Source: Eledone cirrhosa (Eukaryota). Taken from it: a stretch of DNA of 64,000 bases. A program made the position numbers and the translations under genes. The notes beneath the pieces were generated by a model that searched no databases, was not told the origin of the DNA, and was given only the letters and a program-made list of their open reading frames with translations. This document shows, piece by piece, positions 1 through 64,000 of this stretch (positions are counted from its first letter, which is position 1; each line of letters begins with the position of its first letter). The stretch is from the NCBI GenBank assembly GCA_964016885.1, contig OZ024753.1:27962001-28026000 (forward strand). The letters are read 5' to 3'.

Positions 1-1028
1 TGGTGTTAAAATTTAATTTCAGTTTTCAGTGTTTTTCCTTTAAATTTTCAATTCACTTTCCACTACCACTACCATTGCTCTCATCTTAATTATTCGCTTT
101 ATGAACAAAGACAGAATCAAAAGTAAAAAATAAACATTTCATTTCCATAAATATGAAATCTTAAAATAAACAATTTTTGTTGCTGTTGAGTTTTTTAAAA
201 CATAAAAATCAAAAATTAACATGTACTCACACATATTCAAAAGTTATGTCTTCATTTAAAATTTCTCCTTGATTTCAACTTATTTCTCATTAATTTCATC
301 TCAATGTTTCAACATTACATTCTTTAAACATTTTTTCTATTTATCTAATTACTTCATTAGTTTGCTTTGGTTTTGTTTTTATTTTTCTTTGTTTCATCCT
401 ATATTAATAATGGTGCTTTGAACTGAAAGAATATATATATATGCAATACATATTGGAAATTGGAAAGATCAATATATCCCAGTGATTGTTAGTTTCAGCT
501 CACAATTTTTCAAACTGAGTGAATATTTTGTGAGATTCAAGATATATTTATAAGAAATAGAGTCTTCTATTGAGAATGTAGTGTGTGGGGATTGTAATAG
601 AGGGAGCTAGTGATTGGCTGCAGTTGAGAAGTTAAAAGGGTACATAGGGTGGTCTACAGTGACAAGTTTAATTCTTGTTATGAGGAAGAAATACCATAGA
701 CTAGCATGTTATCCAGGACGAGATTTATCTCTCATTTGCTCAACCAGAGATAAACTCCCCATCTCATGGGTGCTCATGTTTGATAAAAGGATTTAGATAT
801 TTTTATTTTGTTTTGTTTTAAACTCTGACCTCATAAACCCAGTCCTAAATGTGATAAGACTTAAACATATGGTTTAACCCTTAAGGTATTATGTTGTTAT
901 AATGAATTAAAAATTATAGGGGAAACTTGAAGATGCAATCAACCCCTTCAACCCCTTCTTTATTATAAATTTTATTCTACAAACAGTATTGAGTCCTTTT
1001 ATTGCTTAAAAACACTAATATATATTAC

Positions 1029-1073
<45 letters not shown>

Positions 1074-1260
1074 TATATAGTTTATTGGTGTGTAACGTTT
1101 AATTACAATTGGTTCACCAGATTGAGCACTCAGTGCCATTATGGGTCGGTCTGGTTGCTGATGGGGTATTCTATATTTGGTATTACACCATGGTCAGTAT
1201 CCTTAAGGAACAGAGTGTTAGTAAAATTAATGAATACCAGGAATGAAGTATCAATATACC

Positions 1261-1478
1261 GGTGGATTGGCAGTATCGATAGAGCATCGGACAACATGCT
1301 TTGCAGCATAGAGTTATGGCCCTTAACAAGCTGAGTTCAAATACCGCCAAGGTTAGCATTGGCTTTCATCCTTACAGGGTTGATAAGATAAAATACCAGT
1401 AATGCATTGGGGTTGATTTAATCGACTTCCCCCTCCCCAAAAAATTGTTGGCCTTGTGCCTTAATCAGAAACCATTAT
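1261..1478 (+). mobile_element. tRNA-derived SINE family 1 (>15 copies in window)
   Basis: TGGCAGTATCG(G)TAGAG ... GAGTTCAAATCC ... TTTCATCCTTACGGGGTCGATAAAATAAAGTACCAGT ... GGCCTTGTGCC, ending in (ATT)n; other copies near 6387, 12960, 17207, 17780, 21945, 23830, 32395, 33192. Confidence 0.85.
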
Positions 1479-1949
1479 ATTTATTCACATGTGAAATGGA
1501 TTTTGTGATCGATCAGCTCAAGGTGCAATCAGTATTGATCATGCCCAACACTGGAATCAATAGCTCAACAGGCTAGAGAAACCACAAGTCTGATGAGCTA
1601 TCGATTCCAAAGTTGGGTGTTATCAGTACCGTTCATACCGTGAGCTGATGTATCATGAAACACGTGTCATGTGTAAATAAACATAATGTTATATTGATAC
1701 TCTGTTCCTGCTCCTTATTATTATTATTATTATTATTATTATATGTGGGTGTGTATATGCATGTATATATAGTATATATACCTAGACTAGAAATAGGTAG
1801 TAGCTTAACCACTACCATGCTAGTTGATACATCGATCTTCCATGATCAATCGCCCCTCTGAAATGATCGTAAAACAATGAACTAGCTTACTACCTACGTC
1901 AGACTTCTGTCTTTTTTTCATTGTTCTATGCACAAACACATGTATATAG

Positions 1950-2044
<95 letters not shown>

Positions 2045-2177
2045 GTATATATATATATATAAATGTATATATTGTTATACTTTGGGAGGGTCATGTTGCC
2101 AATTCAGAAACGAAATATATGTATATATATATATTTATATATATATATGTATATATATATGTATATATATGTATATA

Positions 2178-2243
<66 letters not shown>

Positions 2244-2250
2244 TATATAC

Positions 2251-2281
<31 letters not shown>

Positions 2282-2356
2282 AATATATATATATACATAT
2301 ATTTCGTTTCTGAATTGGCAACATGATATATGTTATATATATATATATATATAATA

Positions 2357-2457
<101 letters not shown>

Positions 2458-3040
2458 GTGTGTGTGTATTTAAATCTTATTTCATCCTTTGAAAGAAAAA
2501 TGAATATGTGTGTATATGTGTATATATATATATATGAATATATGTGTGTGTATGTATGTAGGTTTACATAATATTTTTTCCCCAAAAGACTAAATTATTT
2601 AAATCCATAAGGAATGAATTTAGGTAGCACCAAGACTTGTGAGTAATTGGCCAGTATCCATTGTAGTTTTTTACAAACTTTTTTGAAAACATACCTATGT
2701 TTTATTGATTTTTTGTTTTTTTATATATACTTCTATCTCACTCTTTTTTTTTTCTAGTAAACATAAATAATATATAAATAATGAACCACAAACAATTACA
2801 TAAAACGGATGTTTTTAACTAATTTGTTGGTGTTTTCTTATCACACACCAATTTATATTCTGCATTTCGTTTATAAAGTTCTTGGAAAAACAAAAACAAC
2901 AAACCATTAATAATAATAATGATATATCATGGACTTATCATTTATTTTTTACTCTTCTTGTCATTAGATCTCAGGATATTCAGAGACTAAGCATTAAACC
3001 GTCCATAACAACAAACAACTCTCTCTATACTTAACACTTA

Positions 3041-3070
<30 letters not shown>

Positions 3071-3071
<1 letters not shown>

Positions 3072-3492
3072 CAATATATTAATAAATGGAAACTATATTT
3101 ATAAAACCATATTTATTTTATTATATATATTTCAAGGGCAACCAAGGCAAATTATGGTGCACTTTCATCACATAAAATACAGATTTGTTTTATAAATAAA
3201 TATTAACATACGCGGAAAAAAAAAGTTTTTTTTTTGTTTTTTTTTTTGTTTTTTCCGGGTATGTCAATATTTATTTATAAAACAAATCTGTATTTTATCT
3301 GATGAAAGCGCACCATAATTTGCCTTGGTTGCTCTTGAAATATATATAATAAAATAAATATGGTTTTATAAATATAGTTTCCATTTATTAATATATTGTG
3401 TATTTACTCCACTAAACTGTTGAGTGCTTTATATCAGTTATAAAAAATGTTTAAGCTTGTTGAATCCCAACAAATTAAATATAACCTCTGCA
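3071..3492 (+). mobile_element. Fold-back hammerhead element (Penelope-like pLTR derivative)
   Basis: ~150-bp inverted arms (3071-~3220 / ~3250-3399) plus a unique tail; flanked by (TA)n; hammerhead in the right arm. Confidence 0.75.
3291..3356 (+). ncRNA. Type I hammerhead ribozyme
   Basis: TATTTTAT-CTGATGA-AAGCGCACCA...TGGTTGCTCTT-GAAA-TATATAT-A-ATAAAATA; 8-bp stem I. Confidence 0.8.
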
Positions 3493-3508
3493 TATATATA
3501 TATATATA

Positions 3509-4828
3509 CTAGCATTAAAGCCCGGCGTTGCTCGGGGTCATTAAGTTACCAAAGTTAGGTTGCACCACCCATTTTATGGCAGCACTTTTTTGTCTGCCAG
3601 GCACTGGGTGAATGAATTGCAAACCTGCGCCAGCAGTGACAATTGTAGTTTCGCCTATAGATATTATCTCTGTGCAAAAAGTGTTGAAATTTATTGTTTC
3701 ACAGTACTTGCACAACACGCGCGTAGACGATGCCAGCCGAACAACAGAGCTGCGATGGAGTTGTTCTGCATGGTTGTCTGTGTGTTTTCTAAATTTAAGA
3801 CAGTAGGGAGGGTTGTGATATGAGGGAGAGTTAGCTGTTGTTTCTAGCAGGTTTAGTGACCTCATAGAGGATATGTGTTTTCTAAATTTAAGACAGTAGG
3901 GAGTGGTGTGATATGGAGGAGAGTTAGTTGCTGTTTCTAGCAGGTTTAGTGACCTCATAGAAGATATGTTTTCTAAATTTAAGACAGTAGGGATGGGTGT
4001 GATATGGGGGAGAGTTAGCTTCTGTTTCTAGCAGGTTTAGTAACCTCATAGAGGATATGTGTTTTCTAAATTTAAGACAGTAGGGAGTGGTGTGATATGG
4101 AGGAGAGTTAGCTGCTGTTTCTAGCAGGTTTAGTGACCTCATAGAAGATATCTTTTCTAAATTTAAGACAGTAGGGAGGGGTGTGCTATGGGGGAGAGTT
4201 AGCTGCTGTTTCTAGCAGGTTTAGTGACTTCATAGAGGATATTATTGTTTATCATTATCTATAAAAGGCAGATTGTTGTTGTTGTTGTTGAAGTGAGTGT
4301 GTGTTTGTATGCGTTTGGAAAAGAGGTTTTAAAAAAGATTTATCGCTTGTTGTTGAATAAATGTATCTGTTGCTTTTGAATAATTGTCGTTTCGTATGAA
4401 ATGTAATAATTTGAAGTATAAAAGAGAAAGTAGCAAAATGTGTGGGTTGTAGATAGAGGTAAGCAGATGATATGACAGAGTAATACGGACAGTATCATCA
4501 TCAAGCTTGGAAAGAGAAAGTAGCAGAATGTATGAAGTTGTATAGATTTTGAATGGTAGTGGGAAGAGTTTAGCAGTTTAAATGACAGAGAAAAATCGTA
4601 AAATATTGAGTTTTATCTATTTTTTGCGTAATTGTGGGTGAAATTGAAAAAATGAGATGTGCCAAGACGCAATCGAAACTATTTCGAATACTGAATTGTA
4701 AATTTCAATTGAAGAAATTCTATATCGTAGATTTCTATAAGAAAGGAGCATGGCCACACACTGTATGTAATCATAGAGCCCTCTGTATGTAATCATAGAG
4801 GTAAATATACTATATAGTATAAAATAGA
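3509..4828 (-). mobile_element. Non-autonomous Helitron
   Basis: Minus strand ends CCCGAGCAACGCCGGG-N8-CTAG (3' hairpin plus CTAG) followed by T; candidate 5' TC start (A|TCTATTTTATACTATATA) at 4828; no TSD. Confidence 0.7.
3781..4241. repeat. Tandem array of five ~91-93 bp units inside the Helitron
   Basis: Unit TGTGTTTTCTAAATTTAAGACAGTAGGGA...GACCTCATAGA(G/A)GATA at ~3781, 3874, 3965, 4058, 4149. Confidence 0.95.
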
Positions 4829-5040
4829 TGGCAAACCAGCATACACCTTCTAAGGTATTCACAGTTTCCTGAGTTCCTCCGAGAAGGTATCTGTGTGTTT
4901 GCCATGTATTTCATACAATATAGTATGTATGTGTATATATATATATACTGTAGTATAAACTTTGGTATAAATATCCAAGGGTTTAGAGCACTCAGTCAAT
5001 AGGACGAGTTAAGTATAATTAGTTACAACAGTGACATGCA

Positions 5041-5087
5041 CAGGTACTTAGGTTTCGTTGGGTTGGTTATCCCAACTCATTCAGCTG
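5041..5087 (-). ncRNA. Degenerate type I hammerhead ribozyme
   Basis: Reverse complement: CAG-CTGAATGA-GTTGGG...CCCAAC-GAAA-CCTAAGT-A-CCTG; perfect 6-bp stem II; 1-nt insertion in the core. Confidence 0.5.
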
Positions 5088-5375
5088 GTCATTTTTTCTT
5101 TTTATGTCAAGGAAATGACAAAACAGAGGTACAAAAAGTCTTATTAGTTTCAAGCCTTATATGGAAAAGGGGAAAGGAACTTCGACATATCAGGCTTTAA
5201 CCCTTCTTCAGGAGTACAAAAATAGAGACAGAATATACAATGATATATATATATATGCGAGTGAGTGTGTGTATTTCTGTATGTGTGTGTATTTCTGTAT
5301 GTGTGTCTGTGTATATAGATAAATAGTCCAACCTATGCCAGCATGGAAAACAGATGTAAAATGATGATGATGATG

Positions 5376-5436
<61 letters not shown>

Positions 5437-5656
5437 CATAATTATAGCTGCAGTAGGGAGAGAGAAAACATAGCAATAGTAAAGAGAAAGAACACTTTCT
5501 CATTAACAAGTGCTTCCTTTTTCTAGATGTGTTGAGTTCTAGAAACCTTGAGGAGAATGTGTGGTTGGAAGATATATCTATTGATGTATTTGACAGCTGT
5601 ACTCTCTCAATTGAAATTCACTTCAACCACCATGTATGCATGTATACTCATGTGTG

Positions 5657-5714
<58 letters not shown>

Positions 5715-6060
5715 GTAAGTAATTGTCAAATATGAAAACAGGTAGGTGAAGAAATTTTAACAGCTCAAAAATATGAGATTTATTTCAATAAACTGTACAT
5801 AAGACTACATTCAATTTTTTAAAAAGCATGAAAGTTTATATATATACACGTAGAGCAAAAAAGTACATTGAAAATAAGACCAAATACTGTTAATTAAAAT
5901 AGGATAAAATTACCAGCATTTGGTCTTATTTTCAATATATATATATATATATATATATGCTACTAGTGCCTTGAGAAAATCAACACCAAATTTCAGCACG
6001 GAGCATATAAAAAAATCGAAATAACATCGTTATTTTTTTCTGTTTTTTCTGTTCAAATTC

Positions 6061-6127
6061 TAGCTGTCTGATGAGGTCATAGCTGTTGCATAATGCACCG
6101 AAATATATATATATATAACACCAACTA
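6061..6127 (+). ncRNA. Type I hammerhead ribozyme candidate
   Basis: TGT-CTGATGA-GGTCAT...ATGCACC-GAAA-(TA)6T-A-ACA; short stem I. Confidence 0.55.
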
Positions 6128-6170
6128 TGAATAAACAAAGTTAATTTTAACCTGTTGACTTACACTTCTT

Positions 6171-6207
<37 letters not shown>

Positions 6208-7168
6208 CACACACTATCCTCTTCAGGGCTTCATTTTCATAAGTTCACAAAACAAAAAGAAACTTACCATATATTGAAATAACTTTCCCATGCAACAAAC
6301 ACACAATTTTTGTTACTGCAACTCTAAATATAACTATAATTGTTGTTAATATTACTACAATTGTTATTATCATTATTATTATTATTGGCAAAATCAGTTG
6401 AGCGTCAGATGCCATGCCTTGCAGCATGGTTATGTCCCTTTTACGCTCTGAGTTCAAATCTCGGTGAGCTTTGCTTTCCTTTCATCCTTTTAGAGTCGAT
6501 AAAATAAAGTCCCATTAATGTACTGGGGTTGATTTAATTGACTTTCCCCTCACCCCAAAATTGCTGGCCTTGTGCCTAAATCAGAAACCATTATTATTAT
6601 TATTATTGTTGTTATTATTATTTTGTTATTGTTGTTTTTGTTGTTATGATTATTATTATTATTTTTATTATGATATGTATGTATGTATGCATGTATGTAT
6701 GTATGTGTGTGTATGTGTATGTGTATATGTGTATGTATGTTTACTAAAATCTAAACCTTCACTCCATAGTTATACACAGTTTCTTACTAGACCGATCATT
6801 AACTACTCAGATAAATTCCGAAGAGCAACTTGTTAAGAAACTCTGTATAATGCGACAAGTGAAATTTCAGCTTTTCTCTGGATAAACCAGATAGTAAAAG
6901 CATTGTAATATGTATTTAGTAATCTTTCTACTGTTTCTATATATAAAATGTTATATAAGTGTTCGTATGCATATACATATATGTACACACACACACATCA
7001 CACAAATACACATACATACATATATATATGTATATATGTATATATATATTCACATACATATATACATATATTTATGTATATATATATATATATATGTATT
7101 TATATATGTGTGTATATGCATATATGTATGTATATATATACATATATATATATGTATGTGTATATGTA

Positions 7169-7219
<51 letters not shown>

Positions 7220-7265
7220 GTAGATATATATGTATGTGTGTGTGTATATATATATATATATGTAG

Positions 7266-7330
<65 letters not shown>

Positions 7331-7957
7331 ATTTATGTGTATATGCTATGTACTTTACAATTATTCTACAGCCTTCAGTATCTGAAAAAAAAACACACAT
7401 CCAGCTAAAAAAAAAAAAATAAATAAACCCCAAAAGGTTCAGTAAATTACTCAGTTAAGTCCATTTACAAATTTACAAAATATACAAAATCAAAACCAAC
7501 CACGCGTTTCTACAAAGAGGACGATATTTGCATTCGTTTTTACTCCTCAGTGTGGCTCAGATTGACGCTAATTTCAAACGCAGATGAAATGATTTAAAAT
7601 CAAATCGTTATCAAGTCTAATTGTTACTTATTATCTCCACCGGAAAATTTCTCTTTTATTATTTTTTTTTTATGAAATTTTTTTTTATTGAAAATTTTTT
7701 TCCTCAACTTCTTTCATAATGTATTGACTATACTACATTGAAATCCTGTTTATTTCTTATCAATATTTTTTATTTGAAATAAAATAAATTTATAAAATGA
7801 AAATCTTGTTTATATTCTTTTATAGAATGTGAAATATAATATATGAATGAGACAGCATTCCTATTTATCTAGCAAGACATTTACTTCCTATAAGAAATAA
7901 TTCAGACTGTAACAATCTGTCCAACTCATGCCACCATGGAAGCCAGAGTAAAACAAT

Positions 7958-8317
7958 AATTGTTTCTACTTTAGGCACAAGGCCAGCAATTACCCAGTAC
8001 ATTACTGGTACTTTATTTTATCGACCCCGTAAGGATGAAAGGCAAAGTCAACCTCGGCAGGATTTGAACTAAGATCGTAAAGGGACGTAACTATGCTGGA
8101 AAGCATGGCGTCCGACCCTCTACCGATACTGCCAATAATAATTGTTTCTACTTTAGGCACAAGGCCAGCAATTACCCAGTACATTACTAGTACTTTATTT
8201 TATCGACCCCGTAAGGATGAAAGGCAAAGTTAACCTCGGCGGGATTTGAACTCAGATCGTAAAGGGACATAACTATGCTAGAAAGCATGGCGTCTAACCC
8301 TCTACCGATACTGCCAA
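7958..8317 (-). mobile_element. Head-to-tail pair of family-1 SINEs
   Basis: Two near-identical ~180-bp units separated by AAT repeats. Confidence 0.85.
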
Positions 8318-8343
8318 TAATAATGGTGATCATAATGGATATA

Positions 8344-8723
8344 CAGTGAATCTTCGCTTATCCGGACGGTCAAAACCAAACAGTTAGAAAATGATCCGGT
8401 TAAGTGAAATATCCAGATAAGTGAATTCTAAAATCCCATTGTTACATAATGCTCGTGGTTTCTAATGTTTTGGCTTCTTTTCGTCAAAATAAAAGACAAA
8501 GGCTAAGTAAAGAAAGTTTATTAGAATAACAAAAGAACAGCTAGAATTTATAAGAAAATTAATTAAACAAACATAAGAATAACTAAAAACTTGGTAAAAC
8601 TGAATTGAATCAAACCATAAAAAGTTAGTACTTTTTTAAAAATGAATAAATAGTAGTATAGAAATAGCCGTCCGGTAAATCGAATTTCGGAAAAGCGATA
8701 TCCGGATAAGCGAAGATGCACTG
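8344..8723. mobile_element. pogo/Tigger-like MITE
   Basis: TIRs CAGTGAATCTTCGCTTATCCGGA / TCCGGATAAGCGAAGATGCACTG, TA on both sides, subterminal ATCCGG repeats, no ORF. Confidence 0.85.
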
Positions 8724-10266
8724 TATATAAATCTATATGTGTTTCGATGGTTTCTATATATTTATCTAGTTGTCTGTCTTTCTACTTACTTATCTATAAG
8801 ATTATATATATATATATATATATAAAATTATAAATGCGAGGAAAGAATAAACAAAGATATTCTTATTTTATCATCAAAGTCCCGACTGCAGTTTCACCAA
8901 TTGGTTTGCATCAATCATGCAATGGGATTCAGAACAAAGACATATATGGACCTATATTAATGCATATATGTTTAATAAGCTTACATTTAGTCTCACCATG
9001 AGTATTTTACAATGTAGTCATATCATAACTATCTCAGTCTCAGGCTAGGAAAGGAATATACATGTATTTCAGAATACATACACTGAAGTGGTCCTAGTGT
9101 TTGGCAGTATACTTCTAAAAAATACAACAAAATATATTAGTGATGCCTATAGTAGGCTGCCTACCTTAATCCCACTCCACTAGGAATATGGATTATTTGT
9201 TAGGTGGAACAGGGGAGGTAGAAAAATTATTTATGTAAAGGTCTTAGAGGTTTTTTTTTGGGGGGGGGGGGGGGATTAAGATGGTAGGCCATGATTTGAG
9301 GGAGATTTTACTGATATTTTTAGCAAGTCAATCAACCACGTAGAGATCTTCCACTTTGATTCATCAGTGTTTTCATTGTATGGTGAATGAAGAAACAGCC
9401 ATTTTCCCACTGATTAACAATTGTTGTTTAAAACAACATCTAAACACTAACCTAGGTTTTAATGGAAATAGGATAAACAAAAAAATATAGAGTGTATATA
9501 ATAAAATCTTGATTTTATTAAAGATATGCATTAGGGGATTTTATTCTTATAAATCAATTTTGAAACTTCAATCAATAAATTTGCTTAAATATTTATCTGG
9601 GTCAAACATTTATCTGGATCCAAAATAATAGAGATATTTCCAGTAAGCTACCTAAATAGCATTTTGGATTTATTGAAAAAGCTTTCAATCTTGTTGTTCA
9701 AAGATTTGTAGAAGGTTTATCCTAGAATTATCTGAAAGGATTTTGTGCAAAAAGCCATGTAAGTGAACAAAGGAACGAAACACTATTGAATTACGAAGTT
9801 CATAGAAGCAGGAACTTTATTCTTAGAAACCAGTGAGTAAAAAAAATCAATTGACCTTCTGACACTGATATGGATTCTCCTGTAGAAAGTTTTCAAGCAT
9901 TGCATACATGCATGATTATTATTGGTTTCTAATCAATCTATTCTATTGATGTTAGCGAGACAGATCTTTGGATAGTTCCGGCTGACTAGCAAAATTAATC
10001 ATTTCTTTTTAACTGCTGCTGGATTTCATACTCTATCACATGACAGTTTGTTGGTTCAGACGATTGATACCTCTCACTTGCAATGTCATCTTCTCCATAT
10101 TCTAGCAGCATGTTTGAGATTATCTTCAGTTCAAAGAAGGCACTGTGTAGAATGTTTGGGAAATTAACACTTATCATTGCCAACAATGGGAAACAAACGA
10201 ATCCAAATACCCAGTATTTAGTTATGTTACTGTGCTAATAAAGCTAGTAAAGCATTTTCTATTTGT

Positions 10267-10650
10267 GATAAAATGCACCCTGTGCACTCTATAAAGTGGT
10301 AGCATTGGTGCTAAGATAAAATGCACTCAGTACACTCCATAAAGGAGTTGTGCTGGTAATGATAAATTGCATCCAGTACACTCTGTAAAGTGGTGGTGTT
10401 GATACCATGATAAAATGCACCCACTATGTCCTGTAAACTTGTAATGCTGGTGTTATGATAAACTGCACCTAATACACCCTATAAAGTGGTTGGCATTAGA
10501 TAGGGCATCCAGCTATAGAACCCATGCCAAAAACAGGATTTTATGTGGCTCCCCAGCCTATCTAGTTTCAGATCATGATAACCCCACCTACCAATGCCAG
10601 TATGGAAAACAGATGCATGGGGATGATGATGATGATGATGATGATGATGA
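10267..10650 (+). repeat. Five ~48-bp tandem units running into a SINE/RTE-type tail
   Basis: GATAAAATGCACCCAGTACACTCTGTAAAGTGG-like units at 10267, 10315, 10361, 10409, 10457, then GGGCATCCAGCT and (GAT)n. Confidence 0.8.
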
Positions 10651-10897
10651 AGAGACACAAAACCTACAAAATCCTTTCAGGTGGAGGGAACAGTCAATTA
10701 CAGTAAATCTAATGCTCATCAAACAGAGCTGCCTCTCTTCTCTCTGAATAGGGCCTCTTCTTTTCTCTCTCTCTCTTCCTGCTTATGTGGTAGAAGTGAT
10801 AACACAACAGTTAGTTCACAATACCGAGAACAATTGTTTCACCTTAGCAGATCCTCAGCTCGTAGCTGAGGTTACCACTTCTATATATATATATATA

Positions 10898-11789
10898 CAG
10901 GGTGTGGACGATATTTGTTCACAATTTTCAACTGCTAATTTTATGCAAATTCTTTTTACTTCTGTTGTCACTCTTACCTTCATAAAAACAGTGACTATAT
11001 TTCCATTATTTATTTTCAGAATAATTGATTATGAATAATTTTGAACCTACAAATTTGTGAAAGAGACACAGAGTTCTTCTTGAAATCCGTGCCGGGAGGA
11101 CAAATAAGGCCAGAAGATCAACTCCCAGAACAACAGGTGACTCGCTGTCTCATCCAAAGACGTGCCCAGAGTCATGCAGACAAAGTTTCCAGCAACAACA
11201 TTGGTCTTAGGTGTCATCAGCAGTCAAGGTGACGTCATGCCACCTCACTTCTTCCCTGAGGGCCTCAAGCTGAACACCGATGGCTACAGCCGCGTTCTGA
11301 GCAAGGTAGTAAAGCCCTGGATCGACCAGGTAGCTGCAGGTAGGCCGTACGTGTGGCAGCAAGACTCAGCACCCTGCCATACCAGCCGAAAGACCCAAGC
11401 CTGGCTGTCAGAGAACTTCGTCGACCACACTTCACCTGACATCTGGCCTCCCAGCTCGCCTGACTGCAACCCCCTCGACTTCTTTGTGTGGGGCGCAGTG
11501 GAATGAGACACCAACTGATCTAGCTGCAATACGAAAGACGATCTGAAGGCCAGGATCACAAGTGTCTTTAGGGGCCTAAGTCAGGGGACAGTGACGAAGG
11601 CCTGTAGCAGGTTCCGAGGCTGCCATGAGGCCGTCATCAAAGCCAATGGTGGGTTTATCGAGTGAGATCGAAATAACAAGTCATGAAGACAAACTGACCC
11701 AAGTTTGATAAATAAATCTTAAAAAATAAAACGACTGTGTTATTTTTTCCTAGACAGTAATCTTGCGAACAAATATCGTCCGCACCCTG
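10898..11789 (+). mobile_element. Internally deleted Tc1/mariner DD37D (maT) transposon with transposase pseudogene
   Basis: 27-bp TIRs CAGGGTG(T/C)GGACGATATTTGTTC(A/G)CAA, TA flanks; peptide QQDSAPCH...WPPSSPDCNPLD has 37 residues between the last two catalytic Asp; stop codons present. Confidence 0.92.
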
Positions 11790-12498
11790 TATATATATAT
11801 ATACACACACACATGTAAGCTTAGTTAGTATGTTCACTTCGCAATCACAAGGCCCTGTGTGGCATCCATCTTGGACAAAGGTCTTTATCATTGCTTTTAC
11901 CTCTGCTATAAATTATCTGTTCACCAGTAAAGATACTATAAACATTTAAATGAACAAACACATTTACAGACATGTTCTGCCAAATCATTACAAGATGTTA
12001 TGAGTTAAGATAAGACAAGATAGTTTCAGTGAATTGTTTGTCAGTTTTAACTAAATAGAAGAATAAAATCAGAGAAGCTTTCATCTATCAAGATGATCCA
12101 TCTGCTTTCCACCTTGTGGATTAATATGGCAAAGCTATTTTGATTTTTTTTCTTTGAATTTCACTCATGTTTCTCTAGCCTATTTTCTCCTTTGCCAAAA
12201 TTTAGATGACTTAATCACTTAATCGAATATGTAAATCTGTAAATCCTTAGTGTTTTAGTTGTTTTGTTTTTTTTGGTGGAGAAAGGTGGGGGGGGGGGTT
12301 AGCTTTTACTGATGTTTGTAATTTTCTTCTTGTTCTTAAAGAAGCTCCTGAAGATAATCTTGCACATACTGCCAACAAACTATAATAATCCACAAGGCTA
12401 TTGCTCGCACGTGGCATTCATTTTATCCTTTCTTCTGATTCTCTATATTCTGTTGTAAACACCACAAATGATTTATCATCCCCACTGCCATACTGTCA

Positions 12499-12737
12499 AC
12501 ATCATCACCACCATGACCACCATCACTATCATCACTATCATAACTATCACCACCATAATCATTACTATTACTACAACTACCACCACCATAGCCACCATCA
12601 TCATCATTACAACCACCACCACCACTACCACCCCATCATCATTACAACCACCACCACCACTACCACCCCATCATCATTACAACCACCACCATCCCTATCA
12701 TCATTACAACCACCACCACCATCATCATCATCATCAA
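12499..12737. repeat. Compound (CAC/CAT/TAC)n trinucleotide repeat
   Basis: Direct reading; similar tracts at 29000-29545 (opposite strand) and 37890-38120. Confidence 0.9.
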
Positions 12738-14249
12738 CTATAGAGTACAGGACTGAAAGAACTGCAGTATTTAGTTACACACTTTAAGTTCTGTTCAAAT
12801 CCTGCAGAGGTCAACTTTTGGCACTGGATTGGCAGAATCATTAGAGCATTTGATGAAATGTTTTGTAGTATTTAATTACAACTTTCTACATTCTAAGTTC
12901 AAATTAATGTTGTCTTTCATCCCTCAAGGCTCAATAAAATAAAGTATTAGTTAAGTATAGGTAGCAAATTGTTAGAACATTGGATAGAATGCTTTATGGT
13001 ATTCATTCCAGCTCTCTGCTCTCTTAGTTCAAATCCAACTTTGTCTTTCATTCTTTCGAGGTCGATAAAAAATGTACCAGTATAGTACTGGGGCAATTCT
13101 TCCTCTATATCTCTTTCTCATTTCCTCTCTCTCTTTCACTTTCTATCTTTCTCTGGAAGAAATCTGCTGTACTCAGGCCTGGAGAGGGATGGGCTCCAAC
13201 AGGCTTAAAATGTCTAAGAAATGCTGTATGTCAATACAGCACCCCTACGACTCTATCAGGAGTTTCAGGACTATACATCAGTTCAGTACTAGGGCAGGAA
13301 TAATCAATTTCCTCTCCCTACAAAATGTATTATACATCAAAATGAAGCTGTATATCAGAGGATCACATTCCTACTTCTCAACATAGTCATATTATGGAAG
13401 CTGTTGTTATAGCTATTGCAGTTGTTGTTGTTGTGGATATGTTGTTTTGACTGTTGTTGTTGATGATGATGATATTATAGTTATTGTTCTTATAGCTGTT
13501 GTTGTTGTTGATGTTATAGCTATTTTTGTTGTTGTTGTTGATGATGATGATGATAATGTTATAGCTGTTGTTGATATTTTTCATTGAGATAATTCTACAA
13601 ACCACAACAACACATCAATCATATCCAGGCAGAAGCTACAAACAAAACGAAAGATGGACACAATTAATCTGTGAAGGAAATGTGTTAGGCCCCTGATTCG
13701 TTACCTTGGAATCACTAGACCATAATCTCCTTAGCAGCTTTCTTTGATTCTTTGAAGAATTAATCACCACCAGCACCAACAATCTACACACACCACACGA
13801 ATCTTCACAGAGACCAAATAACTGTCAAGAAATAAGGATTTAGTTCTTTTCTGTATTATTATCATCATCCTTTCATCTTCATTCTAACCATCATCATCAT
13901 CGTTTAACATGATTTTCCTTCCTAGCAAAGCTTAGACATGACATCACAAACTGTTCAGTATTCAAGCAGAGCCTCTGATCTCCAAGGAGGCCAGTGGCCT
14001 GACATTCAATCCCATGCTCTATTGAGCACATTTTATTGTGGCATCAACACTTGGGAAGTTGTTATGTTTACAGCATAGCTGTATTTTTATTTTTCCTTCA
14101 TATCTTGGAGGTAAGTGCATTAGCTCACTTAGGCAACAGAAACTATTAACTAATTCTATGGGACCTTCCTGGATTAGAAAGAGTACATTTCAGTGGTGCT
14201 TTTACTACAAATTATCTCTGTGCATCTGCCACATAAATAACCTACTTTT

Positions 14250-14670
14250 TTGTTAGCCTGTCTGCTATCCTACTACATCTCTTTCATATCAAAATTTTAC
14301 GTTGTGTACATCATACTGCATTCCTATCTACTTCTTCTCAGCATATTGAGCAAGGCCACTTCACTGACAGATTCAGAAACATGTCTTCTTTACTACTTAC
14401 TAAAACCTTGGTCTTTGCAAAGTTTACACTAAACCCTTTTGATTCTAAGTTCTGTTTTCACAAGAATTTCTTTTCTAGCTCTTCCACAGATTCGGTTATA
14501 AGAACCTGGTATTTATCATACAGCAGTTCCTAAGGACAACTGGCCTTAAACTCCTCTTTTATGGCTGGGAGAACTATAATAAACAGGAGGAGGCTGAGGT
14601 CAGAGTCTTGATGAACATCCACTTGTACATTGAATTCCTCAATAAACTCATTATCTCATATATACTACAT
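14250..14670 (-). pseudogene. Old degraded RTE LINE RT fragment
   Basis: Reverse complement gives EEFNVQVDVHQDSDLSLLLFIIVL..EEFKASCP*ELLY, homologous to the young RTE copies. Confidence 0.75.
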
Positions 14671-14744
14671 GTATATTTTAGAACTAAACTCTATCCTAAA
14701 ATGTGACTAACATAACGTCTAAAGTCTAAAGTTTGTCTTAACCA

Positions 14745-14997
14745 GAAGGCTTGTTAGGCTGGTGCTTATCCCGGTTTCATGGTGTGAAGTGACTGAGAGT
14801 ACAAGACACCCCCCTGGATAGGACACCAGTCCATCACAGGGTTAAACCGCCAGCTATTTCTGGTACTCATTTTCAGCTGAGTATACTGGAGCAACGTGAA
14901 ATGAAGTGTTTTGCTCAAGAACACAACAAGCAACCCAGCCCAGGAATCGAACCCATGACATTATGATCGTAAGTCCAACACCCTTACCTCTAGGCCA
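14745..14997 (-). mobile_element. tRNA-derived SINE (third family)
   Basis: Minus strand begins TGGCCTAGAGGTAAGG (A box) ... GGTTCGATTCC (B box); shares the TTGAGCAA..CACTT core with the 17431 family. Confidence 0.75.
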
Positions 14998-16231
14998 TAT
15001 ATATAATTATCTTTTATTCTTTCTCTGGTTTCAACCATTAGACAACAGCCATGCTGAGCATCACCTTAAAGAAGTTCCATCAATCGTATCGAACCCCAGT
15101 ACTTACTTTTTCAAATCTGGCACAAATTTTATCAATCTCTTTGTTGTAGGGTGGATTCTGTAGAGAAATTAGGAAATAGGATTTAAAATGGTGCACCAAG
15201 GCAACCCTAAACAATGGAAAACTAATACAAACCAACTGTTAGATAAAACCATTCTGTTAAATAAAAAAAAAACAGATGGGTGAGAATTAGACCAAACACA
15301 AACTTACAAATACTTAAAAAGCATTGAACTAATGGAAGTAAAGGTTAAGAAAAATATTTTTAGATGCATTAGATTAATTTTTAAAATCGAGGTAAATGTC
15401 AAAAGTAATGTATCAACATTCTTACTGTTCCAGTAATTAGTTATAGTTGTAATATTTTCAACTTTTGGTACTAAGTGAATTAGCAAGACTAGATAGAAAA
15501 GAAGGTAAACAATGACTGTTATAAGAATGCACCACACACAAGATACATAAGAAAATTATATTATATACAGAGAGGCGTGGATTTTATGCAAATAGAAAAT
15601 TATCATAAAATATTTATTATAAAACTCAAAAAATTTCCAGTAAAACACCAAGGGGAAAAAAACATAGAAAAACCCCAAAATACTTTTTGTTGTAAAATAA
15701 GACAGCAAATATTAAAGCAGGCTAAAATAAGAGACAGTTGAAAACAACAGAAAAAAAATGTTTTTAAAAATTAATTAAAGACTTAACCCTTTAGCATTTA
15801 AACCAGCCATATCCAGCCAGAATTTTCTCACCTTTTTCTGTTAAAACTGGCTGAAACCAGCCATTCATGCTGATGTTAAGGTACTGTTTTCAAAATAAAT
15901 AATATCAAAATCTCATAGATTCGATATTATGTGAGGCTTTACTGTCAAAATATAATAGTATATATAATATAGAGTAATATTAATTAAAGACTTAAATCAT
16001 CTATTGAAAACAGGCTTTTGTGTCTTCATGATGCAAAATGCTGTTTATAACAGCAGTGTTTCATTACACTAGAAGTTCCCAGTCTTCCTGATATAGAGAG
16101 CTGAATACATAAGGCCACGTGAGGAGTCCCACTGATCTACAATCACCCTGATATATATATATATATATATATACATATATACATATGAAAATATTATTGC
16201 ATTCACATAAACACACACAGATATATATATA

Positions 16232-16335
<104 letters not shown>

Positions 16336-16689
16336 GCGTGTGTGTGCATGTGTGTGTGATCATTATATGAGTGTGTGCATGTGTATTATATATGTGTGTT
16401 TAATTATTTCACTTATTGGACTGTGGCCATGCTGAAGTATTTTTCTAAGGAAGTCAATAAAATTGACTGCACCACGTGTAGGGTGTTACTTATTTTATGG
16501 ACCTGACAAAGATGTAAGGTAAAGTGTGTCTGGTTGGGAATTGAAGTTAGATGTTGAAAAACGAAACCAAATACTGCAAGGTATTTCGTTTGATGCTCTG
16601 CTGATTTTTTCATCTAAATATATAAATATACACACACACACGCTTATATATATGTATCTCAAATATAGGTAAACTCTTAGTTGTCCACA

Positions 16690-16741
<52 letters not shown>

Positions 16742-16777
16742 TACATATACACACACAAATATATGTGTGTGTAAATA

Positions 16778-16813
<36 letters not shown>

Positions 16814-17430
16814 CACACTCACATACATATATGTATGTATGCATGTTTACAGAAAATATGTTGTTGGCAACATATTTTTAGATGTGTATTTTTAGTTCAC
16901 ACATATCAGTTAGTTGGTAAATATTTGTGCTAAGAGATGCTAGCTGGTGTATGTTGTCTACTAACTCACCGAAAGTGATTAAGACAACCAGCATTCCTCA
17001 GTTCCTCAGTATCAGCCCAATATATGTTTGTGTGTCTAGAGCATCATATAATAACCACTTTACTCCATGTGTCTTCAAACAGACCCAGGAATCATACATA
17101 ACTGTGTTAATGACAAACACTTCTGCGCATGTGCACAGATCTATTTGTGAATAATATATGTTTAGTTGTAGTGAAGGATTGTGATTACTATTATTATTAT
17201 TATTATTGGCAGTATCGGTAGAGCGTCAGACACCATGCTTTGCAGCAAAGAATTACGGCCCTTTATGTTCGGAGTTCAAATCTCACCAAGGTTAGCTTTG
17301 CCTTTTATACTTATGGGGTTGATAAATAAAGTACCAGTCATACACTGGGGTCAATTTAATCAACTTTCCCCTCTCCCCAAATTGCTGGCCTTGTGCCTAT
17401 AGTAGAAGTCATTATTATTATTATTATTGT

Positions 17431-17775
17431 GGAGGCACATGGCTTAGTGGTTAGAGCATTGGCCTTGCAATCGAAAGGTTGTGAGTTCAATTCTCACACC
17501 GAGTGATGTGTTGTTTCCTTGAGCAAGACACTTTATTTCACATTGCTCCAGTTTACTCAGCTGTAGAAATGAGATGATAGGGACTGGGGTCCTTATCATT
17601 CCATTGCAAAGTGGTCGTGTAGGTGTCACGGCAAAAAAGCACCCAGCACTCACTGTAAATGAAGTTGGTGTTAGGAAGGGCATCCAGCTGTAGAAATCAA
17701 GCCAGCATCAGTTCCCGTCCCACCCTTGCAAGCAGGGAAAAAGCGGACGTAAAATGAAATGATGATGATGATGAT
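17431..17775 (+). mobile_element. tRNA-derived SINE family 2 with RTE-derived tail
   Basis: TGGCTTAGTGG (A box), GAGTTCAATTC (B box), tail CCCACCCTTGCAAGCAGGGAAAAAGCGGACGTAAA(TGA)n. Confidence 0.9.
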
Positions 17776-18443
17776 TGGCAATGGCTTGGCAGAATCATTA
17801 GCACAGCGAACAAAATGCTTTGTTCTCTTTGATCAAGTTCTTTATGTTCTGAGTTCAAATCCTGCTGAGGTCAACTTTGTCTTTCATCCTTCTGTGGTCA
17901 ATAAAATAAAGAACCAGTCAAGTATTGAAATCAATGGAATTGACTTTCCCTTCCTCTCAAATTGCTGACCTTGAGCCTAGATTGGAAATAAATTATTCTT
18001 ATTATTGGTATCTGGATACTGTTAAGCTATTACAGTTCTCTTCCAGCCATACAAGCAGCATGATCAGAGAGGTGTTATGTCTTCCATTCTATAAAGGCCA
18101 ACGTGAGCAGAAGTGGTGTATGTTCAAGATTAACACTATTCTTAGAGATACTCTGAGTCAGTAGTCTATATAGAGTTTCTGTGCCACCAACAGCTATTTT
18201 TGAATTCATTAAATCCTTAGACCAAAAGTTATGCAACCCCTCATCTGCACCCACTGAACCCCTACCTAATATATCACCTTGTTCACTGATCCTCACACAA
18301 TATATAAACCTGTCCTCTAATGTAGAAATCTCTTCACTGATCTTCCTCGCAATACATCAATCTGTTCATTGATCCTCCAATATTGATTGTTTCACTTCAT
18401 GATTTTAGAATAAAATTTCTATCAAATATTTATAAGAAAATAA

Positions 18444-18999
18444 TAATAATTGTTTCTACTTTTGGCACAAGGCCAGCAATTACCCAGTGTATTACTGGTA
18501 CTTTATTTTATCGACCCCGTAGACAAGAAAATAATAATAATAATAATGGTTTCTTATATAGGCACAAGGCCAGCAATTTTTGGAGAGAGGAAAGTCGATT
18601 GAATCAACCCCAGTGTGTAACTGGTACTTTATTTTACCGACACCGTAAGGATGAAAGGCAAAGTTAACCTCGGTTGGATTTGAACCCAGATCATAAAGGG
18701 TCGTAACTCTATGTTGCAAAGCATGGCGTCCAACCCTCTACTGATACTGCCAATCCACCAATAATAATAATAATGATGATTTCTAGTATAGACACAAGGC
18801 CAGTAATTTTGGGGGGAGGGGAAGTCGATTAAATTGACCTCTAGTGAATTACTAGTGCTTTATTTCATCGGCCCCGTAAGGATGAAAAGCAAAGCTAACC
18901 TTGGCGGGATTTGAACCCAGAACGTAAAGGGCCGTAACTCTATGCCTCGAAGCATGGAATCCAATGCTCTATTATTATTATTATTGCCGATCCACTGGC

Positions 19000-19000
<1 letters not shown>
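18444..19000 (-). mobile_element. Cluster of three family-1 SINEs nested in (AAT)n
   Basis: Repeated GGCACAAGGCCAG...CTTTATTT..CGACCCCGTAAGGATGAAAGGC units separated by AAT runs. Confidence 0.85.
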
Positions 19001-19035
<35 letters not shown>

Positions 19036-19448
19036 TGTTATTATTATTATTTCTTTTTTGGCCACAAGGGCCTACATACAGGGGACAATACAAATAATAA
19101 TAATAATAATAATAAAATTTGTAAAAATAAGTAAAACAAAATTAATAAACATCAACAAAGAATGGTGGAGCATCAGAAATGTCTTGAGGTATTTAGTTAC
19201 ATACCTGTACTTTCTGAGCAGCACTGATTAATGAAGGTGTCAATTATGGTATTTAGCAAGGGAAGATGATGCCACTATTAAAAAAAAAAACAGCAGCAAA
19301 ATATATGTATATGTATGCGTGCCTCAAGCTGGTTGCCAGAGAAACGATTGTAATATGTCTAATAAATTTTAATTCGTCACACCACTGATTCTCTGTTTCT
19401 TATGTGATATATATGTATATATATATGTGATATATATATATATATATA

Positions 19449-20654
19449 AAAAATAGGGCACCGGTCCCCTCCAGGAAATGGCCATGCTCAGTGTGTAGGA
19501 AAGGAGTAGGCAGAAACTCCAATTTATGTCCCAAATGCAAAGTATGGGTGCATAAAAGATGTAGTGGGATCAAAGGTAAGCTAACTAAGAACATAGATTT
19601 TACATGTGGCCGGTGCTCTGGTGCAATAAGTAGCAGCAAGTGCCCACAGAATACTAGCTCATTCCATTGCACAGATGGTTCTATAGAAATAGTGGACAGC
19701 TTCCGTTACCTGGGGGACAAAATCAGCAGTGGGGGAGGGTGCTCTGAAAGTACAGTAGCTAGAGTCAGAACTGGATGGAAAAAGTTCAGAGAGCTTATCC
19801 CACTATTAGCTGCTAAAGGGTTCTCTCTAAAAATGAAAGGCAGGCTGTATGATGCCTGCATACGAACAGCAATGTTACATGGCAGTGAGACCTGGGCATT
19901 GTGTGCAGAGGATATATGCAGACTGGAGAGGAACAAAGCTTGCATGCTCTGCTGGATGTGTAATAGTAATATACGTGAACGGCAAAGCATAAACAACTAA
20001 GGGAAAAATTAGGAATAAAAGGGATCAGATGTTGTTTACTCGAAAGAAGACTACGTTGGTACGGTCACGTGATGCACATGAAAGACGACAGCTGTATAAA
20101 AAAGTGTAGGGCAATAAAAATAGACGGTAGCCACGGAGTAGGCAGACCCAGAAAAACCTGGGACGACTTGATAAATTCCGACCTCACACACTTACACCTC
20201 TCCAAGACAATGTCACTGGACCGAGATCTTTGGCGCTATACAGTAATACAGAAGACCCACCTTACCTAAGTACAAAGTGAAACCTACTACAGTCAGTAGG
20301 CACCTCTAACAAAAATACACCCCCGTTCCGCTACCCCAACCCCATCCACACCACCCCTTTCAATGTAAAGTTATGTTAGTACCACAACATCCACTCCAAA
20401 ACAAATGAGGTCGTGTAGGTGTCACGACAAAAAAAAACGCACAGTCCACGCTGTAATGTGGCCGTGTAGGTAACATGGTAAAAACCTCTCAGTCCACACT
20501 GTAAACGTCGTTGGTGTTAGGAAGGGCATCCAGCCGTAGAAAACCTGCCAGACAAGACAACTACCTGCGAGCAAGACAACCACTCTTGCCTCAAGTGGGA
20601 AAACTCCCGTCCAAACCCATGCAAGCGTGGAAGATGGACGTTAAACGATGATGG

Positions 20655-20691
<37 letters not shown>
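19449..20691 (+). mobile_element. 5'-truncated RTE LINE, subfamily A
   Basis: Zn-finger and C-terminal RT region (FRYLG, LHGSETW, RLRWYGHV, GRPRKTW), premature stop at ~20000, 3'UTR and (GAT)n tail. Confidence 0.92.
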
Positions 20692-22728
20692 ATATATATA
20701 CACGTGTGTGTGTGTCTGCGAATATTTGTGTGTATATATATATATATATATATATGATAGCTACAGATGTGTGAGCATGTAATGGTGAGAGGTCTAATAC
20801 ACATATCAGCCCTCCTCATTCAGTGAGTTCTGTGATACTTGATAATACTGTAATATACATTACCATGGTGTGGTATGATGATGCATGGCCTAGTGGTTAG
20901 GTTTCACAATCATAAGGCCACAGGTCCAATTTCCATTCATCCTTTTGAGGTTGATAAAATAAAATACCCATCAAGTTTTCTATGAAGCCCTGATCATCAT
21001 CATCATCATTTCTGTTTAACGTCAATTTGTCCACGCTTGCATGGGTCATCCATGCCTGGAGGCAAGTCTGGCCAGGGTTGGCCAGGTGTTGCACCTTGCT
21101 TCAGCGAGGACTGTAAATTTGGCTGGATATTTTACAGCTGGATGCCCTTCCTAACATCAACTACATTTACAGTGTGTAATTGGATGGCTCCATTATGAGA
21201 AGGGAGAGACCAAGGTGTTCAAAATTGTGGATCAAGTGCCGTTTTATGATGAAACACTGGAATTCTAATAGTTTATCTTCACAGTCCTCAGGAAATCTCT
21301 ATCAAATTGTGGGTGAGTCTGTGTATGTAAATTTGGTATCTGCATAGAAAGCCGTAAGTCAAGCTTTCAGAGGATTTGAAGTTGATGATATATAGATATC
21401 TGACTACTAGCTTTGCTTTGAGTTGTAGTTCTGTTGTTGATACAGCAATTTCCTGCTGTCTAACTTGTGTTATCCAACAAGATTCTGTTCAAGTTCAGAG
21501 AATTTAGCTGACTCCCCACATTCTGCTTCATTTTGTTTTGAATAACTTCTGCCAATGGTCTTTTAGTTTACACCAGTCACTACCTAAACTCTCTGCCAGT
21601 GGCATGGTTGCCATGTGCCTCTGTATAGGCAATGATATCTAGATTTTCTTTTGCAGTGTATGAGTTTCTAACTCTATCCATGGTCACTTTGTGAATGACT
21701 GGCTAGGATTTGCTATTTATAATACTGTAAATTTAAGTGAACTGTGTTCAATTATTTATCATAATACACCACTAAATTTCCTCGTTTGTCTAATTATTAT
21801 ACTTTATCACCTTTAATTACCAAAAGGATCATTATACACTGATCCATTAGGTTTACATGTCATAGCTATCAAAAATTTAATTAACTGATTAATTATGTTT
21901 TTATTGGAAAATAACACATTGTACATACATATCTATAGGCGGAGAATTGGCAGTCATTAGAACATCAGATAGAATGGTTTATGGTATTCATTCCGGCTCT
22001 CTGCTCTCAGAGTTCAAATCCTGCCAGGGTCAACTTTGCCTTTCATCTTTTCAAGGTCGATAAAAGGGTACCAGTCTAGTACTGGGGTCTATTCTGCCTC
22101 TATATCTCTTTCTCATTTCCTCTCTCTCACTTTTTATCTTTCTATAAATCTGCTGTACTCAAGTCTGGAGAGAGATGGGCTCTGCCAGGCTTAAAATGCC
22201 CAAGAAACACTGTATGTCAATACAGCACCCCTATGACTTTATCAGGAGTTATGGGACCATGCATGCATATATATCTGCATTCACCAATGTTCTCTAGCTT
22301 GAACATCCAGTGCAAGATTTTCCTGGTTTCTTCTGCTCATTATACATGAAACTCTGTTTTTCCAGACCTTTTTCAGGTAAAAAAAAAGGTGTGTGCATTA
22401 TACACAGAAGAATAAGGTAGCTCACTTTGCCTATTACACCTCTGGAATCAATAAAATATAGCACCAGTCAGACCTCCCAACCTCTAAAAACCTAAATGGG
22501 GAGTACCATGAAAAAAATGGCCCCAGAATGGGGAGAAATGAGGAGATTTTACATAATTAAAGCTATACCCATTTTTACAAGAGAAGACATCTCTCACCCG
22601 CCCCAAAGTGGGTGAGGGATCTCCCCATCGGATGGGGAGAGTTGACAGGTCTGCAGTTTCTGAGGTCAATTTAATCTATTATTCTCTTAACTTGGCAAAT
22701 GTGTGCGTCACTGTGTCTATAATAAAAT

Positions 22729-23044
22729 AATTGTTTCTACATTTGGCACAAGACCAGCAATTTGAAGGAAAGGGAAAAGTCGAGCAAATTGACTGCAGTA
22801 TGCAATTGGTACTTTATTTTATCAACCCTGTAAAGTTGAAAGGCAAAGCTAACCTTGGCGGGATTTGAACTCAGACCGTAAAGGCTTGTAACTCTTTGTT
22901 TCAAAGCATGGTGTCCGTTTCTGATTTAGGCACAAAGCTAACAACTTTGAGGGAGGGGAAAGTGGATTAAATCGACCCCAGTGCATTACTGGTACTTTAT
23001 TTTATCGACCCCGTAAGGATGAAAGGCAAAGATAACCTCAGCGG
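22729..23044 (-). mobile_element. Two family-1 SINEs in tandem
   Basis: Same consensus as above. Confidence 0.8.
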
Positions 23045-23160
23045 CCAGGCCTCAAATGCTTGAGAATGCCACATTTTGGTAGACTGCTTCAGCAGGCGGG
23101 CTAGACGAAGTGTCAAAGAAAAAAAAATGATGTGAAATTAATTGAAATGAAGTTTTAGTT

Positions 23161-23280
23161 CAAGGGAAATAACTCCCAGCGCCGCTAAGCGAAGGAAGAC
23201 GAGTTATCCATTATCACTAGCAACGGAGATTGTTTAGCAGCTATCCCAGCATGCAACTTGACGACCAACGAACAAGTAAC
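23161..23280 (+). promoter_or_regulatory. Candidate IFT74 promoter / non-coding first exon
   Basis: Locally CpG-containing non-repeat patch with an RFX-like half site TAGCAAC (23218-23224), a ZNF143/Staf-like ATCCCAGCATGCA (23243-23255) and a possible donor aa|gtaac at 23276. Confidence 0.3.
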
Positions 23281-23552
23281 ACACCTCAACTTTGAGTTAT
23301 TATATTTACACTTTAATATCCTTACGTAAAGTCTACAAAGTTCAACAAGCTGCAGCTATGTATGTCTGTTTTATATTTACTATTTAATAATGTTTGTTTG
23401 TCCTTTTTACAGTGTTTGAGATAAATTCTTTGTCTTACAGTTGTTAGGCTTACGAAAGTTTGACAATTTAAGTACGATAACAAACTTGTTTGTATAATGT
23501 ATATGTCGATATCTAACAACCAGAGTTGATACTATTTAGAATATGTATATAC

Positions 23553-23601
<49 letters not shown>

Positions 23602-24424
23602 ATAATAATTACGAAGACCAAATTCCGAAGAGGGCTCGATAAGGATATATATACACAGTTGTATAAAAAATATAATAATATAATTCTACACAACGAAAAC
23701 ACAAACGTATATAATATATACAAAGCAGGTAATACATACAACTAGGACCACATACAACAAAAGGGAGGCGAAAGAGGTGGGCAAACGGATAGATATATAA
23801 CGTAATGTTTACATTATTTAATTGTGGTTTACTTTGCCTTTCATCCTTCGGGGTTGATAAAATAAAGTACCAGTAATGTACTGGATATTTGCTGGCCTTG
23901 TGCCAAAAGTAGAAACAATTATTTAATTGTGGTTTCTTTCTGGTAGACTTCAGAAAAACAATTATTAGAGAGGTTTCCCAGTGCTCCTCCCGATATTGTT
24001 ATCTTTTGCTCTGGCAGTGGTTGGTCTGTCCACCCCTTTCGCCTGCCTTTAGTTGTACGTGGTCATAGATGTGTGTATTACCTGCTTGTATGTTGTTGGG
24101 TTTTTTCCCCTTTCCCTTTTCTTTCTTCTCTTTTTATATTATGATGACGGTTATGCTGATAAATAAAATATTTTTACTTCTTTATACATATTTGTAGTTC
24201 TTTATACACACACACACAGATATATATATATATATATATATAAGGTTTCACATTAAGGTCTTTATTGATTATACACACTTACGACTGTTTCACAGATGGG
24301 TGGCTCAGGTTCTATACTAATGCTATAGACCCGACTCCAGCCCGATCTTGTAATCAACCAAAGCTAAAATCTCATCTCATATATATGGATTGGCTGGATC
24401 TTTCATTTTTGCTGTTCGAAGGTT

Positions 24425-24470
<46 letters not shown>

Positions 24471-24757
24471 TGTATATACATATATATATGTATGTATGTG
24501 TGTATGTATGTATGTATATACATATATATATGTATGTATGTGTGTATGTATGTATGTATATACATATATATATGTGTGTATGTGTGTATGTATGTATGTA
24601 TATACATATATATATGTGTGTATGTATGTATGTATATACATATATATATGTATGTATGTGTGTATGTATGTATGTATATACATATATATATGTATGTATG
24701 TATGTATGTCTGTCTTATGTATGTATGTATGTATGTATGTATGTATGTATGTATGTA

Positions 24758-25215
24758 TTCTTTCAATTTTGAGTATATTTTTTTGACCGGCCACCTTACT
24801 GGTGGCAAGGTTGTAAAAGAAAAGAAATTGTCATCCCTTGAATCGCAAGAATGTTTTGCAAATTTTGAAGGTGCCAGCTATCGCAGGCATTTGTAGACTA
24901 TGAATTAGGGAGCTGCGCTTTTTGTCCGCAAATCCAAGTTCAGTCATACTTTGGTCCAAGCGGGTTGGTATATAACCCGTAGCTCCAATAATGATGGGTA
25001 TGAAGCTAAAGGTGTATCTTGGATACTGGATTTGTAAACTCCTCATCAATGGTCCATAGATGTCCTCCTTCTCCTGTATCTTTCTGACAACGTTTACATC
25101 AAGTGGGCAGCTGATCTCCACAACAGAACACGTTTTCAATGTGTGGTCCCAAACAACAATATCAGGCCGGTTGAGCTTTAATTTGGTGGCAGTTTTTATT
25201 TTCAGGTTCCACCAA
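24758..25215 (-). mobile_element. 3' fragment of an R4/Dong-like (RLE) non-LTR retrotransposon
   Basis: Peptide ...WNLKIKTATKLKLNRPDIVVWDHTLKTCSVVEISCP...PIIIGATG is a restriction-like endonuclease C-terminus; (TATG)n on both sides. Confidence 0.8.
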
Positions 25216-25229
25216 TATGTATGTATGTA

Positions 25230-25270
<41 letters not shown>

Positions 25271-26589
25271 GAGAGAGAGAGAGAGATCTACTCTTCCCTG
25301 TTGGCTTGGGTTAGACTGGTCGTCACAATCCCGGTCAGTTCATATTTAGACTTTCTAAATGGAGGACAATGTCTCGTTCGTACGTCCCATTGTCTTCCCA
25401 ACTTTCATGCTCTTAATTCATACTGTTGTCAACTTTTATGGCTGGGACCTCAGTAACGACTGCATGGGTAGGCCCTCACTGTCCCGTTTATTTTACACAT
25501 ACAGCAGCCGCTCATAGTAAGTCTTCCATGATGATAATTTGTTAATTTTCTTAAGTTTATTTACTAATGTGGCGATCAAGTATTCTTCCCCCCCCCCCAT
25601 TTATTGTAATGGCTTACATTTTTTAACACGATATCTTACTTTTATCCTTTCTTTCTTTCTTTCTTTCTTTCACTCATCTTTCACCTTCTCTAAGAGGCAC
25701 CAGACATTTTCCCTAACGTCACACAAAATTCTATATTTTTTTTGTAGCTTAACGGTTATAAATTAATGTTTTGTCTTTCCTCTTTTACTCCTGTGAACAG
25801 CGTTTGGCTTATGTCAGATGTTGTGGCCGTTGGTAGGGGTCGAAACTGCCTGTGTCCTTCGTTTGTATTTTTTTTTTTATCATTTTTTACGGTTTCCCCT
25901 TAAATTTTTTTTTTCGTTTTGTTTTGTTTCCGTTCATTGTCTTGTCCTTTCTTTGTTAATTCCCTTAAGTTTATGGTTTATCTGGCTCTTTCTGTAATCT
26001 CCTCAATGACATGTGTTCGTCTTTTCTGTTTCTCCTCTTCTTTTTGGTCTTAATCTATTTACTCCATCTTGGAGTAAACGGATTAGGACCAAAAAGAAGG
26101 GGAACACACTGAAAAGGGCATCCACCTGTAAAAAGCTTGCAAACAAAGGGTTGGAAAGACCCTTCAGCCATGTCAAGGACATGACAGCGTCCCTAGTGCT
26201 GGTGATCTACATGATAAACGTACCTATTACATGCTGTAAAGTGGTTGATAATACGAAGGGCATCCAGCTGTAGAAATCTTGCCAAACAAAGGGTCGGAAG
26301 GTCTCTTCAGTTGTGTCAAAGATATGAGAACTTCCTTTGTGCACTTGATAGAATGCGTGACTGTATGTAAGCAAGATGCAGCTCCCTCTCTCCCCCGGCC
26401 TGTCTGGGGCGTCAGTAATCCCACTTCAGTACTGACTTTGTCTATTTTGACTTGTTCAACATAATCTAAATGAGTTTTTCTTGTACCCATATGGATCAGA
26501 CACCAGGGTGTCACAAGTAGTATTCCTAATAGCAATAACTGATGCACATCATCTTCCTTCTTCAACAGTACCAAAACAAATTGAAAGGG

Positions 26590-26624
26590 ATGAATGTATT
26601 TCATAGAACCAGCAGCAGACACAG
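26590..26624 (+). CDS. IFT74: Probable first coding exon of IFT74 (MNVFHRTSSRH+ag); the exon would begin at 26569 with 5'UTR
   Basis: Pyrimidine tract plus acceptor (atcttccttcttcaacag, ends 26568), ATG at 26590, donor ag|gtgtgt at 26625. The phase-2 end fits the next exon but requires a 47-nt intron. Confidence 0.5.
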
Positions 26625-26671
26625 GTGTGTTGGTATCATAAGGGTTAAATCATATTTGTTTGTTATTACAG

Positions 26672-26730
26672 GAATTTACCTCCCAAAACTGGTCGATTGA
26701 GGACTGGCAGTACAAGACCTTTGGGATCAT
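26672..26730 (+). CDS. IFT74: IFT74 exon ((R)NLPPKTGRLRTGSTRPLGS), basic N-terminal region
   Basis: ttattacag| ... |gtaagt; 59 nt, phase 2->1, joins in frame with 27928. Confidence 0.8.
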
Positions 26731-27927
26731 GTAAGTAAAATAATTTTTTCACTTATATTACAAAATGCTTGTATTTTACATTGATATTGAAAAGTGGTGG
26801 TATAGGCGTCACGACAAAAAGCACCCAGCACACACTGTAAATATGGTTACACACACGAAATTATATTGCACACACACACACACACACACGTGTTCATTAT
26901 TGTGTATGTACGAGGGAGTAGTGGCTAACATATACAGAACGATGTCGATTTCCAAATGTCTAGTTTTCCAATGGGAGTTATTTCCCCTTCCTAGTACAAC
27001 AAATCTATCTTGGAAATCAGATCTGATGAAAGAAATAAGCAAATAAGCAAATAAGCTTTTAAAACTTGCTTTTAAAGTTTATTTTACCGGTAAATATAAA
27101 TAGTGTTAGTGTTGGGTTTAGGTTAGGGTTTAAATTGTCTAAATAATTGGTGGTGAAAATAAATAAACTTCTACATTAAACCTGTGTGTTGTTATTTTTA
27201 ACATTACCTGCCTTCATAATATTGGTTTCTGATTTAGGCACAAGGCCAACAATTTTGGGAGAAGTCAATTAAATCGATTTTGGTCGTCTTTCGGCAGCTA
27301 CTACTAACATGGGCCATACACTACAGTTTCTCCCTAACTTAGACTTGTTCCTCTTCTATATGACTTGACTTCAGATCTATATCACCTAACTTAGTTGTTA
27401 GGTGATATTCAGCTCATATTTGTATGGCTGGGAGTTTAATTCATATCTTCATCATCACCGTTTTTCTATTCCGTGTTTCCATTCTTGCATGGGTTAGCTG
27501 GGTTATCATGTTTTGAGGCTAGACAGGTCAGATAACCATGTCTTTCTCATATTTTCTATTATTGGCTTAGTTTTCTATGGCTGGATACCCTTCTTAATGT
27601 CAACCTGTTTAAAGCTTGTACTGGGAGTTTTTTTCGTGGCATCAACACTACCACCTTACAAAGTGGATTGGGTGCTTTTTATTATGGCACTAGTATGATC
27701 ACCTTACAGGGCAGATTGGGTGCTTTTCTTACTAGAAATAGAAAAGATTATGTACATATATACTGTTGAAGAGATTAGCCCTGTGTTCTTATTAGCATAT
27801 CACACATTTGTTAGAGTATTTGATTGACCCTGGGGATATATAGTGTATGTTTTGCTGTCCTGATTTCTGTTATGTATATAAACCGTCTTGCTCAAATAAC
27901 TGATGTGCTCTTTATTCTTTTTTCAAG

Positions 27928-27974
27928 CTTCTGGGAAGCAGCCAGGTACAGCCACACGACTGACTACAGCAATG
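27928..27974 (+). CDS. IFT74: IFT74 exon ((S)SGKQPGTATRLTTAM)
   Basis: tttcaag| ... |gtttgt; 47 nt, phase 1->0; resembles the PGTA/TAM motifs of the IFT74 N-terminus. Confidence 0.8.
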
Positions 27975-28194
27975 GTTTGTATTGTTCTAATACCCTGTTC
28001 TTCTATATCTACCCTCCCCAGCTCTTTGACTGCAGAATTTACCCTGATATAAATGTAGAGGGGGTAAAATATCTACCCTCTTCTTCTGCTGTATCTACCC
28101 TTCCTAGTTCTTCTGTTGCAATATCTAGAGTAGTAGTAGAGGAGGTAAAATATGTACCCTGTTCTTCTGCTATATTTACATTCCCTAGCTCTTC

Positions 28195-28450
28195 TACTGC
28201 AGCATCAGTTGTTAGCTGTCGGGACACTGCACTCTTCAAAATTTCCATGCTTCCCGAAATTCACCAACATTACACCTGATATTCCCCTCCACACATATTC
28301 CCTCATGATATACACACAGATACGCATGTATCTGTGTGTATATCATGACTCATACACTATTCACTTTTCTGACGTTTGTATATTACTTTATGTACTATAT
28401 ATGCACCTTTGATAAGTTGTAGTGCAGCTTAGCACTGTACACAATAATTT
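28195..28450 (+). mobile_element. 3' end of a CR1/Jockey-like LINE (second copy 35892-36112)
   Basis: Shared peptide end VSCRDTxxFxxSxLPxIxxHYT* and shared 3'UTR ending GTACACAATAATTT; clade assignment tentative. Confidence 0.55.
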
Positions 28451-29952
28451 TTGTTCATTATTATGATGTGTGTATGTTTCTGTCCACTAAATTTCACGCC
28501 AAAATTATTGTCCTGAAGGAAAAGTGTTGTGTCCAGAAAGACATTCACACACCTTCTGAGACCAGAACATTACATTTTATCTTTCCTGGATCAATAAAAT
28601 TAAATACCAGTCAGATCTTTGGGTCAATCTTAATCACCAACATCTCTTCCCAAAACTTACAGCCTTCTGACTGATTTATAAATCAATATAATTATTGATT
28701 AATTAGTGTCCCTGCTAGACAAGTAGTCTACTAATCTGTTTATATTAACACCAACATTTCATTAATACTGCATCTATCTATCATTATCATCATCCTTTAA
28801 CGTCCACTTTCCAAGCTAGCATGGGTTAGACAGATTCTCCCATTAGAGGCAAGTTGGGTTAGGTGACCATGTCTTGCTTATATAGAACTGTTTCTGGCTA
28901 GGTTTCTACAGTTGGATGCCCTTCCTAACACCAACCACATTTACAGTGAGTGCTGGGTGCTTTTTGTCGTGATTCCTACATGATAGTAACTTTGATGATA
29001 ATGATGATATGACGGTGATGGTGGTGGTAGTGGCAGCAGTAATGGTGGAGGTAGTTTTGGAATAACTATAGATTATGATGATGATGGAGGCAATGGTTTT
29101 GGTGTTAGTGGTAGTGGTGGTGGTGATGGTGGTACTGTAGTTGATGACAATGGTGGTGGTGGTGATGATGATGGTTTTGATGGTACTACAGCTAATGATG
29201 ACAATGGTGGTAGTTTTGGTGGTGGTCGTGATAGTTTTGATAGTACTGCAACTGATTATGACTATGGCAGTTGTGGTGGTAGTGTTGGTGACAGTGGTGG
29301 TTTTGATGGCAATGGTGATTGTGATAGGGACAATGGTGGTGTTGGTGGTAGTGGTGGTGGGCTGGTGGTGATTTTAATGATTCTGCAGCTGATGATGGTG
29401 ATGGCGGTGGTGGTAATGGTGGCGGTTTTGGTGGTACAGCAGCTGATGATGACAATGGTGGCAGCAGTGGTGATGGCGGTGTTAATAAAGACAGTGATTG
29501 CAAAAGTAATGATAATTATGATCATGATGCTAACGATGATGAAATATCAACAAGATAGAGCATGTTATGTTGTTCAACATAGCACTGCTTCTTATACTGA
29601 GCGATCATGACATGGCCTAAAAGACACTCCAACGATGGCCACCAATTCCATCTGTGGCACCAAACAACAAACCAACCATCTTTCAGTCGCAGTTATGTCC
29701 GACATCTTTGGGTGGCTAAATCTGCATTTTTTAAAAATACAATCTGTGTGTGAATGAGAGAGAGAGAGTACAAGTATTTACACACACACAAACCCACACA
29801 TATATATATTTATATATATAACATATGTGTGTGTGTATGTACATATGTATATATATATGTGTGTCTGTGTATGTATATATATTTATGTGTGTGCATCATC
29901 ATCATCATCATCATCCTCGTTTAACGTCCACTTTCCACGCTAGCATGGGTTA

Positions 29953-30009
<57 letters not shown>

Positions 30010-30151
30010 GTGTATATAATATATATATATATATATATGGTATATTTGTATGTATGTACATATGTCTGTTTATATGTGTGACCTGGCTACCTTCATAACA
30101 TGACAAGCATGCAAGCATGGAAAATAGTTGATATATATGGTGATGATAATG

Positions 30152-30194
<43 letters not shown>

Positions 30195-30774
30195 ATTAAA
30201 TTATATTGATATATAAAAATATCAACTCATTGACCATATATATATATAAATGTGTGTATATGTATGTGTGTGCATATATATTTGTGTGCATATGTAAATA
30301 TATGTATATATATATATATATATGTGTATATATATATGTGTGTGTATATGTATGTGTGTATATATATATGTATATGTATATGTGTGTATATATATATATG
30401 CATGTGTGTGTGTATATATGTCTATATATATATATATACGTGGTTCTGTCTTTGCGCGTAATTGTTTTTCACCGCTCCTATTAATGACGTATTATTCGTT
30501 TTTTTCCGTTCTTCGCCAGCGAACGTTTCCACGAACCAAAGTATCGTCTTCCTGTCTTCCTCTGGTTGCAACGTTTTTTGAAATATCCAGTTCTGCGTTT
30601 ACAGATTGACTTTGTTAGTTTCAGAAGATCCCGTTAAGGGTGAAAGCAGCGATTCTTTGCTTAAACTTTAATCTGTTATTTTAATAAATATTTGCTCTAC
30701 GGTTCTTATATATTTGATATATATTTATCCTTATCGAGCCCTCTTTGGATTTTAGTCTTCAAATTTATTATTAT

Positions 30775-30826
<52 letters not shown>

Positions 30827-31219
30827 TCATCATCATTTCATGATATATATATATATTTATGTATATGTATATATATATATATGTGTGTATGTATGTGTGT
30901 GTCTAGTTACTAATACTCATATAGTATTGGTTGGTTGTCGTGTTAAAATTCTCCAGTTGCTATATTAATCAATATAATCTATCTGTAATTGATTGAAAAT
31001 GTTGTAGTATTATTGTTATTTGGGACATATATTTATAGAAATTTGTTTCATTTAATTTCAGTTTAATAAATATTTTTACTTTGAAAATTAGTTGCCATTT
31101 CATTATTTTGTATATACACTATGAGATTTTGAAATAAGTAATAATTATAATAATTTTCCTCTGTAAGAGAGGTGAAAAGTTTATTCCTAATATTGCCTGT
31201 CATATGACCTGTAACTATA

Positions 31220-31270
<51 letters not shown>

Positions 31271-31277
<7 letters not shown>

Positions 31278-31692
31278 AAAAGATGGTTAAAAGAGTTCCA
31301 AGTATTTTATTATGCGCATTTCAAAAACAAATATCATCATGGGATGATATTTGCGTTCTCATCAGATAAAATAGGGAGACATAATGTGAAGCTTAAAAAA
31401 CACTTGCGAGCAGTGAAGTGTAAAATCAACATATCTGTATATGTTGATTTTTACACTTCACTGCTCGCAAGTGTTTTTTAAGCTTCATATTATGTCTCCC
31501 TATTTTATCTGATGAGAACGCAAATATCATCCCATGATGATATTTGTTTTTGAAATGCGCATAATAAAATACTTGGAACTCTTTTAACCATCTTTTGATC
31601 TTATATTATTTATACTCCAGTCCTATAAACTGTGGAGTGCTACTTATCCGATATTTTCATTGTTTTATTGTGCTACAATAAAACTCACCTCC
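31271..31692 (+). mobile_element. Fold-back hammerhead element in an IFT74 intron
   Basis: ~160-bp inverted arms (31275-31434 / 31439-31599), 4-nt loop, unique tail, (TA)n on both sides. Confidence 0.8.
31501..31571 (+). ncRNA. Type I hammerhead ribozyme
   Basis: TATTTTAT-CTGATGA-GAACGCAAATATCATC.CCAT.GATGATATTTGTTTTT-GAAA-TGCGCAT-A-ATAAAATA; an inverted copy lies on the minus strand at ~31300-31375. Confidence 0.88.
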
Positions 31693-31744
31693 TATATATA
31701 TATATATATATATATATACACAAGCATGGAAAAGGATGATGACA

Positions 31745-31945
31745 TCCAGAGTTGACATTGCACTCAGTGCTCCTGTGGGAGCCCCTACATGGACACACTG
31801 GAAGAGGAAGACCAAGGTTAACATATGTTGATGCCCTAAGGACAGACACTGGTCTGTTGGAGACGCAGGACATGGCAGCGATAATGAGGGACAGAGACCG
31901 CTGGAGAGAACTTGTCCATGGATCTCGGGAATTTTACCCGCCCTA
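31745..31945 (+). mobile_element. 3' fragment of a divergent RTE-like LINE
   Basis: VLLWEPLHGHTGRGRPRLTYVDAL...MRDRDRWR, a typical RTE C-terminus. Confidence 0.75.
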
Positions 31946-32090
31946 TAATATATATATGCATCGAAAAGGAACTAACTGTTGAAACGGGAACAGCTCAGCC
32001 GTCGGGGTCCTGACTCTTTTATATAACCATACTCTACTACCTGAAGTATTGAATACTCTTGTCTAACGAGTTTCTTACTGTTTCCATCTT

Positions 32091-32123
<33 letters not shown>

Positions 32124-32256
32124 TATCAATGCATGTATGTTCTGTATCACAGCCAAGGTTATTTAATAATCAGGGATATGCTGAATTTTAGTTTTGTCTA
32201 AGTAATTATTTGCTATTTTGATGTATTCTTCATATGTCTTCCTTTTTTTCCTACAG

Positions 32257-32314
32257 AACCCAAGTATGTCTCGAAGTGGTGGTCGTATTGGGAACCATTC
32301 ACTCGCTGGAGGAG
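32257..32314 (+). CDS. IFT74: IFT74 exon (NPSMSRSGGRIGNHSLAGG)
   Basis: ttcctacag| ... |gtcagt; 58 nt, phase 0->1. Confidence 0.82.
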
Positions 32315-33436
32315 GTCAGTCTACAATACTTTTATTACAACCTACTTTATTCTCTTTGAAATCTTTTCAGTCAATTACAATTATTATTATTGTTTATCGG
32401 TAGAGGGTCGGGCGCCATGCTTTGAAGCATAGAGTTACCTCCCTTTATGATCTGAGTTCAAATCCTGCCGAGATTAACTTTGCCTTTCATCCTTACGAGG
32501 TCGATAAAATAAAGTACCAGTAATACACTGGTTAATTGCTGGCCTTGTGCCAAAAGTAGAAACAATTACTGTTATTGCAAGCAAAACCGCCAACATTCAG
32601 GTGTTTTTCTTCTAGTTTTATATAACATACATATCTTTATCTACATCGTTATCATCAAACATCTATTTTCCCTGCTACAAGGGTTGGACAGATTGTCACA
32701 GACTGAATCAGTACTCATGTTGAGCTCCTTATTTCTCAGATGGGTCAGAGGCCTTCATCTTGCTTACATACATCGAGGTGATCAGCACTGGGAATACAAA
32801 ATGCTGACAGGAGTGAAAATAAACCAGGAAAAATTAGGTAGGCCTGCAGCTCGGCACATGGAGAGGTAGGTCCATGCCATCTAACAGCATCATATGGTGC
32901 TAGACAAACGGACCAGTTAAATTGCTTGGGGTCTAGTTTTATTAGGAGCAATAGATAGGCAGTCATCAGAGCATCAGGCAAATGCTTATTAGTATTTATT
33001 ACATCAAACTCTGTTGCGGTCAACTTTGCTTTACATCCTTACAGGTTTAAAATGATAATAATACTGAAATTATTGTGTACAGTGCTCAGGTGCAATGTAC
33101 TGGGGTCTATTTAATCGACTTTCCTCTCATCCAAAATTGTTGGTCTTGTGTCTAAATCAGAAATCATTTTCATTATTATTATCATCATCAAAGGCGGTGG
33201 ATTGGCAGTATCGGTAGAGGGTCAGATACCATGCTTTGTAGCATTGAGTTACGGCCCCTGCCATTTTGAGTTCAAATCCCACCGAGGTTAACTTTGCCTT
33301 TCATCCTTACAGGGTCGATAAAATAAAGTACACTGGGTAATTGCTGGCCTTGTGCCAAAAGTAGAAACAATTATTATTATCATCATCATCATAACAGTAA
33401 CTATGTAACTCACATCCCTCTCTCTCTATTTAATAG

Positions 33437-33514
33437 CTCTGAATGCTCAACTGACAGTTGTTGACCGACCAACCACTCAGCAAGGATTAGGAACCATGAA
33501 AACTGGGTTTAGAG
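33437..33514 (+). CDS. IFT74: IFT74 exon ((A)LNAQLTVVDRPTTQQGLGTMKTGFR)
   Basis: taatag| ... |gtacgt; matches the IFT74 signature RPxTQQGLxxMKTG (human RPVTQQGLTGMKTG, recalled). Confidence 0.95.
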
Positions 33515-34160
33515 GTACGTATTCCAAGTTGTTCATCTGTTATTTACCAAATATGGATCTGAGGTGAAGGGTGGCAAAAAAACTCTTACCCAAGGAACTC
33601 TTACTAGTTCCATTCAGAGAGGTTTTTTTACCACTCTCTTCCACTCTATTTTAATCAACATTTTTGCCTTTATACTCCCCACCACCACTTTTGATTCATC
33701 ATGATCATCATGATCTGTAATAAACAGTTGCCATTGTGGTCGTGGTGGTAGTGCTGCAGTTGCTGCCTCCTCCTCCTCCTCTTTAAAATTTACCAACACA
33801 ATCATACTCTCACACACACCATACATATCCTATCTCAATCATGTTACTACAATAAGTTCACTTCCCAGTCACAAGGTCTTGGGTTCTAACCCTACATTTG
33901 TCCCTGTAAATAGTCATTCCTTCAAAGCTACTTTTACATGTAATCCTGTATGTCATTTGTACATATATGCTGAACATTTATATAATTATATCCTAGAAAT
34001 AAATTATCAAAATATTCATATCTTTAATCAAATGTACATGTCAATAATCAACATAAACTATAGGCTTTCTCTTATGTAAATTATGAACATATATCAAAAT
34101 GTAATTTCTCCAGTTTTATTTATGGCACACCATTTATTTATTTATGCATGAAAGAATTAA

Positions 34161-34369
34161 CCCTTTTGTATTTATATTACTCTATATATACTATTGTATT
34201 TTTGTGGTAAAAAGCTTTATCTCACACAATATTGAATCTATGAGATTTTGATATTATTTATTTTGAGAACAATACCTTAACATCAGTATTAGTGGCCAGT
34301 TATGGCTGGTTTGAACAGAATGAGGTGAGAGAATTCTGGCCAGATATGGATTGTTTAAATGCTAAAGGG
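34161..34369. mobile_element. piggyBac-like MITE (related partial copy at ~15787-15975, opposite orientation)
   Basis: TTAA|CCCTTT ... AAAGGG|TTAA termini. Confidence 0.7.
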
Positions 34370-34445
34370 TTAATGACTCAATGAATGAAAGAAAGAAAAA
34401 GAAAGTAAGAACTAAAATGTGTTCTTCTGTTTTGTCAACCCTCAG

Positions 34446-34494
34446 GTCCACAGAGGCAGGTGCAAGACCGAACCTACTATCTTGGGTTAATAAG
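34446..34494 (+). CDS. IFT74: IFT74 exon ((G)PQRQVQDRTYYLGLI(R))
   Basis: ctcag| ... |gtgaga; 49 nt; matches human GPQRQILDKSYYLGLLR. Confidence 0.95.
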
Positions 34495-34782
34495 GTGAGA
34501 AAATATTTCTAGTTTCACACTAACTAAACTGCTTCTGTGAGGTGTAGCATGAAGAGGTAAGAGGTAAGGAATTGGTAGTCACCCCTGGGGCACATGTGTG
34601 AAGAGACAAAATTTCTTTTGACCTCTCATACCAGTTAATTAATCTTTTCATTACCATATTACCAATGAAAAACTGCCGATGGTTTTCAAATAATCCTTAG
34701 GATAATCAAGAATTTCAAGGGATTTAGTAATATAATTAATTTTGTCATTATTAAACTGGTGTTTGGAACATAACCTAATAAT

Positions 34783-34975
34783 GGTTTCTGATTTAAGCAC
34801 AAGGCCAACAATTTTATGGAGGGGAAGTCAATTAAATCAACCCTAGTGCATTACTGGTGCTTTATTTCATCGACCCTGTAAGGATGAAAGGCAAAGCTAA
34901 CCTCGGCGGGATTTGAACTCAGAACGTGAAGGGCCGTAACTCTATGCCGTGAAGCATGTTGTCCGATGCTCTATC
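34783..34975 (-). mobile_element. Family-1 SINE abutting the 36-bp minisatellite
   Basis: Same consensus; its 5' end runs into the array. Confidence 0.8.
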
Positions 34976-35028
34976 AGTAGTGTAGAAACATATATAAGCA
35001 AGATGCAGAGCACTCTGTAGAGTGGGGA

Positions 35029-35496
35029 CATATGTAAGATGCTGAATACTATGTAGAGTGAGGACATATGTAAGATGCTGAATACTATGTAGAGTGAGGA
35101 CATATGTAAGATGCTGAATACTATGTAGAGTGAGGACATATGTAAGATGCTGAATACTATGTAGAGTGAGGACATATGTAAGATGCTGAATACTATGTAG
35201 AGTGAGGACATATGTAAGATGCTGAATACTATGTAGAGTGAGGACATATGTAAGATGCTGAATACTATGTAGAGTGAGGACATATGTAAGATGCTGAATA
35301 CTATGTAGAGTGAGGACATATGTAAGATGCTGAATACTATGTAGAGTGAGGACATATGTAAGATGCTGAATACTATGTAGAGTGAGGACATATGTAAGAT
35401 GCTGAATACTATGTAGAGTGAGGACATATGTAAGATGCTGAATACTATGTAGAGTGAGGACATATGTAAGATGCTGAATACTATGTAGAGTGAGGA
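35029..35496. repeat. 36-bp minisatellite, 13 identical units plus degenerate flanks
   Basis: CATATGTAAGATGCTGAATACTATGTAGAGTGAGGA at 36-bp period. Confidence 0.97.
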
Positions 35497-35758
35497 CATA
35501 TGTAAGCAAGATGCTGGGCACTCTGTAGTGTGCGGAAAGATATGTAAGCAAGATGCTGGTGCCTACCCTATCCAAGAGATCAGTAGAACCCAGCCAACCT
35601 TTGCTAGAAGGGAGCATGGATGTTAAATGATAAATAGTAGGGAAGATACTTGTTATTGTAGTTGTTTTTCTTCTTCACCCTTTACTTTCCCATTTTGTTG
35701 TCTGACACACCACTTGTAATGTCACCACATTCAGATTAAGAATGTTTGTCTGTTCCAG

Positions 35759-35857
35759 AGCAAAGAATAACGAACTATCTGTTGAGATTAACAAACTAAA
35801 AAAAGAAGTTGATGTCATTGCTGAAGAGAATTCCAGTTACCTTGCATATGAGAAAAG
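35759..35857 (+). CDS. IFT74: IFT74 exon (AKNNELSVEINKLKKEVDVIAEENSSYLAYEK(R))
   Basis: ttccag| ... |gtattt; 99 nt; matches human ...ENSVYLSYEKR. Confidence 0.95.
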
Positions 35858-36246
35858 GTATTTTAAAACAACATATGACGATTATGGATTTGTTAGCTGT
35901 CGGGACACTACATCCTTCCAAACTTCTATACTTCCCAAAATTCGCCGACACTACACCTGATATTCCCCCTCCATATACATGTACGCATGTATCTGTGTGT
36001 ATATCATGACTCATACACTGTTCACTTTCCTGACATTTGTACATTATTCTATGTACTATACATGCACCTTTGATGAGTTGTAGTGCACCTGAGCACTGTA
36101 CACAATAATTTTCATAATAATTATTATTATTATTATTGTTGTTGTTATCTATCTGTCTATCTACCCATTCATCTGTCTATCTACCCATTCATCCGTCTAT
36201 CTACCCATCCATCTGTCTGTCTGACTTATGTATATATATGTATATA

Positions 36247-36839
36247 TACGGACACGTGATGCGCATGAAAGTCTATAGCTGTATAACAAAATGCAGGGCA
36301 ATAAAGATAGACGGTAGCCACGGAATAGGCAGACCTAGAAAATCCTGGGACGAGCTGATAAACTCCGACCTCACACACTTACACCTCTCCAAGACAATGT
36401 CACTGGACCGAGACCTTTGGCGGTACTCAGTAATAGAGAAGACCCGCCTTACCTAAATACATAGTAAAACCTACTACAGCCAGTAGGCATCTCTAACAAA
36501 ATACACCCCCGTCCCACCACCCACACCCCCATCCACACCACCCCCTCCTATGTAAAGTTATGTTGGTGCCACAACATCCAGGCCGAAACAAATGAGATCG
36601 TGTAGGTGTCACGACAAAAAAACACACAGTCCACGCTGTAATGTGGCCGTGTAGGCAACACGGTAAAAACCTCCCAGATCCACACTGTAAATGTGGTTGG
36701 TGTTAGGAAGGGCATCCAACTGTAGAAAATCTGCCAGACAGTCCTATGCGAGCAAGACAATCACTCTTGCCTCAAGTGGGAATACCCCCGTCCAAACCCA
36801 TGCAAGCGTGGAACACGGACGTTAAACGTTGATGATGAT
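36247..36839 (+). mobile_element. Short 3' fragment of RTE subfamily A
   Basis: YGHVMRMK...EKTRLT*, 3'UTR and GAT tail. Confidence 0.9.
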
Positions 36840-36898
36840 GTATATACATCACTCCTCTAAATGTCAACAAAGAAATTATTCTATTGTATTTGTTGTAG

Positions 36899-36959
36899 AG
36901 CTGAAACTCTGGCTGCAGAAATAAGAGATTTACAAGGAGAACTTGGAGATTACAACACT
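36899..36959 (+). CDS. IFT74: IFT74 exon (AETLAAEIRDLQGELGDYNT)
   Basis: ttgtag| ... |gtgagt; 61 nt; matches human [20 protein letters not shown]. Confidence 0.95.
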
Positions 36960-37244
36960 GTGAGTACATTTCTTTGGTATAACAATATATATTTAGAGTT
37001 ATAAACTGCACTACAGAGAATATATAGAATATCGATAGCTCTGAAGGATCAGGATTTCTTTGTAGTTAAGTCTCATCAAGTTATAGTGCAGTTAGAACCA
37101 TAGATACTGTCTCAGTCCATATTAAGCTCCAGCATGCTATCAGCAACAGTGTACTGAAGCTTAAAATTATATTTTTTTTACTGATATTACATCTCAATCA
37201 CAATTATTTTTGTTTTATGCCTTAATAACGAAGTCAAATATTAT

Positions 37245-37460
37245 ATCACATTGTCAAAGTCACATGTTATTTATGATATCACATTGTCAAAGTCACATCT
37301 TATTTTCACATCTTATTTATGCCATCACATTGTCAAAGTCACATCTTATTTTCACATCTTATTTATGACATCACTTTGTTAAAGTCACATCTTATTTTCA
37401 CATCTTATGACATCACATTGTCATAGTCACATCTTATTTACATCACATTGTCAGTCATAT
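37245..37460. repeat. Degenerate ~30-46 bp tandem repeat
   Basis: ATCACATTGTCAAAGTCACATCTTATT repeated 5-6 times. Confidence 0.85.
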
Positions 37461-37574
37461 ATTTTCTATCTAAGCTATGAAGACTGGTTTTATTGGTGGC
37501 AATAACTAACTCTAATACTTTATCTCACTGTAATCTCTCTCTAATTTACTCTTGTTTTAAATATATTTTTCTAG

Positions 37575-37634
37575 TTGGTTGACAAACTTACAACAGATGA
37601 GGACATACAAGATGTAAATTATGATTATAACGAT
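37575..37634 (+). CDS. IFT74: IFT74 exon (LVDKLTTDEDIQDVNYDYND)
   Basis: ttctag| ... |gtaagt; 60 nt; LVDKL motif. Confidence 0.93.
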
Positions 37635-38154
37635 GTAAGTTGTACTTTTTGTAAACCCTTTGGCTTCTAAAACTCCTGAACTATCTCTAATTCTACAATT
37701 TGAAACTGTTTATCTTGCCTGCTAATGCGAGGGTTAATTTCGTGGGCCCCATGATGAGTTTCAAATTAAGTATGGGATCCCTTTTGGGGCAAAGTTTTAC
37801 AGACAGATGCCCCTACTTCTATGACACACAGGGATATGGTGTGCTTATTCTAAACCAGATACACACAGAAATGATGAGTTTCAAAACCCCACACTATCAC
37901 CACCACACACATCACCACCACACACATCACCACCACACACATCACCACCACACACATCACCACCACACACACCACCACCACACACACCACCACCACACAC
38001 ACCACCACACACCATCACCACCACCATCACCACCACACACCAACACCATCATCACACACCACTATCACTACCACACACCACCACCAACACCATCCCCACC
38101 ACACCACCACCACCACCATCAACCAGTATAAAACTTGTGGTTATATTATTTCAG

Positions 38155-38216
38155 TTGAGAGTTCAAAATGAGAAGGAAATCAAGGACATTGAACGTCTGT
38201 TTGAAGCAACAAAAGA
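38155..38216 (+). CDS. IFT74: IFT74 exon (LRVQNEKEIKDIERLFEATK(E))
   Basis: tttcag| ... |gtaagt; 62 nt, phase 0->2. Confidence 0.92.
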
Positions 38217-38800
38217 GTAAGTATAGAAGTAATAACACATCTAGCCCCTAATCTCACTGATCCCCTTCAATCTCTTCATCTTTCCCAGCTCCTCACCCTC
38301 TCCCTCTTTGCCTTTCTCTCTCCCTCTCTCTCTCCCTTTCTCTCTCCAGGGATATATCCCAATCTTTGTTATCATGCTACACTATGCACCATTCCTAAGA
38401 AGGGCACAACTTCCTTTCCCCCTTTCCCTATTGCACTAATCTCTAGTATCTTAAAGGGATCGTTGGTCCTACATAGCCTACAGATCTATATGTACCCCAC
38501 CACCACCTAGCCTATAGCTCCATATGTACCCCACCCCCACCATCACCTAGCCTGTAGTTCCATATGTACCCCACCACCACTACCCATGTCTTACTCACGA
38601 TGGCACTTCTCACACATGCATCATACACATTTCCTTTCAATAGCGGTCATTCCCCTCCTCATTAGCATGCCACTCAGTTTCTGGAACTTTTTCCTTTCAC
38701 ATTTCATTCTAGCTACTGTGAAATATCAATATAAATATATCATTAACTCTGTACAATATATGTTTAGTAAAAACTTTTTTTTTTTTTTGTGTGTCTGTAG

Positions 38801-38879
38801 AAAAGAGTATCAAATTTCCAAACTTGAGAAGGAACTTTCTGATGAAAAAGAACTTGCAGAAAGTTTGATTAATGATATG
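38801..38879 (+). CDS. IFT74: IFT74 exon (KEYQISKLEKELSDEKELAESLINDM)
   Basis: Poly-T then gtctgtag| ... |gtaaga; 79 nt, phase 2->0; coiled-coil-like. Confidence 0.92.
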
Positions 38880-39208
38880 GTAAGAATCAACTTTATGTTC
38901 TTACAATTTTACTTCATAACACCTACCAAGACAAACCATCAAGAGTTCATACACATTGTAACTTAAATATAGTATCTACATCCTCTTCCTAAACTAAGTC
39001 ACTTCATGGTTAAAAATATCTATACCCTGTCTAAAACATTATATACACTGTAACATAAATGATCACCTCTATACCCATCTAAAACATTATATATACTGTA
39101 ATATAACTTCTCTGTAGCCTGTCTAAAACATTATATATGCTATAGCATAACTTATCTATACCCTTTCTAAAACACTGTAACATAGTTTTTCAATTGTAAA
39201 CATGGCAG

Positions 39209-39331
39209 GATCCAGAATTGAAGAAGAAATATTCCAAAATGAAAGAGATTAACGAGACTTATGTTGATGCAATGGAAAAAAACCAACAAACAATTGATGA
39301 ACTAAACACTAAAATCCAAGTTTTAAAGGAG
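39209..39331 (+). CDS. IFT74: IFT74 exon (DPELKKKYSKMKEINETYVDAMEKNQQTIDELNTKIQVLKE)
   Basis: ggcag| ... |gttggt; 123 nt, phase 0->0. Confidence 0.88.
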
Positions 39332-39862
39332 GTTGGTTTTAATTTTTGTTCTTTTTATGTGTGTACTTAACCTATGCTTTAGTAGGGAAAATGACTTTAA
39401 AACATGTTCCTTGGGGCCAAAGAAGACCTGGGTAGAGTTTGTGAGAGCTGATCTCAAATCACTGAAACTCCAAGAAGAGATGACAATAGACTACGAGTGG
39501 AGGGATGCTGTGCTGGAAAACCCACATACAATAATGACGATGATGCCATGTGTGTGTTGTAAGAGGCAACTAAAAGGGTTGGTGCCAAGAGGACTATTCA
39601 TTTGTGTCATAAGTATGACAACATCCCTTGTGTAGGGAATCTACATGATAAATGCACCCAGTACACTCTGTAAAGTGGTAGGTGATAGGAAGGACATCCA
39701 GCCACAGAAAAACGGCCATACAAAGAGTTGAGACAGCTATTCAGCTATATGACATGACAACCTCTCTAGTACTGGTACTGTGATAAAATGTACTTGGTCA
39801 AGTGAGGGATCACAAGTAAGATGTGGGATCACAAGTAAGATGAGGGATCACAAGTAAGATGC

Positions 39863-42182
39863 GGGAAGCAGAGGAAAGAAAGTTCAAGCATGTTCTACAA
39901 CGTGAGGACCAAAAACGTGAGGTGTTCAGGATTGCCAGGCAATGTGTCAAGGAAAACCGTGATATTGTCGGGGAGAAGTGTGTGCTTAACGATGATGGCA
40001 TACTTGCTATCACCGATGCTGATAAGAAGGTAGCTTGGAAGTGTCACTACGAAAGGCTTCTAAATGAGGAGAACAAATGGGAGAAAGACAGTCTCCCCCA
40101 CATCGACCCAATAGAGGGACCAGCAGTGTTAGTCCAGGGTAGTACAATAAGCAAGGCAATCAAAGATATGAAGACGAGTAAGGCGGCTGGTCCTTCGGAA
40201 ATAGTTGCTGAGATGCTGAAGGCATCTGGTTCGGTGGGACACACCATGGTCACCCGGATAGTTAACCAAGTCGTACAGAATGGGGTTGTTCCGAAGGACT
40301 GGCATAGCAGCATCATCGTTAACTGCTATAAGGGAAAAGGAGATGCCCTAGATAGGAGTAACTATAGAGGCATTAAATTAATCGACCAGGTCATGAAGGT
40401 CACGGAAAAAGTAATAGCGCAACTAATCAGAGAGAGAATTGATCTAGATGAAATGCAGTTCGGGTTTGTGTCAGGCAAAAGTACCACAGACGCTCTTTTC
40501 ATTGTACGACAACTACAGGAGAAGTACCTAGCTAAAAGTAAACCCCTATACTTAGCTTTCGTCGACTTGGAGAAAGCCTTCGACAGAGTCCCCCGTTCCA
40601 TTATCTGGTGGTCTCTTAGAAAACTAGGTGTTGACGAATGGCTTGTGAGAGCTATACAAGCCATGTATAAAGAAACAGTCAGTAAGATTAGAATTAACAA
40701 CGAATATAGTGAAGAGTTTAGCGTAAAAGTTGGTGTCCATCAGGGCTCTGTTCTTAGCCCCCTACTATTTATTATTGCCCTTCAGGCTATAACAGAGGAG
40801 TTCAAGACCGGCTGCCCATGGGAACTCCTATACGCAGATGATCTAACGCTCATAGCTGAATCAATGACCGAACTAGAGAAGAAATTCCAAACATGGAAGC
40901 ACGGCCTAGAATCAAAAGGCCTTAAAATTAACCTGGCTAAGACAAAAGTTCTAGTTTGTAGGAAAGAAAATATGGCGGCAGTCCCATCTGGGAAATGGCC
41001 ATGCTCAGTGTGTAGGAAAGGCGTAGGTAGAAACTCCATTTTATGTCCCAAATGCAAAGTATGGGTGCATAAAAGATGTAGTGGGATCACAGGTAAGCTA
41101 ACTAAGAACATAGATTTTACATGTGGCCGGTGCTCTGGTGCAATAAGCAGCAGCAAGTGCCCACAAAATACTAGCTCCTTCAACTGCGCAGAGGGTTCTA
41201 TAGAAATAGTGGACAGCTTCCGTTACCTGGATGACAAAATCAGCAGTGGGGGAGGGTGCTCTGAAAGTACAGTAGCTAGAGTCAGAACTGGATGGAAAAA
41301 GTTCAGAGAGCTTATACCACTATTAGCCGCTAGAGGGTTCTCCCTAAAAATGAAAGGCAGGTTATACGATGCCTGCATACGAACAGCAATGCTGCATGGC
41401 AGTGAGACCTGGGCATTGTGTGCAGAGGATATACGCAGACTAGAGAGGAACGAAGCTTGCATGCTCCGCTGGATGTGCAATAGTAATATACGTGAACGGC
41501 AAAGCATAAACGAACTAAGGAAAAAATTAGAAATAAGAGGGATCAGATGTTGTTTACTCGAGAGAAGGCTACGTTGGTACGGTCACGTGATGCGCATGAA
41601 AGACGACAGCTGTATAACAAAGTGCAGGGCAATAAAGATAGACGGTAGCCACGGAGTAGGCAGACCCAGAAAAACCTGGGACGAGCTGATAAACTCCGAC
41701 CTCACACGCTTACACCTCTCCAAGACAATGTCACTGGACCGAGACCTTTGGCGGTACTCAGTAATAGAGAAGACCCGCCTTACCTAAATACAAAGTAAAA
41801 ACCTACTACAGTCAGTAGGCATCTCTATCAAAACACCCCCCCGTCCCACCACCTCCACCCCATCCACACCGCCCCTTTCAATGTAAAGTTATGTTGGTCC
41901 CACAACATCCAGGCCGAAACAAATGAGATCGTGTAGGTGTCACGACAAAAAAACACACAGTCCACGCTGTAAATGTGGCCGTGTAGGCAACACGGTAAAA
42001 ACCTCCCAGCCCCACACTGTAAATGTGGTTGGTGTTAGGAAGGGCATCCAACTGTAGAAAACCCGCCAGACAGTCCTATGCGAGCAAGACAACCACTCTT
42101 GCCTCAAGTGGGAAAACCCCCGTCCAAACCCATGCAAGCGTGGAACACGGACGCTAAACCTGATGATGATGATGATGATGAT
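39863..42182 (+). mobile_element. 5'-truncated RTE LINE subfamily A with intact RT ORF (39859-41787)
   Basis: YRGIKL, QFGF, FVDLEKAFD, GVHQGSVLSPLLF, YADD, then C4HC3 finger; (GAT)n tail. Confidence 0.96.
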
Positions 42183-42464
42183 AGGTTAGCATCAGGAAAG
42201 GCATCCAACTGCTGAAAAGTTGCCTCAGAAAAAACAAGTCTCGTCTAACCCATGCTAGCATGGAAAAAGCAGACATAAAATCAATGATGATGATGATGAG
42301 GAAGATGATGATGATGATGATGTCAACAATGACATTAACATTTTTCTTTTTTTGTTTCTAAACTTTGAATAATCTGCAGATGTCTTTCCTCCTTATTTTC
42401 ATCGTAATTTGTTGTTTTCAAAGAAAAATATATCAGTTTCTTTTTTGTTTCAATTTTCCAACAG

Positions 42465-42498
42465 GAATTGGTGAAGTCTCCTGCAAGACAAAAAGCAG
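42465..42498 (+). CDS. IFT74: IFT74 exon (ELVKSPARQKA(V))
   Basis: ttccaacag| ... |gtatgt; 34 nt; aligns with human EIAHSQVKQEAV. Confidence 0.9.
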
Positions 42499-43081
42499 GT
42501 ATGTATTGAATGTTTCCTTTGTAAATAACTGTATTATAGACAAAATCCACAGTCTTGTTTTATAGGCTGTGATTATGCAGATCCTAGTAACCTCCCTAAA
42601 GCAATGTTGTTGCCCACACTGGCTCCAAAGCAGAGCCTAGTAACTCTGTCAAATAGTTTCCAACAAATGGATACAGAACACATCCACTAAGTGATTTGCA
42701 CTTCAGTTTTATTAATCTGACATTCCTAACATAATATGGTGTACACAATTGGTTCCCAGCCTTTTGTCCACTTAACATCTAAAAAATTATGAGGTCCTCA
42801 AAAACAAACAAGAGGCACAAAGGGCAATAGTCATTGATAAGGTCACCAGTTGTACCAAAAGAACTTTAATGAACCAATTAATTAATTTGTTGATTAATCA
42901 AGTGATTGATGGATTGTTTGATTAATAAAATTTTAGTGAAACATAACTGGTGCCTGTTTTTTAATTGGCAGTATGACCTTCCCAAAACATAATAATATCC
43001 TATTTTTTTTTTCCCTATATTTTGGCAATATTTTTTGTAAAGCAATAAATTAACATTATTTTTTATGCTACGATATTACAG

Positions 43082-43232
43082 TACAGTTGTACAAACGGAA
43101 AGATGAACTGGAGTTACAGAAGGATGGTCTGACAGAAGAGCTGAATTCTAAAGAAAACCCTGATGCTGAACGAAACCGACTTCTGGATCAACTCAAGTCA
43201 GACAACCAAGAAATTGCCACTTTTGAGCGCCA
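43082..43232 (+). CDS. IFT74: IFT74 exon (QLYKRKDELELQKDGLTEELNSKENPDAERNRLLDQLKSDNQEIATFER(Q))
   Basis: attacag| ... |gtgagt; 151 nt; matches human [22 protein letters not shown]. Confidence 0.95.
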
Positions 43233-44669
43233 GTGAGTTTAGAATACAAACCCATAAGTACTTTAAAGTATTTTAGAAAATATATATATATAACTAAAAC
43301 CATATAGGCCTTAATTAGAACATAAAAAATTCTGAACCAAACTCATTCTCTTCTCTTCTTCTTAACGAGGCTGGGGTCATTCTAAGCCAGCGATCCCAAA
43401 ACATTGTCATGTGTAGAGCCGACCAGGTCCACCAGGGCCTGCCACTGGGGCCTCTTCCATCCTGCAGCCACTGTCAAATGAGAGTAAGGCCCTGCTAACC
43501 ACAACCACAATCTCAAATAAATGCTAATGATAATATTGCAATCAACTCTACCTACCCTAGTTAGTTATCATAAGTGGTGTTTAGTTAAACTTAACTGCGT
43601 GTTATCACAGTGTATTTAGAGTACTCAGATGAGTGTTACCACTTAACTATAGCTTATCATGGAGACATTTTCTCAGAATCACTTAAATTTTTATTGTGTA
43701 GCTAAATATATATAAAGTGGTTTCCGGCAAATAGATACAAGTAGGTTATTATTGTTCATGAGAGGTGTTCTAAAAAGCTGATAAAATTGTTATGTTTGAT
43801 TATTTTTATCATCATCATCATTACATACGTTTTTATGTGCTTGCATGAGTTAGACAAATCTTCTCCATTACAGCATCTCTCCACTTGTTTGTTATTTCTT
43901 TTGTGAGGTTTAGTTTCTTCAAATCAGCTTTCATTGTTTCTACCCATACCTTTCTCTTCTGCTGTTTCCTTCCACTTGGAACTCCTGGCATTTCTTCATC
44001 CAATTACCATCATTCATACACATTATGTGTCCATACCAGTGCAATTTTCTCTCTTGCACAGTACATCTGATTCCTCATATAGATAGTTTTTCTCTCAACT
44101 CATCTGTGCTTTGTCCTTCATTTTGTCTGGTTAATGGGATAAGGGTGGAGCCTCCAAAACGGATTGTTTGAGCAAGACAGTCACCTGACATGTCTAGCTT
44201 CATAACATGACATCTCATCTGGCTCATGCAAGTATGGAAAATTTACATGAAACTCCAATAATGATTTGAGGTCCCCATAAGAGATTATCAGACATAGTAT
44301 GGGACGTAGTATTTGTACTGGCTTTGAGGAGTTTTGACCCATTCATTACAATATTTTTAATAAAAGACACTGCGTATAGTTTTCAAATCATTTTGATAGT
44401 AATAGAAAATTTGGAGGGATTTAGTAGTCTAACTTCCTTGTTATTAAGCTGGTTTTAGGAGCATAACTTAATAAAGGTTGTTGAGTAAAATTATGACGGA
44501 TGGTTGAAGATGTGAGAAAAAAATGAAGAAATATTCGTCAACACATCATGTAAGGAAGGAAAGTCTTCATCATCATCATCATATGTCCATATTGCATGCT
44601 AGCATGGGTAGGACCATTATATTTTAATACTTTGCTTAACCCTAATTTATGTTATTGCTCCATCAACAG

Positions 44670-44749
44670 ATTGAATTCTCTACAGAATGACTATGAACGA
44701 CAGCAAGATGATATGCAACAACTGGAAGCTGACATTCAAGAAAGCCAGA
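44670..44749 (+). CDS. IFT74: IFT74 exon (LNSLQNDYERQQDDMQQLEADIQESQ); last exon visible in the window
   Basis: catcaacag| ... |gtaagt; 80 nt, phase 2->1. No further IFT74 exon recognised up to 64000. Confidence 0.9.
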
Positions 44750-44874
44750 GTAAGTATATTTCTAAGATTACAGAGCTAAACATTTTACCAAATTTAATAT
44801 TAAATCTTGCTGCCCCTTTTTATCGTTCTTTTTTTACCATTTTGGATTACATCTTTTGCTATACTTTTTCTTAA

Positions 44875-45375
44875 TAACAAGGGTTGGAAGAAGTTTAGGG
44901 AGCTACTGCTTTTGTTGACAACAAAAGATTTCTCCCTATAAACAAAAGGTAAACTGTATGATGCCTGTGTGCGAAGAGTAATGCTGCATGATAGTGAGGC
45001 ATGAAGAGTGAATGCAGAAGATATGCAGAAAAATGAAGCCACTTTGCTTTGATGGATGTGAAATGTTAATGTATGAGAACGACAAAGTATAGATGAGCTA
45101 AGAGAGAGACTGAGTATAAAAGGAATCAGATGTAGTAGGCAAGAGAGAAGACTGTGATGGTATGGACATGTGATGCACATGGATGATGATCCCTGAGTGA
45201 GTAAGTGCCAAGAAATTCTAGTGGAAGGAAGCTACTTTAGAAGAAAACCAAGGAAGTGAAAGCTGATCTCAAATCACTCAAACTCATAAAGGAGATGACG
45301 ACTCAGCAAGACAAGTGAGAAATGTTGAGCTAAGAAGGATCTGTCCTACCCATGCAAGCATGGAACAGCATACAT
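44875..45375 (+). pseudogene. Older degraded RTE 3' fragment
   Basis: GWKKFRELLLLLT..KGKLYDACVR.. with multiple stops. Confidence 0.8.
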
Positions 45376-45449
45376 AAAATAAGCAGGGAAAAGTGGACAT
45401 AAAATGATGATATATATTATATATATATATATATATTATATATATATAT

Positions 45450-45481
<32 letters not shown>

Positions 45482-45561
45482 ATATATTATATCTATATAT
45501 ATATTATATATATATATTATATATATATATTATATCTATATATATATTATATATATATATT

Positions 45562-47200
45562 CATCATCATCATCATCATCATCATCAGGTTTAGCGTCCG
45601 TGTTCCACGCTTGCATGGGTTTGGACGGGGGTTTTCCCACTTGAGGCAAGAGTGGTTGTCTTGCTCGCATAGGACTGTCTGGCGGGTTTTCTACAGTTGG
45701 ATGCCCTTCCTAACACCAACCACATTTACAGTGTGGGGCTGGGAGGTTTTTACCGTGTTACCTACACGGCCACATTACAGCGTGGACTGTCTGGCGGGTT
45801 TTCTACAGCTGGATGCCCTTCCTAACACCAACCACATTTACAGTGTGGGGCTGGGAGGTTTTTACCGTGTTGCCTACACGGCCACATTTACAGCGTGGAC
45901 TGTGTGTTTTTTGTCGTGACACCTACACGATCTCATTTGTTTCGGCCTGGATGTTGTGGGACCAACATAACTTTACATTGAAAGGGGCGGTGTGGGTGGG
46001 GTGGAGGTGGTGGGACGGGGGTGTGTTTTGATAGAGATGCCTACTGACTGTAGTAGGTTTTTACTTTGTATTTAGGTAAGGCGGGTCTTCTCTATTACTG
46101 AGTACCGCCAAAGGTCTCGGTCCAGTGACATTGTCTTGGAGAGGTGTAAGCGTGTGAGGTCGGAATTTATCAGCTCGTCCCATGTTTTTCTGGGTCTGCC
46201 TACTCCGTGGCTACCGTCTATCTTTATTGCCCTGCACTTTGTTATACAGCTGTCGTCTTTCATGCGCATCACGTGACCATACCAACGTAGCCTTCTCTCG
46301 ACTAAACAACATCTGATCCCTCTTATTTCTAATTTTTCCCTTAGTTCGTTTATGCTTTGCCGTTCACGTATATTACTATTGCACATCCAGCGGAGCATGC
46401 AAGCTTCGTTCCTCTCTAGTCTGCGTATATCCTCTGCACACAATGCCCAGGTCTCACTGCCATGCAGCATTGCTGTTCGTATGCAGGCATCGTATAACCT
46501 GCCTTTCATTTTTAGGGAGAACCCTCTAGCGGCTAATAGTGGTATAAGCTCTCTGAACTTTTTCCATCCAGTTCTGACTCTAGCTACTGTACTTTCAGAG
46601 CACCCTCCTCCACTGCTGATTTTGTCACCCAGATAACGGAAGCTGTCCACTATTTCTATAGAACCCTCTGCGCAGTTGAAGGAGCTAGTATTTTGTGGGC
46701 ACTTGCTGCTACTTATTGCACCAGAGCACCGGCCACATGTAAAATCTATGTTCTTAGTTAGCTTACCTGTGATCCCACTACATCTTTTATGCACCCATAC
46801 TTTGCATTTGGGACATAAAATGGAGTTTCTACCTACGCCTTTCCTACACACTGAGCATGGCCATTTCCCAGATGGGACCGCCGCCTTATTTTCTTTCCTA
46901 CAAACTAGAACTTTAGTCTTAGCCAGGTTAATTTTAAGGCCTTTTGATTCTAGGCCGTCCTTCCATGTTTGGAATTTCTTCTCTAGTTCGGTCATTGATT
47001 CAGCTATGAGCGTTAGATCATCTGCGTATAGGAGTTCCCATGGGCAGCCGGTCTTGAACTCCTCTGTTATAGCCTGAAGGGCAATAATAAATAGTAGGGG
47101 GCTAAGAACAGAGCCCTGATGGACACCAACTTTTACGCTAAACTCTTCACTATATTCGTTGTTAATTCTAACCTTACTGACTGTTTCTTTATACATGGCT
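45562..47200 (-). mobile_element. 5'-truncated RTE subfamily A, antisense
   Basis: ORF 46072-47196 near-identical to the 39859 ORF; internal duplication in 3'UTR; (TA)n flanks. Confidence 0.95.
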
Positions 47201-47854
47201 ATATATATTATATATATTATATATATATATATATAGTATATATATATATATAGTATATATATATATATATATAGTATATATATATATATTATATATATAT
47301 ATTATATATATATTATATATATATATATTATATATATATATTATATATATATTATATATATATATATTATATATATAGTATATATATATATATATTATAT
47401 ATATAGTATATATATATATATATTATATATATAGTATATATATATATATATTATATATATAGTATATATATATATATATTATATATATAGTATATATATA
47501 TATATATTATATATATATTATATATATATTATATATATTATATATATATTATATATATATATTATATATATATATATATTATATATATATATATTATATA
47601 TATTTTTTGCTTTTGAGAAACCACTGGTAAATGAAATAATTGCCTTATGTTGTTTATTACATAACTATTAAGCTCTGTTGCGTACATAGAGCAGTCTTTT
47701 TTCCTGGACTTTTCCGACGGAATTACTTCATTTATTTATATATATATATATATTATATATATATATATATTATATATATATATATATTATATATATATAT
47801 ATATTATATATATATATATATTATATATATATATATATTATATATATATATATA

Positions 47855-49183
47855 TGTCACTACGAGAGGCTACTGAATGAGGAGAATAAATGGGAGAAGG
47901 ATAGTCTCCCCCAGATCGATCCAATAGAGGGACCAGCAGTGTTAGTTGAAGGTAGTATAATAAGTAAGGCAATCAAAGATATGAAGACGGGTAAGGCGGC
48001 TGGGCCTTCGGAAATAGTTGCTGAGATGCTGAAGGCCTCTGGAACGGTGGGACACACCATGGTCACCCGGATAGTAAACCAAGTCATACAGAATGGGGTT
48101 GTTCCGAAGGACTGGCGTAGCAGCATCATCATTAACTGTTACAAGGGTAAAGGAGACGCCCTAGATAGGAGTAACTATAGAGGGATTAAATTAATCGACC
48201 AGGTCATGAAGGTCACGGAAAAAGTAATAGTGCAACTAATCAGAGAGAGAATCGATCTAGATGAAATGCAGTTCGGGTTTGTGTCAGGAAAAAGTACCAC
48301 AGACGCTCTTTTCATTGTACGACAACTACAGGAGAAGTACCTAGCTAAAAGTAAACTCCTCTACTTAGCTTTCGTCGACTTGGAGAAAGCCTTCGACAGA
48401 GTCCCCCGCTCCATTATCTGGTGGGCTCTTAGAAAACTAGGTGTTGACGAATGGCTTGTGAGAGCTATACAAGCCATGTATAAAGAAACAGTCAGTAAGA
48501 TTAGAATTAACAACGAATATAGTGAAGAGTTTAGCGTAAAAGTTGGTGTCCATCAGGGCTCTGTTCTTAGACCCCTACTATTCATTATTGCTCTTCAGGC
48601 TATAACAGAGGAGTTCAAGACCGGCTGCCCATGGGAACTCCTATACGCAGATGACCTAACGCTCATAGCTGAATCAATGGCCGAGCTAGAGAAGAAATTC
48701 CAAACATGGAAGCACGGCCTAGAGTCAAAAGGACTTAAAATTAACCTGGCTAAGACCAAAGTACTAGTTTGTAGGAAAGAAAATAAGGCGGCGGTTACTT
48801 CCGGGAAATGGCCATGCTCAGTGTGTAGGAAAGGCGTAGGTAGAAACTCCATTTTATGTCCCAAATGCAAAGTATGGGTGCATAAAAGATGTAGTGGGAT
48901 CACAGGTAAGCTAACTAAGAACATAGATTTTACATGTGGCCGGTGCTCTGGTGCAATAAGTAGCAGCAAGTGCCCACAAAATACTAGCTCTTTCAACTGC
49001 GCAGAGGGTTCTATAGAAATAGTGGACAGCTTCCGTTACCTGGGTGACAAAATCAGCAGTGGGGGAGGGTGCTCTGAAAGTACAGTAGCTAGAGTCAGAA
49101 CTGGATGGAAAAAGTTCAGAGAGCTTATACCACTATTAGCCGCTAAAGGGTTCTCCCTAAAAATGAAAGGCAGGTTGTATGAT
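47855..49183 (+). mobile_element. Internal fragment of RTE subfamily A, joined at its 3' side to an inverted SINE head (49184-49257)
   Basis: ORF 47939-49195 breaks after KGRLYD. Confidence 0.93.
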
Positions 49184-49334
49184 CACCCGGTCTGAGAATT
49201 GAACTCACAACCTTTCGATTGCAAGGCCAATGCTCTAACCACTAAGCCATGTGCCTCTATAAGCATATATATATAATATATATATATTATATATATATAT
49301 ATATAATATATATATATTATATATATATATTATT

Positions 49335-51911
49335 AACCTGGAGAAGAAAGATCTGGAAGCTGAAAGTCCCCTCAACCAGTAACAGATTTAAAGATATTTT
49401 ACTCAACGCCTACGACAGTAAAGAAGAACAGATAGAGACATTTAACGTAGAAGAGAACTGGGAGTTCCTAAAAAATAACTTACTAGAGGCGACGGATGAG
49501 GTTTGTGGCTGGAGTAAGACCTCAAGCAGGAGGAGAGTGACTTGGTGGTGGAACAATAAGGTAGATGAAGCAGTCAAGGCCAAGAGACAGGCATGGAAAG
49601 AATGGAAGAACGGGGGGAGCAGGGTACATTACATAGAGACCAAGAGGGAAGCTAGGCGACAAGTATACTTAGCTAGGAGGGAAGCAGAGGATAGAAAATT
49701 CAAGCATGTTTTACAACGTGAGGACCAGAAACAGGAGGTATTCAAGATTGCGAGGCAGTGTGTCAGAGATAGTTGTGATGTCATTGGAGAGAAGTGTATC
49801 CGGAATGATAAAGGTGAGCTTGCCCTCACAAGTGCTGAGAAGAAAGATGCATGGAAGAGTCATTATGATAGATTACTAAATGAGGAGAATGCATGGGAAG
49901 AAGAGACCCTACCCCACGTAGACCCTATAGAGGGACCAGCAGTACAAGTCAGCGGCAGCGTAGTAAGTAAGGCAATCAGAGATATGAAGATAGGGAAGGC
50001 AACCGGTCCATCGGGTATAGCTGCCGAGATGCTGAAGGCATCTGGGTCTGTAGGTCACACTATAACCACACGTATCGTTAACCAGGTAATACTAGAGGGG
50101 GCCATACCAAAAGATTGGTGCAGTAGCATCATTGTCAACTGCTACAAAGGTAAAGGCGATGCACTAGATAGAGGAAACTATAGAGGTATAAAGTTGATGG
50201 ACCAGGTCATGAAAGTAACAGAAAGAGTTATAGCACAGCTGATTAGGGACCGGGTGAATATAGACGAGATGCAATTTGGGTTTGTTCCAGGGAAAGGCAC
50301 CACTGATGCGCTCTTCCTTGTGAGGCAATTACAGGAAAAGTACCTAGCTAAAAGTAAGCCACTCTACTTGGCATTTGTCGACCTTGAGAAAGCCTTTGAC
50401 AGAGTTCCACGTGCAGTAATCTGGTGGGCTCTTAGAAAACTAGGAGTAGATGAATGGCTTGTGAAAGCGGTACAAGCCATGTATAGGGGAGCAGTCAGCA
50501 AAGTTAGGATTGGCAATGAGTATAGCGAGGAATTTAGCGTACAGGTTGGGGTCCACCAGGGCTCTGTTCTTAGCCCTCTCCTGTTCATCATAGTCCTGCA
50601 GGCAATAACGAAGGAGTTTAAGACCGGATGCCCATGGGAACTCCTGTATGCTGATGACCTCGCACTCATAGCTGAATCTATGGTAGAACTAGAGAATAAA
50701 TTCCAAACCTGGAAGCAGGGACTAGAGAGAAAGGGCCTCAAAGTCAACATGACAAAGACTAAGGTCCTTATAAGTAGACGAGAAAACAGAACCCAGATCC
50801 CCTCAGGGAAATGGCCTTGCTCAGTATGTAGGAAAGGTGTAGGTAGGAACTCCATTCTTTGCCCCAAATGCAAACAATGGGTACACAAGAGATGTAGCGG
50901 GATCTCAGGAAGCTTAATTAAGAATGTAGGATTCACATGCAGCAGCTGTGCTGAAACAGCAAGCAAACAGCCACAGGAAACAAGTACCACCAATCTCTGG
51001 GAGGGCCCTGTAGAAACAGTAGACAGCTTCTGCTACCTAGGTGACCGAATTAGCAACGGAGGTGGGTGCTCAGAAAGTACAATAACTAGGGTAAGAACGG
51101 GATGGAAGAAGTTTAGGGAACTACTACCACTGCTAGCTGCAAAAGGCTTCTCCCTCAGAATGAAAGGCAGACTGTATGATGCGTGTATCCGAACAGCGAT
51201 GTTGCATGGTAGTGAGACCTGGGCGCTGAAGGTGGAAGACTTACGTAGATTAGAGAGAAACGAAGCCTGCATGCTCCGATGGATGTGTAACAGTAATATA
51301 CGTGAACGACAAAGCATAAATGAATTGAGAGAGAGACTGAGCATAAGAGGAATCAAATGCTGCGTGCAGGAGAGGCGGTTACGCTGGTATGGGCATGTGA
51401 TGCGTATGAAGGATGACAGCTGCATAAAAAGGTGCAGAGCACTAGAAGTTGATGGAAACCGCGGAGTGGGGAGACCCAAGATGACTTGGGATGAGGTGAT
51501 AAAAGCCGACCTTACCCAACTACACCTCTCAAAGTCAATGACACACGACCGTGACTTCTGGCGTCACGCAGTAATACAGGGTACCCGACCTCCCATGGGT
51601 ACATGCTGAAGCATATAAACAATATGCCCCCCCCCCCCCCGCAAGGTGGTCGTGGAGGTGCCACGGCAAAAAAGCACCCAGCCCACACTGTAAAGTGGAC
51701 GTGTAGGCGCCACGAAAAAGCACCCAGCACTCACTGTAAATGAGGTTGGTGTTAGGAAGGGCATCCAGCTGTAGAAATCAAGCCAGATCAGTTCCTGTAT
51801 GAGCAAGGCATGGTCAGCCGACCAGACACTGCCCACAACAGGACAACCCGTCTAACCCATGCTAGCGTGGAAGAACGGACGTAAAACGGTGATGATGATG
51901 ATGATGATGAT
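49335..51911 (+). mobile_element. 5'-truncated RTE LINE subfamily B with uninterrupted ORF to 51609
   Basis: WWN motif, RT with YADD, C4HC3 finger, distinct 3'UTR, (GAT)n tail. Confidence 0.96.
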
Positions 51912-52016
51912 ATATATATATATATATTATATATATATATATAATATATATATATATATATTATATATATATATACATATATTATATATATATATATAAT
52001 ATATATATATATATAT

Positions 52017-52048
<32 letters not shown>

Positions 52049-52223
52049 ATATATATATTATATATATTATATATATATTATATATATATATTATATATAT
52101 ATATATAATATATATATATATATATTATATATATATATATATATATTATATATATTATATATATATTATATATATATATTATATATATTATATATATATA
52201 TTATATATATATATATATATATA

Positions 52224-55200
52224 ATCAGCACAGCAATAAATAGGAACAACAACAAAATATGAAGACTTCGCATCTCAGAGTTGCAACACTTAATGTTCGC
52301 ACTCTCAGAGGTAGATCTGCAGAAATAGCAGAGATGCTGGAGAGAAGGCATGTGGATGTGTGCTGCGTGCAAGAGCTGAAATGGAGAGGTGCCTCTGTGA
52401 GACTAGTCGTAGGCAAGCGTCTTAGCTATAAGCTATTCTGGGTAGGTAAGGATGATGGGCTAGGGGTAGTAGGCATTTTCCTGGCTGAGAAATGGATCAA
52501 TAAGACAATAGAGGTAGTTCGAGTTAGTAATCGAATAATTAAGCTTAGATTAGTTGTAGGTAGGAGACTACTGACAATCATCTCGGCCTATGCTCCCCAA
52601 GCAGGCCTAGGCAAAGATGAGAAAGACTGCATTTATGAGCAACTTTTGCAAACAACCGCAATGACAGAGGACGGAGACATCGTTATGCTAGCAGGAGACT
52701 TCAATGGTCATGTTGGACAGCTCCAGGATGGTTACACTGGGGTACATGGTGGGCACGGTTACGGTTCAAGAAATGAAGAAGGAGTGAGACTTCTTGAATT
52801 TTGTGATGCGGGTACATTGACTATTTGCAACACAAACTTCCAGAAACCTGCCAATCACCTAATAACCTACAAATCTGGTGAGCACATAAGCCAGATTGAC
52901 TTCCTGCTAGTTAGGCAGCAGGACAGGCAGATAGTGTCTAATACCACGGCATACCCTGGGGAAGAATGTACCCCACAGCATAGGTTAGTTGTTAGTGATA
53001 TCTCAGTAAGCAAGAGATGGAATGAGACATATAGGAAGGTGTATTGAGAAGAAAGGTCTGAAGCTAAAAGACCTTTCACTAAAATACAAATTTAGGAAAG
53101 CCCTTCAAGATGTATATGACGAAAAAGAAGATGATTTAGAGACGTATGACATAGATAATAACTGGAATTTCTTACGTGACAACTTGCTGCAGGCTACTGA
53201 TGAAACCTGTGGCTGGAGCAGAGCTCCAACCAGACAGAGAGTGACCTGGTGGTGGAACAGCACAGTAGATAAGGCTATTAGAGACAAAAGACTTGGAAGG
53301 CTTGGAAAAAGGGTGGGAGTAGGGAAGAATATACAGCCACTAAGAGAGAAGCTAGACATCAGGTGTACTTAGCACGCAGGGAGGCAGAGAGTAGGAGGTT
53401 TGCCAATGTTCTGCGACGGGAAGATCAGAGGCGTGCGGTGTTCCACATTGCAAGGCAGTGTGTCAATGCAAATCAGGATGTTGTTGGAGATAAATGTGTC
53501 CGGGATGATGCCGGTGTACTTAGTGTCACGAATGATCAGAAAAAGGAGGCCTGGAAATGTCATTATGAGAGACTGATGAATTTGGAGAACGAATGGGAGA
53601 GAGAGAAATTACCCTTGGTGGATCCGACAGAGGGACCAGCTATTGAGATTGATGAATATAGGGTCCAAGAGGCGATTAGGGAAATGAAAAATGGTAAGGC
53701 TGCCGGACCATCGGGAATAGTTGCTGAGATGCTGAAGGCATCAGGGGACGTAGGCACTAAACTGGTTGCACGCATCATCAATCAGACTATATATGGTGGT
53801 GTCATACCCAAAGACTGGTGCAGCAGTATTCTCATAAATTGCTACAAAGGTAAAGGGGATGCTTTGGAGAGGAGCAATTATAGGGGTATAAAACTGATAG
53901 ATCAGGTTATGAAAGTGGCAGAAAGGATTTTAGCACAACTAATTAGAGAAAGGGTCAAACTAGATGAGATGCAGTTTGGTTTTGTGCCTGGGAAAAGTAC
54001 AACAGATGCCCTCTTCTTGGTGAGACAATTGCAAGAGAGGTTCTTAGAGAAGAATAAGCCACTATACTTAGCCTTTGTTGACCTAGACAAGGCCTTTGAT
54101 AGGGTACCCCGATCTGTCATCTGGTGGTCCCTAAGGAAGCTAGGTGTTGAGGAATGGCTTGTGAGGACAGTGCAAACTTTGTACAGAGGTACTCTCAGTA
54201 AAGTCAGGGTAGGAATGGAGTTTAGTGAGGAATTCCAGATACAAGTAGGAGTACATCAGGGTTCGGTCCTTAGCCCGCTCTTGTTCATTATAGTCCTCCA
54301 AGCCATAACAGAGGAGTTTAAGACTGGCTGTCCATGGGAACTTCTCTATGCTGACGATCTGGTTCTTATAGCAGAATCAGTAGAGGAGCTAGAGAATAAA
54401 TTCTGGCTATGGAAACAGCAGTTGGAAGCAAGAGGACTGAGAGTGAATCTAGCTAAGACAAAAGTGTTGATGAGTAGAAAAGAGGACTAAACCCTGATTC
54501 CGTCAGGGAAATGGCCATGTTCGATATGCAGAAAAGGAACTGGCATAAATTCTATAAAATGCACACAATGCAGATCCTGGGTACACAAGAGATGTAGCGG
54601 GATAGCAGGCAAACTAACAAGTAGGGAGAAATATGTATCCAGTAGATGTACAGGGAAATTAGACAGTAGAAGTCGCACTGATAGACACATTTTTCAAATG
54701 CAAGAGGGCGCTATAAAAGTGGTGGATAGCTTCCGGTACCTAGATCAGATTAGCATGGGAGGAGGGTGTTCCGAGGCCATAGTATCTAGAATAAGGACGG
54801 GTTGGAAGAAGTTTAGGGAGCTGCTTCCTCTGTTGACGAAGAAGGGTTCTCCCTGTGTACGAAAGGCCGGTTGTATGATGCCTGTGTGAGGAGCGCGATG
54901 CTGCATGGTAGTGAGACATGGGCAGCAACTGCAGAGGATATGCGACGGCTGGAGAGAAATGGGGCAAGCATGCTCCGTTGGATGTGCAGTGTAAATGTGC
55001 GTGAACGACCCAGCATAAATGTGTTGAGAGAGAAACTGTGTCTGAGAGGGATAGAATGTAGTGTACGGGAGAGGAGACTGAGGTGGTATGGACATGTGAT
55101 GCGCATGGAGGATGACCAATGGGTGAAGAAGTGCCAAGAATTTACAGTTGAAGGAAGACGTGGTAGAGGTAGACCACGAAATAGAGGTAGACCACGAAAA

Positions 55201-55355
55201 ACATGGGCGGAGGTGGTGAGAACAGACCTCAGATCATTGAAGCTCACGGTGGAGATGACGAGGGACCGTGACGAAGGGAGAGATGCTGTGCTGAATAAGA
55301 CCCGTCCCACCCTTGCAAACAGGGAAAAGCGGACGTAAATTGATGATGATGATGA
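52224..55355 (+). mobile_element. Near full-length RTE LINE subfamily C (APE endonuclease + RT), inactivated by frameshifts and a stop
   Basis: ATLNVRTL, VQE, SAYAPQ, GDFNGHVG, SQIDF, QHRLV (APE); RT YADD; ORF broken at ~53040, ~53290, 54488, ~54850; (TGA)n tail. Confidence 0.95.
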
Positions 55356-55499
55356 TATATATTATATATTATATATATATATATATATTATATATATATA
55401 TATATATTATATATATATATATTATATATATTATATATATATATTATATATATATATATTATATATATTATATATATTATATATATATTATATATATTA

Positions 55500-55844
<345 letters not shown>

Positions 55845-56183
55845 GGAGGCACATGGCTTAGTGGTTAGAGCATTGGCCTTGCAATCGAAAGGTTGTGAGT
55901 TCAATTCTCAGACCGGGTGATGTGTTGTTTCCTTGAGCAAGGCACTTTATTTCACATTGCTCCAGTTTACTCAGCTGTAGAAATGAGATGATAGGGACTG
56001 GTGTCCCTATCATTCCACTGTAAAGTGGTCGTGGAGGTGCCACGGCAAAAAAGCACCCAGCACTCACTGTAAATGAGGTTGGTGTTAGGAAGGGCATCCA
56101 GCTGTAGAAATCAAGCCAGCATCAGTTCCCATCCCACCCTTGCAAGCAGGGAAAAAGCGGATGTAAAATGAAATGATGATGAT
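55845..56183 (+). mobile_element. SINE family 2 copy in (TA)n
   Basis: Near-identical to 17431-17775. Confidence 0.9.
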
Positions 56184-56197
56184 ATATTATATATATA

Positions 56198-56230
<33 letters not shown>

Positions 56231-56320
56231 AATATATATTATATATATATATATTATATATATATATATATTATATATATATATATTATATATATATATA
56301 TTATATATATATATTATATA

Positions 56321-57253
56321 TCATCATCATCATCATCGTTTAACGTCCATGTTCCATGCTTGCATGGGTTTGGACGGGGGTTTTCCCACTTGAGGCAAGA
56401 GTGGTTGTCTTGCTCGCATAGGACTGTCTGGCGGGTTTTTACACGGCCACATTACAGCGTGGACTGTCTGGCATGTTTTCTACAGCTGGATGCCCTTCCT
56501 AACACTAACCACATTTACAGTGTGGGACTGGGAGGTTTTTACCGTGTTGCCTACACGGTCACATTACAGCGTGGACTGTGTTTTTTTTTTGTCGTGACAC
56601 CTACACGATCTCATTTGTTTCAGCCTGGATGTTGTGGCACCAACATAACTTTGCATTGAAAGGGGCGGTGTGGACGGGGTGGGGGTGGTGGGACGGGGGT
56701 GTATTTTGCCTACTGACTGTAGTAGGTTTTACTTTGTATTTAGGTAAGGCGGGTCTTCTCTGTCACTGAGTACCGCCAAAGGTCTCGGTCCAGTGACATT
56801 GTCTTGGAGAGGTGTAAGTGTGTGAGGTCGGAATTTATCAGCTCGTCCCAGGTTTTTCTGGGTCTGCCTACTCCGTGGCTACCGTCTATCTTTATTGCCC
56901 TGCATTTTGCTATACAGCTGTCGTCTTTCAAGCGCATCACGTGACCATACCAACATAGCCTTCTCTCGAGTAAACAACATCTGATCCCTCTTATTTCTAA
57001 TTTTTTCCTTAGTTCGTTTATGCTTCGCCGTTCACGTATATTACTATTACACATCCAGCGGAGCATGCAAGCTTCGTTCCTCTCCAGTCTACGTATATCC
57101 TCCGCACACAATGCCCAGGTCTCACTGCCATGCAACATTGCTGTTCGTATGCAGGCATCATACAACCTGCCTTTCATTTTTAGGGAGACCCCTTTAGCGG
57201 CTAATAGTGGTATAAGCTCCCTGAACTTTTTCCATCCAGTTCTGACTGTAGCT
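56321..57253 (-). mobile_element. 5'-truncated RTE subfamily A, antisense
   Basis: ORF 56740-57177 plus 3'UTR and (CAT)n. Confidence 0.93.
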
Positions 57254-57341
57254 AATATATATATATATTATATATATATATATATTATATATATAAATGA
57301 TATATATATATATTATATATATATAAATTATATATATATAT

Positions 57342-57373
<32 letters not shown>

Positions 57374-57425
57374 ATATTATATATATATATTATATATATA
57401 TTTATATATATATATATATTTATAT

Positions 57426-57960
57426 ATAAAATATTAAACAAATAATGAATAAACAATTCCTTATATTAAACAAAAAAAGTTCATTATTTAACGATCGTTT
57501 CTAGGATATATATGTGTTAGAATTGGTATGCATATTCAACAGATCTATGTACAAAATTATACAAAATTATACAAATTATCAAGATTAAATATACATACCA
57601 ACACATATATACGCCGTCTTCAGATTATTTCTGAAGACGGCGTATATATGTGTTGGTATGTATATTTAATCTTGATAATTTGTATAATTTTGTATAATTT
57701 TGTACATAGATCTGTTGAATATGCATACCAATTCTAACACATATATATCCTAGAAACGATCGTTAAATAATGAACTTTTTTTGTTTAATATAAGGAATTG
57801 TTTATTCATTATTTGTTTAATATTTTATCTTGACTCTGTATACCGTTTATTTTTCACCGAAAGTGATTTTTCATTACATCTCTTCTTTCCATGATATCCG
57901 GAATACATTGAGTTCTTCATACGGATTGGACACTACCGTAAACTCTTGGTAGATTTATCT
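57426..57960 (+). mobile_element. Fold-back hammerhead element with long stem II
   Basis: 199-bp inverted arms 57426-57624 / 57630-57828, 5-nt loop, unique tail, (TA)n flanks. Confidence 0.8.
57624..57771 (+). ncRNA. Type I hammerhead ribozyme with ~115-nt stem II
   Basis: ATTATTT-CTGAAGA-[TATATATGTGTT..AACACATATATA; TTGGTATGTATATT..AATATGCATACCAA]-GAAA-CGATCGT-T-AAATAAT. Confidence 0.75.
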
Positions 57961-57994
57961 ACATATATTTATATATATATATTATATATATATT

Positions 57995-58072
<78 letters not shown>

Positions 58073-58114
58073 CATATATATATATATATTATATATATAT
58101 AAGATCAAATAAGA

Positions 58115-58439
58115 TCATTTTACGTCCACTTTTCCCCGCTTGCAAGGGTGGGACGGGAACTGATTCTGGTTTGATTTCTACAGCTGGATGCCCTTCCTAA
58201 CACCAACCTCATTTACAGTTAGTGCTGGGTGCTTTTTTGCCGTGGCACATCCACGACCACTTTGCATGAGATGATAGGGACCCCAGTCCCTATCATCTCA
58301 TTTCTACAGCTGAGTAAACTGGAGTAATGTGAAATAAAGTGTCTTGCTCAAGGAAACAACACATCACCCAGTCTGACAATTGAACTCACAACCTTTCGAT
58401 TGCAAGACCAATGCTCTAACCACTAAGCCATGTGCCTCC
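58115..58439 (-). mobile_element. SINE family 2 copy
   Basis: Reverse complement of the 17431 family. Confidence 0.9.
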
Positions 58440-58480
58440 ACCTTATATATATATATATAATATATATATATATATAATAT

Positions 58481-58524
<44 letters not shown>

Positions 58525-58525
58525 A

Positions 58526-58563
<38 letters not shown>

Positions 58564-58702
58564 TATATTATATATATATAATATATATATATAATATATA
58601 TATATATATATAATATATATATATATATATAATATATATATATATATTATATATATATATAATATATATATATATATTATATATATAATATATATATATA
58701 TT

Positions 58703-61406
58703 ATCATCATCATCATCATCATCATCAACGTTTAACATCCGTGTTCCACGCTTGCATGGGTTTGGACGGGGGTAGTCCCACTTGAGGCAAGAGTGATTTT
58801 CTTGCTCGCATAGGACTGTCTGGCAGGTTTTCTACAGTTGGATGCCCTTCCTAACACCAACCACATTTACAGTGTGGGTCTGGGAGGTTTTTACCGTGTT
58901 GCCTACACGGCCACATTACAGCGTGGACTGTGTGTTTTTTTGTCGTGACACCTACACGATCTCATTTGTTTCGGCCTGGATGGCGCGGCACCAACATAAC
59001 TTTACATAGAACGGGGTGGTGTGGATGGGGTGGGGGTGGTGGTGGTGGGACGGGGTGTATTTTGTTAGAGATGCCTACTGGCAAGGCGGGTCTTCTCTAT
59101 TACTGAGTACCGCCAAAGGTCTCGGTCCAGTGACATTGTCTTGGTGAGGTGTAACTGTGTGAGGTCGGTGTTTATCAGCTCGTCCCAGGTTTTTCTGGGT
59201 CTGCCTACTCCGTAGCTACCGTCTATCTTTATTGCCCTGCACTTTGTTATACAGCTATCATCCTTCATGCGCATCACGTGACCATACCAACGTTGCCTTC
59301 TCTCTAGTAAACAACATCTGATCCCTCTTATTTCTAATTCTTTCCTTAGTTCGTTTATGCTTTGTCGTTCACGTATATTACTATTACACATCCAGCGGAG
59401 CATGCAAGCTTCGTTTCTCTCTAGTCTGCGTATATCCTCTGCACACAATGCCCAGGTCTCACTGCCATGCAACATTGCTGTTCGTATGCAGGCATCGTAC
59501 AGTCTGCCTTTCATTTTTAGGGAGAACCCTTTAGCGGCTAATAGTGGTATAAGCTCTCTGAACTTTTTCCACCCAGTTCTGACTCTAGCTACTGTACTTT
59601 CAGAGCACCCTCCCCCACTGCTGATTTTGTCTCCCAGGTAACGGAAGCTGTCTACTATTTCTATAGAACCCTCTGCGCAGTTGAAAGAGCTAGTATTTTG
59701 TGGGCACTTGCTGCTACTTATATCCCCAGAACACCGGCCACATGTAAAATCTATGTTCTTAGTTAGCTTACCTGTGATCCCACTACATCTTTTATGCACC
59801 CAAACTTTGCATTTGGGACACAAAATGGAATTTCTACCTACGCCTTTCCTACACTCTGCGCATGGCCACTTCCCGGAGGGGACCGCCGCCTTATTTTCTT
59901 TCTTACAAACTAGAACTTTAGTCTTAGCTAGGTTAATTTTAAGGCCTTTTGATTCTAGGCCGTGCTTCCATGTTTGGAATTTCTTCTCTAGCTCGGCCAT
60001 TGATTCAGCTATGAGCGTTAGATCATCTGCGTATAGGAGTTCCCATGGGCAGCCGGTCTTGAACTCCACTGTTATAGCCTGGAGGGCAATAATAAATAGT
60101 AGGGGGCTAAGAACAGAGCCCTGATGAACACCAACTTTTACACTAAACTCTTCACTATATTCGTTGTTAATTCTAACCTTGCTAACTGTTTCTTTATACA
60201 TGGCTTGTATAGCTCTCACAAGCCATTCATCAACACCTAGTTTTCTAAGAGCCCACCAGATAATGGAACGGGGGACTCTGTCGAAGGCCTTCTCCAAGTC
60301 GACGAAAGCTAAGTATAGGGGTTTACTTTTAGCTAGGTACTTCTCCTGTAGTTGTTGTACAATGAAAAGAGCGTCTGTGGTACTTTTTCATGACACAAAC
60401 CCGAACTGCATTTCATCTAGATCAATTCGCTCTCTGATTAGTTGCGCTATAACTTTTTCCGTGACCTTCATGACCTGGTCGATTAATTTAATGCCTCTAT
60501 AGTTACTCCTATCTAGGGCATCTCCTTTACCCTTATAACAGTTAACGATAATGCTGCTGCGCCAGTCCTTCGGAACAACCCCATTCTGTATGACTTGGTT
60601 GACTATCCGGGTGACCATGGTGTGTCCCACCGTACCAGATGCCTTCAGCATCTCGGCAACTATTTCCGAAGGCCCAGCCGCCTTGCCTGTCTTCATATCT
60701 TTGATTGCCTTACTTACTATACTATCCTCGACTAACACTGCTGGTCCCTCTATTGGGTCGATGTGGGGGAGACTGTCTTTCTCCCATTTATTCTCCTCAT
60801 TTAGTAGCCTTTCATAGTGACACTTCCAAGCTACCTTCTTATCGGCGTCGGTGATGGCAAGTATGCCGTCATCGTTAAGTACACACTTCTCCCCGACAAT
60901 ATCACTGTTTTCCTTGACACATTGCCTAGCAATCCTGAACACCTCACGTTTTTGGTCATCGCGTTGTAGAACATGCTTGAACTTTCTTTCCTCTGCTTCC
61001 CTTCTTGCGAAGTACACTTGTCTCCTAGCTTCCCTCCTGGCCACTTGATAGTCTTCTCTGCTTCCCCCATCCCGCCATACTTTCCAAGCCTGCTTTTTGG
61101 CCTTAATTGACCCCTCCGCCTTACTGTTCCACCACCATGTTACTCTCCTCCTGCCTACAGGCCTGCTCCAGCCACAGACTTCGTCTGCCGCCGTCAGCAG
61201 GTCTGCTTTCAGGAATTCCCACTGTTCCTCTACCTTGTACGTCTCTAATTGCTCTTCCTCACTGTCGAAAGCATCAAGTAATATGCTTTGGAATTTATTT
61301 TTGGCTGTGGGGTCCTTTAGCTTCCATATTTTTCTCCTGAGGATAGTTCTCTTCTGTTGTCTAGTACGTCTCGTCCTGACTATTAGGTCGCTAATTATCA
61401 GTCTAT
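58703..61406 (-). mobile_element. Long 5'-truncated RTE subfamily A, antisense, one premature stop at ~60388
   Basis: ORFs 60388-61044 and 59065-60297 are in the same frame; 3'UTR and (CAT)n. Confidence 0.95.
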
Positions 61407-61440
61407 GTTATATATATATATAATATATATATATATTATA

Positions 61441-61515
<75 letters not shown>

Positions 61516-61518
61516 TAT

Positions 61519-61766
61519 TAGGTGTCACGACAAAAAAACACACAGTCCAAGCTGTAAAGTGGCCGTGTAGGCAACACGGTAAAAACCTCCCAGTCCCACA
61601 CTGTAAATGTCGTTGGTGTTAGGAAGGGCATCCAGCTGTAGAAAACCCGCCAGACAGTCCTATGCGAGCAAGACAACCACTCTTGCCTCAAGTGGGGAAA
61701 ACTCCCGGCCAAACCCATGCAAGCGTGGAACATGGACGTTAATCGATGATGATGATGATGATGATG
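61519..61766 (+). mobile_element. 3'UTR-only fragment of RTE subfamily A
   Basis: Matches 41935-42180; (GAT)n tail. Confidence 0.88.
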
Positions 61767-61768
61767 CT

Positions 61769-61800
<32 letters not shown>

Positions 61801-61845
61801 ATATTATATATATTATATATATATATATTATATATATATATATAT

Positions 61846-61879
<34 letters not shown>

Positions 61880-62053
61880 ATATTATATATATATATATAT
61901 TATATTATATATATATATTATATTATATATATATATTATATATATATATATATATTATATTATATATATATATATATATTATATTATATATATATTATAT
62001 ATATATATATATATTATATATATATATATTATATATATATATATTATATATAT

Positions 62054-62087
<34 letters not shown>

Positions 62088-62305
62088 ATATATTATGTTT
62101 AATACAATAACAGAGAACGCTTTAAGCTAAACTCTGACTGGTAACCATCTCACTCAACAAACATTAGGTTATATGTTAGTATAATCCCAATTTAGTGTTT
62201 GGGGTGGTAACTATATGTATTTTGTGGAAAGCCAGTTGTATTATTTTATATGAGATATAATTAAAGTTAAAATATATCTCTCTTTCCAAAACAAATTGTT
62301 TCATA

Positions 62306-62505
62306 NNNNNNNNNNNNNNNNNNNNNNNNNNNNNNNNNNNNNNNNNNNNNNNNNNNNNNNNNNNNNNNNNNNNNNNNNNNNNNNNNNNNNNNNNNNNNNN
62401 NNNNNNNNNNNNNNNNNNNNNNNNNNNNNNNNNNNNNNNNNNNNNNNNNNNNNNNNNNNNNNNNNNNNNNNNNNNNNNNNNNNNNNNNNNNNNNNNNNNN
62501 NNNNN
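62306..62505. other. Assembly gap (200 N)
   Basis: Run of n. Confidence 1.
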
Positions 62506-62737
62506 AATACATTGCAGAGTATAAAAGTTTTAATATAGATGAGATTCTACAGGACTAGAACTGTTTTCATTCTTTAGAAATCATCAGGAATTGGGAGATT
62601 CCTGGATGATTTCTAATAGAATGAAACAGTTCTAGTCCTGTAGAATCTCATCGATATTAAAACTTTTATACTCTGCAATGTATTGAGTACCTTACTTACT
62701 GTGATTACCTCCGATTTCAACCCGGAATAACGTACTA
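62506..62737 (+). mobile_element. Fold-back hammerhead element adjacent to the assembly gap
   Basis: Inverted arms around ~62592; GAGATTC-CTG(G)ATGA-TTTCTAATAGAAT-GAAA-CAG...CTGT-A-GAATCTC at 62595-62649; the left arm reads canonical CTGATGA on the minus strand. Confidence 0.7.
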
Positions 62738-62777
62738 TAATATATATATATATATATTTATATATATTATATATATA

Positions 62778-62816
<39 letters not shown>

Positions 62817-62832
62817 CTATATATTATATATA

Positions 62833-62863
<31 letters not shown>

Positions 62864-62889
62864 AATATATTATATATATATATATATAA

Positions 62890-63270
62890 TACAATATTAA
62901 ATAATGGAAAACTATATTTATAAAACCATATTATTTCATTATATATATTTCGGGGATATCATATTAACAATATGCTATGCCTTCATCAGACAAAATACAA
63001 TATAAACAGTTTTATAGATAAATATATTCGACATACCGAATATATTTATCTATAAAAACTGTTTATATTGTATTTTGTCTGATGAAGGCATAGCATATTG
63101 TTAATATGATATCCCCGAAATATATATAATGAAATAAATAATGGTTTTAAAATATAGTTTTCCATTTATTTAATATTGTAAATATACTCCAAATATTTGT
63201 CGAGTGCTTTCATATCAGTTATAAATATTTACTAGTTGTAACCCAACAAATTTTAAATATAACTTTACAT
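62890..63270 (+). mobile_element. Fold-back hammerhead element, same family as 3071-3492
   Basis: Arms ~62890-63030 / 63037-63180; hammerhead TATTTTGT-CTGATGA-...-GAAA-TATATAT-A-ATGAAATA at 63071-63136; tail homologous to 3400-3492. Confidence 0.78.
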
Positions 63271-63293
63271 GTATATATATTAGATATATATAT

Positions 63294-63324
<31 letters not shown>

Positions 63325-63520
63325 ATATATATTTATATATATATATTATATATATATAATATATATATTATATATATATATATATTATATATATATATTA
63401 TATATATATATATATATTATATATATTATATATATATAATTATATATATATATATATATATAATATATATATTATATATATATATTATATATATATATTA
63501 TATATATTATATATATATAT

Positions 63521-63569
<49 letters not shown>

Positions 63570-63585
63570 ATATATTTATATAATA

Positions 63586-63665
<80 letters not shown>

Positions 63666-63672
63666 TATATAT

Positions 63673-63751
<79 letters not shown>

Positions 63752-63895
63752 ATATATATTATATATATAATTATAATATATTATATATATATATATATTA
63801 TATATATGTATATATATTAATATATATATATATATATTATATATATATATATAATATATATATATATTATATATATATATATTATTATTATAATA

Positions 63896-63937
<42 letters not shown>

Positions 63938-63941
63938 ATAT

Positions 63942-63975
<34 letters not shown>

Positions 63976-64000
63976 ATTAGATATATATATATTATATATA
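63271..64000. repeat. Long imperfect (TA)n microsatellite (many others throughout the window)
   Basis: Direct reading. Confidence 0.97.

Follow-up and report, generated by a model that had tools for sequence, protein, structure and literature searches.

A hairpin-shaped repeat of 422 bases (E2, positions 31271-31692) lies between (TA)n runs inside an intron of IFT74 in the stretch of Eledone cirrhosa DNA that we analysed (64,000 nucleotides, here called the window), and it carries a hammerhead ribozyme motif on each strand. The locus raises the question of how such a ribozyme came to be present in inverted duplicate within a gene, and whether the inversion serves to keep it silent. A sequence-only reading of this DNA had proposed that the inversion is an intrinsic off-switch that lets such insertions persist in genes. 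We found that E2 is a real and well preserved hammerhead fold-back of a known kind. It is likely an insertion of a Penelope-like element (PLE) that consists of pLTR sequence only, with an inversion that would have arisen at integration and not by selection for an off-switch.

We compared the two halves of E2 and recovered the claimed fold-back of about 160 bp: two arms face each other across the 4-nt loop CTGT (Table 1). Inside the arms the differences come to a single substitution, where G at 31386 faces T at 31488, and an extra T at 31452; outside 31275 the pairing frays into (TA)n. The ends of E2 are not inverted copies of each other, with a tail lying outside the repeat on one side only; the tail measures 78-93 nt, a range that reflects fraying of the arm end over 31600-31614. 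The (TA)n on both sides hides any target-site duplication from reading, and such duplications are optional in PLEs. A tandem-repeat search found no head-to-tail array at the locus, where the arrangement is head to head.

Table 1. Coordinates of E2, its parts, its host intron and two related elements in the 64-kb window.
Feature	Position	Strand	Basis or remark
Left (TA)n microsatellite, likely insertion target	31216-31270	.	TRF, 27 copies
Inverted arm without tail, bears the minus-strand hammerhead copy	31275-31434	-	Inverted-repeat comparison
Minus-strand type I hammerhead motif	31303-31373	-	CUGAUGA 31365-31359, H17 31311
Loop of 4 nt, head-to-head junction	31435-31438	.	Self-complementary ATAT either side
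Ribozyme-sense arm	31439-31599	+	
Plus-strand type I hammerhead motif	31501-31571	+	Predicted cut after A31563
One-sided tail	31600-31692	+	ACTCCA...GAGTGC motif common to E1, E2 and E3; terminal hairpin
Right (TA)n microsatellite	31693-31718	.	
IFT74 intron containing E2	27975-32256	+	GT...AG ends read from sequence
E1, related fold-back	3062-3492	+	Arms about 3064-3224 / 3246-3406, tail to 3492
E3, related fold-back	62889-63272	+	Arms about 62889-63029 / 63038-63181, tail to 63272

Using the Argonauta hians IFT74 protein in a tblastn search we obtained 14 exon matches on the plus strand between 26676 and 44757. E2 falls between the matches at 27930-27974 and 32257-32295, which confirms the claimed location in an IFT74 intron. 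The exon at 39209-39331 was 80% identical to A. hians IFT74, the sole match among six candidates, and a PDB sequence search with two single exons gave 0 matches. IFT74 residues after about 350 had no match in the 64-kb window, and the gene likely continues past 64000. Upstream, positions 23200-23235 are a possible IFT74 promoter or first exon, with what we take to be an X-box-like half site. On the IFT74 sense strand E2 contains AATAAA hexamers at 31563-31568, overlapping the predicted cut site, and at 31677-31682; hairpins would mask both, and such hexamers are common by chance in AT-rich DNA.

Stem I of the plus-strand hammerhead (31501-31508/31564-31571) has 8/8 Watson-Crick pairs, all of them A-U. 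The core CUGAUGA lies at 31509-31515 and GAAA at 31552-31555, and stem II spans 31516-31551 with an 11-bp perfect core at 31521-31531/31536-31546. The palindrome ATGCGCAT occupies 31555-31562 and is followed by H17, A31563. The copy on the minus strand, with its CUGAUGA running from 31365, is identical. Each motif that the sequence-only reading had described is thus present: the perfect 8-bp stem I, the stem II core, the intact CUGAUGA and GAAA, the palindromic stem III and the second copy on the minus strand. That reading had omitted the closing pair of stem II, which is G10.1-U11.1 instead of G-C (or alternatively A-U, if the G is taken as an extra unpaired base), a C-U mismatch at stem II position 4, and the fact that the palindrome yields merely a 2-bp stem III in a monomer. 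Of the features of a type I hammerhead, E2 has the CUGANGA core, GAA, A15.1-U16.1, H17, stems I and II and a palindromic stem III that, as computed, permits a two-molecule fold. It lacks the G10.1-C11.1 pair and a stable stem III in the monomer.

An Rfam search reported no hammerhead in E2, neither at the gathering score nor among the 4 matches up to E 10. With a structural descriptor the 64-kb window yielded 4 matches versus a mean of 0.07 per shuffle (30 shuffles); three of these fall among the fold-back elements, and one is a weak match at 26245. A sequence pattern gave 5 matches in the window versus 0 in 100 shuffles, although the pattern was built from the elements and so matches them by construction. 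A pattern scan of metagenomes hit 17 loci with a stem I partner in 0/17 and a best blastn E of 0.009, and we treated these loci as chance. Two further CUGA-GAAA matches in the window, at 6068-6103 in a degenerate solo relative and at 1590-1660 in a decayed inverted repeat, failed the structural descriptor. By eye, decayed motifs like minimal hammerheads of other families were seen on the minus strand at 5148-5211 and about 24260-24305.

E1 and E3 share the build of E2, namely (TA)n, inverted arm, hammerhead-bearing arm, tail and (TA)n, at pairwise identities of 60-81% over arm plus tail. In all three the inverted copy is joined head to head, (TA)n flanks both sides, and a one-sided tail of about 80-90 nt is present. 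The ACTCCA...GAGTGC motif begins 51-58 nt after H17 in each, and in 3/3 elements the inverted arm stops roughly 5-15 nt ahead of ACTCCA. The first IFT74 exon match lies about 23 kb downstream of E1, whose plus hammerhead is intact and whose minus copy is broken at core C3 (3171). E3 likely lies in the long IFT74 intron. In each of the three hammerheads, stem II contains a pyrimidine-pyrimidine mismatch close to its base (C-U, C-U and C-C for E1, E2 and E3), which may be a family feature; it is identical in both arms of E2 and of E3, which indicates that it was inherited from the donors. A solo, degenerate hammerhead-like relative was seen between (TA)n runs at about 5958-6173; its AT palindrome is expanded and it lacks an inverted arm. 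All four copies have the same orientation, on the plus strand, and four are too few for an orientation test. About 30 nt of E2, 31454-31483, are missing from E1 and E3 in the alignment. The junctions of the three elements lie near a homologous GTATGT-like motif (3258-3264, 31439-31445 and, on the minus strand, 63030-63037) that resembles a splice donor; no acceptor common to the three was seen by eye. The motif hinted at an intron in the pLTR, which PLE pLTRs can contain.

This build corresponds to that of PLE insertions, which are described as carrying a 5'-truncated copy in inverted orientation and a one-sided tail, with a preference for (TA)n or microsatellite targets (PMC8557442). E2 has the inverted 5'-truncated copy joined head to head, the AT-rich (TA)n target, and the dispersal of a repeat, with three diverged elements in the window and high summed contig depth in a sequencing run, X1. 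The (TA)n preference is stated there for Naiads, which are without canonical hammerheads (PMC8557442). The tail is usually reported as 30-40 bp (PMC8557442), about half that of E2. Elsewhere, PLE head-to-head junctions are reported to carry palindromes (PMC3846280), S. mansoni has paired hammerheads that lie on opposite strands at a spacing of 100-700 bp (PMC4209133), and Penelope-like families are annotated in Octopus vulgaris (PMC13282606). Like the canonical EN+ PLE unit as presented by Craig et al. 2021 (PMC8557442) and Arkhipova et al. 2013 (PMC3846280), E2 thus combines a junction palindrome, a one-sided tail and a hammerhead in pLTR sequence. Unlike that unit it has no ORF, and both of its arms contain the whole hammerhead. 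We scanned 45 of 56 candidate frames near E1-E3 and found no RT or GIY-YIG match, and E2 was rejected as an autonomous PLE for lack of an ORF with telomerase-like RT plus GIY-YIG in these frames. With no Penelope ORF nearby, we infer PLE descent from the build.

The ribozyme itself resembles the PLE type I hammerheads of Cervera and de la Pena 2014 (PMC4209133) in its intact core, long stem II, short palindromic stem III and dimer-type fold. It differs from them in an all-A-U stem I of 8 bp and a palindrome of 8 nt, longer than in minimal forms, as well as in G10.1-U11.1 replacing the conserved G-C and in the missing Rfam model match. As in the anole Poseidon element PAc (Frangieh et al. 2024, PMC11167929), E2 retains sequence on both sides of the ribozyme cut and has an AC-rich 3' end, two apparent start points bounding the tail and an AT-rich target. 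The tail of E2 is longer than that of PAc, and while the PAc ORF starts at stem II (PMC11167929), the E2 frame from the core ATG, read from the sequence, ends after 13 codons. E2 also recalls non-LTR retrozymes (PMC7229834; bioRxiv 10.64898/2026.07.22.740005), which are described as short, AT-rich and non-coding, with a type I hammerhead and a proposed PLE origin. However, retrozymes are head-to-tail tandems that release circular RNA (same sources), whereas E2 is head to head, so that one transcript never holds two sense ribozymes. Since no head-to-tail tandem array is present, we rejected E2 as a non-LTR retrozyme. A literature search covering titles and the starts of abstracts, with few subscription papers, listed no paper describing this octopod family or testing an inverted arm as a ribozyme off-switch. 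Helitron-associated elements have short inverted repeats, and a Helitron-associated element was set aside on inverted-repeat length.

A mobile DNA element could also produce such a structure. If E2 were a MITE or foldback DNA transposon, it would move as a whole and its hammerhead would be incidental; the long inverted repeat, the TA flanks, the missing ORF and the abundance of the repeat would all fit. We nevertheless consider this very unlikely, because the inverted repeats are not at both termini and the one-sided tail lies outside them, and because three diverged elements, each with near-identical arms, point to a fresh inversion at each insertion.

How abundant is the family? In run X1 the summed contig depth was 81,000-976,000 in six element bins versus 5.4-8.8 in four unique bins; this depth is not a copy number, and X1 probably represents the source sample and hence is not independent. 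The E2 sequence is an abundant repeat in the source organism, of the order of 10^4-10^5 arms if the X1 depth is taken at face value. In two other, related organisms the same bins at 85% likeness reached 0-538 (X5, where the depth of an orthologous exon was about 15) and 54-577 (X6), and close copies look few in both. At the outer arm end the X1 depth was about 724,000 plus 603,000 for the two arms, against 459,000 in the early tail. This roughly threefold arm-to-tail ratio fits, as a rough measure, many copies with two arms and one tail. Family depth appears to drop inward of about 31470.

Both arms of E2 carry the same rare allele. At 31491 E2 has T where the family has C in 473,750 of 473,927 of the X1 depth, and at the mirror position 31383 it has A where the family has G in 738.8 of 738.8 (from 40 of 129 variant rows shown). 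This indicates that the arms share a single donor or that one was copied from the other. At the sole arm-arm substitution it is 31386 G that differs from the family, where A makes up 651 of 739 of the X1 depth.

We also considered whether the palindrome is an artefact of long-read assembly. The (TA)n runs in the window are noisy and the region of E3 has many homopolymer indels; moreover, among the contig pieces listed none spans the E2 junction, and none of the 15 joints listed out of 3853 lies in E2. An artefact is nonetheless extremely improbable: the end point of the arm and the one-sided tail are common to three independent elements, the arms of E1 differ at 8/161 positions by substitutions only, and the build has already been published.

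The inversion is probably a by-product of insertion in which two cDNAs were joined at their 3' ends. In the mechanism that we propose, the PLE endonuclease would cut both strands of the (TA)n target, and reverse transcription would be primed from each DNA end, with uncleaved pLTR RNA of a single donor as template. Synthesis would begin at two different internal positions: the far end of the tail, and a point shortly ahead of the ACTCCA motif. Both cDNAs would stop 5' of the hammerhead and then join head to head through microhomology, and in IFT74 pre-mRNA the product would form one long hairpin that buries the ribozyme. For the anole PLE protein, cutting and extension of both target strands, a bias towards AT-rich DNA, use of uncleaved RNA, and reverse transcription from two internal sites that bound the tail are reported (PMC11167929). 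E2 retains about 125 nt upstream and 129 nt downstream of the predicted cut, as expected for an uncleaved template (PMC11167929).

The junctions bear on the joining step. Judged by homology with the E1 sense strand, the 8-nt loop of E3 is an extension of the tail-less arm; it lies between two CG dinucleotides. The spacer of E1, and probably that of E2, appears instead to extend the tailed arm. Two joined cDNAs explain the E3 loop and the E1 and E2 spacers alike, although a single loop, situated where homopolymer indels are numerous, underlies this step. The same origin could have taken another route, in which a short self-complementary stretch lets a single cDNA fold back and prime the inverted arm itself. 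Self-priming has been proposed for rotifer Penelope (PMC3846280) and fits E1 and E2 as well as two-cDNA joining does; the near-perfect palindrome of E2 with its 4-nt loop between ATAT motifs and the rare allele common to both arms agree with it. The E3 loop, a single case, would be unexpected from fold-back of a tail-bearing cDNA, and an extra reason would be needed for the same copy end point in three elements. We therefore regard self-priming as possible but somewhat doubtful. The cited papers leave the route of Penelope inversion undecided, and many junctions in an abundant family such as this could settle it between two primed ends and self-priming.

Whichever route joined the arms, an inversion formed at integration leaves the question of what the inverted arm does to the ribozyme. 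We folded E2 computationally; all energies given here are predictions for 37 C without proteins. On either strand the entire element is computed to fold at -281 kcal/mol, every hammerhead helix has a pairing probability of 0.0, and forcing the active hammerhead costs 96 kcal/mol. The claim that the fold-back would pair over the ribozyme and sequester it is thus borne out computationally. In either direction of transcription, synthesis of the antisense arm precedes that of the ribozyme arm, so that the fold-back would be shut in both orientations.

The premise that without the arm the sense ribozyme could cut the intron was not supported. Without the arm the active monomer fold is disfavoured by 6.1 kcal/mol for the motif alone and by 11.0 kcal/mol for the right arm plus tail, and the pairing probability of stem III is 0.001. 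For two copies of E2 the minimum-energy fold is a double hammerhead, 10.9 kcal/mol below two monomers, and the GC-containing palindrome duplex is computed at -10.5 kcal/mol. For E1 and E3, which have AU-only palindromes, the two-copy minimum-energy fold is not the double hammerhead. From these folds a lone copy of the E2 ribozyme is predicted to be almost inactive even if the inverted arm is absent, and it is predicted to need a second copy or the element's protein to cut. Among published results on related ribozymes, a single minimal PLE hammerhead of S. mansoni gave no detectable cleavage (PMC4209133), dimers of minimal PLE hammerheads cleave little (PMC4209133; review PMC6765202), and an anole PLE hammerhead did not cleave unless the PLE protein was present (PMC11167929).

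Under the proposed off-switch, solo copies in sense orientation would be lost because they cut pre-mRNA, and fold-backs would silence themselves and persist in genes. The barrier that the arm adds argues for this, and in a very abundant family two molecules could in principle pair in trans through the GC-containing palindrome, which the arm would block. Three of the four copies in the 64-kb window are fold-backs, and tandem retrozymes are reported as under-represented in Xenopus introns (bioRxiv 10.64898/2026.07.22.740005). But the monomer is already predicted to be off, and minimal PLE hammerheads cleave poorly even as dimers (PMC4209133, as above). Inversions are a generic PLE product (PMC8557442; PMC3846280), and E1 is also a fold-back yet lies upstream of the IFT74 exon matches. 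Since inversion is standard in PLE insertions and present in E1, selection for an off-switch is not needed. Moreover, a solo insertion in antisense would be harmless, whereas the inversion puts a ribozyme on the transcribed strand. Selection of this kind is therefore improbable. Of the original proposal, the burial of the ribozyme by the arm stands; as modelled, the off-switch follows physically from the hairpin, and a need or selection for it is without support here. The inverted arm could matter solely by blocking trans pairing with sibling RNAs.

As a single insertion E2 is ordinary. From its structure and by analogy, its hairpin is a plausible substrate for ADAR or Dicer; editing of intronic repeats in coleoids is documented (PMC9068888). 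A broader scenario would be a recent, lineage-restricted burst that left tens of thousands of self-silencing hairpins, in which the fold-back blocks trans-dimer cleavage and persists in introns, sense solos are purged, and the hairpins form a major class of perfect dsRNA for the editing and small-RNA machinery; we think this unlikely. Near-perfect 160-bp intronic hairpins together with heavy A-to-I editing of repeats offer a test set for tolerance of ribozymes by folding shut. Run X4, from the same organism, may be RNA: its depth in exon bins was 9.4 and 11.7, and two unique intron bins were uncovered. The X4/X1 depth ratio was 0.002-0.005 in element bins, 0.06-0.11 in a neighbouring LINE fragment and 0.10-0.14 in SINE bins, and A>G/T>C places over the whole stretch numbered 19/19 in X4, not above the 21/17 of X1; these X4 comparisons were not used as evidence, since rare variants are lost from contigs and expression is poorly reflected by summed depth.

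The window holds further features. Exon-like stretches with splice-site-like ends occur on the plus strand at approximately 5528-5632, 9731-9763 and 9780-9835, and to judge from their sequence they suggest another gene upstream of IFT74. A transposase fragment at 11141-11506 has a weak DDE_3 match under the curated cut-off (E 0.005). A tRNA-like match at 17440-17497 heads a repeat at 17430-17769 that recurs at 55844-56183 with 96% identity, likely a tRNA-derived SINE. On the minus strand, 24831-25310 encodes a 159-aa frame with no Pfam match, presumably the restriction-like endonuclease end of an R4/Dong-type LINE. A dense LINE nest, which we take to be RTE-like, occupies 39844-41787 and 45784-61407 with RVT_1 and PHD-like matches; many copies are broken by (TA)n. 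The nest lies inside the long IFT74 intron and includes an AP-endonuclease frame at 52244-53044. Minisatellites were found at 3781-4242 (93-bp unit, 5 copies) and at 35000-35506 (36-bp unit, 14 copies).
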